A stretch of 64,000 nt of DNA. Origin: Actinomycetota bacterium. Lineage in GTDB: Bacteria; Actinomycetota; Acidimicrobiia; Acidimicrobiales; CADCSY01. Location of the stretch: NCBI GenBank assembly GCA_019347915.1, contig JAHWKL010000002.1, positions 2,425-66,424 of the forward strand. Direction: 5' to 3'. The notes below the pieces were generated by a model. The model did no database searches, was not told the origin of the DNA, and worked only from the letters and a program-made list of their open reading frames with translations. Positions within the stretch are counted from its first letter, which is position 1; every line of letters starts with the position of its first letter. This document shows positions 1 through 64,000 of the stretch, in pieces. The position numbers and the translations under genes are program-made.

Positions 1-355
1 GGTACAGCAAACGTGCCCGCCGTTCCGCGTGCTCACCGACGGCAAGGGCTTGGCTGCGCGCCGTCCGTCGAACGGTTGCGGGTGGGCGCGTGACACCGAG
101 TCGATGGGATTCACCATGGCTGGGGGTGGGCCCGTCGATGGACAAGCGCCGCGCACCGAGGTCACCCAGGTGATGTCAAATCTCCCGAGCGGACGGGACA
201 ATGTCCCTGGACAGCGGGACAAACAGCTCTGCATGCTCTCCCCGAACACAATTGCGAAATGCATCGAGCTCGCCACGCCGCGTTGAGAACGGATGCTGCC
301 ATGATGACAGCCGCTCACCCGCCCGCCGGGCGCTGGGAACAGCCACGGGCCTCCG

Positions 356-1207
356 GTGGCTGACGCCGAGCGCTCGGCCCGTCTGCGTCGCCGCCTGCAC
401 CGCAGTGTCCGAGACAGGCACGGACCGAGGCGCAACAGGGCTCGCCTGGCCGCCGTCGCCGCTGGCGTGGCCCTGGCCGTGTCGGTACCAGTCCTTCGGA
501 CTTCTCCCACCCAGCAACTGACGGTCCGGGACGCTGGAGCAGCCACCACCCCTGGCGTCCGTCCCCCCCGAGCCGTGGCCACGGCGATCACCACCACCAC
601 CACGGTTCCCCCCGCCCCAGCCGTGGCCACGCCGACCACCACCACGCCGGTGACCACTCGGGCCTCGGCCGACGAGGCCGAGGGGCCGGAGGCAAGCTTG
701 GGCCCGGCCAGTGCTCCGTCGCAGAACGACCATGGCGCCCCCGCGTCATCTCCTGGATCCCCGGTTCCCTCGGGGCCAACCACGCCGGCCGCGTCGAGCG
801 CGACCACGACACCGTCCACGGCCAGCGAGTCGCCTTCGACGACCGTTCCGGCACCGGTGCTGACCATGGACGTCTCCTACGAGGAGCCGGTACGGGCGGG
901 GGACACGGTGACATGGATGCTCACCGTCACGAACAACGGCGGACCGGCGACGCTTGTCTTCCGGTCCGGCAAGAGCGGCGAGGTGCTCCTGACCTCGGAG
1001 AGCGGTCGCGTCGTCTACCACTCCAACCGGGACATGGCGTGGGCGGCGGTCTACCGGGAGGAGCCACTGGGCGCCGGCGCCAGCGTCACCTACACCGTCG
1101 CCGGACCGCCCCTCGACATCGAGCCGGGGCAGTACCTCCTCACCGCCAACCTGGTTTCCGAGCCCGCCCCCACCACGGTCACCCGCACCATCACGGTGAC
1201 GCCCTGA
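356..1207 (+). CDS. Secreted or membrane-anchored Pro/Thr-rich protein with C-terminal BsuPI/CARDB-like beta-sandwich (protease-inhibitor-like) domain
   Basis: 283-aa ORF with GTG start. Arg-rich N-terminus, then hydrophobic helix LAAVAAGVALAVSVPVL, then a ~130-aa P/T/S/A linker. The C-terminal ~110 aa (DTVTWMLTVTNNGGPATLVFRSGKSGEVLL..GRVVYHSNRDMAW..LGAGASVTYTV..IEPGQYLLTANL) follows the strand pattern I associate with the BsuPI intracellular proteinase inhibitor fold. Confidence 0.6.
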   Translation: MADAERSARLRRRLHRSVRDRHGPRRNRARLAAVAAGVALAVSVPVLRTSPTQQLTVRDAGAATTPGVRPPRAVATAITTTTTVPPAPAVATPTTTTPVTTRASADEAEGPEASLGPASAPSQNDHGAPASSPGSPVPSGPTTPAASSATTTPSTASESPSTTVPAPVLTMDVSYEEPVRAGDTVTWMLTVTNNGGPATLVFRSGKSGEVLLTSESGRVVYHSNRDMAWAAVYREEPLGAGASVTYTVAGPPLDIEPGQYLLTANLVSEPAPTTVTRTITVTP

Positions 1208-1296
1208 CAGCACCGGCGAGGGTGGCCCTCGAGGGTCGGTGGCCGACTGAGACCGACCCCCAGGCCCGCATGATGTGCCGGTACTAACCTCCCGCT

Positions 1297-2628
1297 GTGA
1301 GGACGCGGCGGACGACGTGGGTCGGCGCGCTCGTTGCCGTCGTGCTGATTGCCCTGGTGGGTTGCGGGCAAGACGGGAGCGGCGAGGCATCGCCGCCGTC
1401 CTCCACCACAGCGGCCGCCGACACGGACGCGAAGTGCGCGGCGGCCGTCGCATCCATCGTCTCGGCGACCGAACGTTACGTCCGCAGCTACGAGTCCCGG
1501 CGGGCTGTCGCGGCGGACACCGCGACTGGACAAGATCGCTCCACGACGACCACCGGGCCGACGGATAGTGACCCTGACACCTTGACCGAAGCCGGCTTCC
1601 GGGCAACCCTCGGGGAGGCTGAGGCGGTGCTCACGGAGCAGGGGTGCGACCCGGCGCGGACGCGAGCCGAGCTGACCGGTGGGCTGAGCCGGGTGTCGGC
1701 CGAGGACCCTGTCGCCGATGCGATCCTGCGGCAGCTCACCGCCAGCATCACCGGAGAAGCGGCCACGGAGCCGACCGTGACGGCGGTCGCCGTCGGCGAC
1801 GACCTGCGCGACGCGCTGGCGATGTCACCCGACGGGTCGACGTTGCAGCTCGAGGCCGGCGAGTACCGGCTGGACGGCCCGCTCGTGCTCCTCGCCGGCA
1901 TCGAGATCCGAGGCGCCGGTCGCGACGCCACCACGATCGTGTCCACCGCCGCCGAGACAGCGGTGCTGGCGCTGACCGAACGGCGCGTGGAGCTGACCGG
2001 GCTGACCGTTCGCCGCGAGGGTGACGCCCCGGGCTCGGTGGTGCTCGGCGGCCCGGCGGCGTCGATCGTGGTCTCCGAGGCACGGCTGACCGGCGGCAAG
2101 GCCGACAGTGACGGGCAGGGGGGCGCCGGCATCCTGATGTACGCCGCCGGAGACGATGCCGCCGGGCGGGGGACGACATTGGAGGTGACCGACGCTGAGC
2201 TGCGCGACAACCAAGCCGCCGGGATCGTCCTCACCGGTGGTCACCGGTCCAGCATCGTCGGCGCCGTCTTCGCCTCGAACGGCCAGTGCGGGATCTGCTT
2301 CCTCGACGCCAGCGACGGTTCCGTGGAGGACAGCACCTTCGACGGCAACGGCGTCGGCATCGCCGTCGCCGGCACGGCCGCACCTGCGCTGCTGCGCATC
2401 TCCGTCACCGGCGGCGAGGTTGGCCTCCAGGTCAGCGACTCGGCGGCACCGGCGGTGGAGGGCGCCACGATCTCGGGCTCGGCCCGTGCCGCCGTGATCT
2501 ACTCCGGACCTGCGGCGGGAAGCCTCGACCGGGTCACCTGCCAGAACGTCCCCTTCGGGGTCGTGGTCGGGAACGAGTCACGCCCCCACCTCGGCGACGT
2601 CGATTGCGAGCTCACCCGATCGGGGTGA
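1297..2628 (+). CDS. Lipoprotein with right-handed parallel beta-helix (PbH1/NosD-like) repeats
   Basis: 443-aa ORF with GTG start. Signal peptide plus lipobox (ALVAVVLIALVGC|GQDG). The C-terminal two thirds consist of successive ~22-25 aa G/A/V-rich turns (GAGRDATTIVS.., LTGLTVRREG.., GILMYAAGDD.., AGIVLTGGHRSSIVGAVFASNGQCGICFLDASDGSVEDSTFDGNGVGIAV..) typical of pectin-lyase-fold beta-helices. Confidence 0.75.
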   Translation: MRTRRTTWVGALVAVVLIALVGCGQDGSGEASPPSSTTAAADTDAKCAAAVASIVSATERYVRSYESRRAVAADTATGQDRSTTTTGPTDSDPDTLTEAGFRATLGEAEAVLTEQGCDPARTRAELTGGLSRVSAEDPVADAILRQLTASITGEAATEPTVTAVAVGDDLRDALAMSPDGSTLQLEAGEYRLDGPLVLLAGIEIRGAGRDATTIVSTAAETAVLALTERRVELTGLTVRREGDAPGSVVLGGPAASIVVSEARLTGGKADSDGQGGAGILMYAAGDDAAGRGTTLEVTDAELRDNQAAGIVLTGGHRSSIVGAVFASNGQCGICFLDASDGSVEDSTFDGNGVGIAVAGTAAPALLRISVTGGEVGLQVSDSAAPAVEGATISGSARAAVIYSGPAAGSLDRVTCQNVPFGVVVGNESRPHLGDVDCELTRSG

Positions 2629-5600
2629 CGGCGGGCCGGAGACACCGCCGGGGTGAGGGGCCATGAATGCCGGCGCTCGGCTACATCCGGCACGGGCAGC
2701 TCACTGAGCTGACTCCCTGGCGGCGTCGGGACCATGAGGTCGCTGTCGTCGTGGTCGTGGTCCGCCTGGGAGTGGACCGCGGACTCCTGCGCCAGGACCT
2801 GGGCGGCGGCGGCCTCCACCTGGTCCTCGACCGGGGGGACGCCCGTCTCCTCGCCGGCTGGCGCCTCGGCCGCCACCACCAACAGCCCCGCACCGGAGTC
2901 GCTGTCCAGCAAGGGGTACCGGGAGGTGACCGCGCCCTCGGGGGCGTCCTCCGACTCGTCGTGGCCAGGTCTGGGGCCGACCACCACGACGGGGGCCATC
3001 ACCGGGTGCTCCTCGGCGTGATCATGGTCGAGGCCGAGCACGTGGCCCACCTCGTGAACCACCACGGCCAAGGCGTCGACGGCGCCATCGAGCAGCGTGG
3101 CCCCCGGCACGGCCACCGGGTCGACGTACCAGCCGTGGCCGGCGGCGTCGACGTCGAGGTAGATGGTCTCGGCGTGGGTCTGGCCCAGGTAGGTGCCGGA
3201 GAGGTCGGCCACGGCGAAGCGCAGCTGGTCGAGGGCCGCCAGGCGCGGCGAGCCGGCACCGAGCACCGCCGTCCAATGGGCCCTGGCCTGCTCGACCAGC
3301 AGGGCCAGGGTCGCCTGGTCGAGGCGGGCCGGCGAGGACGAGGCCGCCACCTCCTCGGTCACCAGCGCCGACGTCGTGGTGAGGAACGCCTGGTCGTTGG
3401 TCTTGATGCCCACGGTGTCGAACGAGGTGGTGCCTGCCTTGCTCAGCAAGCCGAAGCCCCCGTCCACCACGCCGGCGTTGAACCACCAGCTCAGGGCCAT
3501 CTGGCCATCGACGGTGACGGTGACGCCTCCCCCGAGTAGTGACACCTGCAGGAGATGGTCGGTCGCCGGGAGGAGCGGGCGGGCCACCGAGGCGTCGACG
3601 ACCCAGCCCGTACGGGGGTGACGATGGCCGATCAGCACCAGGCCGGAGCGCACGTCGAGGGCGACGAACTTGAACGTGTCGTCGCCGTACCGGTCGAAGA
3701 CCACCCCGCCGAGGGCGTCGGTGGCCAGGGTGGCCTGCAGCTCCAGCCATGAGTTGGGCGACAGGCCGCCGATGCCGAGGTCGACCACCCGGACCGCCTC
3801 GGGCTCGACCCCCGGGCTGCCGAGGTAGCGGCCGCCGGACGCCTCCCAGGTGCCGGAGGCGTCCCCGGTGAACAGGTCGGCCACGCCGTCGGCGAAGTCC
3901 TCGGTGTGGTCGAAGGTCACCTGGGGCGGCAGCACCCGCACGGCCACGTTGTCGAACTTGCCGCGGGAGTTGTTCGAGCCCACGCCGACCAAGCCCTTGT
4001 TGAGCCCGTAGGACACGTCATCGATGACACGAGCGGGGAAGGTGTGGGTGAAGGCGCTCTTGCCGTCGATCACCACGGTGACGGTGGTGCCGTTGATCGC
4101 CACCAGCAGCGAGTAGAAGGTGTCCGCCTTGAGCTGGAGGGGGATGTTCGACTGCACGTCGACGACCCACCCGGCCGGCGTTCGGCGGCCCATCTCGATC
4201 TTGTTCGTGGACACGTTGATGCCGGCGAAGCTGAAGTCGGTGGGCGACCAGTAGTCGAAGATGACGTAGGCGTTGGCCTTCCAGCCCGCCAGCGGCTTCC
4301 GAGCGAGCACCGAGGCGGCGATCTCGAAGTACACCGGCTTGTAGCCGTCCACGTAGAACACCGCGGCCGCGTCCTGTCCCAGCGAGGCGGCGCCCACGCT
4401 CAGGGTGCCGTCACCCACCTCCCACGTGCCGGAGTCCACCGCGAAGCCCTGCAGCCCGCCGTCGTTGAAGTCCGCCGAGCGCAGCACGTCGCGCCGCCCG
4501 CCGGGGACGTTGCCGGGCTGGGGGTCGCGCGGTCCGCCGGTCTGGTCCTGCCACAGGCCATGGTCCTTCTGGGTCACCAAGCCGAGCTCGCCGTAGGGCT
4601 CGCCGTTGCGGGCGGCGAACTCCGGGTTGGCCAGGGCGAGGGTCTGGTCGGCACCCTGGGCCTCGGAGAGGGCGTAGAGGAACTCGGGCAGCTGCGGCTG
4701 CACCTGGCGGCTCACGGCAGCGGAACCGAACGGCGCGAACGGGACGATGTAGCTGTTGAACTCGCCGACCCAGTCGATGAGCCGGTCACCGCCGGTGTTG
4801 CCGATGAGGACGTCGAGCCCGGCGCCACCAAAGGCGCGGTCCTCGTAGGTGGTGTGCGTGTCGGTGGTGTCGTTGAGGTTGCCGTTCGTCGTCAGATCGT
4901 CGTCGCCGTTCAGCAGGTCGTTGCCCCAACCGCCCCACAAGGTGTCGCGACCGGTGCCTCCGATCGCCCAGTCGTTGCCGTGGTCGCCGAAGAGCACGTC
5001 GTCGCCGTCGGTGCGGATGGTCGTGCTGCCGCTCACCAAGCGCCCGTCGGCGGCATCGTGGTTCAGGAGCCACTGGTGGCAGCCGGCGGTACCGGCGTCG
5101 GAGAAGGTGCACGTGCCGTTCGTCTTGCTGGCGGTGCCGTCGGCGTTCAGCGTGATCAGCCGGCGCGGGTCGTACTCGTCGTAGAGGGCGTGGTTGCCGG
5201 TGGTGACGTCGTAGCCGACGAGGTTGCGGGCCGCCCACGGCCGGTGGAAGTCGTTGCGGGCGATGCCGACCGGGGCGCCGTTGCCGTAGACGACGACGTA
5301 GGACAGCGCCAACGCCTCGGCACCGGAGACGGCGTCGTCCCCCGAGCCGGCGTGGAGGAAGTCGTCGTCCCAGCCGCCGAAGATCACGTCGTCGGCCCAC
5401 CGGGGGCGGTAGAGCTCGTCGTCGACCTGTACGTCGCTGGCCGGCACCCGTGGGTTGAGGGCGAACGGCGTGAGGTCGACGCTCTTGTTGAGCTTGCCGG
5501 TCGGGTAGATGATCGCCACCTGGATGCGGCCCGGCGTGGTGATCTCCTGCTGGGCGTTGGCCGAGGTGAGGCCGTTGAGCGGCTCCGTCTTGCCGTTGCG

Positions 5601-8600
5601 GCTGGTGAAGATGCGCCCGTCGTCGCCGAGGACGCCGTCGCTGCCGGTGCCGCCGGACATCCAGTCGTGGCCCCAGCCGCCGATCACGTCGTCGTCGCCG
5701 GCGTCGCCGAACACGACGTCGTTGCCGCCGCCGACGTAGACGGTGTCGTCACCCGTCTCGGCGTGGACCTCGTCGGCGCCCCAGATCTGGCTCGGGCCGG
5801 CGGCGGGGTCATTGAAGATCAGACCGCTGCCGGGCAGCGAGTCCGGGACGTTGGTCTGGCTCCCGCCGAACAGGTCGGGCCGACGGTCGGGGCCACCGGC
5901 GATGTAGTCGAGCAGCGTGACGGCCCGCACGATCAGCTTCAGGCCGCTCGCCGAGTAGTCGTCGTAGTTGAAGCGCAGGAAGCCACCGCTGTGGGCCACG
6001 CCGGTCGGCGCCGGCCCCGCCCCGACGACGAGCCGGTAGACGTTGCCGTTGTCGCCGACGATCGTGTCGGCGTCGCGGGCGTGGGCGTCGGTCGCCACGG
6101 CGCCGGTGGGCAGGGCGTCCGCGTTGCGGGCGATCTGGGTGCCGGCGCCGCCGAAGAGCAGGTCACCGACGTCGGGGCGCTGGGCGTCGACCACGAGCGA
6201 GAACAGGCTCGAGTTGCCGCCGATGACGTCGTCTTGGCCGAGGCCGCCGAAGACGACGTCGCGCCCGCCGCCACCCTCGATGTAGTCGTCGCCGTCGGTC
6301 GTGCGCTCCACCGAGGGCCGCACCCACAGGTCGCCGGCGGCGTCGCGGCCGGCTCCGAGCCTCTGGCCGCCGACGCGCCGGTCGATGTCGCCGTCGCCTT
6401 GGACGACGTCGTCGCCGAGCTGGGCGAAGATCGTGTCGTCACCGGCGCCACCGGCGACGTGGTCCCCACCGAAGCAGGTGCACGAGGTGTCCCAGGCGTG
6501 GTCCTCGAGCGTGATGGCGAAGTCGGCCCATGCCGTGGCGTGCCCTGAGGGGTCGAGCTGCCAGTACAGCCGGGCCGCCAGGTCGGTGCGGCCGTTGATC
6601 AGGGCGGTGCCGGCCTCCGCCAGCGTGGTGGCGTAGATCTGCGAGCCCTCGAGGGTGCGGAAGCGCGGGTTGCGGGAGTCGCCGAAGGTGGCGGTGCGGT
6701 CGAGGTCGACGTTGTCGCCGAAGACCAGGTCGCGGCCGTCGCCGCCGTCGAGGTCGTCGCCGGCGGTGCCGCCGATGAGCACGTCGTCGCCGCCCTCGGC
6801 GTAGATCGTGTCGCTGCCACCGAGGGCGTTGTCGGTGACCTCCACCTTGACGACGTGCAGGGTGTCGGCCCGCACGTCCCAGGTGGTCCGTCCGTGGTCG
6901 CCGAGGGCGATGTCGTCGCCGCCGCCGAGGCGGATGACGTCGCCCAACGCACCGCCGAGCACCACGTCGATGCCGCTGCCGGTGGTGATGGTGTCGGCGC
7001 CGCCTACGGTCGGATCGGTCGTGAGGAGCACGCCGGCCGACAGCGGCAGGTTGCCCCAGCGCCGCACCTCGGCGGGCAGGGCGTCGAAGCGCCCGTTGTC
7101 GCCGAGCACGATGTTGCGGCCGTTGCCGGCGTGGACGGTGTCGCCACCGACGCCGCCGAAGACCACGTCGTCGCCTTCGCCGGTGGTGACGGTGTCGTCG
7201 CCGCCGAGGGTGACGGCGGTGGTCCAGATGCGGTCGATGTCGGCGGGGTCGCCGTCGAGCAGCACCCAGTCGACGAAGCCGTGGTCGCCGAGGACGACGT
7301 CCCAGGTGTCGGTGCCGGAGGACGGTCGGGTGGCGTTCGTGGTGATGCCGTCGCCGGCGGCGCCGCCGAGCACGACGTCGCGACCGGTGCCGGTGGTGAT
7401 GGTGTCGGCGCCGCCGATGGTCGGGTCGACGGTGATGACGAGGCTCACGAGCCGCTCCACGCCGTCGGTCTTGTCACCGGGGCCACCGTGGCCGTACACC
7501 GCCGGGGCGACGGCCTCCAGGGCAGCCAGCTGGGTTGGAGTGGGGACGACGCCACCCAGGCCCGCCACCGGGATGCCGAGGGCGGCGTCGAACCAGAGAA
7601 GTCGTCCCCGGTCGCCGAAGACGATGTCGCCGCCGGTGCCGCCATGGATCGTGTCCGTGCCCTGACCACCGAAGACCACGAGTGGGAGGGTCGATGGCTC
7701 TGCGCTCACGAGATCGTCGTCGGTCGTGGAGGCGTGCGTGCCGGTGGACGAGAAGGAGTCCGTCCGGCTGTGGCGAACCTCGACGATGCCGTTCCCGGCG
7801 ACGAGGAGGCTGACCGTCTCGCCGTCGATCTCGAAGTCGGAGGCGTCCAGCACGACACCGTTGAGCAGGACGACGACCGAGTCGGTCGCCAGCAATCCGG
7901 CCACCTGCACGTCGCGCTCGGCTTCGGTGACGAAGCCGTGGGCGACCAAGGTCCGGTCGATGGCGACGACCGTCGCCTGCAGCACGCCGGCGACGTGGAC
8001 CGGGCTGACGGCCAGGAGCACGCCCAGGATGGGGTGCAGGACCGCCTGACCGGGCCCCAGGGCGGGGCTGGTGCCGATGAGCACGCTGTCGACGGTGTCC
8101 GCCGGCCTCGTGTCCGATCCACCGGAGGGCGCTCCGCCTGCGCCGGCGGGGACACCGACGACCTGCTGGTAGGGGCCCTGGGTGTCGAGGACGAAGAACC
8201 CGTCCTCGCCGGCCTGCAGATCGACGGTCACCAGGTCGTTGCCCAGACCAGTGTTGAGGCTGGTCACGGTGCGGACACCGGGCGCCTGGTGCGTGGCATC
8301 GACGGCGATGGTGTCGTTCCCGTGCCCGGCCCAGTAGGTGATGCCGTCGGCGAAGTTGCCGGCGGTGCGGTAGGTGATGCCGCGGCCGGCGAGGCCGACG
8401 AGGTAGATCTGGGCATCCGTGGCCAGTTCAGCATCCGCGGTGGCCCGGCCATCCTGGGCCAGCGCCGTGGTCCGCACCGAGGTGACGACGGCGTCCTTGC
8501 CGACCGTGTCCGCCTCGTCGCTGACCATCAGCAGGTGGCGCCCGTCACCGGCGTCGATGTTGAGGGTGCCGGCGAAGTGGTCGAGGGTGCCACCGAGGAA

Positions 8601-11600
8601 GTCGGTGTGCGGGCCGCCGGGCCGGAAGTCGGCCAGCGAGGAGATGAAGATGCGGTCGTCGCCGGCACCGAGCCGGATGTCGGTGCGGAACGTCGCGCCC
8701 GTGCCCTGGACGTTGAGGACGTGCGCCGCCGTGCCGAGACCTAAGGTGATGTCGAGGATCTCGAGGCGGTGGTACTGCAACCCGTCGGTGCGCAGGGCGA
8801 CGCCGGCGTTCCTGGTCGGGTCGAGGTCGAAGGCCTGCAACTGCGGCGCGCTCGCGCCCGCCAGCTCACCGTGGAAGCCGATGAGGAAGTCGTCGCCGAC
8901 CTGCCAGACCCAGACGCTTGGGGCGCAGTCGCTGGTACCGAGGTCGCCGCAGCCGGTCTCGTCCCAGTCCTGCTCGGTGACGACGTGGAAGGGGTCAGCC
9001 TCGCGGCTGGGCCCGTTGTAGTTCATGCCCAGCGGGAAGATGAGCGCCTGGACCGCCGTGGCCAGGTTCACAGAGGTGAGCGGCAGGATGCCTGCGGCCC
9101 CGTCGCCTGCCTGCGGGGCACCGACCCGGAACTGCAGAACGCCGTAGCCGGCCACCACGAGGGTGATGATCTCCGCGGTACCCGGCCGGAGCGCCCACAC
9201 CTGGTCCGTGCCGGGCGCCATGTCCAGCCCGGTCACCGACGTCGGGGTCACCGTCGCCCAGTCCGGATCCGGCTCGGCGCTGTCGTCCAGGTGGACGTCG
9301 TCGAAGCCGGCGCCGCCGTCGACGGTGAGCAGCGCTCGGATCTCCTCGACCGTCCGGCCACCGGACACGGTGATGCCCATCCGCACGGTGTCGTCGCCGT
9401 CGCCGCCGTAGACGACGGTGTGTCCGGCGACGGTCTCGACGTGCACGGTGTCGTCGCCGGCGCCGGTGTCGATCAGCGTCGTGCCGGCGTGCGTCGACTG
9501 GACCGTGAAGGTGTCGGCTCCGTAGCCGAGGAGGATCTCCAGGGCCTCGAGGTCGAGGTAGGTGATGCCACCCGGGAACAGGCGGCCGGCGACGAACAGG
9601 TCGGGTGCCATGCCCAGGCCGGTGATGCGCGTCGACGTCAGGTTCCCGATGTCGTCAGCCGGGCTGTCGTCGTTGCGGACGACCAGCCGGTCGACCTGCT
9701 TGGCCTCGTCGACACGGATGGTGGGCAGCACGGGCGGCTTCGGCGGTCCGGAGAGCTCGCCCGGCAACACGATCGGCAGGTAGCCGTCGAGGGAGGTGTT
9801 GAAGGCGGGGTCAGGGTCCAGTCCCCCGATGACGAACAGCGGCCCCTGGACCACATGGGCCCGCCGGGCGACCGGTGCGAAGGCCTGGAGCTCGCCGCCG
9901 TCCTTGACGCCGTCCACGACGGCGGTGACGACGACGAGCTTGTCGAGGTCCCAGTTGGTGTCGTCGAACTCGACGTAGTACCTCGTGTGACCGTCGACGG
10001 TCACACTCCCCACGTCGGCGCCGCTGAGCGTCACCTGGACGCGCTCGGCCTCCACGAACTCCTGGACGGCGTTGTCGAAGTACGCCGTCGGAGTGGGGTC
10101 GGGCGAGAGCCAGATCCGCACCGCTCCGCCTGGCGCCCGGGTGAGGCGGACGGTGTAGGTGTCGGTTGCTCCACCCTCGACCACACGGGTGGTGCCGTCG
10201 CTCTGGGCGATGATGACGCCCGGCGTGTCGCTGTCGGCGATGCCAGCGGAGACCCGTTCGATCTCGACCCCGTGGATGCCCACCACTGCGATCTGCGTGC
10301 CCTCGCCGATGGTCCCGGCACCCCAGGCATCCACGGTCGTGATGGTCCACGCCGTGTTCGATGCGATACGCCGGTACTCGCCGGGTCCGCTGCCGTCGAC
10401 GACGCGGACGATGGCACCGACCAGCCCGCCGCCGGCGGTGGGTAGCGACGAACCCGCCTGCGTCAGGGTGATCGTGCGCCCGGACACCGACTCGACGACG
10501 CCACCGATGAAGCCGAGCGCCGGCGGCGGCGCGTACCCGGTGATCACCCAGCTGGCGCCGGTGCCGGGGAGGACGTCCCACGGCGTCTCGGTGGCCACCA
10601 CCAGGCCGTCGGCGGTGACAAAGCTCTCGAAGATCCGGCGGTACTGACCCTCGCCGGTGCCGTCGTAGATGCGCAAGAGGTAGCCGCGCAGTGCGTTCAA
10701 GAGGAGCGACCCGGCCGGGAGCCCGGCGGTCGGGATCACGATCTCGTTCTTCTTGCCGGTCACGGCGAGACCGGCGCCACTCCACACCTCGCCGGTGCTG
10801 GTGATGGTCTGGGTGACGTAGCCGAAGTGGGGCCCCTCGACGACGCTGTCGTGGATCGCCTGCAACGTCACCGTCTTGGACGCCCAGTCCGTCGGCGTGA
10901 AGGTCAGGACCGAGCTGTCCACCACGGCCAGCTGCGGGCCGGGGTCGATCGTGATGACGATGGTGGTGAGCGGTGCGCGGTTGAGGCCGACGGTGTAGGT
11001 CGCGGTCGAACCGCTCATCGACACGACCGCCGCGTTCACGACGTAGGGCTCGACGACCCTCACGCCGCCCGCCGGGAGCTCGACGACCACTCCGACGGCG
11101 TTGCCATCGAGCACCCGCACGAGGGTATTGGCGACCTGGATGCCGTCGTAGCCGCCACCTTGGACCATGGTCTGGAGGACGACCGACCGCTCCCCCTCGG
11201 ACGAGTTGTCCTCGATGGCACGCACGAACACGGTCTGGGCCACGTCGTAGTCAGAGGCGTCGAACGACAGCGTTGCGGTGGTGCCCCAGACGACCCCGTC
11301 GACGGACAGCTCCACGCCGCGTGAGCGGGACGCCGAGGACAGGTTCACGGGCGGCGCCTGGATGGTGACCGTGACCGAGCTGGTCGGCACCATGCTCAGG
11401 TACACCGTGAACTGACCCTGGGCACCGATCGGCGCTCCGGTGACGCGGTCCTGTTCGCGAACCAGGAGCCCGCCGGTCGGCGGCATGATGACCACGGCGG
11501 GTGCATCGGCGTCGACGACCTCGGCGGCGATGCCGTCGATCGGCACGCCGTTCCAGCCCGCCGGGGCGTTCTCGACGGAGTGCGTGATGATCCCGCTGTG

Positions 11601-14600
11601 GCCGAGCAGGTCGTCGGCCTGCACCACCGGCGCGTGGTCGGCGACGACCACGGTGTCGCTCCCCAGCCCGCCGACGATCCGCGTCTCGACATTCGGGTTG
11701 GTGGACTGCACGTAGAACGAGTCGTCCCCCTCCATGCCGTCGATGACGAGTCGTTCGATGTTGAGGAAGCTGACGAAGCGCCCGGCGCCGTACACGCCGG
11801 TGTCGGTGACGACGAACGTGTCGCCGAACTCCGTGCCGACGATGATCACGGTGTCGTAGCCATCGCCGCCGTCGATCGCCACCGGGGCGTTCATGGCGTA
11901 CTGGACGAGGTCCCGGCCCACGCCGGAGCGGACCTTGGTGAGCTCGGAGTCGGCGACGAAGGTACGGATGACGAAGGTGTCGTCGCCGTCCTCGCCGTTG
12001 AGGGTGAGCACGCCCTTGTTGCGGAAGACGTCGAAGATGTCGTCGCCGGTGCCGCCGTTGATGGTCACCGGGTGCGACACGCCGTTGGTCAGCCAGCCGC
12101 GGGTGGAGGCGAAGAAGTTGGCGTCGAACTCGGGGTTGCCGGGCAGCCCGGTGCCGAAGGGGACTCCGAACTCGTGTCCGTTCGAGTCGTAGTCGGTGAG
12201 GATCTGGCCGACGTAGAAGCGGTCGTTGCCGCCGTCGCCGTTCACCGTCATGAACGACGAGGTGTCGTCGAAGGCGAAGGTGTCGTCGCCGTCACCGCCG
12301 TTGACGATCACGCCTCCGTTGATCGTCGCGCTGTACACGACCATCTCGGCATCCTGGAACATGCCGTCCCCGTCCGGCCGGGTGAGCTGGGCGATGAGGT
12401 CTCGGCGGAAGAGGAAGGTGTCGGCGGCGGGCGAGCCGGTGACGATGAGGACGTTGGAGTCCTGGTCGGGATTGGTCGTCTCCCCCACGCCCGGGGCGCG
12501 GAACCCGTCTTCCACGTCGACCCGGGTGTTGCCCTCGCCCCAGAGCCCGACGATGAAGTAGTCGGAGCCGTGGCCTCCACGCAGCACGAGGTGGCCGCCG
12601 AGGCCGTTCGGCTCACCGGCGGTCACGATGGGGTTGACGACGAGGATGTCGCCGCCCGCCTGACCGTCGACCGTCGTGTCGGCGGCGATCGTCTCGATCA
12701 TCACGACGTCGTCGCCGGCACCGGTGGCGATGGTCGTCGGACCCGGTGTCGAGTCGACGTTGACCACGTCGTCGCCCGCACCGAGCCCGACCGCCAGGGC
12801 GTCGAATCCGATGTAGCTGATCCAGCCGTCGGACATGGCCGTCGCACTGATGGTGGCGGTCTCGCCGGTCGGCGCCTCGAGCGGCGTTGAGCCGGGGTCG
12901 TGCGTGATCAGGTGGCTCCAGCCGGCCGCGCCTGCCAGCAGGCCGCGGTAGGCGATGACCCAGGTGTCCCCTGCCTTCGTGACGACGACCTTGCCGGCCA
13001 TGCCGGGCAGCGCTTCGAGGGCCTCGAGGACGTCCACGGCGGAGGCGTCGAAGTCGAGGTCCCACGTGGTGCCGGCGCCGGCGACGACCAGTCGGAAGCG
13101 GCCACCGATGGCGTTGTGCACCCGGACGACCTGGACCAGGTCGGGAAGGGCGAGACCTCCGCTCTGCAGACGGACGGACTCGTTGAACGCCATGCCCAGA
13201 CCGCTGATGCGGGTGGCGGTGACGACACCGATGCGGTCGTCGGCCACCGATGCGCCGGTGTCGTCGACCTGCAACGTGTCCGTGCCGCCGCCGGCGACGA
13301 GGTCGAGGTGCGCCTGGATGCCGGTGAGCACGCCCCCGGTCATGACCGGTGCGGTGCTGCCGACGCGCACGGTGTTGTCGCCGATTCCGAGGTCGATGGA
13401 CGTCGGGCCGTCGATGGTCTTGACGTTCACGCCGTCGCCGCCGTCGTTCGTCTGCAGGATGGTCCGGTAGCTGCGGACCGGTCCTGTCTCGCCGTGGGTG
13501 CTGTGGACGGTGAAGGTGTCGCTGCCCGACCCGAGGGCGATCCGCAGGTCCTCCAGCTCGGTGTAGATGATCCCCGCCGGCGAGAGTCCCAGTCCCTGGA
13601 GCAGGTCCTTCCAGAGCTGGCCGGCGGTGGCGCCGCTGCTGGCCAGGCTGTCACGGGTGTCGTCGACGGTGAGCAGGTCGAGCCCGCCACCACCGGTCAC
13701 GGTGAGCGCGGCGGCGATCTCGTTGACCGTTCCGCCGGCGTTGGACCACGCGGTGGCGGTGTGGGTGGCGGCGGCATTGCTGCCGACGGCGACGACGTCG
13801 TCACCCGAGCCGACGTCGATCAGGTGGGGGACGTCGATCTCGCGGACCGCCACCCGGTCGCCCCCGCTGAGCGTGCGGATCTCGACGAGCTCGACGTCGA
13901 GGTGGTCGACGGTGACGAGGTCGGAGCTGGCACCGGGCGCCCGCAACCGGACGTAGCCACGGCCACCTGCGGTCTCGACGACGAGGTCCTCGCGCTGGCT
14001 CGTACCCCGGACCTCGAGCCGGTCCGAGCCGCCGCCGTCGTCGACAGTGACACGGGCGCCGGCCGCGGCCCGCAGCTCGACCCGCACGACGTCGTCGCCG
14101 TCGCCGGCGGCGAGGGTGGCGTCGGCGGTCCAGGGTCGCGCCGAGCGGGCGCTGGAGCCGACGGCCACCGTGCCGTCGGCGTCACCCACGAGGAAGGTGT
14201 TGGCCCGGGCGTCGCCGGTCAGCTGGGCCTGCTCGAAGATGCCCTTGATGTCCTCGGCGATGCCGCCGGCGGCGAAGTCCACGCTGCCGGTGACGGCGCC
14301 GACCACGAAGAGGTTGTCGTAGAGGCCGAACGAGACGAACCCGCTCGCCGGGCTGTAGTCGCCGAGGCCCTCGACGAGGGTGTCGTTGCCGCCGGCGTCG
14401 TGGAAGGCGTCGAGCCCGGGGCCACCGGTGAAGGTGTCGTCGCCGTCGCCGCCGTCGAGGACGTCGTTGAAGCGGGAGCCGACCAGGGTGTCGTCGCCGT
14501 CGCCGCCCCGCAGCGTCACCGCCACCCGGTCCTCGCTCAGGCCGTAGGCGTCGATGGTGTCGTTCCCGTTGCCGGACTCGATGACCAGCCGGTCGCCCTC

Positions 14601-17600
14601 GCCCCGGACGGTCTGGCCCACCCACACGGTGTAGCTGCCGCTGCGGGCCACCTTCACTTCGCTGCCGGTGCGCCCGGTCGACGAGGCCTGCCCCTCGAAT
14701 GTGACCGTGTAGGCGTCGGCGCCGTTCGAGCCCCGGATGGTGATGGTGTCGCCGGCGGCGTCAGGATCGATCCGAACGTCGGGCACCTCGCGGGCGAACG
14801 TGGCCCCGTCGATGGTGACGGTCTCGGTGCGGGTGCCGTTCACCGTGACCCGACGGCCGAGGTCGATCGTGAGGTTCTGGACGCCGGAGCTGCTGCCGAG
14901 GTCCTCGACCACGAACGTGTCGGCGCCGGCCCGCCCGTCGATGAAGAAGCTCTCGACCGTCGAGACGTTGCGGTTGGTGCCGTTGAGCGCGAGGCCGACC
15001 ACGTTGGCGCTGGGCGAGGAGATGACCAGCGTGTCGGGGTTGGCCGAGAGCGTCAGGTAGAGGCTGTCGGTGCCGGCACCGCCGGTGATGGTCGGGGCCT
15101 GGGCGCCGTCGATGACGACGAAGAGGACGTCGTTGCCTTCCTCGCCGTCGAACTGGCCCGCCACACCCTCGAGCACGTCGTCGCCGCCGCCGCCCTTGAG
15201 CGTGTCGGTCGGGCTGCCACCGATGAGGTGGTCGTTGCCGGAGCCGCCGTGCAGCGTCGCCGTCCCCGAGCCCCGGTGCACCAACATGTCGTCGTCGCCG
15301 TCGCCGTTCACGGTGGCGTCGCCGGGGCCGGTGTGCTCGATGTAGTCGTTCCCGGCTCCGCCAGAGAGCGTGCTGTCGCTGGCGGTGCCGGCGTAGGTGA
15401 TCACGTCGTCGCCCTCGCCGCCGGCGATGAACACCGGCACCTTCACCGAGTGGGCGATGACGATGGTGTCGTTGCCGTCGCCGAAGTCGGCGTGGATCTC
15501 GTTGACGTGCTCGTAGGTGTTGCTGCGGCCGAAGGCGGTCACCTTGATGGTGGCGCTGGTGTCCGTGCCGCCGACCTGCTCCACGAGGAACATTTCCTCG
15601 ATGTCGTCGGTGGCGATGTTCCTCGCCGTCCGCCTCGTCGAGGATCCCGCGTTCAACGTCAGCTGGGTGTGGCCCGAGTCCCACGTGCGGGTGCCGTCGA
15701 AGCCCGCCAGGTACGTGGGCGGCGGGAACTGGAGGTAGCCGATGGTGAAGCGGGCGGTCTTGGTGACGCCGATCCCGAGCACGGTGACGCGGACCTTGAC
15801 GGTGAGGACGATCTCGACCTTGCCCTCCGGGCCGGCGGTTGCGGTGTCGAGGTCGAACGAGAAGCTCAGGCCCACGCCGGCCAGCGTGATGCCGAAGGCC
15901 CGCACCTTCACGCTGGCCGAGCCGCTGAGGTGGAACACGTAGGTGTCGTGGGGACCGGATGATCCGCAGTTGGTGAGCTCGGAGCGCACGCAGGAGGTGA
16001 CCCGGAACGAGAAGTCACCGCGGAGGCCGAAGCTGTCGGAGCCGAGCTGCATGCGCCCGGCCAGCGAGAGGTCGAAGTTGCCCCTGGAGTCGAGGTAGAT
16101 CGAACCGCTGAGGCGGGCGAGGCCGAAGAAGTCGACCGACGCGTTGGCGTTGAACGACCACTCGCTTCCCGACACGACGATCCGCAGGCCGGCGTCGAAG
16201 TTGAACACCTCGAGGATGCTGACCTTGCCACTCAGGTCGAGGACGAAGGTCTTGGCGCCGATGCCGAGGAGCCGGGCGTTGCTGGTGTTGATCTGCAGCG
16301 TTCCGGCCGCCTCGATGGAGAACACCGCGGCGTCGGCCTTGGCGCTGATGTTCAGCGAGAGGGCGAAGCCCGGGTTGGGCCCGCCGACCACCGCCGCCCC
16401 GCCGTCGGCCCGGAACTGCAGGCCACCGAGATCGAAGCCGATCCCGAACAGCAGCTGGAAGCCGGTGGGCGAGACGCTGACCTCGACGAAGCCGTCGGCC
16501 TCGGTGCCGAGGAGCTGCATCGATCCCTCGATGCGCAGGAGGAAGCCCGGGTTCACCGTGGTCGATCCCAGCGTCTGGACTCGCCCGGTGGTGTTGAGCG
16601 CGACGATTGCGCCGACGTCGAGACCGAGTCCGATCTTGTCGCCGAAGTTCGCGTCCAGTTCGACCTGGACCCGGGCGACCAGGCCTTGCGAGTTGATCCG
16701 GAACCCGGAGTCGATGAGGCTCACGCCCCCGATCGGGTCGAGGTCGAGCGAGCCGTTCACCACCAGCTCGATGCCGGGGTTGCCGCCGGCCAGCTCGAGG
16801 CGGAACATCACCGAGCCGGTGACCGTGAGCCGCTCGGCGATGATGAGCAGACCCGACATCTCGAGCTTGAACCCGCCGACCGTCTCGATCGTCTCCGCCT
16901 GGGCGACGAGGTTGCCGGCGGCGTTGCGCTTGAAGCCGTCGAAGACCTTGACCCCGGACTCCAGTGTCCGGGTGTTGACGGCGAAGGTCTGGATCTTCTG
17001 GGCGGTACTGAAGGTGTTGATCTCGAGCAGGAACTGGCCGCTGAAGACGACACCCGGGATCTGGTTGCTGCCGAGGGTGAGCTGCACGCGGCCGACCACG
17101 CCCGTCTTCGCCCCCGCGTAGACGGCGAGGTTGAGCACACCGGTGAGCGATCCCAGGAATGGGATGGTGGTGCCGACGGCGCCGTCGACCTCGAGGTAGG
17201 CGAACCCGGACGGGTCGACGGCGGCCGTGATCCCGATGTAGCCGTTGAGGGTGAAGGCGCCGCCGATGCTGATCTGGGCTTGCACGATGGCCTTGACGTA
17301 GACCTCGCCACCCGGCGCGCCGTTGGGGTCGCGCCGGCCGTCGACGCCCGGTGCCGACTTGAAGACGGTGATGGTGGTCGGCTCCCCGGGCCGCAGCAGC
17401 GGCAGGAAGGCCGGTGGGATGGTGAAGGTCTTGTCCTTCAGCGTGGTGTTGAACATCACCGTGACGCTGCCGGTGGCGCTGAACAGGCTGCCGACGTCGG
17501 GGAGGCCGATGCCGCCGCCGGCGGCCACGGTGAAGGTGCCGGCGATGCCGTCGGTGGAGATGATCAGCAGGCCGGTGACCGAGCCGTAGTTGAGCCGGGC

Positions 17601-20600
17601 ATTGCCGCTGCCGAAGGAGAGCTCGCCGGTCAGGTACATCTGGAACGTCGGCGTCGCCGACGCCTCGATGCTGAGGAAGAACCCGCCCTGGACCCGCAGC
17701 AGCTCGGTGGTGGTGCCCGGCACCGACACGATCGCCTGGCCCACCAGCTCGATGGCGAAGCTGTACGGGTTCAGCGTGAACGTGCGGACCAGGTCGGTGC
17801 CGCCGGCGCCGAGGCCCCGCAGTGTGAGGGTCTCGACCTTGGTCTGCGCCGTGAGGTTCACCTGCAGCGTGCCCTTTGCGAACAGCTTCAGGCCGTAGGG
17901 CTCCAGCGCCGAGAAGTTGGTCTCGAGGGTGGCCACGCCCCAGAACTGCGGGATCTCCGAGAGGCCGTCGCCCATGTCCAGCACGAACCGGCCGGCGGTG
18001 GCCCCGACGGTGCCGAGCTTGATGATGGACAGCTGGCCGGCGAAGGTCAGGGTGAACAGCCGCCGGGCCGAGTCGATCTCCAGGATGACCTCAGCCTTCA
18101 GGTCGAGGAGGGGCTCGTCCAGCCCGGGAGCCTGCAGCAGGATGCCGCCGGAGAGCTCGATGAAGAAGGAGGTGCCCTGGGTGATGAGCTTGAACGAGCC
18201 CGACCCGGCGGCGGCGCGGTTGCCGGCGGAGTCGTTCCAGGCGCCGGCCACGAACGCCACGTTCACGGTGCCGGCGGTGAGCGTGCCGGTGTAGATGTAG
18301 CGGAAGGTCGTGGCGTCGATCCGGTGGACCGAGACGAACGACAGCGCCTCGCTGCCGGCGCCGGTGAGGACCAGCTGGCCGCCGGCGAGGATGCTGGCCA
18401 CGTCGACGGTGGTGCCCGGCACCGGCGTGAACACCACGTCGAGCCACGTGCGGGGGCCGACGGTCGACTCGTCGACCGACGACTCGACGGTGGCGGCACT
18501 GGCGAACACTGCGGTCCACGCCGTGCCGCCGGTGTCGGCCCAGCTCCCGTCGATGAACGACACGACGAGGCTGCCCCCCGTGTGCCCGGTGAAGAAGTAC
18601 CGGTACGTACCGGTCGCAGCGTCGACGAGCACCGGCACGCCGAGCACCGCCAGCTCGACCCCCGTCGAGGTGGTGATGGTGATCTCGGCGCCGGCGTCGA
18701 GCACCGTGGCGGCGTCCACCGCAGACCCGTCGAACGAGGCGAAGGTGACGTCGACGTGGCCCCGGCCGTTGAAGGCGTCGGTGCTGAGGACCCCGACCGG
18801 GTTCTTCAGTGCTGCGATCGGGACGGCAACGTCGAACGACTCGCTCTCGCTGTGGTTGCGCTGTTCGCCGGTGTCGGCGAAGGAGCCCGCCACAAACGTG
18901 ATGCTGTAGCGGCCGACCGAGAGCGTGGCGTCGAAGCCGTAGCGGTAGGTGTCGCTCAGGCCCACCCGGACCGGTGCCGACAGCGGGATGAGGTTGCCGG
19001 CGGCGTCGCGCAGGTAGATCTCGTCGCCGTCGATGGTGGCGTGGTCGATGGCGAAGCCGGAGGAAGGGCTGAAGCGGATCTCGATGTAGGCCCGCCCGTT
19101 GAGCAGGTCGCGGCCGATGGCGGCGCCGGCGAGCGGGACGACGGTCTCGGGCGTGTCGTCGTCGGCCGGGATGGTGGTCACGACGTCGGCGGCGGCGCCG
19201 GTGACGAGGAACGACTGCGTCACGCTGAGGCCAACAGGGGGCCCGCGGATCGGGTTGTCGCCCAGCTCGTCGATCTGGATGACCACGTCGACCGGGCCGG
19301 CCACGAACGAGCCCTGGAGCAGGTAGCGGTAGGTGGTGCCACCGAGGTGGATGGGGTTGCTTCCGGAGGGCACCGTGACCGTCGATCCACCGAAGCCGCC
19401 GATGGTGATCACCACGTCGTTGATCGTGCCCAGGTCGAGGATGCTGCCCGCGGCGGGGACGAAGGTCACGTCGATGAACGTCTGATCGACGGTCGGCACG
19501 GTCACCGGCACCGCTCCGGGCGGGCCCGGCTGCGTGCCGGTGTCGTCCTCGGCCGTCCAACTGGTGCTGCTGGCGGCGAGCGACACCGTGACGTCGAGGT
19601 CGGCGGCGCCGGCGGTCTCGACGATCACCGGGACCAGGAACCGGTTGGTGTCCCCGATCTGGGTGACCGGGCGGGTCTCGTCCAGGGTGACGACCCACCC
19701 CGATCCGAAGACGAGCTGGAGGCCAGGGTGGCTCGCTTCGGCGTCGACGAACCCGATGCCGCCGTAGATGGTCCTCGCCGCCTTCTCGGTGGGCAGCGGC
19801 ACCCCGCTCAGCGTGAGCACCGAGTTGCCGCCGCCCGAGATGCCGGCGACGGTCCAGGTCCCCGCCAGCCCACCTATGAGCACGACCTGCCCAACCCGGA
19901 AGCCCTGCGCGACCCAGTCGACGGGACCGGTCACCGTGCCGCCGCTCCCGGTCGAGGCCAAGGTGAACGCGGCCGACACCACGAGGGCGTCCGTCACCGA
20001 GTCGGGGTCGAGCTCGAAGCCGGCGGGCACGCCGTTGCTCTCGGCCGACGGGAAGGTGACGGTGACGGTGCCCGGCGTGTCGCCGGCGGCGATCGTGCCG
20101 CCGGAGACGGCGCCGGTGACGAAGTCGCCGATCAGCGACCAGCTGCGGGCGATGAAGGTGAGGGTCACCGTGTCGACCGGCGAGGCGAAGCTGCCAGTGA
20201 GCCAGAACAGGAAGCTGAGCGAGCCGTCCACCGTGCCCGGCGTCCCCGAGATCAGCGTCGGCGCCCGGGACGAGTCCAGCTGGACCGAGCTCAGGCCCGG
20301 CCCGGACAGGACGAACTCCGGCTGGAGGTCGGTGATCGACGCCAGGTCGAGGGCGTAGCCCGTCGGCGGTGTGAAGCTGACCTCGATCCAGCCCCGACCG
20401 TTCAGCACGTTCACGTCGATGCTGGAGCCCGGCGTCGGGTCACTGATCACGCCGGTGGCGGCCACCACGGTGAAGCTCAGCGTGGCGGCGGTGTTCCCGG
20501 CGCCGGGCGTGGTGCCGGCCTCGCTGGTCACGTCGGCGTTCTCGAACGTGCCGGCCGGGAAGTCGAGCTGGACGACCCCCATGTCGACGGCGCCGGCACC

Positions 20601-23600
20601 GAGGTCGTAGCGGAACATGCTGACGCCCTCGAGGCTGCTGGCGGCGGCGAGCAGCTCGCCGTCGGTCGGGTTGCCGCCGAGGTCCTCGACGGACAGGACG
20701 ACCACCTCGGTCTCGGTCGTCTCCACCGGCGGTGTGTAGCGGTACACGACCTTCCGGCTGGCGCCGCTACCCACCACCTGGAGCGGGACGGCCTTCAGGC
20801 CGTCGGCGGTCTGCACCAGGACCAGCGGCACGGGCGACCCGCCGACGGTCCGGCTGGTGCCGTTGATGGTCAGGGCGAACTCGCCGCCGGGGTCGAGGAT
20901 CGAGAGATGGTCCAGGCTCGCTCCCGACGGTGCCGTGAACACGACGTCGAGGTAGGGGTTGCCGCTTGCCGGGTTCACCGCGCCGACGTCGATGGTCCCG
21001 CCGTTGGTGACCCCACCGCCGAGGCCGGCGGTGGGCGCCGTGGACGCCGCCGCCGGGTCGCCGGCGTCGACGACGTCGAAGATGACCTCCTCGCCGGACG
21101 AGTTCCGGAAGCCCATCTTCAGCTTGCCGTAGATGGACAGCAGGCGGACCTGGTCGGGGATGTCGGCGAGGAAGAGGATGACGACGTCGCCGGTGGCGAC
21201 CCGTGACAGGTCGGCGTAGAGGCGGCCGGAGATCGAGATGTTGTTGGCGGCGAAGTTCAGCGTGCCGCTGACGAGGATCTTGCCGTCGGTGGAGATCTTC
21301 ACGAGCACGACGCCGTTGAACACGGCCTCCGAGGTGTAGATCGAGTAGATCTTGGCCGACCCGGTGATGACCATCGGTGACGTGAAGGCGGCGAGGAAGC
21401 CGTCGCCGGCGTTCCCGGCGGCGACGGCGGCGGCCTGGCGGGCGACCTGCTGCTGCAGGGACGCCAGCCACTGGTCCGCCGTCTGGGCGGTGGGCAGCGC
21501 GAACGCCGACGACCGGAGGGCGAAGGGGTCGTCGATGGATGGCAGCGTCTTGAAGAACTCGACGCCGGCGGCGAAGTCGTTGATGGTCAGGCCGGAGATG
21601 GGCTCGAGGAGGATGCCGCCGGGGACCTCGACGTTGATGAACACCTGGAGCGGGCCGAGCTCGGACAGGCCGAGGCGGATGGTGAAGCCGGCCATGCCGG
21701 CCATCGAGAACCCGCCCTGGAGGCCGAGGTAGAAGAGCCGCTGGTGCACCGGCGTGGTGTTGTCGAACGTGCCGATGACGTTGTAGTTGCTGTCCAGCTT
21801 CAGGATGCCGCCGATCAGGCCGGCGTCGATCTCGCCGCCGAACATCGAGCCCTTCACCTGCACGGCGATGGCATCGATGCCGATGATGGGGAACTTGCCC
21901 TGAGCCAGCAGCAACGGCTGGATGCGCACCCCGCGGATGGAGCCGCTGAACTCGAGGCCCTCGAGGCCCTGGATGGCGGTGACCGAGGCCGACAGCGTGA
22001 GGACGAAGTCCTCGGGCGCGCTCTCGATGTCGGCCCACTGGATGCCGATCTCGTCGATGCGGACGGGCAGGAACGATGGCCACTGGAACGAGTCGCCGGT
22101 CGCCGATCCGACCGAGAGGAAGACCCCGAACCCGGGCCGGGTCTGGAAGGTGCCGTCACCCAGGAACTGGAAGTTGCGGGCCTGGCCGCTGAGCGCCAGC
22201 GAACCGATGTTCACGGTGGCGCCGATCGACTGGAACGACAGCATCACGTCGGTCGTGCCGGCGGCGCCGGTGTCGAGACGGAGGTCGCGCGCCCGCAGGG
22301 TGACGTACGTGCCGAGCTCGAGCTCGAGCGTGTCGATGGTGAGCTGGAAGGCGTCGACCCTGCCCTGGCTGAAGGTGAGGGCGATGCGGAACGCCTCGGT
22401 GTCGGGCGTGCCGTCGGGGCGCTTGTCGTCGGCCGTCTGCCGGTCGAGCAGCGTGGCCGAGAAGGCCTTCCCCGGGAAGAGCTTGGCCCCGCCGGTGGCG
22501 ATGTAGACGTTGCCGGTGAAGGCGCCGAAGGCGTCCCCGGCGCCGATGGTGACGGTCAGGCCGGAGATGCCGATCCGGAGGTCGTCGAGCTCCAGGATGC
22601 CGGCGAAGGAGACCTTCTCGTCCGTGGTGCTCGTGGTCAGGCCGTTCCCCGGCTGCGTGGGTGGGAGGCCGTAGGCCAGCTCGACGGTGCCGAGGCTGAA
22701 GCCGTTGCCCCGCACCACGAGGCCCGGGATGATGCCGGGCGACAGCTCGTCGTCGTTGGTGAGCGGCTGGCCCAGGTCGTTGGTGGCGATGTTCGACCGG
22801 TCGGACGGGTCGTACGGCCGGATGGTGCCGGTGACCCCGAAGCTCGGGAAGGTGATCGTGGCGCTGTTGACCTTGACCAGCTCCTGGTCGACCGGGGCGA
22901 GCGGGTCGTAGGAGACGACGATGCCGCCGGCGACCAGGTCGGCGACGCCGGGGATGTGGGCCCCCAGCGATGCGGCTCGCAGGCCCCACTTGCCCGTGGG
23001 CTCCACCCAGAAGTTGCCGCTGAGGAGCCCGAAGACGTCGACGGCGAGGTCGAAGGTGCCGAGGATCCCGATCAGGTCGACCGTCACCCCGCTGGCCGTC
23101 TGCGCGGTTTCGCCGGCGCTCGGGTTCGACGGCGTCCCGCCGAAGGCGAGGCTGGCACGGTCGACGCCCACGGCGATGGTGAGCACGACCATGCCGTCGT
23201 CGTAGCCGAAGTCGGCCAAACCGATGCTCGGGCCCTGGAGCGACAGCGGTCCGAGAGCGATGGCGCCGCCGGTGGTCGCCGCCCCGGGCGCCGAGGCGTC
23301 GATGGTGAAGGCGGCGGTCAGGTCCTGGACGTTGGCGTTGTCGTCGCTCGTCCCGTCCGTCGCACCCTCGCTGAACCACGTGCCGTCGAAGAGGACGTTG
23401 ACGGCGCCGGGACCGAACATGGCGGTGGCGTTGGCGGCGTCGGCGTCCTCGAGGAAGTAGCGGTAGGTGACGGTGGTGGCGGTGTCGGCCCGGCCACTGA
23501 TGAGCAGCGGCACCCCGATGATGGTCGGCCGGTCGCTGACCCGGAGGAGGTCGAGGACGCCGGTACCGGTGAGCTTGAACGGTGCGGTGGCGACCGCGAG

Positions 23601-26600
23601 CGACGACTTCTTGATCGGGGTGCCGTCGAGGCTGGTGTAGGTGATGTCGAGGTAGCGCTGGGCGTTGATCTGCGCCGCGGTGATCGCTCCACCGTTGGTC
23701 GGGTTGGCCAGGGTGGCGATCGGGCCCGGCTTCGGATGGGGGTTCGTCTCCGTCGGCGTGACGAGGAAGAACCGTTCCTCCTCGACCATCGACGTGGAGC
23801 CGCCCAGGTCGCTGAAGCCGCCGGCGAGGAACCGGACGGTGACCACGCCAGACGTCGGCATGTCGCCGGTGACCGCGTAGCGCCAGGTGTTCGCAACCGC
23901 CGTCGGCACGGTGGCGACGGTGAAGCCGACGGCGGAGCCGTTGACCAGGATCTCGATCTCGGCGCCGGGGTCGGTGATGGTCTCGGGACGGAGACCGACA
24001 CCGTTGACGTCGTTGAAGACCACGTCGACGTACCCGGGGAAGGACGCCGGGGTGATGGTCGTGTTGCCAAGCGGTGCCGCCAGGTCGGCCGTCGGGAACA
24101 GCGTGGGCTTGGCCGGGTCGGCGGTCGGCGCCTCGCTTCCCTGCGGGGGGAAGAGGTCGAACCCGTCGACGCGGAAGTTGTTGAGGCGGAAGCCGGTCAG
24201 GGGCGAGATGGTGAAGGACCCGAAGCCGGCGAGGCGGGCGATGTCGGTGTCACCGATGGTGATCAGCACCGCCGCCTGGGCCATCGTGACGTCGAGCGTG
24301 CCGTTGGGCTGGCGGGTCAGGCCCAGCGTGCCGGTGAGCTGGAAGACGCCGGCAACGGCGATGACGACGTTGCTGGCCACGAACGAGAACCGCCCGCCGG
24401 CGAGCGCCGTTGCGTGGTTCGGCACCGTGATGGAACTGGTGGACGTGTTGACCTCGAAGGTCACGTCGCCGGACACGGCGAGGCCGTCGAGCCCGACGAA
24501 GGCCAGCGTGCCGGTGGCCCGGAGGGCGTAGCCGGTACCCGTGCCGGGGGTCTGGAACCCGACGGACGCCCCGGTGATGCGGACGCCGATGGCGTCGGGG
24601 TTGAGGTCACCGGTGCTGAGCCATCCGGGGCCCTTGCCGATGAAGATCTCCAGGTTGCTGCCGCTGAAGGTGCCGCCGCCGACGGCGAAGTCGCCGCGGA
24701 TCTCGAGGATGCCGCCGAAGTCGAAGTCGAGGTTCTGGATCCGGAAGAAGAAGGTCGGTGATTCGGCGAGGTCGAGGACGACCTCCGTGTCCCCCACGTC
24801 GATGGTCTGGTTCACCTGCACGCCGGTGGTGTTGATGGAGAAGCCGACGTTGGCGTCGAGCGGGAAGCCGGTGGCTGCTGTGACCACCCGCCCGGAGAAC
24901 AGGCCGGCGACGCCGCCCGAGGTGGTCTTGGGACCGGTGGAGGTCCTGTCCTCCGTCGTGTAGGCCCCGGGCGGGAAGATGACCACGGCACCCTGGATGC
25001 TCCCGAGGCCGGGGCTGTCGTCTCCGACCTCGTCGGCCGCCAGCGACCCGTTGGCCAGGGCGATGCGGGTGACCTGTGAGCCGGTGGGACCGACCCGCTC
25101 GAAGGCGACGTCGGCGCGGACGTCGACACCGGCGATGGTCAGAACGACGTCCTCGGCCGCGACCCGCAGGTACGGGCCCTTGGGCAGGGCGAGCACCCGG
25201 ACGTTGGGGACGATCGGGGGACGGTTGCCGTTGGCGTTCCACGTGACCGTGTAGCCCCCGGTCACCGCCACCACCGTGACGTTGTCGCCGGAGCCGTACA
25301 GCGCCTCGATGGCGGCGTCGACCGTGGCGGCGTCGGCACCGACGACCTCGATGGCGTGCGAGATCTCGTGGGCGTCGATCTTCCCGTTGCCGTTCACGTC
25401 GAGGGCGAGGGTGAAGGTGCCGGCGGTGACGCCGACGGAGACCGTCTGCACCTCGGCGGCGCTGGCCGACCCCTGGGTGTCGGTGACCACGTCCACGCCG
25501 GCGAACTGGATGGTCTCGTTCACGGGGACGGCCAGGTTGTTCACCTGGAGGGTCAGGCGGGCGTCGAAGGAGATGGGAAGGTTCTTCAGCTCGACGTTGC
25601 CGGTGATCTCGCCGGCGACGCCGGCCGGGGTGAGGACGAAGGCGCCGGCGCCGTCCGTCAGGTGCAAGCCGACGTCGTCGGTGTCGCCGGGATCGTTGGC
25701 ATCGCCGAGGAACAGCTCCACCTCGGTGAAGGCCACCCGCACCACCTTGGTGCCGGCGGCCGTCGTGCGCTGTTCGAACACCACCACGGCCTGGAGCTGC
25801 TGGCCCATGACGGTGACGCTGATGGGCGAGCCGAGGGAGCCGGCCTGGATCCGCAGGTAGGGCCCGGCGGGCAGCGTGGCGGTGGCGGGCGTCTGCTCCG
25901 TCGTGATGTAGTCGACCGTCTGCTGCGCCGTGGTGTTGTTGATCTGGACGGCGGTGGCACCGCTGAGCGAGAAGGTGCTGGTGAGCGCCGGGAGCGTGAG
26001 GGTGGCCGGGATGTTCGCCGCCACCCCCTGGGGCGTGATCTTGATGGAGCCGGTCGGGATGTGGACCGGGACGAACGTCGTGGTGCCGTTGCCCAGGGCC
26101 AGGGTGACGTCGGTCAGCTCGATGGTGACGGTCTGGGTCGACGGGTCCTTGCGGAAGGCGAAGCCGCCGGTGAGCCGCTGACCGGCCACCTCGAGGGTCA
26201 CACCGGTCCCGCTGACCTCGAGCCCGGGCTGGATGACGTCGTCTCCGACGGTCCGTGCCGTGGTGAGGGTGTTGATGGCGATGCTGAACGTGCCGGACAG
26301 CACGACACCGGGGATGTCCACGGCGACGGTGGCGGTCAGGCGACCGGCGACGCCGCCGGCGGTCGTGGCGGTGGCGCCGACCATCACGAGCTCACCCGAG
26401 CCGTCGGTGACGAGCACGATGTCCCGCTCGGGGGTGCCGATGCGCAGGCTGACGTTGGCGAAGGCGACCCGCAGGTCGTACACCGGCGTCGCCGGCGTCA
26501 GGATGGAGCCGTCGGCGGCGAGCCGGGTGCGGCGCTCGACCGAGAGGTCGGCGGTGACGCGCTGATCGGCCATCACGAGCGACAGGCCCGTGACCGAGAC

Positions 26601-29600
26601 CTTGACGTAGGGCCCGACCGGCAAGGTGAGGGTGGTGGTGGTCCCGCCGCCGACGAACTGCTCGTTCACGGCGAGCGGCATCACCTTGGCGCCGACCGTC
26701 TGCTGCAGCTGGTTGATCTCCACGGTGACCGTGGCGCTCGCCGAGCCGAACGTCCCGCCGAGGAGGAGGCTGGCCGTGCCGCTGATGCGGCCGGCGAAGC
26801 CGTTCGGCGTGATGAGCAGGAAGGCCGACCCGTCGCTGACGTGCACGCCGATGTCGTCGGCGTCACCGGGTTCACCGGGTGCGCCGACGAAGAGCTTCAG
26901 CTGCGACACGCCGATCCGCACGATCTGCTGGTCGTCGGTGGTGTCGAGGACGCCGTCGGCGCCGGCGCTTTGGACCTGCTCGAACAGGAACACGCCCTGG
27001 ATGCCCTGGGCGAAGGCGGTGACGCTCGCCAGCGTGGTGGAGTCGCCGAGCTGGAGCCGCACGAACCGCCCGGCGGGCAGGTCGAGGCCGAGCGTCGTGT
27101 CGACGACGGCGGTCGGGGTGGTGTTGATCTGGAGGCGGACGGCGAGCGAGCCGAGCGTGAGGGCCAGGTCGTCGAGCCCGACGAGGGAGATCGTCCCGCC
27201 CACGTCGGCCGCCACCCCGGTCGGCTGCAACAGCAGGCTGCCCATCCCGCCGGTGATCTTGACGCCCCGGTCGTCAGTCGTGTCGGTCAGCGTGGCCCCG
27301 TCGTCGCCGAGGAACAGCTCGCCGTCGGAGATCGACACCTTGACGATGCGGGTGGTGCCGGTGGTGACCTGCTCGAAGGAGAACGTCCCCGACAGCCGTT
27401 GCCCGCCGATGGCGAGGCTGACGCCGGTCCCCCGCAGGCGCAGGTACGGGCTGGGCCCGGCGGTGTCGAGCTCGAGGGCCAGCGTGCCGGACAATCCGAC
27501 GCCGGGGACATGGAGGGCGACCGTGCCCGACAGGCTGCCGGAGATCCCCGCAGCGGCGATCGTCAGGTTGCCGGCACCGTTGGTCAGGGTCACGAGGTCG
27601 GTGGTGCCGGTGCCCAGGCGCAGGGTGATGGCCGACAGCACGAGCCTGGTCGTGGCGGTCGGGGCGGATCCGACCTGTTCGAGGGCGATGTTGCCGCTGA
27701 GCGTCTGGCCGAGGACGGCCAGTTGGACGTTGTTGCCCGAGACCCGCAGGAAGGGACCGGCAGGCAGGTCCAGCGAGACGGTGGTGCCGGCCAGGGCGAC
27801 CGACTCGGTCACCTGCCGGGAGGTGCGGTTGAGGGCCAGGCCGAAGTCGCCGGCGAGCGCCACGCCGGTCGGGAGCACCGAACCGAGGTTGACGGCGCCC
27901 TGCAGGGTGCCGGCCAGGCCGTCAGGTGCGAGGACGAGGATGCCCCCCACGCCAGTGAGCAGCCCGGTGGTCCCGCCGAGCGACAGGCTGCCGCCGGTCA
28001 CCGCGATCACCGTGCGCTTCTGGCCGGCGGCGTTGGTGGCCGTCTGGATGGTGAACGACGCCTGCAGCGTGGGGCCGCCGGTGCCGAAGGTGAGGGTGAC
28101 GTTCTCGCCGAGGAAGCGCACGTAGGGACCGGCCGGCAGCCGGGTTCCGTCGGGCAGGACGACGGCGGTGGTGGCGTTGTTGACCTGGAGCGTGAACGTG
28201 CCGGTGATGCCGACACCGGCACCGAACGAGAGCGCGGATGCGACGGTGAGCTCGCCGGCCAGACCGGCCGGCGCCACCGCCAGCTCACCGTTGAGCGTGA
28301 CCGTCCCCAGCCCCTCGCCGAGGTCGAGGAGCAGGTTGGTGACGATGATCTCGACGGTGCGGGAGCCGTCGGCGGCCGTCTCCTGCTCGAAGGAGACGTC
28401 GCCGGTGAGCGAGATGCCGGCGACGGTCAGGGTCACGGCCGTGCCGGTGATCTTCAGGTACGGGCCGGCGGGGAGGTCGACGGTCAGGACGCCGATGCCG
28501 CGGGAGGTTCCGAAGGCGGCGCCCGTGCCCTTGCGCCAGGTCGCGGCGCCGGTGCCGGCCGAGGTCACGAGGTCGGCGACGGTGTCGCCGTCGAGGTCGC
28601 CGACCCCGATGGCCACCACCGTCCCGATCCCCAACGCCGAGGCGGCGGAGAAGCCGGCCCATGTCTCGTCACCCGGGTTGAGGGCGACGTCGACGCCGGT
28701 ACCGGTGGTGCGGACGAGGTCGAGGGTGCCGTTGCCGTCGACGTCGGCGAGGACCACCGCCGTGCTGCCGGAGGTGCCCGGCGCGGTGGCCGCGGTGAAG
28801 GTCCCGTCGCCGGCGCCGAGGTGCAGGCTGTCCGCGGTACCCGAGAGGCCGGAGCCGACGACGAGGTCGAGGTGGCCGTCGTCGTCGACGTCACCGAGGG
28901 CGATGACCGCGGCGGCAGAGCCGACACCGGCGAGCACCGAGCCCGTCCCGACGCCGTTCCACTCCCCCGTGCCGCCGTCGACGCCGCTGTTCAGGTACCG
29001 GGTGACGTCGGAGCCGGCCGCCACCAGCACGTCGCCGAAGCCGTCGCCGTCGAGGTCGCCGACGGCGATCGACCGGGCCGAGGATCCGAGGTCGGGGCCG
29101 CTGAGGACCTTGAACAGGCCGGTGCCGTCGTTGAGGTAGACGAGCGTGGTGGCGCCGGAGCGGCCGACGACGAGGTCGGGCCGGGTGTCGCCGTCGAGGT
29201 CGTCCAGCGCCACAGCGGTCACGCTGTCGGCGTCGGGCCCGACGAGGATGGCCGGCACGACGTCGAAGGGGTCGCCCACGCCGTCGTTGAGGTAGAGGAG
29301 CACACCGGCGGCGGTGCCGAGGACGAGGTCGGGGCGGGTGTCGCCGTTGACGTCGGCGACGGCGGCCGAGGTGGTGGTGCCGGGCTGCAGGCCGAACCCG
29401 ATGGTGTCGAGCACCGCGCCGTCGGTGGTCGGGCGGGTGTTGACGGCCAGCGCCAGCGTGCCGGCGAGCGAGGCGCCCGGGATGGTGATGGCGACGGTGC
29501 CGGACAGCGTGCCCGCCAGTCCTCCGACCTTCGGCCCGGTGCCGTCGGGGTCGCCCAGGAGGAAGAAGCCGGTGCCACCGGTCAGGGTGACGAGGCGGGT

Positions 29601-32600
29601 GGTGCCGTCACCGAAGGAGGCGCTCACGTTGCGGGCGGCGACCCGGACCACCGAGGCGCCACCGGGGATGGCCGCCTGGTCGAAGACGAACTCGCCGGAG
29701 AGCCGCTGCCCGGCGAACACGAGGCCGGCGCTGCCCTCGACCCGGGCGTACGGGCCGGCGGGCAGGTCCAGCGTGATCGTCTCGCCGTCGAAGACGAACG
29801 ACTCGCGGACCCCGGCAGTGGTCGTGTTGACGGCCACCGTGAAGGTGCCGTCGAAGTCCACTCCACCGCCGGGGACGGAGAAGGTGACGGTGCCGCCGAT
29901 CCGGCCGGCGAGCCCCGCGCCGGTGAGGACGAAGAACCCGGTGCCGGCGCTCAGGGTGACGACGCCGCCGCCGAGCGACAGCGAGACGTCGGTGGCCGCC
30001 ACCCGGATCGTCTTCGCGGCCACGGTGCCGGGCGGGGCCGAGGGGCTGACCGTGCCGGTGACCTGCTCGAAGGCGAAGACGCCCGAGATGCTCTGGCCGG
30101 CGAGGGTGATGGACGCCGGTGCCGCCGTGGTGCCGAGCTGGACGCGGATCGAGCTCGCCGGAACCGTCACCGTGCCGGCCGTCTGCTCGGCGGAGGTGGT
30201 GTTGATCCGCAGCTCCACCGGCAGCAGCGTGGCCTGGAGGCCGGGGAAGTCGAAGTCGGCGCTGGCACTGACCACGCCGTAGACGCCCGCCGCCGTGATG
30301 GTGAGGTCGCCCGACGAGATGGTCACGACCACCGGGGCGGCGCCGCCGCCCACCGGGTCCCCGAGCGAGAGGACGATCTCGCCGTCGGCGAACGCCGAGC
30401 TGCCGAGCTTGACCTCGAGCGTGGTACCGGACTGCGCAAAGGAGAACGCACCGACGAGGCTGATCCCACCCATCCGGAAGGTGAGGTTCTCGGCGCCCAG
30501 CAGGGCGTAGGGGATCTTGGGTGTCGGCGGGTCCGGATCGGCCGGCGTCGCCGCGGGCACCTGGAACTCGGTGTCGACGAACTGCTCCGTCAGCGTCTCG
30601 TTGTAGCGCACGTGGATGGTGCCGCTGAGCTGGAGGCCGGGGATGCCCAGCAGCTGCACCGTGCCGCTGACGCTGAACGCACGGCCCGTGGCGTCGGAGA
30701 ACGCCATGCCGCTGGCGTTGGTGATGAGCAGCCCGCGTGCGGTGGGGTTGAGGTCGTCGCCTTGCAGGAAGGCCGGGCCCTGGCCGAGGAAGACGGTGAC
30801 GTCCGTGACGGTGACCACGCCGCCGGAGAAGTCGACCGTCCCCAGGATCTCGACGAAGTCGCCGAGCTTGACGACACCGGAACCGGAGAAGGCCAGGAAC
30901 GGGCCCGGGAAGTCGGGGCGATCGGCGACTTCTTTGGAGGAGAACACGATCGGGATGGTGACGCCGGCCACCTCGATGATCTCGTCCACCGCCGAGGTGG
31001 AGCTGTTGAACCGCACGGCGATGCTGACGTCGGCGTTGAAGCCGCCGCCGAGGACGTTGTCGGAGCCGACCGCGGCCGTGCCCGAGAAGGTGCCGGCCAC
31101 GCCGCCGCCGGTGCCGCCGAGGATGATGAACGCCCCCTGGCCGCCGGTGACCCCGATGTCGGTGGTCAGGACCACCGACACGCCGGTGAAGGCGAGCTTG
31201 GTGATCGCCACCGGCTGGTTCAGGAACAGCGTCGCCTGACCGGCGGCGCCGCCGAGCACCAAGTCGAGATCGGCATCGTCGTCGACGTTGACCAGCACCA
31301 CGTCGGTGGCGCTCGCCCCGCTCGTCGTCATGTCGGTGCCGTTGCGGAAGCCGAGCCAGGTCGTGGCATCCCGGCCCCGGTTGAGGAACAGCACCGGGTT
31401 GCCGGTGGTGCCGAGGACAACGTCGAGACGACCGTCGTTGTCGACGTCACCCACCGCGACGGCTCGCCCGGCCGGCGTCGCCGGCGAGGCTGCCAGGTCG
31501 ACACCGGCGTCCAGTCCCGCCCACGCACCGGAGGTGAACCCGCGGTTGACGTGGACGAGCGCCGGCCCGCCGTCGACGGCCACGACCACGTCGGCGAAGC
31601 CGTCGCCGGTGACGTCGCCCGTTGCCACTCCACGCACATCGGCCGTGTTGGCGACGGGCGTGGCAGTGGCGAACGCCTGCCAGACGCCGCCGTCATCGGC
31701 GCCGCGGTTGACGTAGACGCTGTGGTCGACGCCGGTGTTGGCGACGAACAGGTCCAGCAGGTCGTCGTTGTTCAGATCGACGAGGGCGAGGCCGGTCGTG
31801 GCGCCGTTGGCCAGGAGGTGGTCGGCGGTGGCCGGGAAGCCGTTCCACGGGTCGGCCTCGCCGGCCTTGCCGCCGTTGAGGAAGAGCTTGGTGTCAGCGC
31901 CCGTCCCCGTGGCCCCCACGACGATGTCGGCGAACCCGTCACCGTCGACGTCAGCCACCGCCACCGAGGTGGCATCGGGCGTGGTGAGGGTGGCGCCCGT
32001 GTCGAACCCGAGCCATCCGCCGGTGACCGGGTCGTTGCCGAGGTTGCGGGCCACCGCGCTGGTGCCGTTGCGGATCACGACGGCGTCGAGCAGCCCGTCG
32101 GCGTCGAGGTCGCCGAGGGCGACGGCGACCGTGGTGCCCGCGCCCTCGGTCACGGTGTCGGCCGAGGTGGAGGCGAACGTCGCCGGCGCGGTGCCCAGGA
32201 ACAGCGCGGCGCCGGTGGACGAACCGATGAGCACGTCGAGGCGGCCGTCGCCGTTGACATCCCCGATGGCCACCGGGCTGGCGCCGGTCGTCGCCTCGCC
32301 CAGGGCGGTGCCGGAGCCGGGGAAGCCGGGTCGCGTGCTCTGGGACAAGGCGAACGAGCCGCTGAACGAGAAGCCGCCCACCCCCAGGGTCCCCTCCACG
32401 GCGACGTGGAGGAACGGCGGTGCCGGCCCCGTGTTCAGCTGCAAGGAGGCGGTGCCGCCGGCGAGGGTGATGCCGGCGGGCAAGGTGAAGATGCTGATGT
32501 CGCCGGTGCCGTCGTTGTAGACGAGGTCGCCGGAGAAGGTGGCGGCGACGCCGCCGGGCGTGACGACCAGTGCCCCCTTCCAGTCGTGCGCCGGCGTGAT

Positions 32601-35600
32601 GTCGACGAAGCCGCCGACCTGCAGCGTGAGGTCGGCCACGGCGATGCTGATCTCGGGGTCGGGGCCGGAGCGGCGCTCGATGACGACGCTGCCGCCGATC
32701 GACTGCCCCGCCACGCTGAGCGTGCCGGAACCGGTGATGCGCAGCAGGTGGCTGGCCAGCTCCACCGAGCCGACGGTCTGCTGGACCTCGGTGGTGTTGA
32801 CCTGCAGGTCGAACGAGCCGGTGAGGGACACGGCCGGGATGTCGAAGGCCACGTTGGCGCTGATCTCGCCGAAGAGGCCACCGGTGACGAGCACGACCGT
32901 GCCGTTGATGTCGGTGGCCCGCACCAGCGGGGCCGACGGCGGTCCGAGGGCGAGGCTGCCGTTGGTGATCTCCACCTGGAGCGCCGAGGCCGTCTTGGTG
33001 ACGGTGACGTCGCCGGCGAGCCTCTGCCCGGCGATGGTGAGGATCACGCCGGTGCCCTTGACCCGGAGCGGGACGCCGGCATCGAGGACGAGCGACGTGG
33101 AGACGCCACCCACTACGAAGGTCTCGTTCACCGACGCTCCGGTCGAGTTGAGCTCGAGGGCGAGGGTGCCGGAGAGGGTGACGCCGGGGACGTGGTGGAG
33201 GGCGACGGTGCCGCTCACCCGGGCGGCCATGCCGGTGCCGCCGGTCAGGAACAGCGCCTCGCCGTCGGTGATGGTGAGGAAGTTGCGGGTGCCGTCACCG
33301 AGGGCGATCTGGACGTCGGTGGCGGCGATGCGTGCCCTCGTGCCGCTGGCGGTGGTGACCTGCTCGATGGTGATGTCGGCTCGGATGCGCTGGCCGGCCA
33401 CCACCAGCACGATGTCCTCGCCGGCGATGCGCAGGTACGGGCCCGCCGGCACGGCGAGCGTCACCGTGGTCGTCCCCACGACGAGGTCCTGGGCGACCGC
33501 GGCGGTGGTGGTGTTGAGCTGGACCTGCAGTGCGCCCGTCAGCGAGAAGGCGCCGCCGACGTCGAGCACGATGGCGCCCGAGAGCGACCCGGCGACACCG
33601 CTCGGGGTGATGACGAACAGGCCGGCGCCGTCGGTGAAGCCGACGGTCGGGTCGGCAGTGGTGCCCAGCACGACCAGGTCGACGTCGGCGAGCCCCAGGC
33701 GCACCACCTGTGCGCCGGCGGCGGTCGTGACCTGCTCGAACACGACGTCGCCGGTCAGGCTCTGCCCGAGCACGCTGATGGTGAGCCCGGTGCCGGACAC
33801 CTGCAGGTACGGGCCCGCCGGCAGGGCGACGCCGTCGACCGTGACCGGCGCCCCCGTGGAGTTCACCACCATGGCCAAGGAGCCGGAGACGGCGACGCCG
33901 GGGACGCTGAGCGACATGCCCACGGAGAACCGGCCGGCCAGCCCCGCCGAGGTGAGGACGAGCTCGGCCGTGGTGGTCGGCGTCTGCGTCACCGTGACGA
34001 TCGGCGCGGCCGCCGTCCCGCCGAGGTGCAGTGACACGTTGGTGGCCCCGATGCGGACCACGGGCGCACCTGCGGCGTCGCTCGAGCGGGTGATGACCAC
34101 GTCGCCACGCAGTGACTGGCCGAGGATGCCGAGGTCGACGGCGGTGCCGGTGATGCGCAGGAACGGCCCGGCCGGAAGGTTGATCGTCGTCGGCGCGCCG
34201 CCGGCCACGGCGAAGGTCTCGTTGACGTGGGCGGCAGTGGTGTTGACCTCGACGGTGAGCGCGCCGGACAGCGACACCTGCGGGACGGCCAACGCCATGG
34301 TGCCGGTGATGCGCCCGACCAGGCCGGTGGAGGTGAGCAGCAGCAGCGCGGTGCCGTTGCGGAGCGTCAGGATGGGCGATGCGCCGCCGAGGTCGAGCGT
34401 GACGTTGGTGATCGCCAAGCGGACGGCGGACGTGTCGGCGTCCGCCGCCGTGCCCCCGGGCACGCCGTCGGCCCCGTACGAGGTCACCTTGGTGGCGGCC
34501 ACGTCGCCGGTGAGGCGCTGCCCGAGCACGGTGAGCACCATGCCGGTGCCCACGAACCGGAGGTACGGACCGGCCGGGAGGACGACCGACAGCGTGGTGC
34601 CGCCGACGCTGGCCGACGTGTTCACCGCGCCGGACGTGGTGTTGACGACCAGCGACAGGCTGCCGGTCAGGCTGGCGCCTGCGGGCAGGGTCACCGCCAT
34701 CCTGCCGCCGACCCGACCGGCGACCCCGGTGCCGGTGACGACCAGCACGCCCGACCCGCCGGTGATGCGCACACCGTTGGAGCCGGCCACGGTCGCCAGG
34801 TCGATCGACGACAGGCCGATCGTCGTGACCGTCGTCCCGCCCGGGCCGGCGGCGCGCTCGATGCGCACGTCGCCGGTGAGGGTGTGACCGAGGATGGTGA
34901 TGGTCAGCCCGGTTCCCTCCACCCGGAGGTAGGGGCCGGCGGGGACGTCGAGCACCAGGACCGTGTCGCCGAGGTCGACCGAGCGCTCGGCGGGTGCGAC
35001 GCCGGAGTTCAGCGCCACGCTGAACGTGCCGCCGAACACCACGCCGGGCACGGTGACCGTCACCGTGCCGGCGATGCTCCCGGCGACACCGGTCGGGCCG
35101 GCGACGAGGATGCCGGTCCCGCCGGTCACCGAGACGGCGGAGCCGAGTGAGACCTGCACGCCGCTGGCGGCGAGGACGACGTCGCCGGTGGCGGTCTTGT
35201 CGAAGGCGAACGTGCCTTGCAGCGACTGGCCGGCGACCTGGAGCGTGGCGCCGGCAGCGACGAGTTGGGTGACGACGGTGCCGTCGGCGAAGGTGACCGC
35301 CACGCCGGGCCCGCTGCTCCCGGCGATCTCGAGGGTCTCGTTCACCGCCGTGCCGGTGGTGTTCACCCGTGCGGTCACCGTGCCGGTGAGCGCCACGCCG
35401 GCGACGCCGACCAGCCTGACCGATCCCGTGGCGACCAGGGCGTAGGTGGAGCCGACCTTGACCAGGCCGATGCGGGCGTCGGAGAGCAGCACGCCCGACG
35501 CCAGCGGGTTGACCTCGCCGGTGCTGAGCCGGGCCGGCCCTCGACCCAGGAAGATGGTGAGGCCCTCCCCGGCGAAGACCTGCGCCGGCTGGCCGCCGAT

Positions 35601-38600
35601 CGTCGTGTCGCTGAAGGCGATGTCGCCCTCGATGGTGACGAAGTCGGCGATGGTGAGGCTGAGGTTGGACAGCGACACCTCGAACACGTCGCCGGTGGCG
35701 AACTTCACGACGAGCGTGCGGCCGCCGACCTCGATCGACGTGTTGATGGCCCCGGCGGTGCCTGCGGGACGGGTGTTGACCCGCAGGAGGATGTCGGCGC
35801 CGGCAGAGACCGGTCCGGCGGCGATGTCGGCCTTGCCGGAGAGGTAGCCGGCGAGGCCGTCGGCGCCGAGGACGAACGCGCCATCCCCCTCGGTGAGGCG
35901 GGCGCCGTCCCCGCCCCCCCCGACGGTGACGTCGACCTCGACGTCGGTGGCGGCCACGACGGTCACCGAGGCACCGGCGCCGTCGGTCGCCTGCCGGAAG
36001 GCGAAGTGCCCGGCGAGCACCGGCCCGCCGGATCCAAGCGTGAGGTCGGCCCCGGTGACGTGCACCTGCACGTAAGGGCCGGCGGGCAGGGTCAGGACGC
36101 TGGTGGTGCCGCCCAGCGAGAAGTCTTCGGTCACCGGCGCCGTACCGGTGTTGATGTCGATCCGGGCGGCGTGGAACGAGAGCGTGATGCCGCCCGGCAG
36201 ATCGAACACCACGTCGGTGAGCGAGAGGCTGCCGGCCACGCCCTGGGGGGTCACGACGAACTGGCCGGAGGCCTCGTTCACCGTGACGACGTCGTCCGCC
36301 TCGGTACCGATGACGAGCAGCGGCGTTCCCGTCACGCTGGCCACCGTCACCTTGACGACGGACCAGCCGGCGGCGTTGGTGGACTGCTCGAAGGTGAAGT
36401 CGCCGTGGAGGCTCTGCCCGGCGATCTCGACGACCGCACCGCTGAGGGTGACGGCGAGCCGGCGGGTCGCGGGTCGGGTGTCGACCTCCACCGATGCACC
36501 GGTCGACACGGAGACGTCCGGGATGGCGAAGGCCAGATCGCCGGAGAACGAGCCATGGGCGCCGCCGGGTGTCACGGTCAGGTCGGCGGAGGCGTCGGTG
36601 ACGACGACCAGCCCGCCGCCGAGGGACAGCGACGCATCGTCGACGAGGAGATGGACGACGCCGCTGGTGGAGTCGACCACGACGTCGCCGGTGATCGGCT
36701 GGCCGAGGACGGTCAGGGACAGCGCCGTCCCCGAGAGCCGGACCATCGTCGCTCCGCTCGGTCCGGTCGGGAGCGCCAGCAGCACGTCGTGGCCGCCGAG
36801 CGAGATGACCTCGTTGACGTCGGCGCCCGTCGAGTTCACCTGCAGCTCCAGCGTCCCGGAGAAGCTCACGCCCGGGACGGCGAGCGTGACCGTGCCCCCG
36901 ACTCGGGCCGCCACTCCCCCGGTGGCCACCAGGACGACGCCGCGGCCGTCGGTGAGCGACACGACCGGGAGGTCCCCGCTACTCAGGGCGAAGCGCAGGT
37001 TGTCGACCACCACCACGAGGACGGGCTCCCCGCCCGAGGTGACCCGCCGCTCCACCGCCACGTCGGCGGCCAGGACGTGGTCGCCCACAGTGAACAGGGC
37101 GCCGACCGCCCCGACCCGCAGGTACGGGCCGGCGGGCAGGTCGCCGGCGGCGGCCGTGCCGGTGTTGACCTCGACCGACACGTTTCCCACCGACAGGCCC
37201 GGGATGGCGAGGCTGGCGACGTCGGCGGCCAGGCGGCCGGCGACCCCTCCGGCGCCCATGACGACCGACCCGGCGACGTTCTCCAGCGACAGGAAGGTCG
37301 TGGTGCCGTCGCCCAGGTCCAGCGTGCCGCCGGTGATCGAGATGCGGGTGACCGGAGCGCCGCTCTCGGTGCGGCGCTCGACGTCCAGCGTGGCCGCGGT
37401 GACCGTCTGCCCGGCCACGGTCAGATCGATGGCGGTGCCGGTGAGCCGGAGGTAGGGACCGGCCGCCAGGGTGGCGTCGTTGTCGGTGCCGGCGGCGTCG
37501 AAGGTCACCTCCGCTGCGGTGGTGTTGACGACGATGCGGAGGTCACCGGAGAGGGAGACGCCGGGCAGGGCGGCCACCACGGTGCCGGAGACGACGCCGG
37601 CGACGCCGGCACTGGACAGCTGGATCTCGCCCCCACCGCCGGTGAGCGAGGCGAGGTCGGTCGACCCGTCCCGCAGCACCAGCTCGACGTTGGTGGCGGT
37701 CACCGTCATGCCGGCCGCGGTGTCGACGAAGGTGAAGTCGCCGCTGAAGCTCTGCCCGGCGACGGCGGCCGTGAGCCCGACGCCGGTCACCGAGACGAAC
37801 GGGGTGGTGCCGTCCGACGTCTCGTCCGGCGTGCCGCTGGTGCCGTCGGTGAAGGCCACCACCACGTCACCGCCCTCGAAGGCGATCGTCTGGTTCACCG
37901 CACCCGTGGTCTCGTTGACCCGGGCCCGAATCTGGCCGCCGATGGTGACGCCGGCGAAGCCGACGAGCTCGACCGTGCCCCGCACGTCGAGGGCGTACAG
38001 GCCACCGACCTCAACGAACCCGACGGTGGCGTCCGTGACGAGCAGGCCTCGAGCGAGCGGGTTCCGCGATCCGTCCTCGAGGAACGCCGGTCCGTCGCCC
38101 ACGAACACCGTGAGGTTGGTGCCGGCGAACTGGCCCGGGCCGGCGCTGAAGTCGCCCTCGATGGTGACGACGTCGGCGATGGTGAGCGACAGGCCGCTGA
38201 TCGACACCGAGAAGGCGGCGGCACCGGATTCGAAGGTGATGGAGAGGTCCTCGCCGCCGACGGTGACGACCTCGTCGATGGCGGCGCCGGTGGTGTTGAC
38301 CCTGACCGAGACGCTGGCACCAGGGGTGAGCCCGGGGATCGACGCGTCGATGTCGCCGGAGAGGTATCCGGCGATGCCGTGGCCGGCGCCCGTCCCGCCG
38401 GGCGTGCCCTTCAGGACGAGGACGCCGTCGGCGTCGGTGATCGTGCTGGCGCCGTCGACGATAGTCACCGTGCCGTTGCGAACGGCCAGGATGGTGCTGG
38501 GCGTCGTGCCCGGAGCGGCCGACCGCTGGAAGACGAAGGTGCCGGCGATCGTCCCCAGCGTGCCGACGGGGAGCGGGGTGCCGGTCGGGACGACGATGAC

Positions 38601-41600
38601 GACTCGCACGTAGGGCCCGGCGGGGAGGGTGACGGGAGGCGAGGTGAGGGCGACGGCGGAGGGGCGGGTGTTGACCTGCACGCTGACGCCGGCGGACGCC
38701 AGGGTGAGACCACCCGGGAGGTCGAACGACGCCGTGGCCGAGAAGGCACCGGCGACGCCGTCGGCGGCGATCACCAGCGAGCCGTCGGCGTCGTCGATGG
38801 TGACGTACCCGCCGACGGAGACGTCGACGTCGGTCAGCGTGACCGTCACGACCGGCGTGCCGTCGGCGGCGAGCGTCCGCTCGAACCAGACCTCGCCGGT
38901 GAGCGCCTGGCCGGCGACGGTGAGGGTGACGGCCGTTCCTCCGACGAGCACCTCGCCGGCGGCAGTGTCGATGTCGGCCGACACCGAGCCGGTCAGCGAG
39001 ACGCCCGGGACGGCCACGGAGACGCTGCCGCTGAAGGTACCGGCGAGGCCGGTCGGCGAGATGGTCAGCGAGGCGGCGGCTCCGGTGATGCGGGCGAGCC
39101 CGCCCGCCAGGACCAGCGATGCGTCGGTCACCGTGACCGACACGGCGGTGGCGGCCTTGGTGATCTCGACGTCGCCGGTGAGGCGCTGGCCGAGCACGTC
39201 GACGACCACGCTGGTGCCGGTGAAGCGGAAGAAGGGGCCGCCCTCCACGTCGACGGTGACGCCGGTGCCGTCGACGGTGAAGGTCTCGTCGACGCCGGTG
39301 GTGCCGGTGTTCACCTCGAGGTGGAACCCACCGCTCACCGAGACGCCGGGGACGGTGACCCGGACCGTCCCGCTGATGGCGCCGGCGACCTCGCCGCCGG
39401 AGAAGACGAGCAGCCCGGCGCCATCGGTCAGCCGCACGAGGGGCGACGGGCTGGGAAGGGCGAAGGTGGCGTTGCTGACGGCGACCGTGACGACGTCGCC
39501 GCTCGTGCCGGGCCGCTGCTCGAGGGCGAGGTCGGCGCGCAGGGCCTGTCCGTCGGCGGTGAGCGTGGCGCCGAGGAGGACCACTCGCAGGTACGGCCCC
39601 GCCGGGAGGCCGGCGGTCGCGGTCGGCGCCGTGTTGACGGCGACGCTGACGGCCCCGCTGAGCGAGAGCTGGCCCGGCGACGTGTCGACCGTGGCGGCGA
39701 ACGTGCCGGCGACACCGGCGGCGCTCACGTCCAGGCTGCCAGCGACGCCTGCGAGCACCAGCGTTCCCGGGCCCACGTCGAGGGTGCCGCCGCTCACCGT
39801 GACCCGGGTGATGGCGCCGGCGCCGCTCCCGGAGCGGGCGACGGTGAACGACCCGCTGATCCGCTGACCGGCGACGTTCAGGGCCACGCTCGTCCCGCTG
39901 AGCCCCACGTAGGGGCCGGCCGGCAGCTCCGGCACGGTGCCGAACGGATCCACCGGAGCGCCGGTCGTGTTCACGACCAGCTGGAGGGTGCCGGTCTCCA
40001 GGCTGACGCCGGGGATGTGGAGCTGGACGGTGCCGCTCGCGGCGCCGACCATCCCCGCCGCCGACGACCGCAGGGTCGCCGTGCCTTCGGTGAGCGACGC
40101 CACCGGCGTGCTCGCACCCGAGGGGACGACGTGGAACGCCAGCCCGGTGACGGTGATGTCGAGCGTGCCGTCGGCGGCGCGCACGAAGGTGAACGTGCCG
40201 GTCAGCGACTGGCCGAGCACGCCGAGGGTCAGCGTGCCGCCGATGTCGGTGAACGGCACCGCCGAGCTCCCCTCCTCGCCGGTGGCAAACGTGACCTGCA
40301 CCGGGTCGCCACCGGGGATGGCGATCGACTCGGAGAAGGCGATGCCGAGGCTGTTCACGCGGACCGAGAGCTCGCCGGCGAGCGTCACGCCCGGCACGCC
40401 GATCAGCTGCACCGTCCCGCTCCCCGCCAGCGCGTGGTCGGCGCCGATGCGCACCACGCCGACGGTGGCGCCGGTCACGAGCAGCCCGCGAGCGAGCGGG
40501 TTGAGCGTGCCGTCGGCGAGCCAGGCGGGGCCGACGCCGATGAACAGGCGGAGGCCTCTGCCGGCGAAGACCTCGCCGGTCGTGCCGGTGGCGAAGGTGA
40601 CGTCGCCCTCGAGCGTCACCACGCCCCCGACGTCGAGGGTGACGTCGGTGAGAGCCAGGGAGAAGACGTCGCCCGCCTGTGCCTCGGTGGCGTCGAACCT
40701 CACCTCGACCGTGTGGCCGTCGAGCACGACGGTCTGGATGACCCCGTTCCCCGTGGTGTTGATGCGCAGGAGCGCCTCGGCGTCGAACCCGCTGCCGGCA
40801 CCCGAGCCCGGGGCCCCCGAGAGGAAGCCGGCCACACCGGAACCGGGGAGCACGAGCACGCCGCTCCCGTGGGTGAGCAGCTCGGTGGAGCCGGCGGTGG
40901 CGGTGATGCCGTCGAGCACGACGACGACCAGCGGCACGCCACCCTCACCGACCTGGCGCTCGAAGGCCACCGACCCGGCGAGCGTCCCGACGGTGCCGAG
41001 CGAGAACGTGGTGCTCGCCACCTGCACCCGCACGTAGGGGCCGGCGGGCAGTCCGGCGGCGGCGACGGGCCGGGTGTTGAAGGCGACCGTGACGGCGGCG
41101 TCGGTGACGGTGACGAACCCGGTGGCGTCGAGCTCGGCGGCGAGCGTGCCGGCGACCCCGCTGGCGTCGACGACCAGCGTGCCCGTGCCGCCCTCGACGG
41201 TGAGGGTCTGCGACGAGCCGGCGGCGAGGGAGAGCGCCACGCCGGACGCCGCCACCGAGAGCGCCTGGCCGTTGCGGGTGACGGTGGCCGACGTCGCGGT
41301 GACGCTCTGGCCGGCGGCCACGAGGGTCGCCTCCCCCGACGCCTCGACGTCGACTGAAGCGAGCACCGACGTGGAGCCCAGGGTGACGGCGTCGCCGGTG
41401 CCATTGTAGACGACGTCCCACCCGGTGCCGGTGAGCGCCACCTCGGGGACGCCCGCCAGCGTCACCAACCCGCCGGCGATGCGGAGGGCGACGCCGCCGT
41501 CTCCCTGGAGGAGCAGGTCCAGCGCGGTGCCGGTCACGGAGACCGCGGGCCCGCCGGGCACGGCCAGCACGCCCACCACGCTGGTGGCGTCGAGCACCAG

Positions 41601-44600
41601 GTCGGACCCGGACTGAGCCAGGGTGGCGGTGGGGGCGCTCACGGTGAGCACGTCACCGATGGTCACCGCCAGGTCGGCAACTGCCAGCGCGAACGCCCCG
41701 GCGTCGAGGGCCTCGCCCGACACGTCGTAGGTGCCCGAGAGCGTCGCCCTGCCCACGACGAGGCGAGCGCCGGCGACGACGTTGACGCGGACGAGGCCGC
41801 TGACGGCGACGCTCACCGTGTAGTTGCCGGTGGTGCCGGTGATGCCCGAGAACGACACGGTCAGCGTCTCCAGCCCGAGCACGCCGAGGTCGACGTCGTC
41901 GAGCGTCTCCGTGCGTGACCCCGACGCCGCGTCCATCACGTACTGCTGGAGGATGGGGACGATGGCACCGACGAGCCCGTCGAGCGGCGAGCCTGCCGTG
42001 TACTCGCTGAAGTGCGGCAGCACGGCGCTGACGGTGCCGGTCTGGGGATCGGCGGTCGTCGCCATCTCCTCCAGCGACCCGTCGGGCGCGACGTAGTAGA
42101 TGCGCGAGGTGGGGGCGGCGTCGCCGACGGCGATCGTCAGCACCGGGTCGACGAGGAAGGTCGTGATGGCGGCGCCGGTGCGGGCGTCGTAGGCGAGCAG
42201 GTCGAGGACCGGCGACGTGGTGTGGAGGCCGGGCACGCTCCGCGCCTCCCCGGTCACGAGGACCCACGCGTCGGCGGGCAGCCCACCCGGAGCGAAGCTG
42301 AGGGTCACCGGTCCGGCGGTGACGGTGCCGCCGAGCTCGGCGGTCACCAGCACCGAACCTGCGGGCGGCGTGAACGCCTGCGTCAGCGCTGGTTCGGTCT
42401 GGCCGTGGGGGCCGGCGTCGACTGCGGTCGCATCGTCGATGACGGTGACCGTGGCGCCTGGCCGGGAGAGGGTGATCGGACCGTCCGCCTGGACGGTGGA
42501 CGTGCGGGTGACGAGGTCGACGGCGACGGAGCCGTCAGGGATGGACGCTTCGGTGACCTCCACCGGTGGACCGCGGCCAGCGTGCAACGTCACGTCGCCG
42601 TCGGCGAACAGGGGGCCTGCGGCCCAGACGAGGCTGGACAGCGTGGCGAACGTGGCGGCCATCGAGCCGCCGGTGGCGGCGGAGCCGTCGCCGTGCGAGC
42701 CGGCATTGCTGGTCGGCGACCCGGCCAGGACGGCGGTGGCGTCGATCGGGCCTCCGCCGGCGACCGGCAGGAACGGCAGTGCCGCCACCGCGGTGGCCGT
42801 CGTCGCCGTGAGCGCCGCCGAGCGGAGCGGGACAGCGGTCGGCGCCAGGCGTGCCAGCGCGGCGGTGAGGCGACCGGCGCCGCCGTCGTCCCCCAGCCCA
42901 GCGCCGACCAGCGCAGCGACGACGAGCCCGGCCGTCTCGAGAGCCGCCTGTGGCGATGCCGGTGGCGCCAGCTCGGCGGCGACGCCGGTCGGGTGGGCCA
43001 CCGACGACGTCCACGATGCGCCATGGGCATGGACGGTCACCGCCCCGCCGGCGTCGACGGCGCGGCCGATGTCGGCAGAGGTCTCGTGGCGTGCGACCGT
43101 CACCGCGGCCAGCGATCCGGTCGAACGGGCGCTGGCGTCCTGGGTGGCCGTCACGGCGAGGTGGCCGGCTGGCGCCAGGGTGGGCCCGGAGCCGATCGTG
43201 GCCGAGGTGAGCGCGGAGGAGACGACGACCGCGCCACCGGGTGACAGATCGGTGCCGGCATCGGCCGTCGCCGCGTCGGTCGAGGTCGCCATCACGTCGA
43301 TCGAGGAAGCGCCGTCAACGGCGGCCCCATCGCCGATCGACGCTCGGGTGCCGGCGTCGGACACCACCACTGCCAAGCTCGACGTGGCCGGCGACGCTCC
43401 CCGGGCGACCGCCTGAGCGGTTCGCGACGAGCCCGCACCGAGGGAGACGGCGCCGGGCTCGCCCCGCCCGACGAGCAGTGTGGCACCGTCGAGGATGCGC
43501 GCCTCGGTGGACCCGCGGGCCAGGTTGACGGCGAGCGACGCCGTGTGGCCGCCGGACGTCGACGCGTCGCTCATGGCCTGGGCCAGGTCGGCGTCCACCT
43601 CGACCGACGGCGCCTCGAGCACGAGGTGGCCGTCGAGGTGCGCACGGGGCGCGAGCGACGTCACCACCACCGCCACCGCCCCGCCCGGGGCGTCGCCGAA
43701 CCCCGAGGCGTGGACCTCGCTCACGTCGGTGGCACGGGCGGCGACGCGCTGCGTCTCCGACGTGCGGATGGTGAGCGACCGGTCACCGCCAGAGGCGAGG
43801 AACGACTGGGTCTGGCCGATGGAGCGACCGAAGCCGAGGGCCCTGGCGACCGCCACCGGGCCCGAGGGTGTGACCGTCAGGCCGAAGATGAGGTCGGCCG
43901 GCGACCGACTGTTGCCCGTGGCGCCCCCCGCGCTCCCCGAGGACCACACCTCGAGCGCGCTGTCGGACGTGGCCTCGACGACGAGCCGCCGGGCGACGAT
44001 CCCGTCGGCGCTCGCCCCCTCGACCGCTGCGGTGGTGACCCGCCCCACGTCAGCCATGGCGATGCCCGCCCCTGCCGGCGACGCCGATGCGTCGCCGATG
44101 GCGCGCCCGTCGGTCGTGTTGTTGGCGAGGACGCTCAAGACCCCGCTCGCCAGCACCGAGCTGGCGCCGCCCAGCGTCGAGACGGCCCGGCTGGCGAGCA
44201 CCACCGACGCCAGCGCGGCATCCTGGGCCGAGTCGGCGTGGGCGGCGTCGCCGAGGGCCGTGGCCCGTCCCCAGGCCACCGAGTCGGCAACCAGGGAGAC
44301 GTCGCCACTGGAGACGAGGCGCGAGTCGACGACCGACACCGTCGCTGACGATCTGGCGACGACCTCGGCGCGGGTGCCGGTGGCGTCGGCGCCGGCACGC
44401 GAGCGTGCGGACAGCGTGATGTCGCCACCTCGCAGAGTCGCCCCGTCGACGGTGACGGAGGCTCCTGCCCCGGCGTCCGAGCCCGTCGACTCGTCGCTGG
44501 CGGTGAGCATGATCGCCCCGTCGGCCGCCCCGCCGCTGGTGTCGATGCTCGCCCCCCGCTCGACGAGGACGTGCTGTGCCCGGACGGCGAGGCCGGTCCC

Positions 44601-46178: not shown

Positions 46179-46696
46179 TGCCCTCCCCTCTCGATCGCCG
46201 AGTGGCCACTCCGACGCGCGCGTCTCCACGAGCAACGCAGATGTGGGCTTCGCACGGAGGGTAAGAAGCGGCTTGTCCCGCCGCCCAGGGGCAGTTGTCC
46301 CTTTCTGCCCGGGACATTTCGGCTACCGGACGTCGCGGTGGGGTCTCGACCCGGGGTTCAGGGATGCAGCTCCGGTCGAGGTTGCGGCGCCGAGGTCTCG
46401 ACCGTGAGCACAGCCTTCTTCCCATCTGGGCGAAGGCGGGACTTCAACGCTCCAGCTCGACTCCAAGCCGAGATGCAGGTGCCTTGACCACTACATGAAC
46501 GCTGTGGCATGTGGCGAGGCGTGGGTGCAGGAGCCAGCTCGACACGTGGCTCGCCGCCTGCCAGCTCGTGCCAGCGACCACAAGCGGTGGATCCCTGTCG
46601 GAATGCAGCCATGCGGTCGCTCCGAACGGTCCGCCAAGTAGGTTGAGAGTCGCCCTCAGGCTGATGCTGCCCGCAAGGATGAGGAGAAGTATCGTC

Positions 46697-46936
46697 ATGG
46701 GACTCCTGGACAAGTTCAAAGGTCGCAGTGGCGACATCAAGAAGAAGGCCGCCGACGTGGCCGACCAGCACGGCGACAAGATCGACCAGGGACTGTCAAA
46801 GGCCCGTGGTGCCGCCAGCAAGGCCACCGACGGTAAGCACGACGACAAGATCGCCACCGTGGAGCAGAAGGCTCGCGAGGGCGTCCAAAGACTCGGTGAC
46901 GACAAGCCGGGCGGAGGCACATCGCCGCGTCGGTAG
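46697..46936 (+). CDS. Small MT0933/Rv0909-like (antitoxin-family) protein
   Basis: 79-aa internal ATG start at 46697, with AGGATGAGGAGAAG upstream. MGLLDKFKGRSGDIKKKAADVADQHGDKIDQGLSKARGAASKATDGKHDDKIATVEQKAREGV matches my memory of the GDKIDxGLDKA...GGKxxDKIDxxxxKA pattern of that family. No partner toxin gene is adjacent. Confidence 0.55.
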   Translation: MGLLDKFKGRSGDIKKKAADVADQHGDKIDQGLSKARGAASKATDGKHDDKIATVEQKAREGVQRLGDDKPGGGTSPRR

Positions 46937-46975
46937 CGCCGTCGTAGGCGGCACAACGGCGCTGTCGGTGGAGGC

Positions 46976-47270
46976 TCACTCTCCCGACTGGACGACGCTG
47001 CACCGATCGAGGGCCGCGTCGGGCTGACGGCATAGGCCCAGGGCGACAGCGACCTCGGGTGACGCGGAGGACACCAGCCCGACCATCATCGCTTCGCCGT
47101 GCGGCGCTTGTTCATCGACAGGCGACGACCAAGGCGCCACGCCGGTCCGGGTCACACCGCTCCCTTGCCCACCAGGCCACGGTCGGCCATGCGGGCGATG
47201 TGGTGTGACAGGCGGCTCTTCTCCCACCCGAGGACGTTCCCCCGCCGGCCCGGGCGGGCACGCTCATCTC
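46976..47270 (-). pseudogene. MarR-family regulator remnant (N-terminally truncated, at least 2 frameshifts)
   Basis: The minus strand read in three different frames gives NVLGWEKSRLSHHIARMADRGLV / ERCDPDRRGALVV / SPVDEQAPHGEAMMVGLVSSASPEVAVALG. Together these reconstruct the recognition helix, wing (DxRRG) and C-terminal helix of a MarR wHTH. A stop lies upstream, and the start of the VOC gene occupies the place of the N-terminus. Confidence 0.5.
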
Positions 47271-47271
47271 G

Positions 47272-47802
47272 ATGAAAGGACCTGCTGTGGCCTTCTCACC
47301 CGTCCGTCTCAACCACGCGGTGCTGTTCGTCGCCGATCTCGAGCGTTCGGTGCGCTTCTACACCGACGTGTTCGGCATGGACGTCGTCGCCCGCGAGCCT
47401 CGGGCCAACGCCGCCTTCCTGCGGCTGCCCCGCTCGGGCAACCACCATGACCTCGGCCTCTTCGGCGTCGGCACCGGCGGCGGGCCGAAGCGCCGCGGCG
47501 CCATCGGCCTGTACCACCTGGCCTGGCAGCTCGACACCATCGATGAGCTGGTCGCCGCCCGCCAGGCCCTCCTCGACGCCGGCGCCTACACCGGCGAGTC
47601 GAGCCACGGCGCGACGAAGAGCGTCTATGGCGCCGATCCCGACGGCAACGAGTTCGAGGTCATGTGGATGCTCCCCCGCGAGGAGTGGGGCCCGTACGAG
47701 AACGCCGCCCCCATCGACCACCTCGACCTCGCCGCCGAGGTGGCGCGGTGGTCGGGCGTCCGCACCGCCGGGCGCACCGGCCCGGGGGCCGATCGCTGGT
47801 GA
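47272..47802 (+). CDS. VOC-family (glyoxalase / extradiol dioxygenase-like) protein
   Basis: 176 aa. VRLNHAVLFVADLERSVRFYTDVFGMDVV...HHDLGLF...LYHLAWQLDTIDELVAARQALLDAG...GATKSVYGADPDGNEFEV is the classic paired beta-alpha-beta-beta-beta module. Confidence 0.85.
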   Translation: MKGPAVAFSPVRLNHAVLFVADLERSVRFYTDVFGMDVVAREPRANAAFLRLPRSGNHHDLGLFGVGTGGGPKRRGAIGLYHLAWQLDTIDELVAARQALLDAGAYTGESSHGATKSVYGADPDGNEFEVMWMLPREEWGPYENAAPIDHLDLAAEVARWSGVRTAGRTGPGADRW

Positions 47803-48041
47803 TCGCGGCACCAATGACAAGTAGCGACCAAAACGTCTCCGGACCACAGTGGCGCCCGGTCGCCCGACGGGCTACGGAGTCGGTCGACGGGGTTCACCGT
47901 CGGCGTGACGTGCGGCCTGTTCGCCCAGAGGAGCACGGTGGACTCACGACGGCTCCCCTCGCTGCGTGGCTCCCCAGCTGCAGGTGGGTGCTCCACCGTG
48001 CGCAAGAGCGGGCAGGGCCCCGGGCTACCCTGTCGTCGGAA

Positions 48042-48410
48042 ATGTCTCAACGCCATGCGGGTCTCGTGCTGCTCTTGGTGGTGGCGTTGGCGGCGTTCGG
48101 GCTGTCGGTGGCGGTTGATGCGACCGGTGATCGCGGCTCTGCAGACGATAGGGCTGGTGCGGCGTTCGCCCAGCGTGCACCAGGCGTCGATCCCTCGGCT
48201 GCTCGGCTCAGGGTCGAGGAGCGACCGGGCGCGGCGTCACAGCGCCTGCTGAAGGAGCGGCCGATACTGCTCGCGCTTGTCGCCGCGCTTCTGGTCCTCC
48301 CGGTGCGTGGTCGTCGCCGAGCGGTCGACGTCGCCCAGGCCTGGGGGGTCAGCGTGTCGTGGTGGCTGCCGCCCCTGGGCCGCGCCCCGCCTGCGCTCTT
48401 CCACTCCTGA
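48042..48410 (+). CDS. Hypothetical small membrane protein (two hydrophobic helices)
   Basis: Internal ATG of the 47664..48410 ORF. Hydrophobic helices GLVLLLVVALAAFGLSVAV and ILLALVAALLVLPV. Weak RBS and no recognisable family. Confidence 0.3.
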   Translation: MSQRHAGLVLLLVVALAAFGLSVAVDATGDRGSADDRAGAAFAQRAPGVDPSAARLRVEERPGAASQRLLKERPILLALVAALLVLPVRGRRRAVDVAQAWGVSVSWWLPPLGRAPPALFHS

Positions 48411-48680
48411 TCCCCTGATCGAGCCGGCCGCGCGTGCCGGCAGAGCTGGAAGGAACCCACATGACGAGTGCGCCTCGTCGGCGCGCCGCCGCCGCGGTCA
48501 CCGCCGCGAGGCTGAAGCCATTGGGCGAGCGGCTGCCCAAGGTTCGCCCTTCAGGCGTAGTGAGCGGCAAGTGAACCACCCAACGCCGACCCAGAGCCTC
48601 GTTCCAAGAGTTCACCCGAAATCCGCACCTGCGGCAGGCCGTTCTCACGGCACCCGTCCAGACCCTGAAGGAGCGAACCC

Positions 48681-49118
48681 ATGACCCCATCGGTTGTGTC
48701 CCGTCCCCGGCCCCAGCCGCTTCCGCAAGCCAAGCGACGGGATGAGCTGCTCTACATCGCACTCGCTTTGGCGGCTCTCAGCCTGGTCGCTCTTGTCGCG
48801 CCGGCGCTCGAGCTCCCGCCCGTGGTCCCCGAGCTGACCGTGGACAACCCCCACCAATGGAACGTCAGCGTGACCGTCACCGATGCCGACCGCGAGGCGT
48901 CGTTGGCGGTGGGGTCGTTGGGGCGAGAGACGACGCAGACGTTTCTGAGAACCACCGACCAGGGCGAGCGTTGGATCTTCAGTTTCCGCTACGGCGGCAT
49001 CGATGGCGGGGAACTGGTGTTGAGCCGAACCGAGCTCGAGGAGGCGGGCTGGCGGATCGAGGTGCCAGACGAGTTCGCCGCTCGGATGCGCACAGCAGGC
49101 GTCTCCCCATCAGCGTGA
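48681..49118 (+). CDS. Hypothetical membrane-anchored protein
   Basis: 145 aa. GAAGGAG lies 7 nt upstream of the ATG. One TM helix (LLYIALALAALSLVALVAPAL) followed by a ~90-aa beta-rich ectodomain. Confidence 0.6.
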   Translation: MTPSVVSRPRPQPLPQAKRRDELLYIALALAALSLVALVAPALELPPVVPELTVDNPHQWNVSVTVTDADREASLAVGSLGRETTQTFLRTTDQGERWIFSFRYGGIDGGELVLSRTELEEAGWRIEVPDEFAARMRTAGVSPSA

Positions 49119-49327
49119 CGCTGTCCCTGCCGACGCCAGCCATCTGCAGGCCCCTTCACGGTCTCCTCCGACCAGCCTGCGGGGGGCAGTGCGCTCGGGC
49201 ATCTCCTCCTCCAGTGAGCTGGTGCACACGGGAGAGGCGGGGCAGCAGCTCCAGTCATTTCCTGGTGTCGAACGTCGACGACCCCACTGAACATCACCGC
49301 GCGCCGCGTGGACGAGCGCCCCGGAAC

Positions 49328-49357
49328 GTAGCGGGATCCCGTCCGAGATCCCGCTAC
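49328..49357. terminator. Perfect 11-bp inverted repeat hairpin (gtagcgggatc-ccgtccga-gatcccgctac)
   Basis: Read directly from the sequence. It sits in the 410-bp gap between 48681..49118 and the antiporter gene. On the minus strand it begins inside the stop codon of an unlisted 49-codon ORF (49354..49503). There is no U-tract. Confidence 0.3.
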
Positions 49358-49527
49358 CCGGCGGCGCCGAGGCCGCGGTGGTGGCGGTTGCACGCGACGA
49401 CACACCACAGCTCCTGGAGGACGACCGGCATCGTCCGTGCGAACCGGGTGACCGGCTCGTCGTCGCGGCGCGCCGCGACCGCCTGGACGCGGTCGTCCAA
49501 CACCTTGCCGGCTGAAGCCGGCCAACC

Positions 49528-51001
49528 GTGAGCATCGACGGCTGGCTGCTGATCGCGGCAGTGCTCCTGCTGCTCGGCGTGGTCGCCAGCAAGGCCTCCA
49601 GCCGGCTCGGCGTCCCGGCGCTGCTGCTCTTCCTCGGCCTCGGAATGCTCGCTGGTTCGGACGGGTCCGGCGGCATCGCCCTCGACGACTTCGAGCTCGT
49701 CCAGTCGCTCGGCGTTGTTGCCCTCGCCTTCATCCTCTTCGGCGGCGGGCTGGATACCACGTGGGACGACGTCCGCCCGGTCGTTTGGCAGGCCGTCGGG
49801 CTCGCCACCTTCGGCGTCGCAGCCACCGCAGTGACGGTTGGTCTGTTCGCCACCGTCGTCTTCGACCTGTCACTGACCGGCGGGATCCTGCTGGGCGCAA
49901 TCATCTCATCCACCGACGCCGCGGCCGTCTTCTCGGTCCTGCGTTCCCGCGGCGTCGGTCTACGCGGCCGGCTCCGCCCGCTCCTCGAGCTCGAGTCCGG
50001 CAGCAACGACCCGATGGCGGTCTTCCTGACCATCGCCATGATCGAGCTACTCACCGACCCCGAGGTCGCGATCGTCGACCTGCTGCCCATGTTCGTCCAG
50101 CAGATGACCGTCGGCGCTGTCATCGGTTACGCACTCGCGCGCGCCGCCGTGTTCGCCATCAACCGGCTCCGCCTGGAGTACGAGGGCTTGTACCCGGTAC
50201 TCGGCGTCGCGGTGGTGCTTCTGGTCTACGGCGTGACCGCCGAGCTGGGCGGCAGCGGCTTCCTCGCCGTGTACGTCGCCGGTCTCACGATGTCGACCAA
50301 GCAGTTCCTCCACAAGCGGAGCCTGCTCCGGTTCCACGACGCGGTGGCCTGGCTGATGCAGATCGTGATGTTCCTCGCCCTCGGCCTACTCGTGTTCCCA
50401 TCCGACCTTCCGGCGGTAGCAGGCCGAGCCCTGCTGATGTCCGCCGTACTGATCTTGCTGGCGAGGCCGCTGGCGGTGCTCCTGACCTTGACGCCACTGC
50501 GGTTTCCCTTCCGCGACACGCTCCTCGTGTCCTGGGTCGGTCTGCGCGGCGCAGCGCCGATCATCCTGGCGACGTTCCCGCTCGTGGAGGGTCTGCCGCA
50601 GAGCGAAGTGGTGTTCAACACGGTCTTCTTCATCACGATCACCTCGGTTCTCGTCCAGGGCACGACGATCCCGATCGCCGCCCGGGTGCTCGGCGTGACG
50701 GCGCCGGCGCCACCGTCGACCGCGCACCTGGCCGAGCTGATCCCCGAAGGGGCGATCACCAAGGACCTCGTTGAGATGACGCTGCCGGGAACGGCTCGAG
50801 CCGCGGGACGGCAGATCGTCGACCTGGGACTCCCCCAGGGCGTGCTCATCGTCCTGCTGAGCCGTGACGACGACGCCATCGTCCCGCCAGGGGGGCACGG
50901 TGCTCGAGCCGGGCGACCAGCTCCTGGTCCTCGTCGACACCGACTCCGCAGACGACGTCCGCGGAGTCCTGGGGGCGGAGCCGGGGGCAGAAGGCTCATG
51001 A
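49528..51001 (+). CDS. nhaP2: CPA1-family K+/H+ antiporter (NhaP2/CvrA type) with C-terminal RCK_C domain; +1 frameshift at a G6 run near 50890
   Basis: GTG start. ~12 TM segments (GVPALLLFLGLGMLAGSDGSGGI..., LESGSNDPMAVFL...). After AIVPP the listed frame turns into an R/P-rich tail ending at 51048. The +1 frame reads GTVLEPGDQLLVLVDTDSADDVRGVLGAEPGAEGS* (stop 50999..51001), which is the expected RCK_C ending. Confidence 0.85.
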
Positions 51002-51122
51002 CCACCAGTGCCGGCTGGCGGTGTGCGCCAGTACAGCCACGCCAGTGAGCGACCCGCAGGGCCTCCGGGAACCTCGGGTGTGAGCAAGGGCCTTTATCGG
51101 GAACGTGGCCGCACCGGCCCGC

Positions 51123-51143
51123 AGGGCGCCGGCCCCGGGCGCC
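51123..51143. terminator. GC-rich hairpin between convergent genes (gggcgcc-ggccccg-ggcgccc)
   Basis: 7-bp stem and 7-nt loop, read directly from the sequence. It lies between the antiporter 3' end and the permease 3' end. Confidence 0.25.
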
Positions 51144-51182
51144 CCGTCAACTGCGCTCGGCCGGGCGCCGCTGACGCTCAGC

Positions 51183-52070
51183 TCAGCCCTTCACCGCTCC
51201 CATGGTGAAGCCGGTGATGAACCGCTCGAGGAAGAGGTTGAACACCAAGGCGATGGGGACCGCCACCATCACCGTGGCCGCCTGGAGGGACTGCCAGAAG
51301 AAGACGTCACCCCGCACCAGCTCGGTGGGGACGCCGATGCTGATCGTCTTCTCGCTGGTGCGGGCCACGAAGGCCAGGGCGTAGATGAACTCGCTGGCCG
51401 ACAGGGTGAAGGCGAACACGACGACGGCCACGATCCCGGGGAAGGCCAGCGGCACGAGAATGCGGGCGAAGGCGCCGAAGCGGCTGTAGCCGTCGATGGT
51501 GGCCTGCTCCTCGATCTCGCGCGGGATCGTCTTGAAGAACCCCATCAGCAGCCACACCGACACCGGGACGGTGATGGTGGGATAGAGCACCACCAGCGCC
51601 CACACCGAGTCCTGCAAGCGCAGCGTGGCCACCACTCGCGACAGCGAGATGAAGAGCAGGGACGGCGGGATGAGGTACACGAAGAAGATGGCGATGCCCA
51701 TGGCCCCGCCCCACGGCATGTCGAGGCGGGCCAGGCTGTAGGCGGCGGGCAGGCTGAGGGCGAGGGTGATGGCCACCACCAGGACCCCGACGAGCAGGGT
51801 GTTGCGGGCGAAGGTCGGGAAGGCGGTGCCGGACAGCAGCAGGTCGACGTGCTCGAGGGTCGGGTCCAGGTTGAACACGAACGGGTTGTTGGCCCGGTTG
51901 TAGAGATCCTGGTTGCGCTTGAAGGCGGTGATCGTCGCCCACACGAAGGGAAAGGCGGCCATCCCGGTGAAGGCCAGGACCAAGCCGTAGAGGGCCACCC
52001 GGGCGCCGGTGCGGCGTCGGCGGGCGGCGCGGCGGGCGACCTCGACCTCGGTGGTGTCGGACAGGTCCAC
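51183..52070 (-). CDS. Carbohydrate ABC transporter permease (MalG-like)
   Basis: 295 aa with 6 TM helices. EAA-type loop IDGYSRFGAFARILVPLAFPGIVAV. Abuts the upstream permease stop. Confidence 0.9.
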   Translation of the reverse strand: MDLSDTTEVEVARRAARRRRTGARVALYGLVLAFTGMAAFPFVWATITAFKRNQDLYNRANNPFVFNLDPTLEHVDLLLSGTAFPTFARNTLLVGVLVVAITLALSLPAAYSLARLDMPWGGAMGIAIFFVYLIPPSLLFISLSRVVATLRLQDSVWALVVLYPTITVPVSVWLLMGFFKTIPREIEEQATIDGYSRFGAFARILVPLAFPGIVAVVVFAFTLSASEFIYALAFVARTSEKTISIGVPTELVRGDVFFWQSLQAATVMVAVPIALVFNLFLERFITGFTMGAVKG

Positions 52071-53009
52071 TCACATCACCTCCATGCGCTTGGCCGAGCG
52101 GAGGATGAGCACGGCGAACACCAGCAGCACGGGGAAGAGGAACAGGGCGATGGCCGCCCCCTGGGCCAGGTCCCCACCCTGGATGCCACGGAAGAACGCC
52201 CAGCTCGACAGCACCTGGGTGGCGTCCACCGGGCCACCGCGGGTCAGCACGAACACCACCGCCATGTCGGTGAAGACCACGATGGCCCCGAAGAGGGTGG
52301 CCACGGCGATGACCGGGAGCGTCATGGGAATGGTGATCTCGAACAGCGTCCGCCAGAAACCGGCGCCGTCGACCTTGGCGGCGTCGTTGATGTCGCTGGG
52401 GATGGCGCTCAGCCCGGCCATGATGATCACGGCGGCAAGGGGCACGATCCGCCACGTCTGCACGGCGATCACCGAGGTCATGGCCAGCCCCTCGTTCCCC
52501 AGCCAGTACAGGTTCCCTTCCAGGAGCCCCAGCTGCCGGAGCACCCAGTCGATGGGGCTGAACAACGAGTCGAGCAGCCAGACCCAGGCGATGGTGGCGA
52601 GCGAGGTGGGGGTGGTCCAGGGCAGCAGGACCAGCAGGCGCACGACCCACTTGCCCCGGAAGTCCTGCACCAGCACCAGGGCCAGGACCTTGGCCAGGAC
52701 CACCACCAGGGCCATGGCCACCACGGTGATCAGCACGGTGTTGAGCAGCGCCCGCCGGAAGGTGGGGTCGCCCACGACGGTGGCGAAGTTGCGCAGCCCC
52801 ACGAAGTCGAAGCTGGGATCGCCCACGGTGACGTCGCTCAGGCTGTAGGCGATGGCCAGGAAGAACGGGACGGCCACCAGCGCCACGATGTAGACGACCG
52901 CCGGCAGCAGCATGACCCGGGCGAGGAAGCCCTTCCGGTCGAGCAGGTAGCGGCCGCCCGGCTCGGCGGTGCCGGCGGTGCCGGCTGCTGTTGCCGGCGG
53001 CGTGCTCAC
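52071..53009 (-). CDS. Carbohydrate ABC transporter permease (MalF/UgpA-like)
   Basis: 312 aa. The binding-protein-dependent transport inner-membrane signature is AAKVDGAGFWRTLFEITIPMTLPVIAV. Its GTG start overlaps the ATPase stop (GTGA). Confidence 0.9.
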   Translation of the reverse strand: MSTPPATAAGTAGTAEPGGRYLLDRKGFLARVMLLPAVVYIVALVAVPFFLAIAYSLSDVTVGDPSFDFVGLRNFATVVGDPTFRRALLNTVLITVVAMALVVVLAKVLALVLVQDFRGKWVVRLLVLLPWTTPTSLATIAWVWLLDSLFSPIDWVLRQLGLLEGNLYWLGNEGLAMTSVIAVQTWRIVPLAAVIIMAGLSAIPSDINDAAKVDGAGFWRTLFEITIPMTLPVIAVATLFGAIVVFTDMAVVFVLTRGGPVDATQVLSSWAFFRGIQGGDLAQGAAIALFLFPVLLVFAVLILRSAKRMEVM

Positions 53010-54040
53010 AGCCGCTGGCGCTCGGTGCGCAGGCCGGAGCCGACGTCGAAGAAGCGCAGGTCGCCGGCGGCCACCACGAACTCGTGGGACCGCTCCACCG
53101 GGACGTCCACCGAGACGGTCGCCGGCAGCATGGCGATCACCCGGGTCTCCTCGCCCAGGCCCTCCACGGTGCCGATCACGTGGCGCTCCGAGCCCAGGTA
53201 CTCCACCCGGTGCACGTGGAAGCTCACCGTCAACGCCTCGGCGCCGGCGTCGGCCACCCCCTTGGGCAGGAAGCTCTCGGGCCGGAAGCCCACGACCACG
53301 TCGTCCCGGCGCACCAGGTTCATCGGCGGCGAGCCGAGGAAGGTGGCGACGAAGGTGTCGGCCGGGTGGCGGTACACGTCGCCCGGAGTGCCGACCTGGC
53401 GCACCCGGCCCTTGTCCATCACCACGATGCGGTCGCCCATGCCCATGGCCTCCACCTGGTCGTGGGTCACGTAGACGGTCGTGGTGCCCACCCGGCGCTG
53501 GAAGAGCTTGAGGTCGTCACGGGCCGTCGCCCGCAGCTTGGCGTCGAGGTTGGACAGCGGCTCGTCCAGCAGGAACACGCTCGGCTCCCGGACGAGGGCT
53601 CGGGCCAGGGCGGCTCGCTGGCGCTCGCCGCCGGAGAGGTGGCGGGGCTTGCGGTCGAGCAGGTGGCCGATGCCCAAGAGGTCGGCGGCCCACTGGGCCT
53701 GGCGCCGGCGCTCGTCCGGCGCCATACCGGCCGCCTTGAGCGGGAAGACGATGTTCTGCAGCACGGTCTTGTGCGGATAGAGGGCGTAGCTCTGGAACAC
53801 CATGGCGATCCTGCGGGCACGGGGCGGCAGTCCCGCCATGGAGTTGCCGCCGATCAGGACGTCGCCGGCGGTGGGCTCCTCCAGCCCGGCGATCATCCGC
53901 AGCAGTGTCGTCTTGCCACACCCGGACGGGCCCAGCAGGACAAGGAACTCGCCATCGGTGGTGGCCAGGTCGACGGCCTCGACGGCGTGGACGTCGCCGT
54001 CGAAGTGCTTGGTGAGGGCCCGGACCTCGACGATGGCCAC
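53006..54040 (-). CDS. ABC transporter ATP-binding protein (MalK/UgpC/MsiK-like)
   Basis: 344 aa. Walker A GPSGCGKTT, Q-loop, signature LSGGERQR, Walker B FLLDEPLSNLD, and a C-terminal TOBE-like regulatory domain. Confidence 0.95.
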   Translation of the reverse strand: MAIVEVRALTKHFDGDVHAVEAVDLATTDGEFLVLLGPSGCGKTTLLRMIAGLEEPTAGDVLIGGNSMAGLPPRARRIAMVFQSYALYPHKTVLQNIVFPLKAAGMAPDERRRQAQWAADLLGIGHLLDRKPRHLSGGERQRAALARALVREPSVFLLDEPLSNLDAKLRATARDDLKLFQRRVGTTTVYVTHDQVEAMGMGDRIVVMDKGRVRQVGTPGDVYRHPADTFVATFLGSPPMNLVRRDDVVVGFRPESFLPKGVADAGAEALTVSFHVHRVEYLGSERHVIGTVEGLGEETRVIAMLPATVSVDVPVERSHEFVVAAGDLRFFDVGSGLRTERQRL

Positions 54041-54059
54041 GTCGCCGGCGCCCGGTCGG

Positions 54060-55475
54060 TCAGCCCTGCCCGCCGACCAGGCCGCGCTCGCGCCACCGGG
54101 CGAAGATGCGCCGGACCTCGGCGTCCGCCGCCACCACCGCCTCCTGGGGGCTCGTCTCCCCCCGGGCCGCCCGGGCCATCATCTGGGGCAGCACGAAGGT
54201 GTTGAAGACCTCGCCGATGGCGGCGTTGGCGGGGCCGGGGTGGCCCACGGTGGTGCTCCAGCTCTCGGCGTCGGTCAGCAGGGCCAGCTTGTCCTCGGGC
54301 ACGGACCCGAACGGGTCGCGGGTCAGCCAGTCGTCGAGGTCGGGAACGGTGTCGCGGAAGGCCGGGAAGGTGTACAGCTCGGTGTTGTAGGTGGCGGCGC
54401 TGTAGTTGGCGACGAGGTTCAGGATGAACTCCTGGGCCGCGTCCGGGTTCTGGGCGTGGGTGGGGACGACGTAGATGGGGATGACGTGCTGGCTGGCCAG
54501 GCCGGTGCCGCCCGGCCCTCTCAGCGCCGGGGTGAAGAAGACGTCGTCGGCCACGTCGGGGTTGGCCTGCTGGGCCGTGCGGTAGGCGGAGATGGAGTTG
54601 AGGATGTAGGAGAACTCGCCGGCGATGAGCCCCTGGTTGTTGGATGCCGCGTTCCAGGCGAAGACCTCGGGGGTCATGGTGGCCTGGAACAGCCGGGCCA
54701 TGTAGTCGACGGCCTCCACCGTCTCGGGCGAGTTGAGCACCACGTTCTCGTCGGCGTCCTGCACCGATCCGCCGAACGACCAGATCATGGCCCGGGCCGC
54801 CATGTTGGAGTCGATCTCGTTGGACATCCCGATGCCCATGTGGACGCCCTGCTCCTCGCGGATCCGCGTCCCGCCCTCCAGCAGCTCCTGGTAGGTCGAG
54901 GGCCCGTCGGGCAAGCCGATCTGCTCCCACATGCTGCGGCGGTAGTCGCCCGGGTCGGGCACCCAGCCGTGACAGAACCCGTAGAACTTCCCCGTCGTCG
55001 GGTTGAAGGAGCTGCGGGTGCACAGCTCGGTCTGCTGGCCGAACCGTCCCCGGACCTCCTCGTTGAGGTCGGTGAGGTCGAGCACGCTCGGCTCGAAGGC
55101 CGACGGCGGCGACAGGAGCTCGACCAGGTCATGGCCCTCACCGGCGGCGATCTCCGCCGACAGCCGGGTGCCCAGCTCGGCCAGGTCGATGTGGTCGACC
55201 GACACGTTGACGCCCACCTCCTCGCCCCAGGCGGTGGCGAAGTCGTCGAACCACTGGTCGTGGCGGGGGACGAAGTGGCTCCACTGGAGGATGCGCAGGT
55301 CGCCCGAGAGCTGCCCGGACGGCGGGACGATGCTCGACGACGGGGCCGGGGCGGCATCGCCTCCCGGCTCGCCGGGCTCGGTCCCCGTGCCACCGCAGGC
55401 GGTGGCGACGATCAGACCACTGGCCAACTGCACGAAGCGCCGGCGAGTCATCCCCGGCTGTCCGCTGGGCTCCAT
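54060..55475 (-). CDS. Extracellular solute-binding lipoprotein of sugar ABC importer (Tat signal)
   Basis: ATG at 55475 preceded by GAGGGAGG. MEPSGQPGMTRRRFVQLASGLIVATAC|GG contains a twin-arginine motif plus lipobox. The rest is a family-1 SBP-like body. Confidence 0.9.
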   Translation of the reverse strand: MEPSGQPGMTRRRFVQLASGLIVATACGGTGTEPGEPGGDAAPAPSSSIVPPSGQLSGDLRILQWSHFVPRHDQWFDDFATAWGEEVGVNVSVDHIDLAELGTRLSAEIAAGEGHDLVELLSPPSAFEPSVLDLTDLNEEVRGRFGQQTELCTRSSFNPTTGKFYGFCHGWVPDPGDYRRSMWEQIGLPDGPSTYQELLEGGTRIREEQGVHMGIGMSNEIDSNMAARAMIWSFGGSVQDADENVVLNSPETVEAVDYMARLFQATMTPEVFAWNAASNNQGLIAGEFSYILNSISAYRTAQQANPDVADDVFFTPALRGPGGTGLASQHVIPIYVVPTHAQNPDAAQEFILNLVANYSAATYNTELYTFPAFRDTVPDLDDWLTRDPFGSVPEDKLALLTDAESWSTTVGHPGPANAAIGEVFNTFVLPQMMARAARGETSPQEAVVAADAEVRRIFARWRERGLVGGQG

Positions 55476-55588
55476 CCCTGCCTCCCTCGTTCGCAGGTGC
55501 GGCCCATCTTCATACCGCACGCTGGGCCGGCGTGCAGCGCGCCCGGGGATCAGTCAGTCCAGGCAGTCCGCCCGCGCCCGGGCCGTCG

Positions 55589-56491
55589 TCACAACCAGCG
55601 CCTGAGCCAGGCCTCGGCCGCGGCCACGGCGGGGTCGACGTAGGTGGAGACGTCGTAGAGGTCGATGTGGTTGGTGGTGTCCAGCCACACCGCCTCCTTT
55701 GGCTCGCCGGCACGGGCGAAGGTGGCCTCGGCCCCGGCCGGCGAGCAGTAGTCGTCGGCGCCGCCGTGCACCATCAGCCACGGCGTGGGCGAGATGAAGT
55801 CGGCGCCCACCGCCAGATCGGCGGTGAGCAGCGAGTACAGCGATGTCCGGGTGATCCGGTTCTCCCATCCAGGGCTGCTCGATCGCTCGGTGCCGTAGTA
55901 GGCGAACGGCTCTGCCCCACCCATGAGCGCGGGCGTGTCGTCGTCGCTGACCGCGGCCATGTACTCGACCTCACCGGTGGCGTGCTGGCGGGCGGCCACG
56001 GCCATCTGTTCGGCGAGGACGCCCCGGTAGGAGTCGGCCCCCATCCCGGCACGCATGGCGTGAGGGTCGTTGTAGCCACCCGCCACGGTGACGAGCGCCC
56101 GCACCCGGGGGTCGAAGGCGGCGAAGCGCAGTCCGTAGCCTCCGCCCAGGCAGATCCCGACGCAGCCCAGGCGGTCGGCGTCGACCGCCGGGTGGGCGGC
56201 AAGCCAGCTGAGGGCGTCCCGCAGATCGTTGAGCTTGCCCGCGGGATCCTCGTGCTGGCGAGGGTTGCCGTCACTGGCGCCGAAGCCGCGGTGATCGAAG
56301 GCCAGGGTGACGTACCCGGCGTCCGCCAGGGCCTCGGCGTAGCGCCCCGTCACCTGCTCCTTCACCCCGGTGAGGGGACCGGTGAACACCAGCCCGGGCA
56401 GTGGTCCCGGTGCGTCGGGCGGGACACGGAGATGGCCGGCGAGCTCCAGGCCATCGCTCGTGAACGTCACCTCCGTCTGGTCCACCACCAT
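55589..56491 (-). CDS. Alpha/beta hydrolase, dienelactone-hydrolase-like (Cys nucleophile)
   Basis: 300 aa. HRGFGASDG; the nucleophile elbow is GICLGGG (Cys in place of Ser, as in DLH GYCLGG); C-terminal HGGADDY..NHIDLY. Confidence 0.8.
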   Translation of the reverse strand: MVVDQTEVTFTSDGLELAGHLRVPPDAPGPLPGLVFTGPLTGVKEQVTGRYAEALADAGYVTLAFDHRGFGASDGNPRQHEDPAGKLNDLRDALSWLAAHPAVDADRLGCVGICLGGGYGLRFAAFDPRVRALVTVAGGYNDPHAMRAGMGADSYRGVLAEQMAVAARQHATGEVEYMAAVSDDDTPALMGGAEPFAYYGTERSSSPGWENRITRTSLYSLLTADLAVGADFISPTPWLMVHGGADDYCSPAGAEATFARAGEPKEAVWLDTTNHIDLYDVSTYVDPAVAAAEAWLRRWL

Positions 56492-56555
56492 CCATCATGG
56501 CGGTACCGTCCTCCGCCGGCCACCCGGACGGCTCCCCAACGGGTCGGCGCCACGT

Positions 56556-56990
56556 TCACTCCCGCCGATCGAGGGACGACTGCAACCACGCCCGCAGCTG
56601 GGCCAATGGGGCGGCTCCGACCTGGCGAGCCACCTCCTTGCCGTGGCGCAACACGACCAGGGTGGGGATCCCGCGCACGCCCAACCGGGCCTGGAGCGAC
56701 GGCGCGTCGTCGACGTTGACCTTGACCAGCTTGCAGCGGCCGGCGAGCTCGCTCGCCAGCTCCTCCAGCAAGGGGCTGATCGTACGACACGGCCCGCACC
56801 ACGGAGCCCAGAGGTCCACGACCACGGGAAGGGGACTGCGCTCCGCCACGTCGGCGAAGGTGGCGTCGTCGGCGTCGACGATCCACGCCAGCGGGTCCTT
56901 GCATCGGGCACAACGAGGTGAGCCGCTCGCCGCGGCTGGGATCCGGTTGCGCGTGCCGCACGAGGAGCAGCTCACCACCGACGGTGCCAC
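56556..56990 (-). CDS. trxC: Thioredoxin, TrxC/Trx2 type with N-terminal zinc finger
   Basis: GTG at 56990 with GGAAGGAG upstream gives 144 aa. SCSSCGTRNRIP...PRCARCKDPL contributes two CxxC pairs, followed by the active site WAPWCGPCR. The 234-aa ORF in the track is an upstream over-extension. Confidence 0.85.
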   Translation of the reverse strand: MAPSVVSCSSCGTRNRIPAAASGSPRCARCKDPLAWIVDADDATFADVAERSPLPVVVDLWAPWCGPCRTISPLLEELASELAGRCKLVKVNVDDAPSLQARLGVRGIPTLVVLRHGKEVARQVGAAPLAQLRAWLQSSLDRRE

Positions 56991-57202
56991 CGATGACTCC
57001 TTCCCCTTGTTCCTCGCCGCCACCGGGTCTGCCCCTCGACCTCGTCGAGGGCTCCGCCGGCGAGGAAGGCGCCGGAGAGCAGCCTCAGGCCGTCGCCGCT
57101 GAGGTGCTCGAACCAGCCGCGGTCGCTGGCGGCGATCGTCATCGCCGGCCGCCGGTGGCGTTCGCCGAAAGGTGGCGCCCGAAAGCAGCGACGACGACAC
57201 CC

Positions 57203-57985
57203 CTACGTGTTCAGCGCGTCGGTACGACGTCGGAGGGCCCGGCGAGCGGCAGCGGACCACGAATGGGACACCGCAGGGTGGCCGACCACCCGCTCCAGCA
57301 GGCGGACGTCGTCGGTGCGCCTCGATTCCGCCAGCTCCGCCACGGTCAGGTGCTCATCGGGCCTCGACACGAGCTCGACGGCGTCGCCGCCGGTGACGCT
57401 GCCCTCCTCCACGATGCGGAGGTAGGCGCCGAAGCGCCCCACCATCTCGAACAGCGGGACGAAGTCCGCCGTGTCCATGCGGAGGCCCAGCTTGAAGCAC
57501 GGCATCCGGGGCTCGCTGACCTCGAGCACGCAGGTGCCGATCCTCCAGCGCTCACCGACCCACGCCCCGTTCACGTCGAACCCCTCCACGGTGAGGTTCT
57601 CGCCGAACGTTCCTGGCCCGAGCTCGACCCCCAGCTCGCCACTCCACCACCGGTAGTCCTCCAGCCCGTATGCGTAGACGGCCTTGTGGACCCCGCCGTG
57701 GACGCGCCGGTCGGCCTGGTCGTCACCCGCGAGGTTCACGCCTCGCACCGCCACGGGGCCGGCGACCGGATCCTTCCAGATGGCGGTGCGGACCAGGCGC
57801 CCGTGCCACTCGACCTCCCGGGAGGCACCGACGTTGACCGAAACGAGATTCCCGATCCGTTCAGCCGTGGCGGTGCTCCTCCCCGCGGTGCCGACCCTCG
57901 TCTTCACCGACTGGCCGCGCTTGCTCTCATAGGTGTAGCAGCCCTGCCAGGTGGCCGGCGGAGTCGTCTTCTCGTCGCGCCGCAT
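57203..57985 (-). CDS. MOSC domain protein (YiiM-like)
   Basis: VHGGVHKAVYAY..EDY..GTFGENLTVEG..GERWRIG..VLEVSEPRMPCFKLGLRM...GAYLRIVEEGSVTGGDAVELV. The true start may be GTG 57907. Confidence 0.8.
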   Translation of the reverse strand: MRRDEKTTPPATWQGCYTYESKRGQSVKTRVGTAGRSTATAERIGNLVSVNVGASREVEWHGRLVRTAIWKDPVAGPVAVRGVNLAGDDQADRRVHGGVHKAVYAYGLEDYRWWSGELGVELGPGTFGENLTVEGFDVNGAWVGERWRIGTCVLEVSEPRMPCFKLGLRMDTADFVPLFEMVGRFGAYLRIVEEGSVTGGDAVELVSRPDEHLTVAELAESRRTDDVRLLERVVGHPAVSHSWSAAARRALRRRTDALNT

Positions 57986-58062
57986 CTGCTCGAATGGACA
58001 AAGAGATGGCCAGCTGCGGGAGCTGAACAGGGTCCGCCCCGAGCTGCCGGCGCCGACGGGCT

Positions 58063-58944
58063 TCAGAACAGGGTCGGTGGCTCGGGCGCATCATCCCTTG
58101 GCGCCACGCGTCGCTGGCTGCCGGCGGCCGTCGGCCGTTCCGCGGCCGGCGACGGGCTCATCAGGGAGTCGGCCCATGCCCGGATCCGAGCGTTCGGATC
58201 GTCCTTCGCCAGCGCGTAGGCAGCCTCCGGGCCCTGCTGTTCAGCGATGCGGGCCAGGCCGAGCCGGCGAACCGCCTGGTCTGGCCATTGGATCGCCTCC
58301 GTGACCAGCAGTTCCTGTACTTGTGGGACGAGGCTGTCGATGGCGTCGAGCAGACCTGCGGCCACGGCCGCTCCCCGGCGAGCATCGAGGGCCCGGGCCC
58401 GGGCGAGCACGGGACCCCAGGCGCCCGAATCCCGCCTCGCAGCGTGCGCGGCAGCCCACCTGCGCAGCGGCGGAGCGACCTCGCGCCGGACGACAGTAGG
58501 TCCGTCCGGCACCGACTCCTCTTCACTGACCGCCGACACGTCGTGATCCTCGTCGATGACGACGACGATGACTTCATCGCCCAGCCACTCGTCGGGGAGT
58601 TGCCAGTAGACGGCTTCGTCGGCGGCGAGAAACGTCCGGGTGAGAAGGTCGAGCTGCTCCTCGTCGAGGATGTCGGACTCCGCGATCCTTCGGACGAGGT
58701 CCCCGACGCCGCCACGCCAGCGCAGATCGGTGACCAGGAGGATGGCCGTGACGGCAGAGGTGGACGGCTCGGTCTCATGGTGCTTCTGAAGGAGGGCGAA
58801 CGCCTCGTCGGCATCGGCGCTGCGACGGATCGGCGGGTGCAGCACGAGGATGCGGTGAAGCTCGTCGGCGGTCCTGGCCGACCAGAGGTCGGCCACCTCA
58901 CGCATACCATCTTCTGGGTCGACCCGGCGCCGCATCCCCATCAC
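58063..58944 (-). CDS. Hypothetical protein with C-terminal HEAT-like repeats
   Basis: 293 aa, acidic. The C-terminal part DQAVRRLGLARIAEQQGPEAAYALAKDDPNARIRAWA resembles PBS-lyase HEAT-like repeats. No other family was recognised. Confidence 0.55.
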   Translation of the reverse strand: MMGMRRRVDPEDGMREVADLWSARTADELHRILVLHPPIRRSADADEAFALLQKHHETEPSTSAVTAILLVTDLRWRGGVGDLVRRIAESDILDEEQLDLLTRTFLAADEAVYWQLPDEWLGDEVIVVVIDEDHDVSAVSEEESVPDGPTVVRREVAPPLRRWAAAHAARRDSGAWGPVLARARALDARRGAAVAAGLLDAIDSLVPQVQELLVTEAIQWPDQAVRRLGLARIAEQQGPEAAYALAKDDPNARIRAWADSLMSPSPAAERPTAAGSQRRVAPRDDAPEPPTLF

Positions 58945-58980
58945 GGATTCGGCGGTCGCCTCGAAGGGGGTCCCACGGTG

Positions 58981-59313
58981 TCAGGCCGCCGGCTGCTTGC
59001 CGAGCTCGATCGGCACGCGACGGTCTTCATCGTCGAACACCGCGACGAGCTCCAGCCGAGCGCCGAGCGCTTCGAGATACTGCCGCAACGTTGAGATGCG
59101 CACATTGTCGGCGTGTTCGAACTTGGAGATGGCCCCCTGGGTGATCTCCAGGCGACCGGCCAGCTCGGCCTGGCTCACGGCCTCGGCATGACGGAGCTCG
59201 TAGAGACGGAGCTCCTCCCGCGACCGCTCCCGGGCTTCCGCGACCGCTTCTTCGGCTCCCGGCTTCGACCGCAATTCGGCCCGCACGATTGACCACTTGG
59301 TGTGACCACTCAT
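58981..59313 (-). CDS. XRE-family HTH protein (HigA-like antitoxin or controller protein)
   Basis: 110 aa. VSQAELAGRLEITQGAISKFEHADNVRISTLRQYLEALG is a Cro/C1-type HTH. Its ATG overlaps the stop of the upstream ORF by 1 nt (TGATG). Confidence 0.8.
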   Translation of the reverse strand: MSGHTKWSIVRAELRSKPGAEEAVAEARERSREELRLYELRHAEAVSQAELAGRLEITQGAISKFEHADNVRISTLRQYLEALGARLELVAVFDDEDRRVPIELGKQPAA

Positions 59314-59993
59314 CAGATCCAGCCCTTCTCACGCAGCTCGTCGAGGTAGACGTCGTACAGCTCCTCCGCAGCCGGGACGGCCCACTCGTACCACTCGTTC
59401 CATTGCGATTTCGTTGTACTCAGCGGCGGTCTCGGCGAAGTGTTCGCGCAGCGAGAGCCGGAGGTCTCGACGCCCATCGTCGTACCGAAGGTCGGTGAAC
59501 GTGAACACCCCTCGGGGCTGCTTACGCGCAGCGGCGAGAACGAGCGACGAAATCGCCCGGCTCCGCTTGGCGCCGCTGAGAAGGTCGATGTGCGACCACG
59601 CTGAGTCGAGGAACGCCCGGTCCTCGGGGGTGAAGTAGAGCCCGTCGAACGTGGTCTGGATGAAGTCTCGGCTGTCGGCCGCCGGACCGGTGATTCGCGC
59701 GACATCCCCGTCCGTGAGGGTGACAGCGTTGTTAGCGACGGAAGCGTCCGCAATCACCGTCGGGAACGAGAGAAAGTCGTTCGAGGTGACAGCGTAGCCC
59801 ATCGACTTCAGGGTGTAAGACACGCCACCACTGCCCGAGAACGCATCGAGCGCTGAGGCACCACCGAGCTCCCGAAGAGTTCGGCAAGGTGGGGAACCAG
59901 CCGATGCTTCGACCCCATGTACCTCAACCTCGGGAATCTCGCTGCGGCAGCAGCCGCGTGCTCGGCTCGAGACAGCGGTGCGGTCATGGCCAT
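59313..59993 (-). pseudogene. D12-class-like SAM-dependent DNA methyltransferase remnant (at least 2 frameshifts, catalytic motif not found)
   Basis: N-terminus FPRLRYMGSKHRLVPHLAELFG. After a -1 slip in a G run (~59868-59876) it reads ELGGASALDAFSGSGGVSYTLKSMGYAVTSNDF (FxGxG motif I). A second slip (~59395-59415) joins ..FAETAAEYNEI to QWNEWYEWAVPAAEELYDVYLDELREKGWI*. No (D/N)PP(Y/F) motif appears in any frame. Confidence 0.55.
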
Positions 59994-60528
59994 GTCGAAC
60001 AACGTGGGCGGCCGCCCGGCGCCCCTGGCGGACCGGGGGTCAGATTTCGGCCGGGCCATCCTGGCCTCCTGGCGTTCGTCGGATCAGAGGGTCCTCGGCC
60101 GAGCTGCCGGGCGCGAGCGCCGGCAGTACCGACATCATGCCGCAGCCCCTGTGACACCCACTCTCCACCACGGCCCCGCGCGGGGCGGGCGCCACCTTGA
60201 TGTGACCGGAGCGCGCTACGCGGCGGGCGCCGCACCGATCCTCAGGATGAAGTAGCGGGCGTCCTTCACACGCTGCCTGAGGCCCCGAGCTGGCGCAGGT
60301 TGAAACTCCCCGAGCGGCCATGCGTCGCGATGTCGAACTCATAGAACAGGGCGAGGACATTTTCGATGTCTTCCTCCACCAAGTCCTCGAAGTCGTCGTC
60401 AGCGGGGCCCGCTCGCCTCAGACAAAGCGAATGCGAGCTCGCCGGGAGATGTCGCCTTGCCCGTACGATCGCAGGCCGGATCGTCGTGCTCAACGACCTC
60501 CCCTGGTGGTGCCAGACGCTCGAGGACA

Positions 60529-60849
60529 TCAGCGCCGCGAAGAAAGCCGACGCGGGCTCGAGAATGCGTTGGCTCGCCGCAGCTCACGGTTCTCCTGCTC
60601 CAACGCCTTGATCCGCGCCCGGTCCTCGCTCGAGGTGCCCGCCTTCAGGCCCTCGTCGACGTCGGCGCGCTTGACCCACTTGCGCACCGTCTCGACTCCG
60701 TACCCCAGCTGATCGGCGACCCGCTGGATCGTCCCGTGCTCGGTGCCCAGCTCCCGGCGCAGCTGACGAACCAACCGCACCGCCTGGGCCTTCTCCTCCT
60801 CTGAGTACCGACGCGTCGTCGGCCTCCCCGGCTTGATCTCCTTCGGCAT
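60529..60849 (-). pseudogene. IS3-family transposase OrfA (HTH), 3'-disrupted
   Basis: ATG 60849 with GAGGATGGAG upstream. MPKEIKPGRPTTRRYSEEEKAQAVRLVRQL...TIQRVADQLGYGVETVRKWVKRADVDEG...LEQENRELRRANA. A 1-nt loss then turns the expected ILxxASAFFAAELD into FSSPRRLSSRR*. Confidence 0.75.
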
Positions 60850-60903
60850 GACTCCATCCTCGTTTCCAAGGTCTGGAGCCTCCAACCAACCCAGGGCGGT
60901 TCA
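60534..60903 (-). mobile_element. IS3-family (IS6110-like) insertion sequence stump: left IR + orfA only
   Basis: The minus strand from 60903 reads TGAACCGCCCTGGGTTGGTTGGAGGCTCCAGACCTTGGAAACGAGGATGGAGTCATG. This closely resembles the IS6110 left end as I remember it (TGAACCGCCCCGGCATGTCCGGAGACTCCAGTTCTTGGAAAGGATGGGGTCATG). Similarity ends after GCGTCGGCTTTCTTCGCGGC (breakpoint 60533/60534). orfB (DDE) is absent. Confidence 0.75.
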
Positions 60904-61746
60904 GTGAGCGCAGCGGAGGCGGCCTCGGCCCACGTCGTCCACGCCGTGGTGGAGGAGGTGGTGGTGCTGGAGGCGGCCAAGGCCCGCGACGAGGCCCGGC
61001 GTCTCGCCGCCGAGGGCGACTTCACCGGCGGACAGAGCCTGCTGCGGGCATCGGCGCACCAACTGCGTCTCAGCGCCATCGGCTCGGCCAAGTCCGACGA
61101 GCTGCTGGCCGAGGCCGACATGCTCGACGACACCGGGGCCTCGCTGGCCCCGAGCTCCTACGACGCCAGCGCCCGCAAGCGCCTCCACGGTGCCGCCATG
61201 CGCCGGGAGCTGCGTCGCCTCGGTGTGCAGCGTGTGGCGCCCGAAGAGCTGGAAGGCATGGTGATCGACGCCTGCTTCGAGCTGTTCGACTGCGGAGCGG
61301 CCTGGGACCCGACGGGCGGCGCCCTGCCGTGGACGTGGGCCGGGCGGCGCCTACGCCGGGTTGCCTCGGCGTGGGTCGGCCAGCACGCCGACGAGCTCGA
61401 TGTCGAGCGCTTCGACGCAGGCGCCGACGCCCGAGGCCCGACCCTGGTCGACGACGAGGCCGAGCTCGACGTGCTGGCGCGCCTGGCCGAACGCCACGCC
61501 GGCTGCGCGCTGGTGCTCGACGCACTGGAGCACGTGGCCAGCCGGCGCGACCGGGCCATCGTGTTGGAAGTACGGGTGCAGATGGCCAGCGGCGATCCCT
61601 CCCCCGCGCTCACCGTGGCCCGCCGCCACGGCCTGACGCCTGAGGTCGTCCGCCAGGTGGTCTGCCGGGTCCGGGCACGCCTCAACCACCTGGCAGCCCA
61701 CGACGACCGGTTCGCGCCGCTGGCTGACGTGCCGCCCGTCGCATGA
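60904..61746 (+). CDS. 5'-truncated ORF abutting the IS end; the internal ATG at 61198 begins a sigma-70/ECF-like HTH protein
   Basis: The ORF begins at the base next to the IS inverted repeat. Its first 95 aa (..ARDEARRLAAEGDFTGGQSLLRASAHQL..ELLAEADMLDD..YDASARKRLH) resemble C-terminal tails of actinobacterial VWA proteins (from memory). From M99 on: region-2-like EELEGMVIDACFELFDCGAAWDP..LPWTWAGRRLRR and region-4-like RDRAIVLEVRV...LTVARRHGLTPEVVRQVVCRVRARL. Confidence 0.45.
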   Translation: MSAAEAASAHVVHAVVEEVVVLEAAKARDEARRLAAEGDFTGGQSLLRASAHQLRLSAIGSAKSDELLAEADMLDDTGASLAPSSYDASARKRLHGAAMRRELRRLGVQRVAPEELEGMVIDACFELFDCGAAWDPTGGALPWTWAGRRLRRVASAWVGQHADELDVERFDAGADARGPTLVDDEAELDVLARLAERHAGCALVLDALEHVASRRDRAIVLEVRVQMASGDPSPALTVARRHGLTPEVVRQVVCRVRARLNHLAAHDDRFAPLADVPPVA

Positions 61747-61797
61747 CGGCCGAAACTCTTTCCTCAGGGGCCGGCGCGCTCAGATGACGCGCTCGCT

Positions 61798-61858
61798 GGG
61801 GTCTTCCTTACTCAAGCTCACCCTGGCCACACGTCGATATATGAGGGACGGACATGAT
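61798..61858 (+). repeat. 61-nt intergenic element, copy 1
   Basis: ggggtcttccttactcaagctcaccctggccacacgtcgatatatgagggacggacatgat. It matches copy 2 at 54 of 61 positions without gaps and ends 21 nt before the ATG at 61880. Confidence 0.85.
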
Positions 61859-61879
61859 TCGGTGCCATGGGAGGACCGG

Positions 61880-62065
61880 ATGGACATCAACGATGCACCT
61901 GCGGCTGACCCAGCCCGAGTCGCTTCTCGACCCAGAGCTCGCCACCGATACGGAGGCACCTGCCACCGATGCGGACGAGCGATCACGGTCCAAGAGGGCG
62001 GGCGCGGCGCAGACCTACTCGTCTTGGACTACGACGAGACCTGGGTTCATGCTGGTTGCCTCTAG
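61880..62065 (+). CDS. Small hypothetical protein with zinc-ribbon-like CxxC...HxxC
   Basis: 61 aa. GGGAGGA lies 5 nt upstream of the ATG. MDINDAPAADPARVASRPRARHRYGGTCHRCGRAITVQEGGRGADLLVLDYDETWVHAGCL. Confidence 0.45.
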   Translation: MDINDAPAADPARVASRPRARHRYGGTCHRCGRAITVQEGGRGADLLVLDYDETWVHAGCL

Positions 62066-62269
62066 GACCGGGTATCTGAGGATCGAAGGCATTCACGGCG
62101 GTAAACGCCTGTTGGTGCCACAAAGCGGGTGAGGAGTTCGCCAGTCCGGCTACGTCCGGACCGTGCGGGGTTTCCGGGACTTGCGGCGCTTGCAGATCCG
62201 GCTCCGTCCGGCTCTGTCCGTCGTCGTTCGTTCGACAAGCTGTTTGACACGTTCTGGCGCGGTACATGC

Positions 62270-62515
62270 TCAGCCACGTTGCTGCTCGAGTTCGTGCTCG
62301 ACCGCTCGGCGAGTCCAGCTGGATACAGAGCGATGATCATCGCAGCGCGCCGACGAACCTCCTCCAGGGCGTCACCCCAGGGTCTCCGGCCCGAACCGAA
62401 CCGGGACCATCTCGGTGAGCCTGGACCGGCGGCGGCGACCGGGACCCTGCGGCTCCCGGTTCTCGGGCTCGGCGTAGAACTCGACTTCTTCGGCGCGAGT
62501 CATCTTCTTCGTCAT
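62270..62515 (-). pseudogene. Ribbon-helix-helix (CopG-like) antitoxin-type gene with in-frame TGA / two compensating frameshifts
   Basis: ATG 62515 with GGGAGGA upstream. MTKKMTRAEEVEFYAEPENREPQGPGRRRRSRLTEMVPVRFGPETLG then TGA (62372..62374). The expected continuation DALEEVRRRAA is in another frame. The original frame resumes with DDHRSVSSWTRRAVEHELEQQRG* (stop 62270..62272). Confidence 0.6.
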
Positions 62516-62585
62516 CGGTCCTCCCGCACCGCTCGGCGGTGACAAGGCGTCCGGACATCGTCCGGACAGTGACTATGCTCCCCAC

Positions 62586-62876
62586 ATGAGCGAGCCCGCC
62601 GTCACTCCGTCCCGGCGCCACCGCCTCGAGGTGCGCGTCACTCCCGAGCAGGACGCGCTGATCCGCCAGGCGGCCGATCTCGAGGACACGACCGTGACCG
62701 CCTTCGTGCTGGACACCGTCACCGCCAGGGCCAAGGGCGTGATCAAACAGCGGCAGGACCTGGTGCTGTCCAACGAGGCGTTCGATCGCTTCATCGCCGA
62801 GCTCGACAAGCCAGCCGAGCCGGCACCAGAGCTGGTTGAGCTGTTCAAAGAGAACCCCGCGCTCCGCGACGAGTGA
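62586..62876 (+). CDS. DUF1778 (TacA-type RHH) antitoxin
   Basis: 96 aa. RLEVRVTPEQDALIRQAADLEDTTVTAFVLDTVTARAKGVI plus a C-terminal toxin-binding tail. Its stop overlaps the GTG of the downstream GNAT gene. Confidence 0.85.
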   Translation: MSEPAVTPSRRHRLEVRVTPEQDALIRQAADLEDTTVTAFVLDTVTARAKGVIKQRQDLVLSNEAFDRFIAELDKPAEPAPELVELFKENPALRDE

Positions 62877-63387
62877 GCGATCCGAACGTACGGCTGGAGC
62901 GCCTGGGGCCCCACCACCATCTCGGCAGCTTCGAGTGCGGGAACGCGGAGCTCGACGACTGGCTTCGACGCCATGCCGTCCCGGCACAGGAGATGGCTCG
63001 GCCCGGACGTTCGTGCTCATCAGCAAGGACCACGTCGTTGGCTACTTCAGCCTCACCATGGGCTCGGTGCGACGGGCCGACGCCCCCGCCAAGCTCGTAC
63101 GAGGCCTACCTGCCTATCCCGTCGGGATGGTTCTGCTCGCCCGGCTCGCCGTCGCCGGCCAGGCCCAGGGCAAGGGGATGGGTGCGTTGTTGCTGGCGGA
63201 GGCTCTGCGCAAGGCCGTCGCAGCCGGGGAGGCTGTCGCAGCCCGACTGGTCGTGCTCGACGCCGTCGATGACGACGCCGCCAGGTTCTACGAACGACAC
63301 GGCTTTGTCCCCGCTCCCGGCCACCGGCTGCGGCTGTACCGACGAATGAAGGACATCCGCGCCAGCCTCGATCGGGCACGGCAGTGA
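62873..63387 (+). pseudogene. GNAT acetyltransferase toxin (TacT/KacT type), frameshifted
   Basis: The frame from GTG 62873 gives MSDPNVRLERLGPHHHLGSFECGNAELDDWLRRHAVPAQEMA, then nonsense. The -1 frame (62836..63387 ORF) continues SARTFVLISKDHVVGYFSLTMGSV...LARLAVAGQAQGKGMGALLLAEAL...FYERHGFVP with the acetyl-CoA motif QxxGxG. The 1-nt indel is at ~62990-63005. Confidence 0.8.
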
Positions 63388-63457
63388 GCGACGCAGGAAG
63401 GAGCAGTCGACGCCGCGGATGATCCGGGTCGACGGCGAAGGCGTCCATCCCTGATGA

Positions 63458-63518
63458 GGGGTCTTCCTTACTCGAGCCCACTCTGACCACACGTCGATAG
63501 AAGAGGGACCGACATGAT
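63458..63518 (+). repeat. 61-nt intergenic element, copy 2
   Basis: ggggtcttccttactcgagcccactctgaccacacgtcgatagaagagggaccgacatgat. It ends 23 nt before the ATG at 63542. Confidence 0.85.
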
Positions 63519-63541
63519 GAGACATCTGGCAGGGTAAGGGC

Positions 63542-63859
63542 ATGGATTCGGCGCGTTCGTACGAGCACATCACCGCCGAGGACCTTGCTCGACTCGGCGA
63601 GCTCGCCGGCGCCGACCGAGAGCAGTTCTTCAAGGGGCGCCCCGAGTACCGGGATCGGCTTCGCACCGCAAACCAGAGGGACCTCTTCCGGCGAATCTTC
63701 GGGTTGGCGACTTCATGCTCGATGCTCGCTGGCATGGTCGACTCGTCCAACGCGAAGACCGCTTCTGCGTCGTCGCCTACGACGGCCTCGACCCGCTCAC
63801 CGGACGTGAGCGGCTGTCGCTGGGACCCGCGGCCACTCGTGAGGGCGCCGAGCAGGTAG
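63542..63859 (+). CDS. Hypothetical ORF (only the first ~45 aa look coding)
   Basis: MDSARSYEHITAEDLARLGELAGADREQFFKGRPEYRDRL has plausible composition. The remainder overlaps the integrase-like frame and looks like read-through. Confidence 0.3.
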   Translation: MDSARSYEHITAEDLARLGELAGADREQFFKGRPEYRDRLRTANQRDLFRRIFGLATSCSMLAGMVDSSNAKTASASSPTTASTRSPDVSGCRWDPRPLVRAPSR

Positions 63860-63975
63860 CCGGCGATGGCGGCGAGGCCGGGTGGTCCTGCGGGCCCGAA
63901 ATGAAAGCACGGAGCCCGCCCCGCCGCCGTAGAAGCTGCAACGGGATGGCGAACGGGGAAGGAACCCCACCATGA
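63715..63975 (+). pseudogene. Tyrosine-integrase N-terminal arm-binding domain fragment
   Basis: ARWHGRLVQREDRFCVVAYDGLDPLTGRERLSLGPAATREGAEQVA matches the GxxYQRxDGRWxxxxxxGxDPxTGKRxxxxxxxxTRxEAExxL pattern of actinophage / integrative-element integrases. The sequence then degenerates and stops at 63975, with no catalytic domain in the window. Confidence 0.45.
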
Positions 63976-64000
63976 TGATCACCGAGTTGAGCAAGCGTGT

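Follow-up and report, generated by a model that had tools for sequence, protein, structure and literature searches.

A secreted protein of 14,578 residues contains a conserved all-beta cassette of ~830 residues which, judged from profile comparisons of its sequence, is not a unique aperiodic core but a set of about seven diverged copies of the protein's own six-strand array repeat. The most likely reading, to which we give a probability of roughly one half, is that this conserved terminal cassette forms a rigid structural rod with a buried hydrophobic face. The ORF has a signal-peptide-like N-terminus, and its GC3 is 0.945, compared with 0.957 for the cassette region. Within the window (the whole stretch of 64,000 nucleotides that was analysed), the ORF and the parts that bear on the cassette are as follows:

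2499..46235, minus strand: giant ORF of 14,578 aa, which holds the cassette
24201..41405, minus strand: array of 41 copies of a ~112-aa module, aa 1611-7345
18192..19523, minus strand: Ig-like modules of ~100-115 aa each, N-terminal to the cassette, aa 8905-9348
15708..18191, minus strand: conserved beta cassette, aa 9349-10176, from FKLITQG... to ...FTIGYLQFPPP, with ends that match those in homologues
15171..15272, minus strand: first downstream RTX nonapeptide block (Pfam), aa 10322-10355

The initial annotation had proposed a beta-rich domain of unrecognised family at 15700-18190, between the Ig-like modules and the RTX region. Its coordinates are correct (they translate to aa 9349-10179 and include SCVRSELTNCG), and the family boundaries in homologues, FKLITQG...SFFIELSGG to FTIGYLQFPxP, place the cassette at 15708-18191. 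The location is also borne out by the Ig-like modules at aa ~8905-9348 and the first Pfam RTX match at aa 10322-10355; Pfam HemolysinCabind finds no GGxGxDxUx nonapeptides in aa 9349-10179, even at E ≤ 10. The description of the region as amphipathic and rich in F, L, I, V, G, S and T agrees with the AlphaFold2 models, with hydropathy and with composition (G 13.8%, L 12.3%, T 8.8%, V 8.8%, A 8.4%, S 7.3%, F 7.0%, I 5.8%). As for the family, this is a genuine conserved domain that has no match in Pfam, NCBIfam or PDB sequence searches, the last run separately with the sequence itself and with profiles of the family and of the array, and no fold-level match in Foldseek, where every TM-score is ≤ 0.34. 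An RHS/YD-repeat shell was also considered; there was no Pfam RHS/YD match, and the 50 best Foldseek matches contained no structure of a Tc toxin, a teneurin or an Rhs protein.

AlphaFold2 predicts the whole cassette confidently as all-beta (pLDDT 83.5, pTM 0.60), and a model of the C-terminal half (pLDDT 87.9, pTM 0.75) repeats the same pattern of six strands plus linker. Seven units can be delimited in these models, each with six hairpin-linked strands of ~12 residues except for the seventh, which has four. The turns are of 2-5 residues on both rims, except after every sixth strand, and each of the first five units closes with an N-T-T-like motif followed by a linker. The units and the elements between them are:

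17844..18176, minus strand: unit U1, aa 9354-9464, six strands, end LQVNLT, the most conserved unit
17769..17843, minus strand: linker L1, aa 9465-9489, a short beta-hairpin
17436..17768, minus strand: unit U2, aa 9490-9600, six strands, end VMFNTT
17310..17435, minus strand: linker L2, aa 9601-9642, motif F-x-IP-x-x-F-LPLL...SAPG-x-DG
17004..17309, minus strand: unit U3, aa 9643-9744, six strands, end LLEINTF
16881..17003, minus strand: linker L3, aa 9745-9785, four short strands, weakly conserved
16581..16880, minus strand: unit U4, aa 9786-9885, six strands, end VALNTTG, top match to the array module
16275..16553, minus strand: unit U5, aa 9895-9987, six strands, end LQINTS
15969..16256, minus strand: unit U6, aa 9994-10089, six strands, more diverged
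15951..15995, minus strand: Cys-pair loop, aa 10081-10095, SCVRSELTNCG, variable and of low pLDDT
15714..15950, minus strand: unit U7, the C-terminal cap, aa 10096-10174, four long strands, end FTIGYLQFPxP

The region had been described as non-repetitive and as matching none of the repeat types elsewhere in the protein, and neither statement holds. When compared by hhalign, U1-U5 are mutually similar, with scores of 28-80 (36-80 in nine of the ten pairs) against 14-35 for reversed controls, and in nine of the ten pairs the alignments run end to end and in register. A profile of the array module, whose consensus is ...LPAGPYLRVSGTG...GVAGRLSGTVALAVPGVSLSGTVSLRVNTT, matches U2 (94.9%, E 4e-8), U3 (94.8%), U4 (95.4%, E 1.7e-8) and U5 (90.9%), that is with probabilities of 91-95% and E-values of 1e-6 to 2e-8. 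These matches score 37-46, versus 14-22 for reversed controls, and extend in register over the whole module to the closing h-x-h-N-T-T motif; U1, U6 and U7 gave no significant match to the array profile. Self-alignment of the whole domain scores 135 at a shift of one unit, compared with 81 for the reversed sequence, so that shifts of two and three units are within noise. An HMM built from the array alone matches aa 9514-9598, 9653-9741 and 9789-9883 at 4.6-6.1 bits (i-E ~1e-3), while the reversed sequence reaches 5.3 bits, which is noise level, so the evidence for homology is that of the profile-profile comparison. With the array profile, a word-indexed search returned only five short matches, and in BLAST within the protein the cassette appears almost unique, with one short off-diagonal match from aa ~9600-9750 to aa 6628 in the array at 48.6% identity. 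The region is thus accounted for by diverged copies of the array module of ~112-120 aa, the outcome that had been named in advance as refuting a unique domain. We rejected the possibility that the units are instead copies of the Ig-like module, as the Ig profile matches the cassette with a probability of 0.3%; the array module and the Ig-like module match each other at 0.1%.

Despite its homology to the array, the cassette is still a distinct entity. Its identity to orthologues is 39-75% over units 1-3 and 49-75% for unit 1 alone, compared with 34-57% for the three adjoining Ig modules and 36-44% for the start of the RTX region; by this measure of sequence identity it is more strongly constrained than the neighbouring segments, and it is also more conserved than the BLAST-level array matches. 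The order Ig, cassette, RTX is kept in orthologues of several phyla, the homologue ORFs stay open for ~1000 aa on either side of the cassette, and GGxGxD motifs begin 70-105 aa downstream of it in 14 of the 16 genomes checked. The higher conservation and the fixed position together suggest that the cassette is more than a generic spacer, which counts against a purely structural rod.

The pattern of conservation, dominated by Gly, Leu, Phe, Pro and Asn, points to structural constraint. The two faces of the strands differ strongly in mean Kyte-Doolittle hydropathy (+2.6 against -1.0 over 40 strands). The 251 residues of the hydrophobic face include 59 L, 42 V, 38 F, 33 G, 30 I and 27 A, with only two Tyr and one Trp, while the polar face consists mainly of S, G, T, D, E, R and Q; conservation is 0.63 for the former versus 0.45 for the latter. 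Among the 90 positions conserved in ≥85% of 166 family sequences, 44 are Gly and the others are L, F, P, N, T, W, A, I, V, Y and a single Glu, with no His, Asp, Lys, Arg, Ser or Cys. The suggestion that this region is a catalytic or ligand-binding functional core finds no pointer in these data: nearly half of the conserved positions are Gly, the conserved face is hydrophobic, and in homologues units are duplicated and linkers carry insertions. An enzyme active site was rejected because the polar residues, including any of catalytic type, are not conserved. The Cys pair that had been singled out is indeed the only one in the region (aa 10082 and 10090), but it lies in a variable loop of low confidence and is absent from homologues; a disulfide-dependent functional site was rejected because these cysteines are not conserved. 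Mean-field DCA on the 166 sequences (~80 per column) yielded signals that were all local and driven by gaps, and was uninformative about how the units pack.

Each unit, apart from the four-strand U7, consists of six antiparallel strands of ~12 residues joined by tight hairpins and followed by a short variable linker, with U1-U5 closing at the h-x-h-N-T-T-type motif. Every strand presents one near-purely aliphatic or aromatic face with a conserved Gly at its centre and an opposite face that is polar and variable, and the central glycines of neighbouring strands align into a stripe. From these features we infer the three-dimensional packing and a purely structural role. The hydrophobic face is probably buried inside the monomer, either by bending along the glycine stripe, in a beta-taco-like manner, or by stacking successive units face to face with a stagger; both arrangements would give a rigid rod or plate ~10-20 nm long. 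The cassette would then connect the Ig-like stalk with the RTX part, as a specialised structural stretch of an extracellular fibre that is stabilised by Ca2+, and the linker loops of the cassette, above all L2, would be the only plausible sites for display or interaction. In L2, the flanking NTT and Y298, the near-invariant residues are N248, T249, T250, F256, P259, F262, P281, G285 and Y298. This strong conservation of L2 counts against the rod, as does the fact that the leading Foldseek matches are lipid-contacting sheets.

Those matches, headed by the ApoB100 beta-belt (E 1e-6, probability 1.0) and followed by LptD and porins, bear on an unlikely alternative, namely that the sheet of the cassette stays open as a trough, with an aliphatic concave side that takes up lipids or other hydrophobic compounds, or lies against a membrane or a hydrophobic surface. 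Such a carrier would work by analogy with the grooves of AsmA, TamB and VPS13-type proteins or with the ApoB100 beta-belt, and the near-pure L/V/F/I/A face with its central glycine stripe and its higher conservation agrees with the amphipathic sheet of AsmA, TamB and repeating beta-groove (RBG) proteins. In the models the cassette resembles AsmA/TamB (the DUF490 beta-taco) and eukaryotic RBG lipid-transfer proteins in that its antiparallel sheet is elongated, is hydrophobic on the inner side and is built from a repeated strand unit. The RBG unit, however, is made of five strands and a crossing loop, whereas the cassette repeat has six shorter strands and a hairpin linker. The Pfam AsmA, DUF490/TamB and Chorein_N signatures are absent from the cassette (Pfam, NCBIfam), there are no lipid-related genes near the ORF, and this protein is extracellular rather than an inter-membrane bridge, with a groove that is hypothetical. 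Strands of 12 residues would also leave just 2-3 inward side chains per arm, and probably little room for a cavity. The ApoB100 beta-belt (PDB 9ea7, 9e9r, 9bde) shares with the cassette a meander of amphipathic strands of ~11-12 residues in a long ribbon, but TM-scores of 0.19-0.32, identities of 8-9% and RMSDs of 13-36 Å, from an unrelated organism and context, limit this resemblance to a local one; the same is true of the Foldseek matches in general, whose low TM-scores indicate only local strand-hairpin likeness. If the hydrophobic face were an open groove, the family would represent a novel type of extracellular carrier for hydrophobic molecules.

It is somewhat less probable again that the giant protein associates with itself, two or more copies pairing through their exposed hydrophobic faces so that fibres are bundled as dimers or sheets. 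The size and conservation of the hydrophobic face and the fixed place of the cassette in the architecture speak for this, and a Chlorochromatium preprint models dimerisation through clefts of this kind. The cassette resembles the predicted sheets of giant extracellular proteins, for which that preprint is among the sources, in its long regular antiparallel beta-sheets, hydrophobic surface and regularly spaced outward elements. For both there is prediction but no solved structural relative, and they are likened here by description; the sheet regions of those proteins, unlike the cassette, span thousands of residues. Against pairing, the monomer models are already confident (pTM 0.60-0.75), and the 41 related array units would share the same property, which would then not be specific to the cassette. 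A more speculative proposal, to which we attach little weight, is that the cassette and the 41 array units form one continuous hydrophobic groove >100 nm long on an extracellular fibre. It would be a bacterial analogue, outside the cell, of bridge-like lipid-transfer proteins or the ApoB belt, and its task would be to sequester lipids and other hydrophobic compounds or to move them between the cell and a surface, a prey or a partner. Finally, a transmembrane beta-barrel or pore former, inserting into the outer membrane of the producer or into a target membrane, is very unlikely: although the strands are amphipathic and of membrane-spanning length and several barrels (LptD, usher, porin, VDAC, SlpA) are among the Foldseek matches, the TM-score is ≤ 0.30 to every barrel (LptD, PapC/FimD, porins, VDAC, SlpA), there is no aromatic girdle (Tyr/Trp make up 3 of the 251 residues on the hydrophobic face), short turns occur on both rims instead of alternating long and short loops, most hosts are monoderm, and the 41 homologous tandem units cannot all be barrels.

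Among the closest known parallels of the cassette are giant RTX-type surface adhesins such as LapA, SiiE and MpIBP, which contain BIg-like extender (stalk) repeats. These repeats are, like the cassette, tandem all-beta modules N-terminal to RTX in a very large secreted Ca2+-binding protein, with a copy number that varies among homologues and a probably structural role. Unlike them, the cassette is made not of discrete Ig domains but of amphipathic meander units of six strands, which have a glycine stripe and one face that is fully hydrophobic, and it lacks any Pfam or PDB relative. It also differs in occurring in monoderm Actinomycetota behind an N-terminal signal peptide, and there are no T1SS genes in the window. 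Some homologues reiterate blocks (P0133 has [446-542]+[141-275] three times) and some have insertions of ~90 aa at linker L1, which shows that the scaffold is modular and tolerant of changes in length.

An exhaustive profile search recovered 1,219 representatives of clusters formed at 50% identity, and copies of the whole cassette come from at least five phyla (Actinomycetota, Planctomycetota, Verrucomicrobiota, Desulfobacterota-type genomes and an alphaproteobacterial MAG). The hosts are both monoderm and diderm, most of them being monoderm Actinomycetota. This is a large family in which both the repeat and the 830-residue cassette are covered by no domain database or solved structure. Defining the unit explains why such giant genes look non-repetitive in BLAST, and helps annotators with the tens of kilobases that are labelled 'hypothetical' in each genome. 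The fibre could be studied in the cultured hosts Microbacterium spp., Sinomonas mesophila and Oryzobacter telluris.

The window holds a single giant ORF, and translation of 15700-18190 in its frame yields aa 9349-10179, including the motif SCVRSELTNCG, which contains both of the only two Cys residues in the stretch. GC3 is 0.945 over the giant ORF and GC1/2/3 are 0.62/0.46/0.96 in the stretch itself; plus-strand ORFs overlapping the giant ORF have an antisense-shadow composition. Immediately upstream are Ig-like modules of ~100-115 aa with the recurring signature TYRYxFTG...VxFxAGxWxD, and the earliest Pfam RTX nonapeptides downstream lie at aa 10322-10355, so the initial annotation was right about both the coordinates and the flanks of this stretch, hereafter the cassette. 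The relevant parts are:

2499..46235, minus strand: giant ORF, 14,578 codons
24201-41405, minus strand: array of 41 tandem copies of a ~112-aa module (aa 1611-7345), in the N-terminal half of the protein
15708-18191, minus strand: cassette (aa 9349-10176)

The cassette had been called a domain of unrecognised family, and this was borne out. Searches of Pfam (even at E ≤ 10) and NCBIfam returned nothing, and neither phmmer nor the family profile found a meaningful match among all PDB chain sequences. A word-indexed search recovered 39 relatives with 40-63% identity, all of them fragments of large MAG genes lacking Pfam annotation, and an exhaustive profile search gave 1,219 cluster representatives at E ≤ 1e-3 (362 at ≤ 1e-30), many of the matches being proteins of 3,000-7,800 aa. 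In species-representative genomes, full-length cassettes (residues 1-830) occur in Oryzobacter telluris, many Microbacterium species, Sinomonas mesophila, Rhodoglobus, Arachnia, Acidimicrobiia and Solirubrobacteraceae, and among diderms in the Olavius Delta-3 symbiont, Desulfobacteraceae, Limisphaerales, Gemmataceae, Planctomycetaceae and Rhodospirillaceae; Akkermansiaceae give a partial match (residues 475-830). Homologues share the edges of the cassette (start ...FxLIxxxxSFFIELSGG, end FTIGYLQFPxP) and the order Ig-like modules, cassette, RTX, and the giant protein is collinear with cassette-bearing relatives across aa ~7015-10600. Of 16 genomes inspected, 14 keep the frame open for ~1000 aa on either side, with the first GGxGxD motifs 70-105 aa downstream. 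The other two loci, from Gemmataceae and Ilumatobacteraceae MAGs, have in-frame stops on both sides, which may reflect frameshifts, assembly errors, or a matched frame other than the one assumed.

AlphaFold2 models of the whole cassette (33 family sequences; pLDDT 83.5, pTM 0.60) and, in a separate run, of its C-terminal 392 residues (pLDDT 87.9, pTM 0.75) are all-beta with an identical pattern. The predicted unit consists of six strands of ~12 residues joined by turns of 2-5 residues, followed by a linker of 6-45 residues that often forms a short hairpin; it occurs six times (U1-U6) before a four-strand cap (U7). BLAST within the giant protein had left the cassette nearly unique, with a single, short off-diagonal match from aa ~9600-9750 to the array at aa 6628. 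Using the unit limits predicted by AlphaFold2, we divided the family alignment into unit profiles and scored these pairwise, with reversed controls. Units U1-U5 were similar to one another, nine of ten pairs aligning end-to-end and in register; U6 was more weakly similar (45 with U4), and no similarity of U7 to the other units was detectable in this comparison.

Pairwise unit-profile scores (reversed control in parentheses)
U2-U4: 80.5 (22.9)
U4-U5: 77.3 (27.6)
U3-U4: 76.8 (30.8)
U1-U4: 71.0 (35.4)
U1-U3, among the weakest: 36.2 (14.3)
U2-U3, among the weakest: 28.4 (22.1)

A profile built from the 41 array copies alone (consensus ...LPAGPYLRVSGTGVTLTVAGQSLTGDVAFEQ...GVAGRLSGTVALAVPGVSLSGTVSLRVNTT) aligned in register with the family-derived profiles of U2-U5, scoring 37-46 against 14-22 for reversed controls.

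Array profile against cassette units
U2: probability 94.9%, E 4e-8
U3: probability 94.8%, E 5e-8
U4: probability 95.4%, E 1.7e-8
U5: probability 90.9%, E 1e-6

When the array HMM was searched against raw sequence, its matches in the cassette reached just 4-6 bits and so failed to outscore the reversed control; the proposed homology rests on profile-profile comparison together with the shared unit length, mid-strand xGx and terminal N-T-T. These comparisons overturn the description of the cassette as aperiodic and unlike any repeat type elsewhere in the protein: U1-U5 are mutually similar, U2-U5 match the array at 90.9-95.4%, and the cassette resolves into further diverged copies of the array module, whose length had been put at 120 aa. 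The array module itself has no relative in Pfam, NCBIfam or PDB. Compared with the Ig-like module, the array profile reached a probability of only 0.1%. FG-GAP repeat blocks interrupt the array at about aa 4600-5000 and 5600-5900.

Identity to five orthologues is 39-75% for units 1-3 (unit 1, 49-75%), compared with 34-57% for the three adjacent Ig modules and 36-44% for the start of RTX; by this measure the cassette is better conserved than its neighbours. Near-invariant residues cluster in L2, the linker after U2, and its flanks (NTT..D..F.IP..FLPLL.PG.PT....SAPG.DG....GEVY), and in more distant relatives, as read from their sequences, an element IPxxF ... GAP..DG ... GPY is repeated with every duplicated block. 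The homologue P0133 carries residues 446-542 plus 141-275 three times, then a terminal 444-830, and other homologues have ~90-aa insertions in L1, the linker after U1; the scaffold is therefore modular, with exposed linkers. Among 166 family sequences, 90 positions are conserved at ≥85%, of which 44 are Gly and the remainder Leu, Phe, Pro, Asn, Thr, Trp, Ala, Ile, Val, Tyr and one Glu; at this level His, Asp, Lys, Arg, Ser and Cys are absent. Judged from the alignment, this pattern signals a constraint on the fold rather than an active or metal-binding site. Both Cys residues belong to the loop joining U6 and U7, which is the least conserved and has low pLDDT. The suggestion of a unique functional core thus finds no backing, as no catalytic-type residues are conserved and the units are diverged array copies.

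The strands are strongly two-faced. Over 40 long strands one face has a mean hydropathy of +2.6 (251 residues, with L59, V42, F38, G33, I30 and A27, only two Tyr and one Trp) and the opposite face, of S, G, T, D, E, R, Q and N, a mean of -1.0; conservation is 0.63 on the hydrophobic and 0.45 on the polar face. Almost every strand has a central Gly on the hydrophobic face (e.g. G447, G459, G480; G556, G567). From the hairpin registers these glycines are direct cross-strand neighbours, and they are among the most conserved positions of the family.

The most economical reading, to which we give a probability of about 0.5, takes the cassette for a rigid rod or plate of beta structure whose aliphatic face lies buried inside the monomer. 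As a specialised final segment of the fibre that the 41 array units would build, it would connect the Ig-like stalk with the Ca2+-binding RTX part. The sheet could bend at the glycine stripe, with 2-3 inward side chains per arm, in a beta-taco-like manner. Alternatively, successive six-strand units could pack face to face as a staggered two-layer ribbon, in which an even strand number brings the chain back to the same rim; this would explain both the linker after every sixth strand and the two-unit block duplication in P0133. The confident pTM values accord with a defined monomeric fold. It is unlikely that the cassette forms an open, hydrophobic groove for binding lipid or a hydrophobic surface, though local structural matches of ApoB100 and LptD type, and a preprint predicting hydrophobic clefts in other giant proteins, speak for such a groove. 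Pairing of the hydrophobic faces between molecules seems somewhat less probable still. A transmembrane barrel is very improbable: TM-scores are low, an aromatic girdle is missing, both rims have short turns, most hosts are monoderm, and the cassette is homologous to 41 tandem units.

The closest known kind to the cassette are the extender repeats of giant RTX-type surface proteins, from which it differs as an unannotated repeat type whose predicted fold has no solved counterpart. Beta-sheet superstructures of similar appearance are described so far in two preprints, on the basis of predictions only. The well-defined cassette gives access to a large uncharacterised family, and cultured hosts exist for experiments.

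N-x-S/T sequons number 56 in the array (26 ± 4.7 expected from shuffles) and 8 in the cassette (4.2 ± 2.0 expected); the excess stems from the NTT and NET motifs with which units end. No gene for a glycosyltransferase was noticed in the window. Other features of the giant ORF and its surroundings are:

46026-46235, minus strand: listed TTG start; the first Met is codon 29, directly followed by a signal-peptide-like segment, RRLRRATALLAVVSLVVSLLAVVPTSAAEA
45129-45161, minus strand: metzincin-type motif HELGHALGLEH (aa 359), weak Pfam Peptidase_M10 match
21036-24200, minus strand: conserved central region (aa ~7346-8400), motif FQWPSFLPVRIDEIGIQW at aa 8052
3024-3056, minus strand: metzincin-type motif HEVGHVLGLDH (aa 14394), weak Pfam Peptidase_M10 match
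1297-2628, plus strand: convergent right-handed beta-helix gene (Pfam Beta_helix/NosD), overlapping the final ~45 codons of the giant ORF (2499-2628, minus strand)

The C-terminal ~100 aa have a low-complexity look, and the true end of the giant ORF may therefore come earlier. Its neighbours are ABC sugar transporter, alpha/beta hydrolase, MOSC and glyoxalase genes, with no type I secretion genes in the flanks within the window. The central region, which has no Pfam or NCBIfam match and is collinear across giant homologues of several phyla, is a second unannotated conserved domain of the protein. One HExxHxxGxxH motif stands at either end of the giant protein, and a metzincin-like motif also occurs near the N-termini of two homologues, P0047 and P0111.

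Follow-up and report, generated by a model that had tools for sequence, protein, structure and literature searches.

What is the long stretch near the middle of a 14 578 aa predicted protein, and is it a functional head? The question is raised by a 64 000 nt window of bacterial DNA, in which a sequence-only reading had singled out one region as a candidate ligand-binding or enzymatic head set between Ig-like stalks. The reading frame and the flagged stretch are located as follows.

2499..46235, minus strand: giant ORF of 14 578 aa without an internal stop
46026..46151, minus strand: probable start and signal peptide, aa 29–70 (MDVAATRPSPRGRRLRRATALLAVVSLVVSLLAVVPTSAAEA), from a hydropathy scan; the cleavage is a prediction
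21060–23330, minus strand: flagged stretch, aa 7636–8392, in frame with the 14 578 aa ORF

The giant reading frame and the flagged stretch

The likely start codon of the giant ORF is the ATG at aa 29. A hydropathy scan of the ORF found a single strong hydrophobic segment (aa 45–68) and, beyond this N-terminal signal peptide, no other segment of transmembrane strength. No C-terminal sortase motif was found in the ORF. RTX nonapeptide repeats are present in the C-terminal part of the protein and metzincin-like HExxH modules are found at both termini. The genes flanking the ORF in the window are ordinary, encoding a sugar ABC transporter, a glyoxalase and a MOSC protein, and a NosD-like gene is also a neighbour. 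Acidimicrobiales are the closest match for the host, which is probably a monoderm actinobacterium lacking an outer membrane.

Several long ORFs on both strands overlap the flagged region. High-GC DNA yields many long spurious ORFs, and the region could in principle be a chance open frame of this kind or an assembly chimera. However, the third-position GC content (GC3) of the giant frame is 0.945 over the whole ORF and 0.976 in the flagged stretch, whereas the overlapping ORFs have shifted codon-position patterns (high GC1, or high GC2 with high GC3). The dN/dS ratio is below 1 throughout, and collinear homologues are found in 249 species. An artefact is thus next to impossible, being refuted by the cross-species conservation and dN/dS.

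The flagged stretch lies at 52–58% of the protein length, mid-protein as had been proposed. The four peptides cited as examples were all found, at aa 8050, 8147, 8254 and 8295, and all fall in its C-terminal half (aa 7991–8388). The stretch had also been called unique, and no paralogue of the segment between about aa 7726 and 8325 was detected elsewhere in the protein; paralogue-free stretches also occur at other places, for example aa 9826–10200 and 11776–11925. It does not have the highest sequence complexity in the gene. Among 553 windows of 757 aa it ranks about 58th in entropy and about 69th in aromatic content, and the top-complexity windows lie at aa 13 400–14 300. The description of it as the only long stretch rich in aromatic and polar residues holds for the aromatic residues, which are above average (fraction 0.083 compared to 0.056 for the protein), but not for ‘only’, as aromatic content is equal or higher at aa 9353–10250 and aa 13400–14250, and not for the polar residues (0.221, below the protein mean of 0.236).

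Distribution and conservation

Matches to the domain were found in 692 cluster representatives at E≤1e-3 and 320 at E≤1e-30, nearly always one per protein, and it is present in at least 249 species genomes from at least six phyla. The 80 loci that were kept come from Actinomycetota, Verrucomicrobiota, Planctomycetota, Desulfobacterota, Pseudomonadota and Chloroflexota, with one contig labelled Chitinophaga; the Actinomycetota homologues include Microbacterium, Oryzobacter and Solirubrobacter. The carrier lineages are from soil, sludge, marine and host-associated settings. A single ORF spans the whole 22.5 kb locus in 47 of 81 loci, so that the domain lies within ORFs longer than 7400 aa. An apparent stand-alone version of 837 aa (P0005) was ruled out, as it proved to be a piece of a giant gene that carries a frameshift. 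All of the homologues are named ‘hypothetical protein’ in their sources, and a profile search seeded with the distant homologues recovered no new taxa and no annotations. The distant homologues carry a C-terminal dockerin and cadherin-like/Big_9 domains, and no partner genes are common to the neighbourhoods of two of them (P0167 and P0151). Nothing at the level of domains was found in papers on planctomycete giant genes.

Conservation along the locus divides the region into blocks, listed here in the order in which they are translated.

24084..25184, minus strand: upstream beta-rich block, aa 7018–7384, comprising the last PAGPYLR/VNTT-type unit and the strands that follow
23331..24083, minus strand: two beta-rich units of ~105–125 aa, aa 7385–7635, directly before the domain and collinear in homologues
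22266..23273, minus strand: N-terminal half of the domain, aa 7655–7990, long antiparallel strands, moderate conservation
21072..22265, minus strand: C-terminal half of the domain, aa 7991–8388, universally present and the most conserved piece
21381..21527, minus strand: helical insert in the C-terminal half, aa 8237–8285, from DSSP of the models
18192..21071, minus strand: inserted array of ~105 aa beta-rich units, aa 8389–9348, apparently placed in a hairpin loop of the core
15486..18191, minus strand: second part of the conserved core, aa 9349–10250, beta-rich with ‘..INTT..’ turn motifs, the second most conserved block

The borders that had been drawn agree closely with those of the block conserved in homologues, about aa 7655–8388. 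The block at aa 7018–7384 is collinear with the domain at fixed spacing in 11 tabulated loci from six phyla. Across 47 loci, the median score of tiles covering aa 8001–8400 was 132–144 bits with 67–70% identity, compared to 27–89 bits and about 34–48% identity for most flanking tiles and 85–122 bits for the tiles of the second block (aa 9301–9800). The dN/dS values against the closest relative were 0.24–0.29 for the C-terminal half, 0.23–0.28 for aa 9401–9800 and 0.42–0.65 for the flanks, and the N-terminal half evolves at roughly the rate of the flanks. One portion of the region is therefore far better conserved than the linkers, with cross-phylum identity of the core at 50–70%.

The invariant residues of the domain alignment are mainly Gly (51), Phe (23), Leu (20) and Pro (16), and none is His or Cys. 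The one invariant Lys is Gln in at least one distant homologue. Trp8052, Trp8067, Trp8256, Tyr8340, Asp8342 and several Gln are invariant, with Trp8256, Gln8263 and Gln8267 located in the helical insert; Asp8148, Asp8342 and several Ser/Thr remain unchanged in distant homologues as well. An Asp-Pro motif, ‘SIDDP’, is conserved in the closer relatives, and Lys8319 and Asp8317 of a ‘STDGK’ motif are replaced in the distant homologues.

A core divided by a repeat array

In the distant homologues, the C-terminal half (aa 7991–8388) runs directly into the equivalent of aa 9349–10250 with no break. Single BLAST alignments cross a splice of aa 7640–8388 to aa 9349–10250 in P0167, P0151, P0147, P0169 and P0184, and at the junction the alignment passes through a strand, a short loop and a strand. 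The array that separates the two parts here is missing from the distant homologues (0 aa), and in 66 related loci the insertion is 511–1443 aa long, varying in steps of about 105 aa. The N-terminal half (aa 7655–7990) is missing from some of the alignments (P0147, P0169, P0184), while P0167 has two further copies of it upstream.

Because the C-terminal half and the downstream block are contiguous in the distant homologues, the array can be placed in a hairpin loop. The alignments imply that it loops out between two strands that are adjacent in those homologues, and we infer from the same alignments that the two parts of the core are continuous in three dimensions. Long repeat arrays may thus be able to grow inside a hairpin loop of a conserved core.

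This longer core begins with the flagged stretch, its second part lying 960 aa downstream, and exceptional conservation is limited to the C-terminal half of the stretch. The proposal of a head stood insofar as the region is special and belongs to no recognised family. The picture of a discrete head failed, an enzymatic role gained no support, and ligand binding was neither borne out nor contradicted. The immediately flanking ~105 aa beta-rich units, called Ig-like in the sequence-only reading, had no Pfam match and their unit profile had no significant PDB sequence match, and the repeats of the giant protein as a whole did not match BIg or cadherin Pfam models. The bulk of the N-terminal ‘stalk’ is made up of a different repeat, of ~125 aa, with PAGPYLR and VNTT motifs. 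The possibility that the domain is a diverged copy of this repeat was ruled out (probability <5%). A test of the domain for internal repeats using hhalign gave one weak pair only (76% probability), and the first ~750 aa of the core are non-repetitive.

Family and fold searches

That no family could be recognised was borne out. No Pfam family was detected at E≤1 for aa 7246–8578, or at E≤10 for the query domain, and across 35 family members there were only scattered one-off matches (best E 0.045). NCBIfam gave no match to the domain. Searches of PDB chains by sequence (phmmer and profile) returned best E values of 1.4 and 0.47, which are chance-level, and nothing usable emerged when the domain, the 35-member profile and the flanks were searched against Pfam, NCBIfam and PDB sequences. 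Chorein_N, AsmA and TamB Pfam signatures were absent from the domain and the family profile, as was RHS_repeat from the Pfam matches. A known structural spacer domain, looked for in Pfam, PDB sequences and Foldseek, was not found.

AlphaFold2 modelled the whole domain with a pLDDT of 84.4 and pTM of 0.64, as about 42 long, hairpin-forming strands with a single helical insert, and the C-terminal half with a pLDDT of 89.9 and pTM of 0.81, as about 24 strands and three helices. Foldseek searches of the PDB with either model, and of BFVD, gave only generic beta-meander matches, with TM-scores of 0.08–0.33 and rmsd of 14–30 Å. Those in the PDB were LptD, ushers, porins and the ApoB100 beta-belt, with E values down to 1.3e-7. 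Against outer-membrane barrels, TMq reached 0.12–0.21 with the whole-domain model and no more than 0.33 with that of the C-terminal half. The best BFVD match, to a chorein-N (VPS13-like) protein, was weak (probability 0.28, TM 0.08), and no RHS structure was among the best 50 Foldseek matches. The scores against barrels fall short of the TM-score of about 0.5 that a barrel match would need to exceed. The domain also lies inside a secreted protein of 14 578 aa, the host is probably a monoderm and homologues occur in Microbacterium, Oryzobacter and Solirubrobacter, and an outer-membrane beta-barrel was accordingly rejected.

What was flagged is an authentic and strongly conserved all-beta module, unannotated and part of a larger core, and it represents a new domain family in a known kind of protein.

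Possible roles of the core

The reading that we prefer, with about an even chance of being right, is that the flagged stretch forms the first section of a conserved all-beta core, without enzymatic activity, that giant secreted proteins share across phyla and that serves as a structural scaffold or keystone. The universal core would consist of aa 7991–8388 followed directly by aa 9349–10250, with the ~105 aa repeat array inserted into a hairpin loop here and in closer relatives and looping out of a continuous sheet. Such a core may be an extended antiparallel beta-sheet or beta-helix that would connect the repeat fibre on the N-terminal side with the RTX-bearing part on the C-terminal side and display the looped-out arrays, and it would probably act as the keystone for folding or assembly of the fibre. 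We infer the scaffold or keystone role from this arrangement, and the core is read as non-enzymatic because Gly, Phe, Leu and Pro dominate its invariant residues, which include no His or Cys. Published AlphaFold models of other giant bacterial proteins, described below, offer a precedent for such a core. However, identity of 50–70% across phyla is unusual for a mere scaffold and may indicate a specific conserved partner or ligand, and the invariant Trp, Tyr, Asp and Gln of the C-terminal half could form a putative binding site.

The same observations bear on an adhesive or carbohydrate-binding module located mid-fibre in the C-terminal half, in which case conservation would reflect a ubiquitous ligand. 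Aromatic platforms are typical of carbohydrate-binding modules, the C-terminal half is the most conserved part of its neighbourhood in the protein, and the dockerin and cadherin-like/Big_9 domains of the distant homologues indicate an extracellular setting. Yet the binding domains of giant adhesins are usually terminal and vary between lineages, whereas the C-terminal half sits inside the protein and hardly varies between lineages. It is also contiguous with a further ~800–900 aa of beta structure rather than a self-contained globule, and resembles no known carbohydrate-binding module, lectin or adhesin in Pfam or the PDB. We consider a ligand-binding head possible but unlikely. An enzymatic domain, such as a hydrolase or self-processing module, is very improbable. 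A carboxylate mechanism involving the two invariant Asp is conceivable, the Ser/Thr and the ‘SIDDP’ motif are conserved as noted, and the terminal HExxH modules make proteolytic biology plausible elsewhere in the molecule. However, no Glu is invariant either, no catalytic constellation (a His/Cys/Ser triad or HExxH) is conserved, the ‘STDGK’ residues vary, the invariant positions are overwhelmingly structural, and Pfam, NCBIfam and the PDB contain no similar enzyme.

The nature of the only Foldseek matches could also point to an amphipathic beta-sheet that handles lipid or membrane, either as a groove or tube of the LptD/Lpt, AsmA/VPS13 or ApoB beta-belt kind or as a membrane-inserting cell-contact translocon. 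When the sequence is compared with the strand positions, a hydrophobic face appears to alternate with a face of polar or small residues in the predicted strands, and Cag_663 of Chlorochromatium, which reportedly passes to the partner cell, has been modelled with a continuous hydrophobic cleft (10.64898/2026.03.19.712371). Against this, the TM-scores and rmsd values point to a generic beta-meander and not a shared fold, there is no AsmA, TamB or Chorein match in Pfam, the host is probably an Acidimicrobiales actinobacterium without an outer membrane, and alternation of strand faces is equally expected of a soluble beta-sandwich. Lipid or membrane handling is accordingly a distinctly unlikely role. 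More doubtful still is that the core is a grooved or hollow antiparallel beta conduit, an extracellular counterpart of the bridge-like lipid-transfer proteins or a contact-dependent translocon. If it were, giant fibres would move hydrophobic molecules between cells or insert into a neighbour’s envelope, and would do so from Actinomycetota to Planctomycetota.

Whichever role applies, few parts of genomes are as poorly annotated as those encoding giant bacterial surface proteins, and the core, with a confident predicted fold that has no PDB counterpart, is a marker for the family in at least 249 species of at least six phyla. It provides a handle for classing such proteins as a new Pfam-type family. 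The C-terminal half suggests a compact construct for expression (aa 7990–8395, pTM 0.81), and the cultured carriers available for functional work include Microbacterium (sp. F51-2R and M. mangrovi MUSC 115), Oryzobacter telluris (24SJ04S-52) and Solirubrobacter.

Comparison with known systems

Outer-membrane beta-barrels (LptD, the FimD/PapC ushers and porins) share with the domain long up-and-down antiparallel beta-meanders, and account for the best Foldseek E value. They differ in that the domain, at TM-scores of 0.33 or less, is internal to a soluble giant protein and is found in both monoderm Actinomycetota and diderms. RHS/YD-repeat shells (Tc toxins, teneurins) are, like the core, hairpin-built antiparallel beta structures in large secreted proteins, but the searches described above revealed no RHS/YD relationship. 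The RTX/BIg adhesins of the LapA, MpIBP and SiiE type resemble the window protein in being very large and secreted, with long arrays of ~100 aa beta-repeats and RTX nonapeptides. In these adhesins the recognised ligand-binding modules are near the C-terminus, which also bears a T1SS signal, and a retention module is found at the N-terminus. The window protein instead has an N-terminal signal peptide, repeats that do not match the BIg or cadherin Pfam models and a central unique core. With its N-terminal signal peptide, lack of a BIg match and probably monoderm host, it was rejected as a LapA/MpIBP-type RTX adhesin.

A likeness in architecture is found in a giant protein with an extended beta-sheet from which BIg-like domains protrude while leaving the sheet undisrupted (10.64898/2026.03.19.712371). 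Cag_663 and the core both appear to be extended beta-sheets in giant secreted proteins with domains protruding at intervals, an arrangement that is implied by sequence alone in the present case, and neither sheet region has a structural match. Cag_663 is a reported T1SS substrate of a diderm, whereas the window protein has a Sec-type signal peptide at its N-terminus and probably a monoderm host.

AlphaFold models of other giant bacterial proteins include antiparallel beta tubules of ~1500 aa, and the predicted beta-helix tubule regions of the Omnitrophota giant proteins studied by West-Roberts et al. were described as highly regular (10.1101/2023.11.21.568195). The taxa differ, with no Omnitrophota among the named matches to the core, and the regularity of the tubule contrasts with the non-repetitive start of the core. 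Compared by description only, both are unannotated regions of about 1300–1500 aa made up of antiparallel strands and helices in a giant extracellular protein, and both were found by AlphaFold alone, without a PDB counterpart. The ‘Dockerin-type’ proteins of the same study have a C-terminal dockerin, as do the distant homologues of the core. When the core is read as contiguous, its length and secondary-structure class agree with those of the Omnitrophota tubule, as that tubule has been described.

Position and composition of the domain

The domain at window positions 21060-23330 is in frame and corresponds to aa 7636-8392 of a giant ORF. All four peptides quoted in the sequence-only reading are present (at aa 8050, 8147, 8254 and 8295), and the coordinates proposed there agree well with the conserved borders, at about aa 7655 and 8388. 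The stretch was described as unique and of no recognised family, and self-BLAST with 150-aa tiles found no paralogue of aa 7726-8325 within the protein, while Pfam and NCBIfam gave no match in aa 7246-8578. Further paralogue-free stretches occur in the protein. The compositional claims did not hold. Among 553 windows of 757 aa, the stretch ranks about 58th in entropy, rather than having the highest complexity in the gene, and about 69th in aromatic content; far from being the only aromatic-rich stretch, it is equalled by aa 9353-10250, and the top-scoring windows for both measures lie at the C-terminal aa 13,400-14,300. In polar residues it is not enriched: they make up 0.221 of the stretch and 0.236 on average across the protein. 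GC3 is 0.945 in the giant ORF overall and 0.976 in the stretch, and ORFs overlapping the giant ORF on both strands have a composition shifted towards either high GC1 or high GC2 together with high GC3.

Features of the giant gene and its surroundings (window positions)
2499..46235, minus: giant ORF, 14,578 codons
44886-45560 (aa 226-450) and 2895-3473 (aa 14255-14447), minus: paralogous ~200-aa modules at both protein ends, 33% identity, E 6.6e-16
about 24100-41700 (aa ~1500-7370), minus: N-terminal 'stalk', mostly ~125-aa repeats with 'LPAGPYLR' and 'VNTT' motifs
28536-32438 (aa ~4600-5900), minus: two FG-GAP/VCBS stretches breaking up the stalk repeats
15486-18191 (aa 9349-10250), minus: second conserved block, no paralogue, 50-62% identity across phyla
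14391-14528 and 5676-5798, minus: RTX nonapeptide (HemolysinCabind) repeats
aa 214/229, 10082/10090, 12429/12437, 13252/13254 and 13709/13719, minus: cysteine pairs
1297-2628, plus: gene for a NosD-like right-handed beta-helix protein, abutting the giant gene 3' end

Conservation and the split core

Conservation was measured using 100-aa tiles of the giant protein against 47 full loci. Tiles in aa 8001-8400 had medians of 132-144 bits and 67-70% identity, those in aa 7701-8000 gave 68-104 bits, and most flanking tiles 27-89 bits at about 34-48% identity. Scores peaked again (85-122 bits) at aa 9301-9800.

dN/dS (Nei-Gojobori) against the closest relative, locus L002 from an Acidimicrobiales MAG
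aa 7601-8000, N-terminal half: 0.46-0.47
aa 8001-8400, C-terminal half: 0.24-0.29
aa 9401-9800, second block: 0.23-0.28
aa 7001-7400 and 8401-9200, adjoining flanks: 0.42-0.65

Exceptional conservation within the stretch is limited to the C-terminal half (aa 7991-8388), which contains all four quoted peptides. The proposed comparison with the flanks divides the domain: this half stands far above them, but the dN/dS of the N-terminal half (aa 7655-7990) is within their range. Pfam had no family matching the second block, which in distant homologues becomes regular ~95-aa repeats with 'F.LE.NTT' turns.

The region from aa ~7000 to 10,400 was collinear in all 11 loci tabulated, from six phyla, with spacing fixed upstream of the domain and variable downstream. 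In five distant homologues (P0167, which is a complete Verrucomicrobiales protein of 4,249 aa, P0151, P0147, P0169 and P0184), no more than about 5 residues separate the part that matches aa ~7700-8384 from the one after it, which matches aa ~9353-10,120, and with a spliced query (aa 7640-8388 plus aa 9349-10250) single BLAST alignments crossed the junction uninterrupted. The junction is GAVTFGFTRLDGTAVTATNQADNFELRISGG in the distant homologues and, in the window protein, GKLKMGFRNSSGEEVIFDV, then 960 aa, then KLITQGTSFFIELSGG. As the distant homologues are contiguous where the window protein is split, the intervening repeat array would occupy a loop between two strands. In 66 loci the array was between 511 and 1,443 aa long, and its length varied in increments of about 105 aa. 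The N-terminal half is present in three copies in P0167 and missing from some homologue alignments, so the universal core consists of the C-terminal half and the second block. These alignments identify the stretch as half of a split core, and the earlier picture of a head flanked by Ig-like domains was inaccurate.

The putatively Ig-like units directly flanking the domain are ~105 aa long and beta-rich, with no Pfam match and no significant PDB sequence match. They differ from the ~125-aa stalk repeat, which carries PAGPYLR and VNTT motifs and also matched no Pfam family. Kinship between the domain and the stalk repeat was ruled out, as comparison revealed no similarity.

Distribution

A word-indexed search with the domain returned 64 full-length matches (45-69% identity), all unannotated. 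phmmer, run exhaustively against 1.84 billion cluster representatives, found 692 matches at E<=1e-3 (320 at E<=1e-30), usually with one domain per protein, in proteins of up to 7,267 aa. When each species was represented by one genome, 249 species had the domain, and the 80 loci kept represent six phyla (Actinomycetota, Verrucomicrobiota, Planctomycetota, Desulfobacterota, Pseudomonadota and Chloroflexota). Actinomycetota carriers include Microbacterium, Oryzobacter, Agrococcus, Solirubrobacter and Acidimicrobiales, and one further domain-bearing contig is labelled Chitinophaga. Flanking proteins, together with the best match of the domain, indicate that the window itself comes from an uncultured, Acidimicrobiales-like actinobacterium. 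A single ORF covers the entire 22.5-kb locus in 47 of 81 loci, so there the domain is internal to ORFs of >7,400 aa. P0005, considered as a stand-alone version, was rejected as a frameshift fragment. LVR18_14500 and LVR18_14345 (P0045 and P0209), both domain-bearing, are on the same 944,442-bp Planctomycetaceae MAG contig, so the family may have two paralogous giant genes in some genomes. Gene neighbourhoods revealed no partner gene common to the window and the distant homologues P0167 and P0151. The domain family is real, well delimited and new to Pfam, NCBIfam and PDB. Its interest is moderate and lies in marking, across phyla, a class of giant secreted proteins.

Ends of the giant protein

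The single strong hydrophobic segment is a predicted N-terminal signal peptide (aa 45-68), preceded by a probable ATG start at aa 29; a search for a C-terminal sortase signal found none. The terminal modules each contain one metzincin-type HExxHxxGxxH motif (HELGHALGLEH and HEVGHVLGLDH). Their match to Peptidase_M10 is limited to the zinc-helix part, the C-terminal module (24.1-27 bits) reaching the Pfam 24-bit cut-off and the N-terminal module (20 bits) falling below it. The final ~140 residues (aa ~14,440-14,578; window 2502-2920, minus) are low-complexity. No match to them was found in the five related C-terminal loci, where the alignments cover residues 1-340 of the 479-residue query. Because these last residues overlap the NosD-like gene, the true stop or C-terminus may lie earlier. 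That gene is convergent with the giant gene, and the two overlap by 130 nt at the end of the ORF. Its counterpart (4382-6784) in the independent metagenome locus L085 is co-directional. The two proteins share 31% identity (E 2e-29), suggesting that the gene encodes a linked partner of the giant protein. Just 10 cysteines occur in 14,578 residues, all closely paired, pointing to local disulfide loops in an extracellular protein that has no other cysteine. As RTX blocks are normally found with type I secretion, their combination with a Sec-type signal peptide in a probably monoderm actinobacterial host is unusual.

Predicted structure and possible function

Structure prediction, as proposed in the sequence-only reading, was done with AlphaFold2 from a 65-sequence alignment and yielded a confident model of aa 7636-8395 (pLDDT 84.4, pTM 0.64), for which the PDB holds no match. 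About 42 strands of 10-18 residues are predicted, in consecutive hairpins, with a single helical insert at aa ~8237-8285. Modelled by itself, the C-terminal half (aa 7990-8395) reached pLDDT 89.9 and pTM 0.81. A 35-member domain profile matched neither PDB sequences nor Pfam, and profile self-comparison found no internal repeats beyond one weak pair.

The invariant columns are mainly G (51), F (23), L (20), P (16) and D (11). None is His or Cys, and distant homologues have another residue in place of the only invariant Lys. Such a pattern speaks for constraints of fold and packing and against a classical enzyme, which we consider very improbable. We favour a structural keystone or scaffold, a reading with about an even chance of being correct. 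A ligand-binding module, as first envisaged, appears unlikely, and a lipid- or membrane-interacting sheet somewhat more so.

Comparable architectures, known from AlphaFold predictions alone, have been described in two preprints on other giant proteins of bacteria. One, in Omnitrophota, is an antiparallel beta-helix 'tubule' of ~1,500 aa with helices on its exterior (10.1101/2023.11.21.568195). The other, in Chlorochromatium Cag_663, is an extended, twisted beta-sheet that has a hydrophobic cleft; BIg-like domains stick out from it and leave the sheet undisrupted (10.64898/2026.03.19.712371). Judged from these descriptions, the loop-insertion topology of the window protein would follow the same design principle, the likeness being one of architecture.

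Follow-up and report, generated by a model that had tools for sequence, protein, structure and literature searches.

In most descriptions, the giant surface proteins of bacteria are monotonous chains of near-identical domains, and the locus analysed here raises the question of whether such a protein can carry a second level of order above its repeat unit. The window (the whole stretch of 64,000 nucleotides that was analysed, from an Actinomycetota bacterium) contained a giant ORF of 14,578 aa (2499..46235, minus strand) with a signal-peptide-like N-terminal segment, a long unit array, two FG-GAP propellers, and RTX blocks. The protein is predicted to be secreted. Metzincin-like HExxH motifs were present near both termini, HemolysinCabind matches (Pfam) for the RTX blocks were located in the C-terminal part (aa ~10577, ~13011, and ~13485), and a weak LamG-like match was also obtained. 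The gene was flanked by genes for a glyoxalase, a K+/H+ antiporter, a hydrolase, a MOSC protein, and a sugar-type ABC importer (binding protein, two permeases, and ATPase), and no type I secretion genes (ABC exporter, membrane-fusion protein, or outer-membrane factor) were found flanking it.

Approximately 46 homologous β-units, each ~115-125 aa long, followed one another in tandem in the central part of the protein (aa ~1474-7345; 24201..41816, minus strand), an array of ~5,900 aa that was delineated by iterative HMM, unit alignment, column profile, and coupling analysis. The units were ~30% identical to one another. Propeller 1 (aa ~4640-5008; 31212..32318, minus strand), recognised by Pfam and sequence reading, was located within the strand 2-strand 3 loop of one unit and split it, leaving a partial unit (aa 5009-5083) that matched HMM positions 41-112. 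Propeller 2 (aa 5604-5917; 28485..29426, minus strand) was located in the linker between two units. Matches to PF13517 (87.3 and 87.6 bits, cut-off 26.9) and PF01839 (64.4 and 48.8 bits, cut-off 22.1) were obtained at aa ~4659-4800 and ~5679-5750, and by these curated Pfam cut-offs the two inserts are FG-GAP/VCBS β-propellers. An unannotated insert domain of ~105 aa (aa 6907-7013; 25197..25517, minus strand) was also present in an inter-unit linker.

A special unit, designated J (junction), was found among the ordinary ones. The pattern G.GP..L.....NP had exactly five matches in the ORF (aa 1900, 2713, 3564, 5151, and 7200; window positions 40538, 38099, 35546, 30785, and 24638), compared with a mean of 0.001 and a maximum of 1 when the protein was shuffled 2,000 times. 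A preliminary description of this DNA had listed five motif copies, and their coordinates and sequences were confirmed, all inside one minus-strand ORF. It had taken them for a distinct module of ~150 aa, which did not hold, as J is ~126-139 aa long and a variant of the general unit, matched end to end by the generic unit HMM at 45-66 bits. Classification with J and generic HMMs, whose training sequences came solely from outside the window, gave the five units J-over-generic scores of +48 to +85 bits and the other 41 units scores of -10 to -105. J is a discrete subtype of the basic ~115-125-aa unit, with exactly five copies in the array.

All five J units are encoded on the minus strand. J1 (aa 1849-1986; 40278..40691) carried the loop motif GVGPAWLADGTLNPLARG at window positions 40485-40538, J2 (aa 2666-2804; 37824..38240) was assigned by motif, unit alignment, and J-vs-generic HMMs, and J3 (aa 3509-3645; 35301..35711) was, of the J types, the one whose matches in other lineages were closest. 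J4 (aa 5105-5234; 30534..30923) followed the unit split by propeller 1, while J5 (aa 7153-7278; 24402..24779) was the last but one unit of the array. In J, strands 3 and 4 are connected by a conserved loop of ~14 residues (F.G.GP..L..G..NP.A.G) where an ordinary unit has a short turn, and the LPAGPY start typical of ordinary units is missing. Across phyla, in a set of 146 J units belonging to 110 proteins, the conserved loop residues (G, P, L, N, and A) were at least 90% conserved, with a consensus of N-P-L-A-x-G in which N-P was invariant; no acidic, aromatic, or His/Cys residue was conserved in the loop of these units. The flanks ascribed to J earlier, LxIADxVTIEGD and YAL..GTVxLxG..GVxxxGxxxxRVN, were recovered in J1-J3 but were degenerate in J4 and J5. 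The five J units formed one clade in a neighbour-joining tree. Identity between J units of different species was 39-43%, which did not exceed that of some ordinary positions and was similar to that of positions 3 and 6; J is distinct, not exceptionally conserved.

The distance from J1 to J2 was 2,439 nt (813 aa) and that from J2 to J3 was 2,553 nt (851 aa), in agreement with the 2.44 and 2.55 kb reported before, and each interval held exactly 7 units. Super-repeat 1 (SR1), delimited by unit identity, consisted of J1 and six ordinary units (aa 1849-2665; 38241..40691, minus strand), and super-repeat 2 (SR2), consisting of J2 and six ordinary units (aa 2666-3508; 35712..38240, minus strand), matched it position by position at 39-48% identity. 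J3 and the six units after it (aa 3509-4380; 33096..35711, minus strand) formed a third, open super-repeat, which was partly collinear with SR2 and overlapped a zone of single-unit duplication; the neighbouring units U19-U23 after J3 were 38-48% identical, which marks unit-by-unit duplication there too. Units seven positions apart had a mean identity of 39-42% vs ~30% at all other offsets (permutation p<1e-5), and SR1 and SR2 units of the same position paired up in the neighbour-joining tree. The collinear blocks described between the first three junctions were thus borne out, and the module phylogeny check proposed with them found positional orthology between super-repeats (J clade, SR1/SR2 pairs, and offset-7 peak).

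The view that five junctions partition the whole array stood in part. J1 to J2 and J2 to J3 are the only closed super-repeats, with a partly conserved heptad (seven-unit block) after J3, whereas J3 to J4 and J4 to J5 are not super-repeats, and unit identity by offset gave no periodicity in these two intervals. J4 and J5 were outside any periodic context in the giant protein. The J3 to J4 interval contained 9 units, the propeller insert of ~370-400 aa, and the unit split by it, and the J4 to J5 interval contained 4 units, the 315-aa propeller, 8 units, the 105-aa insert, and 1 unit. Their greater length had been put down to the propellers, which do contribute, but it is also due to extra units. 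Every J copy had its own orthologue in another genome that was closer than any paralogue in the giant protein, so the block duplication of ~830 aa is old. That duplication, already suspected in the preliminary description, is real but not specific to this gene, as shown by the closer orthologues elsewhere and a 7-unit period throughout the family.

The unit family comprised ~1,900 clusters at 50% identity, and collinear orthologues with the same architecture were found (L001, P0048, P0050, and P0054). The gap-free J-to-J spacing was 7 units in 25 of the 34 intervals across the family, with 2-4 J's in succession; spacings of 5, 6, 8, 10, and 13 units also occurred, single J's were found outside heptads (L003, L006, and P0059), and some members were without any J. 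Comparison of super-repeat number across orthologues, as had been suggested, gave 1-3 closed heptads depending on the lineage. Peaks of unit identity at k=7 and k=14 were seen in J-punctuated stretches only, and no periodicity was found in 14 J-free stretches. In 25 super-repeats from 21 proteins, between-protein identity by heptad position was 38.6% on the diagonal vs 30.6-31.7% when shifted, and the best match of a unit was at the same heptad position in 62% of cases vs 17% expected. Each of the 7 heptad positions has its own conserved unit type across the family, and the heptad was common to Actinomycetota, Verrucomicrobiota, Planctomycetota, and Rokubacteria-type lineages.

The unit array had no matching model in Pfam-A or NCBIfam, and the unit profile had no significant relative among PDB sequences (best E only 0.19). 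Precomputed Pfam annotation of homologues gave FG-GAP only, apart from an unrelated PF00512 in one of them, and the source names were “hypothetical”, “beta strand repeat-containing”, and “large repetitive protein”. By these searches, the ~120-aa unit and J appear to belong to no described family, and the repeat family of ~1,900 clusters would be previously undescribed.

Each unit contained six long amphipathic strands of 11-15 residues, with strict alternation of large hydrophobic and small/polar residues along the strands (444 units). AlphaFold modelled three units with a pLDDT of 87.8 and a pTM of 0.73, and eight units with a pLDDT of 78.4 and a pTM of 0.51; the models of the array were practically helix-free. 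Coupling analysis of 1,552 unit pairs showed antiparallel ladders between neighbouring strands only, one of which joined strand 6 of a unit to strand 1 of the following unit, and because of this pairing the array is read as one continuous amphipathic β-ribbon. AlphaFold and the independent coupling analysis agree on the predicted fold, an antiparallel meander forming a single continuous sheet. At unit distances of 2-8, a low-power test, the coupling analysis gave no contacts, and so no support for a closed superstructure of 7 units per turn. Foldseek returned the ApoB100 β-belt as the best match (PDB 9e9r and 9ea7; E 3.9e-4 and 6.5e-4, probability 0.89 and 0.96) in alignments over the whole 933-residue model, with TM-scores of 0.16-0.18 and sequence identities of 8-10%. 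LptD and TamA were in the Foldseek list only at E>=0.009 and TM<=0.2. An AsmA-like or repeating β-groove protein was rejected on the lack of Pfam matches to AsmA, DUF490, and Chorein_N, and an RHS/YD protein on the lack of a Pfam match to RHS_repeat.

On this evidence we consider it fairly probable that the array is a continuous β-ribbon in which an ancestral heptad is marked by J as an inferred periodic landmark. The heptad of ~820-880 aa is the family's ancestral building block, and old block duplication has given 1-3 closed copies in different lineages. The remaining array grew by single-unit duplication and by propeller insertion into loops, and is without periodicity. Since the number of strands per unit is even, every J loop is expected on the same ribbon edge, and the propellers and the small insert would be on the opposite edge. 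J would then recur as a structural landmark every 42 strands, or roughly every 20 nm along a flat ribbon, and a periodic structural landmark on the ribbon edge is, on the modelled fold, its most likely role. The J loop may serve as a docking, bending, or register-setting site, with the heptad as a ruler in the manner of titin and nebulin.

The heptad might instead be a frozen record of duplication, a historical by-product in which J is the most diverged of seven position-specific unit types and neither J nor the number seven carries a function. We regard this as possible but rather unlikely. It agrees with position-specific sequence being kept at all seven positions and not at J alone, with the between-species J-J identity being similar to that of positions 3 and 6, and with the exceptions to the 7-unit spacing and the homologues without J. 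It fits poorly with loop residues so strongly conserved across phyla, with a 7-unit spacing that is constant while the heptad number ranges from 1 to 3, and with every J paralogue having remained an orthologue lineage of its own. Lone J units outside heptads, both J4 and J5 and those in other members of the family, speak for a role that does not depend on how the duplications arose. Artefact was refuted as an explanation. The GC content of 70-75% in the window, the numerous long spurious ORFs that overlap the region, and the many database homologues that are frame-shifted fragments could suggest low-complexity composition, repeat mis-assembly, or a spurious ORF, but the frame is open over 43.7 kb, the DNA-level repeats are short and only 60-80% similar, which excludes an assembly artefact, and the homologous clusters, the collinear orthologues, and a coherent fold reproduced by co-evolving residue pairs all stand against it.

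Other readings give the conserved loop a different role. That it binds a ligand or partner (cell-wall polymer, glycan, or protein) and is repeated for multivalent attachment is doubtful: the loop is conserved, would, given a correct meander topology, be exposed at the edge of the sheet, and shares the protein with further parts of an adhesion type (FG-GAP propellers, RTX blocks, and the LamG-like match), but the acidic, aromatic, or His/Cys residues usual at metal or sugar sites are not conserved and neither Foldseek nor the PDB profile search brought up a related solved structure or family. Asn-mediated autocleavage, which is known from the NPTH loop of FlhB/YscU and from Asn42-Pro43 of reovirus μ1, would in a strained loop yield one nick per heptad. 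An invariant Asn-Pro in a loop that connects two long strands is in keeping with this, but the consensus is NP-L-A and not NPTH, no conserved Thr or His follows, and a nick within a continuous hydrogen-bonded sheet would free no fragments; we consider self-processing highly improbable. It is also improbable that the array represents the bacterial equivalent of the ApoB100 belt, a ribbon >100 nm long, ~4 nm wide, and one sheet thick whose hydrophobic face would coat a hydrophobic surface (envelope lipid, membrane vesicles, or hydrophobic substrate particles), with J loops and propellers serving as inter-strand inserts on opposite edges and the heptad ruler setting a period of ~20 nm or one twist turn. 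If true, this would be an architecture of a new type among extracellular proteins.

The giant protein thus has order above its repeat unit as well, in the form of heptads whose units are differentiated and which a special unit marks. When a period is conserved in a fibrous protein, it usually mirrors some physical periodicity, either in the fibre itself or in a bound partner, and the heptad is for this reason a concrete, testable handle on function. The predicted continuous amphipathic sheet is unusual too and, if true, would extend the structural range of such sheets beyond lipoproteins and outer-membrane proteins. In practice, unit and J profiles can be used to recognise and order the fragmented metagenomic pieces of such genes.

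Among known systems, the super-repeats of titin (7- and 11-domain) and nebulin (7-module) belong to eukaryotic intracellular muscle proteins built of Ig/Fn3 domains and short α-helical modules, respectively, and their period fits a known partner filament. The array resembles them in the fixed number of modules per super-repeat (here 7 units) in a long tandem array, in the greater resemblance of same-position modules than of neighbours, and in a super-repeat number that varies between homologues; the likeness is organisational without homology, the folds are unrelated, and the present array is periodic in its first part only. The giant RTX/BIg adhesins of Gram-negatives (MpIBP, SiiE, and LapA) have a tandem-repeat extender of separate, often near-identical Ig-like β-sandwich domains, RTX calcium-binding blocks, and ligand-binding inserts, and are exported by a type I system. 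Our protein is likewise very large and predicted to be secreted, with a long repeat array, inserts, and C-terminal RTX blocks, but it differs in its ~30% identical units, predicted continuous sheet, heptads, and absence of flanking type I genes. An RTX/BIg-type extender was rejected, as there were no Big or cadherin Pfam matches, and AlphaFold and coupling analysis gave a meander without sandwich contacts.

Giant Omnitrophota proteins are predicted by AlphaFold to form “antiparallel β-helix” tubules with a hollow interior and regular external α-helices (bioRxiv 10.1101/2023.11.21.568195). They share with the present protein a giant bacterial chain with a very long single antiparallel β-sheet predicted, and no beads on a string, whereas the models obtained here are practically without helix and the low-power coupling analysis gave no between-turn contacts. 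The β-belt of ApoB100 has 120 strands with a mean of 11 residues, a width of ~4 nm, and 9 inserts (PMC11839476). The array differs from it in its regular ~120-aa repeats and heptads and in having no sequence similarity, and no Pfam match to the vitellogenin-type N-terminal lipid-transfer domain of ApoB100 was found in aa 1-1500; the likeness is in the predicted continuous amphipathic antiparallel sheet, with strands of ~11 residues and inserts between strands.

The whole junction array was located inside a single giant ORF on the minus strand (window 2499..46235, 14,578 aa), in which residue i corresponds to window coordinate 46235-3(i-1). Exactly five matches to the pattern G.GP..L.....NP were present (aa 1900, 2713, 3564, 5151, and 7200; window positions 40538, 38099, 35546, 30785, and 24638), compared with a mean of 0.001 copies in the shuffled giant protein. 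All five junction copies claimed in the preliminary description were found, with sequences identical to those quoted there, and the spacings claimed for copies 1 to 3 (2,439 and 2,553 nt) were correct.

An iteratively built unit HMM with 113 match positions showed that aa ~1474-7345 contained ~46 head-to-tail units of ~115-125 aa each. The unit array was interrupted three times, by propeller 1 (aa 4605-5009), propeller 2 (aa 5603-5918), and a small unannotated domain of ~105 aa (aa 6906-7014, domain window 25197-25517). This small domain (…AEVQTVSVGVTAGTFTLALDVNGNGKID…YTVTW…) occupies an inter-unit linker at aa 6907-7013 and produced no match in Pfam or NCBIfam. The five junction units, J1 to J5 (aa 1849-1986, 2666-2804, 3509-3645, 5105-5234, and 7153-7278), fitted the generic unit model end to end, at lower scores, and are therefore a variant of the basic unit (~126-139 aa) and not the separate module of ~150 aa first described. 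Two HMMs were trained exclusively on units of other proteins, one with 146 J units and the other with 1,963 ordinary units; the J model was preferred by 5 units of the window (48-85 bits) and the generic model by the remaining 41 (10-105 bits). J units lacked the LPAGPY start of ordinary units, and the short turn between strands s3 and s4 was replaced by the loop F.G.GP..L..G..NP.A.G, the residues of which were at least 90% conserved (146 J units, 110 proteins). Judged from these sequences, J units are a class of their own. The loop was ruled out as a calcium site because acidic residues were not conserved. Beyond the main array, aa 9513-9987 (window 16275-17699, ~2,170 aa further downstream) held four additional, divergent copies of the β-unit, and a single unit-like segment was found near the N-terminus (aa 436-538, window 44622-44930); the J type was absent among these.

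Self-comparison of 300-aa windows against overlapping chunks of the giant protein gave best alignments between segments 802-864 aa apart (39-46% identity), forming the chain aa 1700→2500→3350→4280. The intervals J1→J2 and J2→J3 were each exactly 7 units, that is, two super-repeats of one J and six ordinary units (SR1 and SR2). In the unit-by-unit comparison, the best or near-best partners of units U03-U09 were units U10-U16, and the 7-unit offset had a mean identity of 39-42% vs ~30% at all others (permutation p<1e-5). The positional pairing expected of a module phylogeny was also present: in the neighbour-joining tree the J units formed one clade (5/5) and the SR1/SR2 positional pairs were mostly sisters, with bootstrap supports low to modest, as expected from only 113 columns. 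The heptad after J3 was collinear with SR2 only in part and overlapped a zone in which adjacent units were 38-48% identical, an identity that reads as the signature of unit-by-unit duplication. Periodicity was absent from J3→J4 (1,587 aa; 9 units, a propeller insert of ~370-400 aa, and a unit split by the propeller) and from J4→J5 (2,049 aa; in order, 4 units, a propeller of 315 aa, 8 units, the insert of ~105 aa, and a single unit). Propellers, to which the greater length of these later intervals had been attributed, do contribute to it, but they explain only part, since extra units and the 105-aa insert also add length.

A query of one super-repeat retrieved 47 homologues, nearly all MAG fragments, assigned to Actinomycetota, Rokubacteria, Planctomycetota, and Verrucomicrobiota, with many lacking a taxon name. 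Their only Pfam domains were FG-GAP (few) and PF00512 (one), and the J motif was present in 26 of the 47. When 1.84 billion representatives were searched exhaustively with a profile, 1,934 proteins matched at E≤1e-3, 595 of them at E≤1e-30, and the longest was 7,951 aa. With the J3 region as a single protein query, genomic loci were obtained from several lineages, among them an Actinomycetota MAG, Ilumatobacteraceae, Microbacterium, Solirubrobacter deserti, and Verrucomicrobiae; S. deserti and Microbacterium sp. NPDC019599 are cultivable carriers. Many database homologues (P0004, P0025, P0028, P0033, and the locus L001) either had Arg/His/Pro-rich out-of-frame translation at the end or were interrupted by it, and L001 required three reading frames. 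Metagenome assemblies frequently contain frame-shifted or fragmented genes of this family, whose true lengths are therefore underestimated.

Of 34 J-J intervals without an intervening insert, 25 spanned 7 units, the others being 5 (one), 6 (three), 8 (one), 10 (three), and 13 (one), and each stretch held 2 to 4 consecutive J's. The number of super-repeats varied among orthologues, a comparison proposed in the preliminary description: P0054 started as the giant protein does ('uuJ-6u-J-6u-J-8u'), P0048 had one heptad more, and P0050 and L001 shared the later order 'J … propeller, u, J, uuu, propeller'. P0018 (1,282 aa) is among the few exceptions to the heptad, having two J's with five ordinary units between them (a 6-unit period), and P0157, P0159, and P0161 had 20-27 units and zero J. 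Each of J1-J5 matched another genome better than any paralogue within the giant protein (J1, P0001, 54%; J2, L001, 48%; J3, P0011, 71%, L001, 56%, and a Rokubacteria fragment, 54%; J4, P0033, 37%; J5, Solirubrobacter deserti, 42%). In a set of 25 closed heptads (21 proteins), the diagonal of the between-protein identity matrix was dominant at 7/7 heptad positions (mean 38.6% vs 30.6-31.7% for cyclic shifts), and ordinary units had their best match at the equal heptad position in 62% of cases vs 17% expected. J-punctuated stretches showed identity peaks at offsets of 7 (42.1%) and 14 (42.0%) units, which persisted with J units excluded, while 14 stretches of 15 or more units lacking J were flat at 29-33%. 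Periodicity is thus tied to J and, taken with the position-specific matches across proteins, indicates that the heptad is an old, differentiated building block whose copy number varies and which is followed by an aperiodic array. The duplication of ~830-aa blocks first proposed holds for J1-J3, which delimit collinear 7-unit blocks; however, DNA-level repeats in the array region were short and 60-80% similar, so the duplications are old and the array is no artefact of assembly, and the heptad is family-wide rather than gene-specific.

Pfam coverage of the giant protein was limited to a few parts, namely FG-GAP propellers (aa ~4659-4800 and ~5679-5750), RTX blocks (aa ~10577, ~13011, and ~13485), and metzincin-like HExxH motifs, and an NCBIfam search of its first 10,000 aa gave zero matches. 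The HExxHxxGxxH metzincin-type motifs lie near both protein ends, at aa 349-379 (window ~45099-45191) and aa 14383-14418 (~2982-3089); against the Peptidase_M10 cut-off of 24 bits, the N-terminal motif scored below (20.4) and the C-terminal motif above (25.6). The C-terminal third (aa ~9000-14578, window ~2502-19200) had its own weaker internal repeats by dot plot (aa ~9000-9400, 10600-12400, 12800-13200, and 13800-14200), a weak LamG/ConA-like match at aa ~13923-14100, and a final ~60 aa forming an R/P/S/W-rich, disordered- or doubtful-looking tail. At its 3' end (2499-2628, minus strand) the giant ORF shares a tail-to-tail overlap of 130 nt with the plus-strand ORF 1297-2628, which encodes a right-handed β-helix protein (Pfam Beta_helix, E 5e-11). 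Because of the high GC (67-75%), long overlapping spurious ORFs were numerous in window 1-64000, reaching 2,892 aa opposite the giant gene, and real flanking genes were picked out by third-codon-position GC. The neighbours were ordinary (glyoxalase, K+/H+ antiporter, sugar-type ABC importer, hydrolase, and MOSC protein), the named relatives of the antiporter being Acidimicrobiales and Acidimicrobiia MAGs at 64-66% identity, which makes an uncultured actinobacterium from that group the probable host.

Across 444 units, large hydrophobic and small-or-polar columns alternated strictly. AlphaFold2 yielded confident models that consisted nearly entirely of 11-15-residue strands linked by tight turns, both for the three units J-1, J, and J+1 (pLDDT 87.8, pTM 0.73) and for eight units from J1 to J2 (pLDDT 78.4, pTM 0.51); the super-repeat alignment was built from window and database proteins. 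As an independent check, 1,552 consecutive unit pairs (effective number 1,522) were subjected to mean-field direct-coupling analysis, in which the top couplings were the antiparallel ladders s1-s2, s2-s3, s3-s4, s4-s5, and s5-s6, plus s6 with s1 of the next unit, alike in both units of the pair. Since the ladders join adjacent strands, also across units, the array is one continuous β-meander; a string of β-sandwich domains was ruled out, the couplings of non-neighbour strands being few and weak (scores ≤1.5). RHS/YD, AsmA-like, and autotransporter membership was ruled out by the absence of model matches. Couplings between units 2-8 apart were not above noise in what is a low-power test, which gave no support to a closed superstructure with 7 units per turn. 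Foldseek against the PDB gave nothing significant for the three-unit model (best E 0.05, outer-membrane barrels); for the eight-unit model two ApoB100 structures ranked on top (E 3.9e-4 and 6.5e-4, probability 0.89 and 0.96), with ~1,080 aligned columns and TM-scores of only 0.16-0.18. Propeller 1 splits one unit within the s2-s3 loop, and propeller 2 and the 105-aa domain are placed in s6-s1' linkers. Meander turns alternate between sheet edges, so the inserts would share one edge and the s3-s4 loop of J would lie on the opposite one; with an even number of strands per unit (six), all J loops would fall on the same edge.

The results above establish the organisation and topology of the array. 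In such a ribbon, J probably serves as a landmark recurring every 42 strands, or ~20 nm if the ribbon is flat (0.47-0.48 nm per strand), and might act as a docking, bending, or register-setting site. Titin and nebulin super-repeats work as rulers, and the heptad would then do likewise. Alternatively, J may merely be the most diverged of the seven unit types, a somewhat unlikely explanation that nevertheless carries the most weight among the rivals. A role of the J loop as a specific ligand-binding loop is rather improbable. Self-cleavage at the invariant Asn-Pro of J is very doubtful, because the J consensus is NP-L-A and not NPTH, and an artefactual junction pattern can practically be dismissed, given DNA repeats so short and just 60-80% similar. 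A more novel but rather improbable reading is an ApoB-like belt, the predicted hydrophobic face of which would coat a hydrophobic surface.

The unit lies outside every described family in the Pfam, NCBIfam, and PDB sequences searched, the PDB-sequence profile search yielding zero relatives. Giant adhesins are defined by an extender of separate Ig-like domains in a string. RTX blocks and propellers are common to them and the giant protein, but the extender of the latter is of a different type, and type I secretion genes are absent from the flanking genes examined. In ApoB100, 120 strands with a mean length of 11 residues form the β-belt, a continuous amphipathic sheet ~4 nm wide with nine inserts between strands, and the authors caution that AlphaFold collapses sheets of this sort without lipid (PMC11839476); the likeness of the giant protein to ApoB100 is restricted to predicted architecture. 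Literature searches turned up surveys of giant proteins and an account of long tubules made of antiparallel β-sheet in giant proteins of Omnitrophota (bioRxiv 10.1101/2023.11.21.568195); neither this unit nor a bacterial heptad super-repeat was found described. Giant extracellular tandem-repeat proteins are already known; what is added here is a conserved higher-order repeat together with an unusual, predicted continuous-sheet fold.

Follow-up and report, generated by a model that had tools for sequence, protein, structure and literature searches.

Two FG-GAP/VCBS β-propellers interrupt an array of β-hairpin modules in a giant gene of a high-GC actinobacterium, of the Gram-positive type to judge by its relatives, and we consider it likely that they are nested domains, spliced into hairpin turns of the array, which are stabilised by Ca2+ and serve as accessory heads, probably for binding glycans. 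The product of the gene is a secreted protein of giant size, and the gene lies on the reverse strand of the window, that is, the whole 64,000-nucleotide stretch of DNA analysed here. The nesting of propellers in a fibre array is a tidy, not a surprising, protein architecture, and its novelty is modest.

Two calcium-loop propellers in a giant secreted protein

The gene is a single open reading frame at 2499..46235 (14,578 aa, GC3 0.94), of which the TTG at 46235 is the mechanical start; the likely start is M28, leaving a protein of 14,551 aa (Table 1). HExxHxxGxxH motifs lie near both protein ends. In its central ~5,700 residues, ~120-aa modules made of long antiparallel β-hairpins follow one another in a rod-like array, and the C-terminal third is RTX-rich, followed by a ConA-like region and a second metzincin-like motif. 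The RTX calcium repeats match HemolysinCabind in Pfam (E 2.9e-13, 7 stretches) and include GGxGxDxUx nonapeptide motifs at aa 9476-13803, with RTX-type NCBIfam matches under their cut-offs. The protein carries a signal-peptide-like sequence at its N terminus and thus departs from the hallmarks of type-1 secretion; the ABC genes nearby resemble those of a system for sugar uptake that includes a solute-binding protein, not a type-1 exporter set, and neither transmembrane nor SecA-like domains were found in the scanned parts of the protein.

Table 1. Coordinates of the giant gene, its propellers and the adjoining parts of the module array
Feature	Position in window	Strand	Residues (aa)	Description
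Giant gene	2499..46154	-		N to C: signal peptide, metzincin-like motif, module array with two propellers, RTX-rich part, rest
Module array	24243..41342	-	mainly 1632-7331	~42 modules of ~106-125 aa each, interrupted by two propellers
Split host module, N-terminal part	32289..32426	-	4604-4649	degenerate LPAGPY (GPAPPFLHV) and two strands
Propeller 1	31221..32288	-	4650-5005	7 FG-GAP repeats, spacing 50-58 aa (motif scan and own repeat HMM)
Split host module, C-terminal part	30948..31220	-	5006-5096	opens with strand QPVAITKLAFTGVSVV, module HMM position ~39
Inter-propeller segment	29415..30947	-	5097-5607	divergent and mostly non-repeated at 5097-5240, then three modules
Stalk hairpin, ascending strand	29382..29414	-	5608-5618	AVLDTIGFGLQ, before propeller 2
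Propeller 2	28521..29381	-	5619-5905	6 FG-GAP repeats, spacing 48-55 aa (motif scan and own repeat HMM)
Stalk hairpin, descending strand	28476..28520	-	5906-5920	..FGTSRGIGVLTVD, after propeller 2
Next canonical module after propeller 2	28140..28475	-	5921-6032	begins LPAGPYLKITG

Taking the Pfam gathering score as the threshold for family membership, FG-GAP_3 (175.5 bits, cut-off 26.9, E 3.1e-52, 9 stretches) and FG-GAP (132.3 bits, cut-off 22.1, E 4.3e-39, 7 stretches) are both matched, and both are confined to the two propellers. Repeat scans agree with the preliminary description of this DNA, which had proposed propellers of seven and six blades, and place their boundaries within ~10-20 nt of those it gave. 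AlphaFold2 (AF2) predicts about four strands per repeat in both domains, and the calcium loops, which that description had singled out for checking, are present as a Dx[DN]x[DN]xxxD motif in all 13 blades with minor substitutions, and are kept blade by blade in orthologues. Judged by these profile and motif matches, both domains are FG-GAP/VCBS β-propellers with predicted Ca2+ loops.

Their repeats of ~50-58 aa, with four strands and a DxDxDG-type loop in every blade, are those of bacterial FG-GAP/VCBS propellers (PF01839/PF13517), which commonly occur in Actinobacteria, as here, and for which integrin-type examples with calcium motifs in all blades have been documented (Chouhan et al. 2011, PMC3192720). 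Whereas those propellers are tandem or terminal, the present ones sit in the hairpin turns of another array, and propeller 2 has six repeats instead of the canonical seven. The resemblance to integrin-α ligand-binding heads suggested in the preliminary description holds for the fold, an FG-GAP propeller whose Ca2+ loops connect strands 1 and 2, with weak sequence matches to integrins α4 and αV (E 1e-3 to 3e-2), but extends to no other integrin feature: no Integrin_alpha2 or related Pfam family occurs anywhere in the protein, thigh and calf domains are missing, as is a transmembrane segment with GFFKR tail, and no β subunit is apparent. Furthermore, the integrin propeller is host to an inserted I domain, whereas the propeller here is the guest.

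Insertion sites and structural models

Our own HMM recovers 42 module copies, and the ~120-aa 'LPAGPY...VNT' modules flanking the propellers are real. Their consensus (LPAGPYLRV..GQ.L.GD..FE...VNTT...) has no match in Pfam, NCBIfam or the PDB sequences, so that the family is uncatalogued. According to AF2, each module folds as a meander of six strands of 11-16 residues plus a short hairpin.

The preliminary description had both propellers begin directly after a VNT/LNT strand, where an LPAGPY segment would be expected, and this register proved inaccurate in detail at both sites. Ahead of propeller 1 intervene 46 residues, aa 4604-4649, which match module HMM positions 2-38 and comprise the degenerate LPAGPY and two long strands, predicted by AF2 at 4608-4619 and 4622-4637, the second being FSFSGSFALSQSTRPG; an orthologue (L002/P0001) retains VPAGPFLRV at the degenerate site. 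On this alignment of module positions, propeller 1 is spliced into the turn between module strands 2 and 3, past the degenerate LPAGPY, a turn of 4-6 residues in propeller-less orthologues. An in-line tandem arrangement of propeller 1 is contradicted by the split of its host module at HMM position 38/39.

Ahead of propeller 2 it is the short strand AVLDTIGFG that intervenes. This strand is predicted to pair in register with GIGVLTVDL on the far side of propeller 2, the two being equivalent to the final small hairpin of a long-type module; propeller 2 is thus located at the tip of a module's terminal small hairpin, ~610 residues past propeller 1. Propeller-less orthologues also lack this stalk hairpin, which puts the insertion site at a boundary between modules. 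By eye, 6 or 7 repeats can be counted in the sequences of homologues at the propeller 2 site.

AF2 modelling of each propeller with its flanks, as had been proposed, gave confident models (pLDDT 87.4 and 88.0, pTM 0.77 and 0.79), in which long host strands adjoin each propeller, the junctions score pLDDT 74-96 and neither construct contains long disordered or low-confidence linkers. Block-mean pLDDT exceeds 90 over most of propeller 1 and is 84-96 in propeller 2, which is modelled with ~24 strands. The propellers may be displayed laterally, with the six-blade ring putatively closed.

The closest solved folds to propeller 1 are CRTAC1 (9etn; Foldseek E 4.8e-10, phmmer against the PDB E 1e-7) and the seven-bladed ITFG2 (9van; TM 0.60-0.63, rmsd 5-6 Å over ~390 columns by Foldseek), both of them eukaryotic and unrelated in domain context and function. 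For propeller 2, the best Foldseek matches are PVL lectin (E 7e-9) and UmbA4 (E 1.5e-8), at 14-22% identity. This similarity to PVL (Psathyrella velutina, 2bwr/4up4) and UmbA4 is at the level of the fold, with a modest TM of 0.43-0.46 to PVL-type lectins; against seven-bladed targets the TM of 0.46-0.48 is below that of propeller 1, as expected if propeller 2 has six blades.

Presence and absence among orthologues

We compared the orthologous giant genes of 17 genomes, window included, using the inter-propeller segment (aa 5097-5607) as the orthology marker. The orthologous loci are uninterrupted open reading frames over 21-22 kb and are colinear on either side of both propeller sites. Four of the 17 carry both propellers (the window, L001, L002 and L003) and four carry propeller 1 alone (L004, L005, L007 and L010); family members with both propellers have them ~600 aa apart. 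Neither is present in six full-length genes (L006, L008, L009, L012, L014 and L016), nor was any propeller seen in the remaining three, which are partial or more divergent (L011, L013 and L015). In propeller-less genes a tight turn links the two host strands ('..FSGNFLLSRVVASG-VTTIAFSDVTVSL..'), and across the family there are only two insertion phases, with both sites conserved. The presence/absence polymorphism that had been put forward as a check is therefore clean, and together with the module register, the confident AF2 models and the calcium loops it supports the nested domain insertion proposed from the start, so that all three of the checks put forward there came out in its favour. Since the gene of related species has a single propeller or none, the propellers can be regarded as removable accessory heads.

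Propeller 1 is 47% identical to that of L004, with flanks at 41-46%, and both propellers are 55-65% identical to those of L001, with flanks at 50-65%. Since propeller 1 diverges at the rate of its flanks, these sequence comparisons point to old, vertically inherited parts. The propellers also show no hypervariability compared with the scaffold, a poor fit to a fast-evolving specificity determinant. In a neighbour-joining tree without bootstrap, Microbacterium orthologues with and without propellers interleave.

Proposed role and competing explanations

In the reading that we favour, the two chain ends of a propeller would meet in one blade, so that it could be plugged into a turn with the scaffold unbroken, and the inserted domain would project from the edge of the sheet. 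Outside the cell, the DxDxDG-type loops of each blade would bind Ca2+ and stiffen the blades, and the upper faces would serve as accessory heads whose most probable ligands are glycans or polymers of the cell surface, with the pair offering two binding sites near the middle of the fibre. A binding role is supported by the binding modules among the structural neighbours, namely PVL, which is a lectin for GlcNAc, and UmbA4 in complex with teichuronic acid. The latter is a six-bladed calcium-loop propeller lectin of an actinobacterium (Streptomyces, 9oee; PMC13274773), although its propeller is a C-terminal domain of a ~670-aa protein rather than being inserted into a giant fibre.

Rather unlikely, in our judgement, is that the propellers are Ca2+-dependent stiffeners, kinks or self-association nodes instead of ligand-binding heads. 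A calcium loop kept in 13 of 13 blades, which is structural in integrins (PMC3192720), would suit such a role, as would the RTX calcium repeats of the same protein, an evolution no faster than that of the scaffold and the ligand-bridged propellers of UmbA4, which mediate oligomerisation (PMC13274773); yet there are orthologues that work with one propeller missing or with neither, so that the scaffold does not need them, and lectins are among the closest solved structures. We place even less weight on the propellers being placed in line as ordinary tandem domains, like beads on a string, without nesting. Propeller 2 does lie at a module-to-module junction whose stalk hairpin is missing from propeller-less orthologues, but its flanking strands match the terminal-hairpin strands of long-type modules, and this explanation is further opposed by the divided host module of propeller 1 with its 4-6-residue turn in orthologues, by models free of low-confidence linkers (pTM 0.77-0.79) and by the restriction to two insertion phases across the family.

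A Tc-toxin-like device, in which the array would form a shell that the propeller gates or plugs in the manner of TcB/YenB, perhaps with metzincin-like cargo, strikes us as very improbable. TcB has a six-bladed propeller (PMC6868009), propeller 2 has its best sequence matches in the PDB with the TcdB2 and YenB propellers (phmmer E 1.2e-3 and 0.048 over ~150 residues, both marginal), TcB-TcC chains are among the Foldseek matches of both models, and HExxHxxGxxH motifs stand at both protein ends. However, these chains align at TM 0.08-0.24 with rmsd ~30 Å, Pfam and NCBIfam reveal no RHS/YD repeat, TcdB or other Tc domain, an array of ~5,700 aa far exceeds the needs of a cocoon, and some orthologues are without any propeller. 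What is shared with TcB/YenB and with mosquito SGS1, in which receptor-binding domains including a propeller are inserted into an Rhs/YD β-sheet scaffold (PMC9935623), is a propeller encoded inside a long scaffold of antiparallel β-hairpin repeats; unlike TcB and SGS1, the present protein has no RHS/YD motifs (the YD motif is absent from the module consensus), cocoon-sized shell or TcC-like autoprotease. It is just as improbable that the propellers are catalytic, for example akin to polysaccharide lyases or dehydratase-like FG-GAP/VCBS enzymes: aldos-2-ulose dehydratase (4a7k) appears among the weaker Foldseek matches, but the enzyme matches rank low (TM 0.24-0.33), no catalytic family is matched in Pfam or NCBIfam, and orthologues dispense with the propellers.

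A bolder extension of the accessory-head reading, which we regard as speculative and improbable, sees in the propellers a plug-in lectin cassette that can be lost, mounted midway along a ~100-200-nm actinobacterial surface fibre, where it would determine which neighbouring cells or polymers are gripped, such as teichuronic or teichoic acids of the wall in the manner of the Umb toxin lectins. Target range would then have been re-tuned adaptively by repeated precise losses in Microbacterium, the metzincin-like ends would act on the bound target, and Actinomycetota would possess in this family a new device for contact-dependent interaction.

The protein as a whole is comparable to giant repeat proteins and RTX adhesins in its length (>10,000 aa), long β-rich repeat rod and RTX calcium repeats, and differs from giant RTX adhesins in its unannotated module family and in having an N-terminal signal peptide instead of a type-1 secretion architecture. 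Giant proteins of Omnitrophota have been described as 'antiparallel β-helix' filaments, and giant genes are reported to be frequent in Actinobacteriota (bioRxiv 10.1101/2023.11.21.568195).

Propellers at hairpin turns of a giant module array

The window carries, inside one giant minus-strand open reading frame (ORF), two FG-GAP propellers set at conserved hairpin turns of an array of ~120-residue β-strand modules. Either propeller can be lacking, in which case the hairpin is restored. Dx[DN]x[DN]xxxD motifs recur seven times in propeller 1 (aa 4659-4983, every 50-58 aa) and six times in propeller 2 (aa 5628-5880, every 48-55 aa), and a repeat HMM agrees with both counts. In window coordinates the propellers essentially match the ranges of the preliminary description, made from sequence alone, which had proposed two FG-GAP propellers of seven and six blades nested in the array. 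In Pfam, the FG-GAP_3 (E 3.1e-52) and FG-GAP (E 4.3e-39) matches are confined to this region (coordinates are in the table below).

The array comprises 42 modules of ~106-125 aa, nearly all within aa 1632-7331, as located by a profile HMM of the LPAGPY...VNT units of this protein. AlphaFold2 predicts each module as a six-strand meander with strands of 11-16 residues and tight turns, plus a short hairpin. The modules have no match in Pfam, NCBIfam or PDB sequences; a 31-module profile returned nothing below E 0.5 against the latter, and NCBIfam matched neither the modules nor the N terminus. Searched against 1.84 billion cluster representatives, the module profile matched 1,671 proteins (E<=1e-3), 497 of them at E<=1e-30, mostly fragments of very long proteins. 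The locus also draws attention to a family of modules, so far without annotation, from which giant actinobacterial proteins are built.

The insertion register differs from that first proposed, in which each propeller began right after a VNT/LNT strand. Forty-six residues separate the 'LQLNT' strand from propeller 1; they consist of a degenerate LPAGPY segment ('GPAPPFLHV') and two strands, and match module positions 2-38, the host module picking up at about position 39 after the propeller. An Ornithinibacter orthologue has a clear 'VPAGPFLRV' at the degenerate place, and shows that just upstream the window has lost ~24 residues. These are present in its orthologues L001 and L002 between 'LNTG' and 'PAPPFLHV'; relative to Microbacterium the window is ~13 residues short there. 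Propeller 2 is preceded by a short strand, 'AVLDTIGFG', which follows the VNT strand, and is itself followed by 'GIGVLTVDL'; together these correspond to the small hairpin that ends long-type modules (the module before it has '..VNTTTAGVRESFVFDGETITLDLPAGPY' for comparison). The turn that hosts propeller 1 (module position 38/39) carries inserted D/G-rich loops of 10-17 residues in other modules, for example 'YGADGVPGGTAADADTS', and is a general hot spot at which module length varies.

Features of the giant gene and its surroundings, in protein and window coordinates
Feature	Protein (aa)	Window (nt)	Strand	Basis or remark
Giant ORF		2499..46235	minus	14,578 codons; third-position GC 0.94
Propeller 1	4650-5005	31221-32288	minus	Motif scan and repeat HMM
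Propeller 2	5619-5905	28521-29381	minus	Motif scan and repeat HMM
Stretch missing before propeller 1	~4603-4608	~32400-32420	minus	Last small hairpin and part of LPAGPY of the preceding module
Modules with D/G-rich loop at the 38/39 turn	~3925, ~6425, ~6575	about 34460, 26960, 26510	minus	
Metzincin-like HExxHxxGxxH segment near aa 350	~330-385	~45080-45245	minus	Pfam
Metzincin-like HExxHxxGxxH segment near aa 14,390	~14340-14410	~3005-3215	minus	Pfam
Scattered RTX-type GGxGxD nonapeptides	~9476-13803	~4800-17800	minus	C-terminal third
Weak ConA-like/Laminin_G_3/3-keto-disaccharide-hydrolase matches	near 13,920-14,100		minus	Pfam
Right-handed β-helix (Beta_helix/NosD-like) gene		1297-2628	plus	Convergent with giant gene 3' end

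Orthologues with two, one or no propellers

The strongest evidence for nested insertion is comparative. Using the inter-propeller segment (aa 5006-5619, including a non-repeated marker stretch) as the query, we scanned one genome per species of the GTDB species set and obtained 17 loci. The highest identity in that set, 62%, was to an Acidimicrobiales-labelled MAG, followed by Ornithinibacter (61%), Micropruina (52%) and many Microbacterium species (~43%); Rhodoglobus and Propionibacteriaceae also contributed loci. These identities place the source of the window only as a relative of the Ornithinibacter, Micropruina and Microbacterium lineages. Nearly all loci are a single uninterrupted ORF over the fetched 21-22 kb, as are the orthologues in Microbacterium complete genomes over >22 kb, and segment-by-segment BLAST showed both sides of both sites to be colinear. 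The polymorphism anticipated for such insertions is present: both propellers occur in the window and in L001, L002 and L003, propeller 1 only in L004, L005, L007 and L010, and neither in L006, L008, L009, L012, L014 and L016. L011, L013 and L015, which are partial or more divergent, likewise showed no propeller.

Without its propeller, site 1 reads '..GGPSFSGNFLLSRVVASG-VTTIAFSDVTVSL..', and with it '..FLLSRTTTPGV-[~350 aa]-GAPGSVTTIAFSQVTVSL..'; propeller 1 therefore takes the place of a hairpin turn of 4-6 residues. At a propeller-less site 2 ('..GDFSVTLDTT-DPANSS-LAVTGENITITIGG..') the VNT-type strand leads directly to strand one of the following module, and in propeller-bearing genes the stalk hairpin and the propeller are both added. 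Among the best 136 family representatives, only two module phases host propellers, after position ~35-38 or ~110-118, and ~600 aa separate the propellers where both are present. Both sites are therefore ancestral, orthologous features rather than random insertions.

Propeller 1 is 47% identical to that of L004, with flanks at 41-46%, and both propellers are 55-65% identical to those of L001, with flanks at 50-65%; propeller 1 diverges at the rate of its flanks. Blade-specific motif variants are kept; the window, L001 and L002 share 'NVD.D.DLD' in blade 7, for example. A neighbour-joining tree, computed on the inter-propeller segment without support values, interleaves propeller-1-bearing and propeller-less Microbacterium genes, with L007 beside L006 and L005 beside L008. 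The interleaving orthologues, among L004-L016 (Microbacterium and relatives), share 73-80% mutual identity. This interleaving implies that precise deletion happened independently several times, or that the genes recombined at the hairpin junction. The simplest reading would be that the insertion is old and was then precisely lost more than once, or exchanged by recombination. Propeller 2 may have been gained in the clade of the window or lost elsewhere. Nature has in effect run a clean domain-insertion experiment at this locus, with the same giant gene carrying two, one or no propellers, and the junctions, exactly at a β-hairpin turn, show how a long-hairpin scaffold can gain or lose domains of 300-350 residues with its register unchanged.

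Repeat number at the propeller-2 site is six or seven among homologous proteins (P0005 and P0014 versus the window, P0001, P0008 and P0009), which suggests gain or loss of blades inside the inserted propeller. Separately, an extra element of ~60-70 aa lies within a blade of propeller 1 in P0011, P0006, P0018 and P0014, and of propeller 2 in P0007 and P0026. It is an insertion within an insertion, with the motif '..STAGF...G.L.....IGYT.LTATTFT...RG..GT.A..H..G..V'; a Pfam scan of it gave only a faint Rcc01698_C match (E 0.029), and the window propellers do not carry it.

Predicted structure and possible roles

Each propeller was modelled with its flanking modules in AlphaFold2, using custom alignments (A2 and A3) that combined orthologues, internal paralogues and propeller-only homologues. 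Several metagenomic homologues had frame-shifted tails, which were cut off beforehand, and in A2 the internal paralogues were entered as two-module runs; three-module runs were spread by MAFFT into the propeller columns. Construct A (aa 4385-5240) reached a mean pLDDT of 87.4 and a pTM of 0.77, and construct B (aa 5375-6156) 88.0 and 0.79, with junction pLDDT of 74-96 in 10-residue blocks. Strands of 16 residues abut propeller 1 (4622-4637, FSFSGSFALSQSTRPG; 5007-5022, QPVAITKLAFTGVSVV), others abut propeller 2 (5608-5613 and 5916-5921), and no disordered linker is predicted in either construct. Because the pTM is high for multi-domain constructs of ~800 residues, the models suggest a rigid, continuous assembly. 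With these junctions and those of the orthologues, nested insertion of both propellers is supported in its corrected register, and we consider it improbable that they are ordinary in-line domains.

Foldseek lists from the PDB and BFVD consist mostly of propellers. CRTAC1 is the top PDB match of the propeller-1 model (E 4.8e-10) and the sole PDB match of propeller 1 by sequence (E 1e-7), and ITFG2 superposes best (TM 0.60-0.63, rmsd 5-6 Å). For propeller 2, whose ~24 predicted strands fit six four-stranded blades, the Psathyrella velutina GlcNAc lectin ranks first (E 7e-9, TM 0.46, 20% identity), with teichuronic-acid-bound Streptomyces UmbA4 (E 1.5e-8) and TcB-TcC chains among the top matches; the marginal PDB sequence matches are led by the TcdB2/YenB propeller (E 1.2e-3) and include integrins α4 and αV. 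UmbA4 has a six-bladed lectin propeller with Ca-type loops (PMC13274773), so that a closed six-blade ring is already established among propeller lectins of actinobacteria.

The propellers are probably accessory binding heads, with glycans or wall polymers as their most plausible ligands. The chain ends of each would meet in one blade, such that a propeller could sit on a two-stranded stalk at the turn and project from the sheet edge, and calcium loops filled outside the cell would stabilize the blades. If the propellers are lectins, they offer an obvious handle for finding the ligands of these giant fibres. The modest similarity to lectins and the lack of hypervariability in the propellers point against a strong functional claim, and a purely structural or oligomerization role is a secondary, rather unlikely, explanation. 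TcB houses a six-bladed propeller within an Rhs cocoon (PMC6868009) and SGS1 has receptor-binding domains inserted into an Rhs/YD shell (PMC9935623); both are precedents for guest domains in long β-hairpin scaffolds, and a Tc-like gated shell is itself very improbable here. Equally slight is the prospect that the propellers are catalytic.

For a giant bacterial surface protein to carry an FG-GAP/VCBS propeller is nothing unexpected, and guest domains in β-hairpin scaffolds are familiar. Propellers of the integrin type whose blades all carry calcium motifs have been catalogued before in bacteria, with Actinobacteria prominent (PMC3192720), and giant genes are reported to be frequent in Actinobacteriota (bioRxiv 10.1101/2023.11.21.568195). 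The new parts are the unannotated scaffold family and the clean two-, one- and zero-propeller series among orthologues.

Other features of the giant gene and its surroundings

The giant ORF is among the largest bacterial genes. Its protein likely starts at M28 (window 46154), followed by the signal-peptide-like MDVAATRPSPRGRRLRRATALLAVVSLVVSLLAVVPTSAAEA. An assembly artefact or pseudo-ORF was ruled out by the third-position GC of 0.94, modules 28-45% identical to a reference module and uninterrupted orthologues in complete genomes. Between 2.6 and 46 kb the plus strand also has long ORFs, of up to 2,892 aa and with high third-position GC (for example, window 25356-34034); these are antisense by-products of 71% GC and repeat-rich coding, not genes.

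Pfam/NCBIfam annotation is absent from >90% of the ORF, and the few parts that Pfam recognizes are FG-GAP, metzincin-like, RTX and weak ConA-like. The metzincin-like segments at opposite ends of the protein are mutually similar ('HELGHALGLEH' and 'HEVGHVLGLDHD'), each preceded by 'ADL.G..L......D.DAAG.GW'; a complete protease domain is doubtful because the Peptidase_M10 match covers only ~35 residues. The RTX nonapeptides co-occur here with an N-terminal signal peptide, in a Gram-positive-type lineage.

The flanking genes in the window indicate no functional partner; they encode a right-handed β-helix protein, a glyoxalase, a Na+/H+ exchanger, a sugar-type ABC importer, a hydrolase and a MOSC protein. 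The β-helix ORF and the 3' end of the giant ORF share ~130 nt.

Follow-up and report, generated by a model that had tools for sequence, protein, structure and literature searches.

The closest described counterparts of this locus are degraded genomic islets and defence islands; bacterial pseudogenes turn over rapidly under deletional bias, and the decay described here fits that pattern. Its components belong to known families. TacA-TacT (DUF1778/GNAT) type II modules have a PF08681 antitoxin, a 4-nt gene overlap and an upstream palindromic operator. Gp49/HTH_37 pairs, found in Tn3-family transposons and phages, combine PF05973 and PF13744 in one operon. D12-class (Dam-like, type II) methyltransferases have a YMGSK N-terminus and an FxGxG SAM-binding motif, and IS3-family elements have a terminal repeat that starts TGA and an orfA with an HTH_Tnp_1 domain and a leucine-zipper/RANEILK region, and use programmed -1 frameshifting.

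The window, the whole 64,000-nt stretch that was analysed, comes from a metagenome-assembled genome (MAG) of an uncultured actinobacterium whose one close genome relative is an Acidimicrobiales MAG. With a probability of about 0.75, we read positions 59407 to ~63970 as a non-functional scar, patched together from the recently decayed remains of at least eight independent modules of the mobile, defence and toxin-antitoxin kinds (table). The islet, ~4.6 kb long (~5.9 kb counting the intact Gp49-XRE-293aa cassette), is ordinary genome decay and not a new system. Every fragment has intact counterparts elsewhere, and the breakpoints are precise.

Features of the islet and its surroundings in window coordinates
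Feature	Position	Strand	State
Giant ORF	2499..46235	-	14,578 aa, open
293-aa gene	58063..58944	-	intact; third gene of conserved Gp49-XRE-293aa cassette
XRE/HTH_37 antitoxin, 110 aa	58981..59313	-	intact; PF13744, PF13560, PF01381; toxin partner gone
Gp49/HigB-like toxin remnant	59316..59405	-	last 30 of 119 codons (residues 90-119)
D12-class (type II) adenine methylase pseudogene	59407..60059	-	N-terminus and motif I kept; one frameshift; truncated
pP_pnuc_1-like (PF18165) fragment	60269..60532	-	5' end missing; frameshift ~60404; within Logan contig L094
IS3-family remnant	60533..60903	-	terminal repeat TGAACCGCCCTGG... at 60903 and broken orfA
VWA-domain gene remnant	60904..61188	+	last ~95 of 422 codons; beheaded by IS at 60903/4
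220-aa gene remnant	61189..61746	+	first 35 codons missing; fused in frame to VWA remnant
61-nt direct repeat, copy 1	61798..61858	+	sharp ends
Low-GC non-coding stretch	62130..62254	+	CGTCCG(G/T) repeats and motif GTTCGTTCGACAAGCTGTTTGACACG
YlcI/YnfO-like RHH pseudogene	62273..62515	-	two compensating frameshifts ~62375, ~62341; TGA between; no toxin partner
TacA antitoxin (DUF1778, 96 aa)	62586..62876	+	intact; PF08681, E 2e-24
TacT GNAT toxin pseudogene	62873..63387	+	one 1-nt deletion at 62996/7 (codon 42)
61-nt direct repeat, copy 2	63458..63518	+	
RSYE-family gene fragment (MDSxRSYEPI...RPEYRDRL)	63542..63661	+	first 40 codons, then truncated
Candidate tyrosine integrase N-terminal remnant (...VVAYDGLDPLTGRER...)	63715..63861	+	weak similarity only

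Components of the islet

The initial annotation counted at least eight frame disruptions in 5 kb and none in the 43.7-kb giant ORF, a count that holds and understates the damage. Comparison with intact homologues verified six frameshifts between 59407 and ~63970 (one each in the D12 methylase, the pP_pnuc_1-like fragment, IS3 orfA and TacT, and two in the YlcI-like RHH gene), besides at least seven truncation or fusion junctions, and the giant ORF was indeed found open. The small indels are not seen in homologues. Assuming an equal indel rate everywhere, the chance of all six frameshifts falling within 4.6 kb of 48.3 kb is ~7e-7. The only intact toxin-antitoxin genes in the islet region are two antitoxins, XRE/HTH_37 and TacA.

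The 293-aa gene has 74 homologue clusters (270-300 aa), and its product is 100% identical to P0204 (locus tag KY452_00460, from an NCBI MAG named 'Actinobacteria bacterium') and has no match in Pfam, NCBIfam, PHROG or PADLOC. Homology to the relative L011 spans window 58056-59406, and the same 110-aa antitoxin gene is found in L011 and in a second relative, L003. Both encode an intact 119-aa toxin (PF05973, E 1e-16; L003:129-488, L011:2241-2600), and DNA homology (84% and 87%) ends at window 59406 in both. The antitoxin matches PF13744 like those of known Gp49/HTH_37 pairs, and its start codon, ATG, shares 1 nt with the toxin remnant's stop codon, just as the toxin stop overlaps the antitoxin start in intact relatives. 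Unlike them, the pair here is incomplete, with the antitoxin whole and the toxin reduced to 30 codons, and has neither Tn3 transposase nor resolvase genes in its vicinity.

The methylase fragment has the YMGSK N-terminus and SAM-binding motif I (as DAFSGSGG) of D12-class enzymes and is 65-82% identical to proteins annotated 'DNA adenine methylase'. Unlike them, it has no restriction enzyme partner, is frameshifted by a GGGG to GGG deletion between 59874 and 59871, and is truncated: it ends EYNEI, about 30 codons before the point where catalytic motif IV (DPPY), absent here, would stand. The PF02086 match covers profile positions 1-65 only, and the intact pattern among 120 homologues is ...EYNxVVF...(about 30 aa)...LDPPYAPP. 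The tblastn HSPs fall in two frames and end at 59407. Two slips and no catalytic motif had been annotated initially. The motif is indeed missing, through truncation, and there is one slip only; the supposed second is the junction at 59406/59407 with the 3' end of the Gp49 toxin gene, a breakpoint that is the same against two relatives. Logan contig L094 is identical over the pseudogene.

Like other IS3-family elements, the IS remnant has a terminal repeat starting TGA, an HTH_Tnp_1 domain in orfA (PF01527, E 3.7e-10) and the leucine-zipper/RANEILK region. Rhodococcus IS3-family elements, the closest ones, match it at 72% DNA identity over their first 373 nt, beginning with the terminal repeat, and TGAACCGCCCTGG aligns with their end. 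Unlike them, only 371 nt are left: homology stops at 60533 after 371-373 nt, and the remnant has no orfB DDE transposase and no second inverted repeat. Its orfA has the slip and the truncation first annotated, namely a 1-nt deletion at ~60566 (tblastn matches residues 1-94, then changes frame) and a cut at ...FFAA.

The IS had been described as decapitating one ORF. This is true of the VWA gene, and a second gene was beheaded on the other side, where the pP_pnuc_1-like fragment adjoins the end of IS homology at 60532/3. Joining the two frames of that fragment raises its Pfam score from 24.1 bits for the single ORF to 33.2 bits (E 4.6e-8, profile 42-120 of 133), above the cut-off of 26.3 bits. 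The VWA remnant is 92% identical at the nucleotide level to L004:1861-2145 and 86% identical to L005; each of these relatives has an intact 422-aa gene. At 61188 the window lacks L004:2146-2383, a 238-nt deletion overlooked in the initial annotation, after which follows the 220-aa remnant (P0001 residues 36-220 at 95% identity; weak sigma-70/ECF-like similarity, below cut-off). The resulting 280-aa ORF is thus a chimera of the IS-beheaded VWA gene and, across the deletion, the beheaded 220-aa gene.

Homology to L004 stops at 61773, 24 nt upstream of the first copy of the 61-nt repeat. The two copies agree at 54 of 61 positions (89% identical) and bracket the TacAT module over 1.6 kb. We rejected an integron attC reading of this repeat, as neither copy, on either strand, gives a fold that beats shuffled controls (z 1.3 to -0.02), and the copies are direct and have no internal symmetry. 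The motif GTTCGTTCGACAAGCTGTTTGACACG recurs in L018, L067 and L076, all tacAT-bearing loci. The RHH gene has 55-60% identity by tblastn to residues 1-69 of a 73-aa homologue on Hoyosella plasmid pAS9A-2, with its middle out of frame. It had been credited with two slips and an in-frame TGA; both shifts are present and compensate each other, and the TGA falls within the intervening stretch, which is out of frame.

The TacAT module shares the PF08681 antitoxin of its family (the TacA homologue in L067 is also 96 aa), the 4-nt overlap (GTGA at 62873-62876) and a conserved upstream operator that carries two GTCCGGAC palindromes at 62549-62567; the 40 nt upstream of tacA are kept in ~35 loci. Unlike other TacA-TacT modules, its toxin frame is broken at codon 42, and the antitoxin alone is intact. 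TacT matches GNAT families PF13508 and PF00583, and an unbroken frame over residues 1-167 is seen in 80 metagenome relatives, at 65-78% identity. The single slip first annotated in this toxin proved to be the 1-nt deletion relative to eight aligned homologues (ATGG-CTCGG against ATGGACTCGG in the DNA alignment); it does not lie in a homopolymer, and tblastn HSPs fall in two frames. TacT is otherwise indistinguishable from intact homologues, and Logan contig L001 is identical over it.

P0198-P0201 match the RSYE-family fragment over residues 1-41 only, and the continuation of P0199 and P0201 (...LCxALCQGAxxHYVD) is present here in no frame. The ORF of the integrase-like fragment ends at 63975, and a different gene begins at 63973. 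The fragment has no Pfam, PHROG or NCBIfam match and weakly resembles fragments, cut off in a similar way, that lie near tacT in L018 and L047. When the consensus of those two, not the window sequence, was compared with plasmids by tblastn, 6 of the 11 best matches lay at annotated integrase N-termini, none of them significant. Of the initial description as an integrase reduced to its arm domain, the missing catalytic domain stands (no PF00589 or R-H-R-Y between 63500 and 64000 in any frame), and the arm domain is without profile support.

Authenticity of the lesions

The lesions are probably genuine, as was first proposed. Three Logan contigs of SRR15827330, for which the read set may be that of the MAG itself, match the window with 100% identity at 58178-59412, 59412-60595 and 62474-64000. 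Within their span lie four of the six frameshifts and the junctions at 59406/7, 60532/3, 63661 and 63861; the interval 60596-62473, outside them, holds the junction of IS and VWA, the 238-nt deletion and both RHH shifts. The open giant ORF and the exact Logan match across lesions together make random sequencing error unlikely. The contig breaks at 59412 and 60595 adjoin two lesions, a hint of variants in the sampled population.

An artefact, in which the MAG contig joins strain variants or repeat copies into a chimera, some indels are consensus errors and the true genome is less damaged, is improbable. The source is a MAG, and many database methylase homologues are themselves frameshifted, so that noisy assemblies are evidently common; however, an independently built assembly agrees exactly over four frameshifts and four junctions, and the adjacent 43.7-kb ORF contains 331 G/C runs of at least 4 with zero shifts (the islet contains 38). 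L002 and L094 abut exactly at 59412, 6 nt from the Gp49/methylase junction, yet L002 carries 6 nt of methylase-side sequence beyond it. L094 ends at 60595, 30 nt from the IS orfA deletion, which we infer is the point where, at k=31, a variant at the deletion site would break a unitig, and look-ups for 60596-62473 gave no independent contig. A mis-join between two IS copies inside the IS remnant (60596-60903) is possible. No k-mer-length repeat that would permit a mis-join is shared at 59406/7, 60532/3 or 61188, and a chimera could account for no more than the joining of the two sides of the IS, not for the truncations themselves. The initial annotation held that a region intact in close relatives would speak against genuine lesions. 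This was misdirected: intact single modules in relatives (84-94% nucleotide identity) show lineage-specific decay here and no sequencing error.

Age and order of the decay

Genuine lesions could also mark a graveyard of great age, where an integration hotspot has stood for long and its contents have drifted under prolonged relaxed selection, as was initially suggested. Such a history would suit the number and variety of the lesions, the integrase-like and IS remnants, the different contexts of the modules in relatives, and a GC content lower and patchier than elsewhere (0.681, sd 0.039, vs 0.718, sd 0.029, in the giant ORF). The patchiness first noted is real but modest, and both patches then named are extreme against same-size windows elsewhere in the window (59390-59420 in the lowest 0.012%; 62060-62300, GC 0.622, in the lowest 0.25%). 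The first of these coincides with the Gp49/methylase junction.

The state of the remnants nevertheless makes great age quite doubtful. Against L004, dN/dS is 0.31 for the VWA remnant and 0.21 for the 220-aa remnant, as for intact genes (intact-vs-intact 0.22-0.37). Of 92 TacT positions with at least 90% conservation across 77 intact homologues, the pseudogene, deletion aside, retains 89, against an average of 2.5 differences in intact controls; the methylase fragment retains 47 of 47 positions conserved to that degree. The remnants thus have almost no excess substitutions, and these signatures of purifying selection argue for recent decay, so that the disruptions appear young relative to dS ~0.12-0.18. 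The marks of a hotspot are also missing: the window has no tRNA or tmRNA and no att-type repeat flanking the whole islet (the 61-nt copies bracket only part of it), the integrase is a candidate only, with no profile match, and no empty site was found among the relatives' contigs, which are 1-4 kb long (L003, L011), none spanning both flanks. On the short contigs of relatives, the component modules occupy different neighbourhoods, which would fit a variable region but do not show a hotspot.

For recent decay, we infer the following order, in which the variable region is drawn from those short contigs. Modules would have accumulated there: the Gp49-XRE-293aa cassette, the type II methylase, the pP_pnuc_1-like gene, the VWA and 220-aa pair, the RHH gene, tacAT and an integrase-bearing element. 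An IS3-family element would then have inserted into the VWA gene, and a deletion from inside the IS would have removed orfB and the 5' parts of the VWA and pP_pnuc_1-like genes. Deletions with little or no microhomology may next have fused the methylase to the Gp49 toxin and the VWA to the 220-aa gene, and cut the RSYE-family and integrase-like genes. Single-base indels, at least two of them in G runs, would finally have struck TacT, the methylase, the RHH gene, IS orfA and the pP_pnuc_1-like gene. All steps would be recent when measured against the split from the nearest relatives.

The decay also appears ordered, the toxin being dead and the antitoxin intact in both toxin-antitoxin pairs. 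Loss of the toxin first is the only viable order because a cell cannot survive losing the antitoxin beside a working toxin. Drift may account for the persistence of the two antitoxins, or they may be retained as autoregulators or anti-addiction genes.

That some shifts are functional, through programmed frameshifting in the IS3 orfAB genes or through phase-variable G runs (methylase, RHH, TacT), is scarcely credible: such frameshifting is known for IS3 elements, but the IS shift sits inside the conserved RANEILK motif, upstream of where slippage usually occurs and with no slippery heptamer, and no orfB is left to express; the methylase and RHH indels do lie in runs of 3-4 G, and homologues of the methylase repeatedly carry shifts at comparable places, but classical phase variation would need longer runs than these, the methylase has no catalytic half in any frame and the TacT deletion is outside any homopolymer.

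As recent, ordinary decay, the islet can be set beside degraded genomic islets and defence islands. Unlike them, it spans only ~4.6 kb and has no tRNA/att boundary or demonstrable empty site in relatives. Like them, it clusters mobile, defence and toxin-antitoxin genes and combines lower, patchier GC with an IS remnant, an integrase-like remnant, truncations, frameshifts and young pseudogenes.

Disruptions in the islet and in neighbouring sequence

We re-annotated the 58.0-64.0 kb interval piece by piece against intact homologues (see table). The islet, 4.6 kb from 59407 to about 63970, is interrupted by six small frameshifting indels and by truncation or fusion at seven or more junctions, against none in the neighbouring 43.7-kb ORF (2499..46235(-)), which is open across its 14,578 codons; the contrast drawn between the two in the initial annotation is thus borne out and extended. 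If indels arose at a uniform rate, all six would fall in the islet with a probability of about 7e-7. The giant ORF looks repetitive and adhesin-like by eye, and none of its 331 G/C runs of at least four bases carries a shift. In a GC3 frame plot, the core genes at 51-58 kb show long unbroken phases and the islet short, switching ones; in the segment upstream of the giant ORF (46300-49400), unlike at 49.5-58 kb, the signal is weak or ambiguous and convincing ORFs are few. The whole window is high-GC DNA, with a GC content of 0.681 (sd 0.039) for the islet and 0.718 (sd 0.029) for the giant ORF. The two low-GC patches picked out earlier are extreme for the window, the first being the toxin/methylase junction.

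Features re-annotated at 58.0-64.0 kb
Feature	Coordinates	Strand	State and remarks
293-aa gene	58063-58944	(-)	Intact by comparison with intact homologues; no assigned function
XRE/HTH_37 antitoxin	58981-59313	(-)	Intact, 110 aa
Gp49/HigB-like toxin remnant	59316-59405		Last 30 codons only; cognate toxin of the XRE antitoxin
D12/type II adenine methylase pseudogene	59407-60059	(-)	N-terminus and motif I retained
pP_pnuc_1-like fragment	60269-60532	(-)	PF18165
IS3-family remnant	60533-60903	(-)	First 371 nt of element; terminal repeat TGAACCGCCCTGG and orfA (PF01527)
VWA gene	60904-61188		Last ~95 of 422 codons; part of 280-aa ORF
220-aa gene	61189-61746		Codons 36-220; weak ECF-sigma-like similarity; part of 280-aa ORF
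61-nt direct repeat, copy 1	61798-61858
Conserved non-coding motif	62130-62254		CGTCCG(G/T) repeats, then GTTCGTT(T/C)GACAAG(T/C)TGTTTGACACG
YlcI/YnfO-like RHH pseudogene	62273-62515	(-)	Checked against a 73-aa homologue, Hoyosella plasmid
TacA antitoxin	62586-62876		Intact; PF08681
TacT toxin pseudogene	62873-63387		Single 1-nt deletion at 62996/7
61-nt direct repeat, copy 2	63458-63518
Gene of unassigned family	63542-63661	(+)	First 40 codons; follows repeat copy 2
Putative integrase-like 49-codon ORF	63715-63861		Resembles N-terminus of some integrases

Three Logan contigs from an independently built assembly (run SRR15827330), which may derive from the same reads as the MAG, are 100% identical, ungapped, to window positions 58178-59412, 59412-60595 and 62474-64000. 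They span the frameshifts of the methylase, pP_pnuc fragment, IS orfA and TacT and cross four junctions, 59406/7 by 6 nt and also 60532/3, 63661 and 63861; outside their coverage lies 60596-62473, which holds the IS/VWA junction, the two shifts of the RHH gene and a 238-nt deletion. At the structural junctions there is no shared repeat able to mislead a k-mer assembler, with the exception of the IS remnant, inside which two IS copies may have been mis-joined. Two of the contigs, L002 and L094, abut exactly at 59412, and L094 ends at 60595, 30 nt from the IS deletion; both breaks lie within a k-mer of lesions, which suggests graph branches at variant alleles or repeat copies in the sampled community. 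The intact giant ORF and the identity of the Logan contigs across four frameshifts and four junctions uphold the earlier view that the lesions are probably genuine.

Gene fragments and toxin-antitoxin remnants

The full 119-aa Gp49/HigB-like toxin (PF05973) is present in two relatives, L003 (84% nucleotide identity) and L011 (87%), whose homology to the window ends at the same base, 59406. Since this break coincides with the end of the methylase (59406/7), the second of two slips originally assigned to the methylase is where it has been fused to another gene; the other is a real frameshift, a GGGG to GGG deletion at 59871-59874 relative to homologues reading LAELFGELGG. The window methylase stops at ...AEYNEI, and intact homologues run about 30 residues further to LDPPYAPP, so the reported absence of a catalytic motif is correct and results from truncation. 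The gene adjoining the intact toxin in L011 (3-2156(-)) encodes a fusion of a PrimPol (PADLOC PDLC01465, E 4e-87) with an SF2 helicase, which places the cassette in a defence-type neighbourhood there too. KY452_00460, from an NCBI MAG labelled 'Actinobacteria bacterium', matches the 293-aa gene at 100% identity; among GTDB species genomes, the sole relative is one Acidimicrobiales MAG.

No full-length sequence was seen among about 56 inspected database entries for methylase homologues (P0078-P0197; L007:4560-6000; L008-L010). In many the frame is lost shortly before DPPY or at STIVLSYSSN, leaving an out-of-frame tail, and several 265-aa entries on long contigs lack motif I and what precedes it. 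P0078 breaks off just ahead of DPPY, an ISL3 transposase gene lies about 0.2 kb downstream of it, and the methylase of L007 is split by three shifts into four reading-frame segments. This damage could be long-read noise or recurrent inactivation. In a search for a methylase partner, the neighbours of homologues in L007-L010 had nothing in common with window 60060-60560.

With two frames joined at about 60404, the pP_pnuc_1-like fragment scores 33.2 bits against PF18165, up from 24.1 and above the cut-off of 26.3, over profile positions 42-120 of 133, which indicates one frameshift and a missing 5' third. A second frameshift near 60268 found no support, as the Pfam match stops short of that point. 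PADLOC gave no match to this fragment, the 293-aa gene or the VWA/220-aa pair.

The slip and truncation proposed for IS orfA were both confirmed, as a 1-nt deletion at about 60566, within the conserved RANEILK motif, and an end at ...FFAA; orfB and the other end of the element are absent. The adjoining 280-aa ORF (60904-61746) is a chimera of two genes, both intact in the relatives L004 (GCA_019348255.1, 92-94% nucleotide identity) and L005, and 238 nt of L004 (2146-2383) are absent from the window. The exact-match index contained neither the MAG contig nor IS orfA nor the 280-aa ORF. Beyond 61773 there is no further homology to L004; a copy of the 61-nt repeat follows, then a small ORF of doubtful status and a non-coding stretch of low GC.

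The RHH pseudogene has two compensating frameshifts, at about 62375 and 62341, and a TGA within the shifted stretch, and comparison with the plasmid homologue agrees with the two slips and TGA first reported. On that plasmid (pAS9A-2; L093, 1199-1722), the intact homologue follows and overlaps a 101-aa gene, apparently its toxin partner, that is lacking from the window, so the RHH gene here is probably a former antitoxin whose toxin is already gone. The single slip in the GNAT toxin, TacT, also stands: at the deletion site the frame is uninterrupted in 80/80 metagenome relatives. The two recognisable toxin-antitoxin pairs each have an inactivated toxin and an intact antitoxin. Loss of the toxin first is the only order of toxin-antitoxin decay that a cell can survive. 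Upstream of tacA, a region with two GTCCGGAC palindromes (62549-62567) is shared by about 35 metagenome loci, and this conservation makes it the probable TacA operator. The palindrome occurs a third time some 400 nt farther upstream (62154-62161).

Repeats, a non-coding motif and the right end

The two 61-nt repeat copies are identical at 54/61 positions, have sharp ends and enclose the RHH-tacAT segment; an ATGGA start codon lies 23 nt past each. We found no third or inverted copy within the window and no match in viral contigs, JGI metagenome contigs, plasmids or Rfam. A structured RNA or attC site was rejected, as folding was no better than in shuffled controls, and comparison with L092 showed that the repeat is not the usual sequence in front of the RSYE-family gene (63542-63661). 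The non-coding motif recurs in three other tacAT loci (L018:5300-5426, L067:1007-1131 and L076:4180-4304), the copies in L067 and L076 being near-identical to each other.

The integrase-like fragment had no match in Pfam, PHROGs or NCBIfam, and tblastn searches of plasmids and phages (E<=0.1) were likewise negative. Its sole matches are similarly truncated copies of the same N-terminus near tacT in L018 and L047; annotated integrase N-termini were matched non-significantly (E<=10) with the L018/L047 consensus, rather than the window fragment, as query. A new gene begins at 63973.

It is conceivable, though we think it improbable, that the repeats at 61798 and 63458 belong to a small element, integrative or cassette-like and so far undescribed, of Acidimicrobiia-type actinobacteria. 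The CGTCCG-repeat/TTTGACA motif (GTTCGTTTGACAAGTTGTTTGACACG), which recurs beside tacAT and a truncated integrase-like N-terminus in unrelated metagenome loci, may be part of it. The element would have tacAT as cargo, tandem insertion, and characteristic decay to scars of antitoxin plus integrase stub. On this reading, the orphan antitoxins that are still intact would have been kept for an anti-addiction role.

Age, origin and comparison with known systems

The initial annotation considered the islet a graveyard marking an old integration hotspot, and the remnants do not support that age. Between the window and L004, the VWA and 220-aa remnants had dN/dS values of 0.31 and 0.21, respectively, compared with 0.22-0.37 between intact genes. 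Apart from its deleted base, TacT keeps 89/92 conserved positions (at least 90% conserved across 77 intact homologues), where intact controls differ at 2.5 on average, and the methylase fragment keeps 47/47 such positions. On this evidence the disruptions post-date most of the divergence from the nearest relatives (dS 0.12-0.18). Bacterial pseudogenes are in general short-lived, in agreement with young lesions.

We propose that independent modules gathered in a variable region; in relatives the same modules have other neighbourhoods, with VKOR or NYN/PIN beside VWA and PrimPol-helicase beside Gp49. An IS3 element would then have inserted into the VWA gene, a deletion starting inside the IS may have taken orfB and parts of adjacent genes, and further deletions and point indels would have come afterwards. 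The empty-site comparison was limited to L003 (the sole genome relative, a 1,087-nt contig) and L011, with its PrimPol-helicase beside the toxin.

The main value of these results is for annotation, in which pseudogenes and fragments should replace three entries: a methylase, a GNAT enzyme and a hypothetical protein of 280 aa. The islet is a clean small example of young bacterial pseudogenes removed by deletion and of toxin-antitoxin pairs in which the toxin decays first and orphan antitoxins are left, and the intact giant ORF beside it is a usable internal control of MAG assembly quality. It opens no long-standing question, the sole loose ends being the two conserved non-coding motifs around tacAT.

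The islet cannot be filed as an integration hotspot, since tRNA, tmRNA and Rfam scans found nothing relevant and no tRNA, no att-like repeat flanks the whole islet, and the integrase is putative. All recognisable components come from known families (IS3, TacAT, Gp49/HTH_37, D12 methylase, VWA and PF18165), and together they make up a degraded islet of a well-known type, which is ordinary biology.
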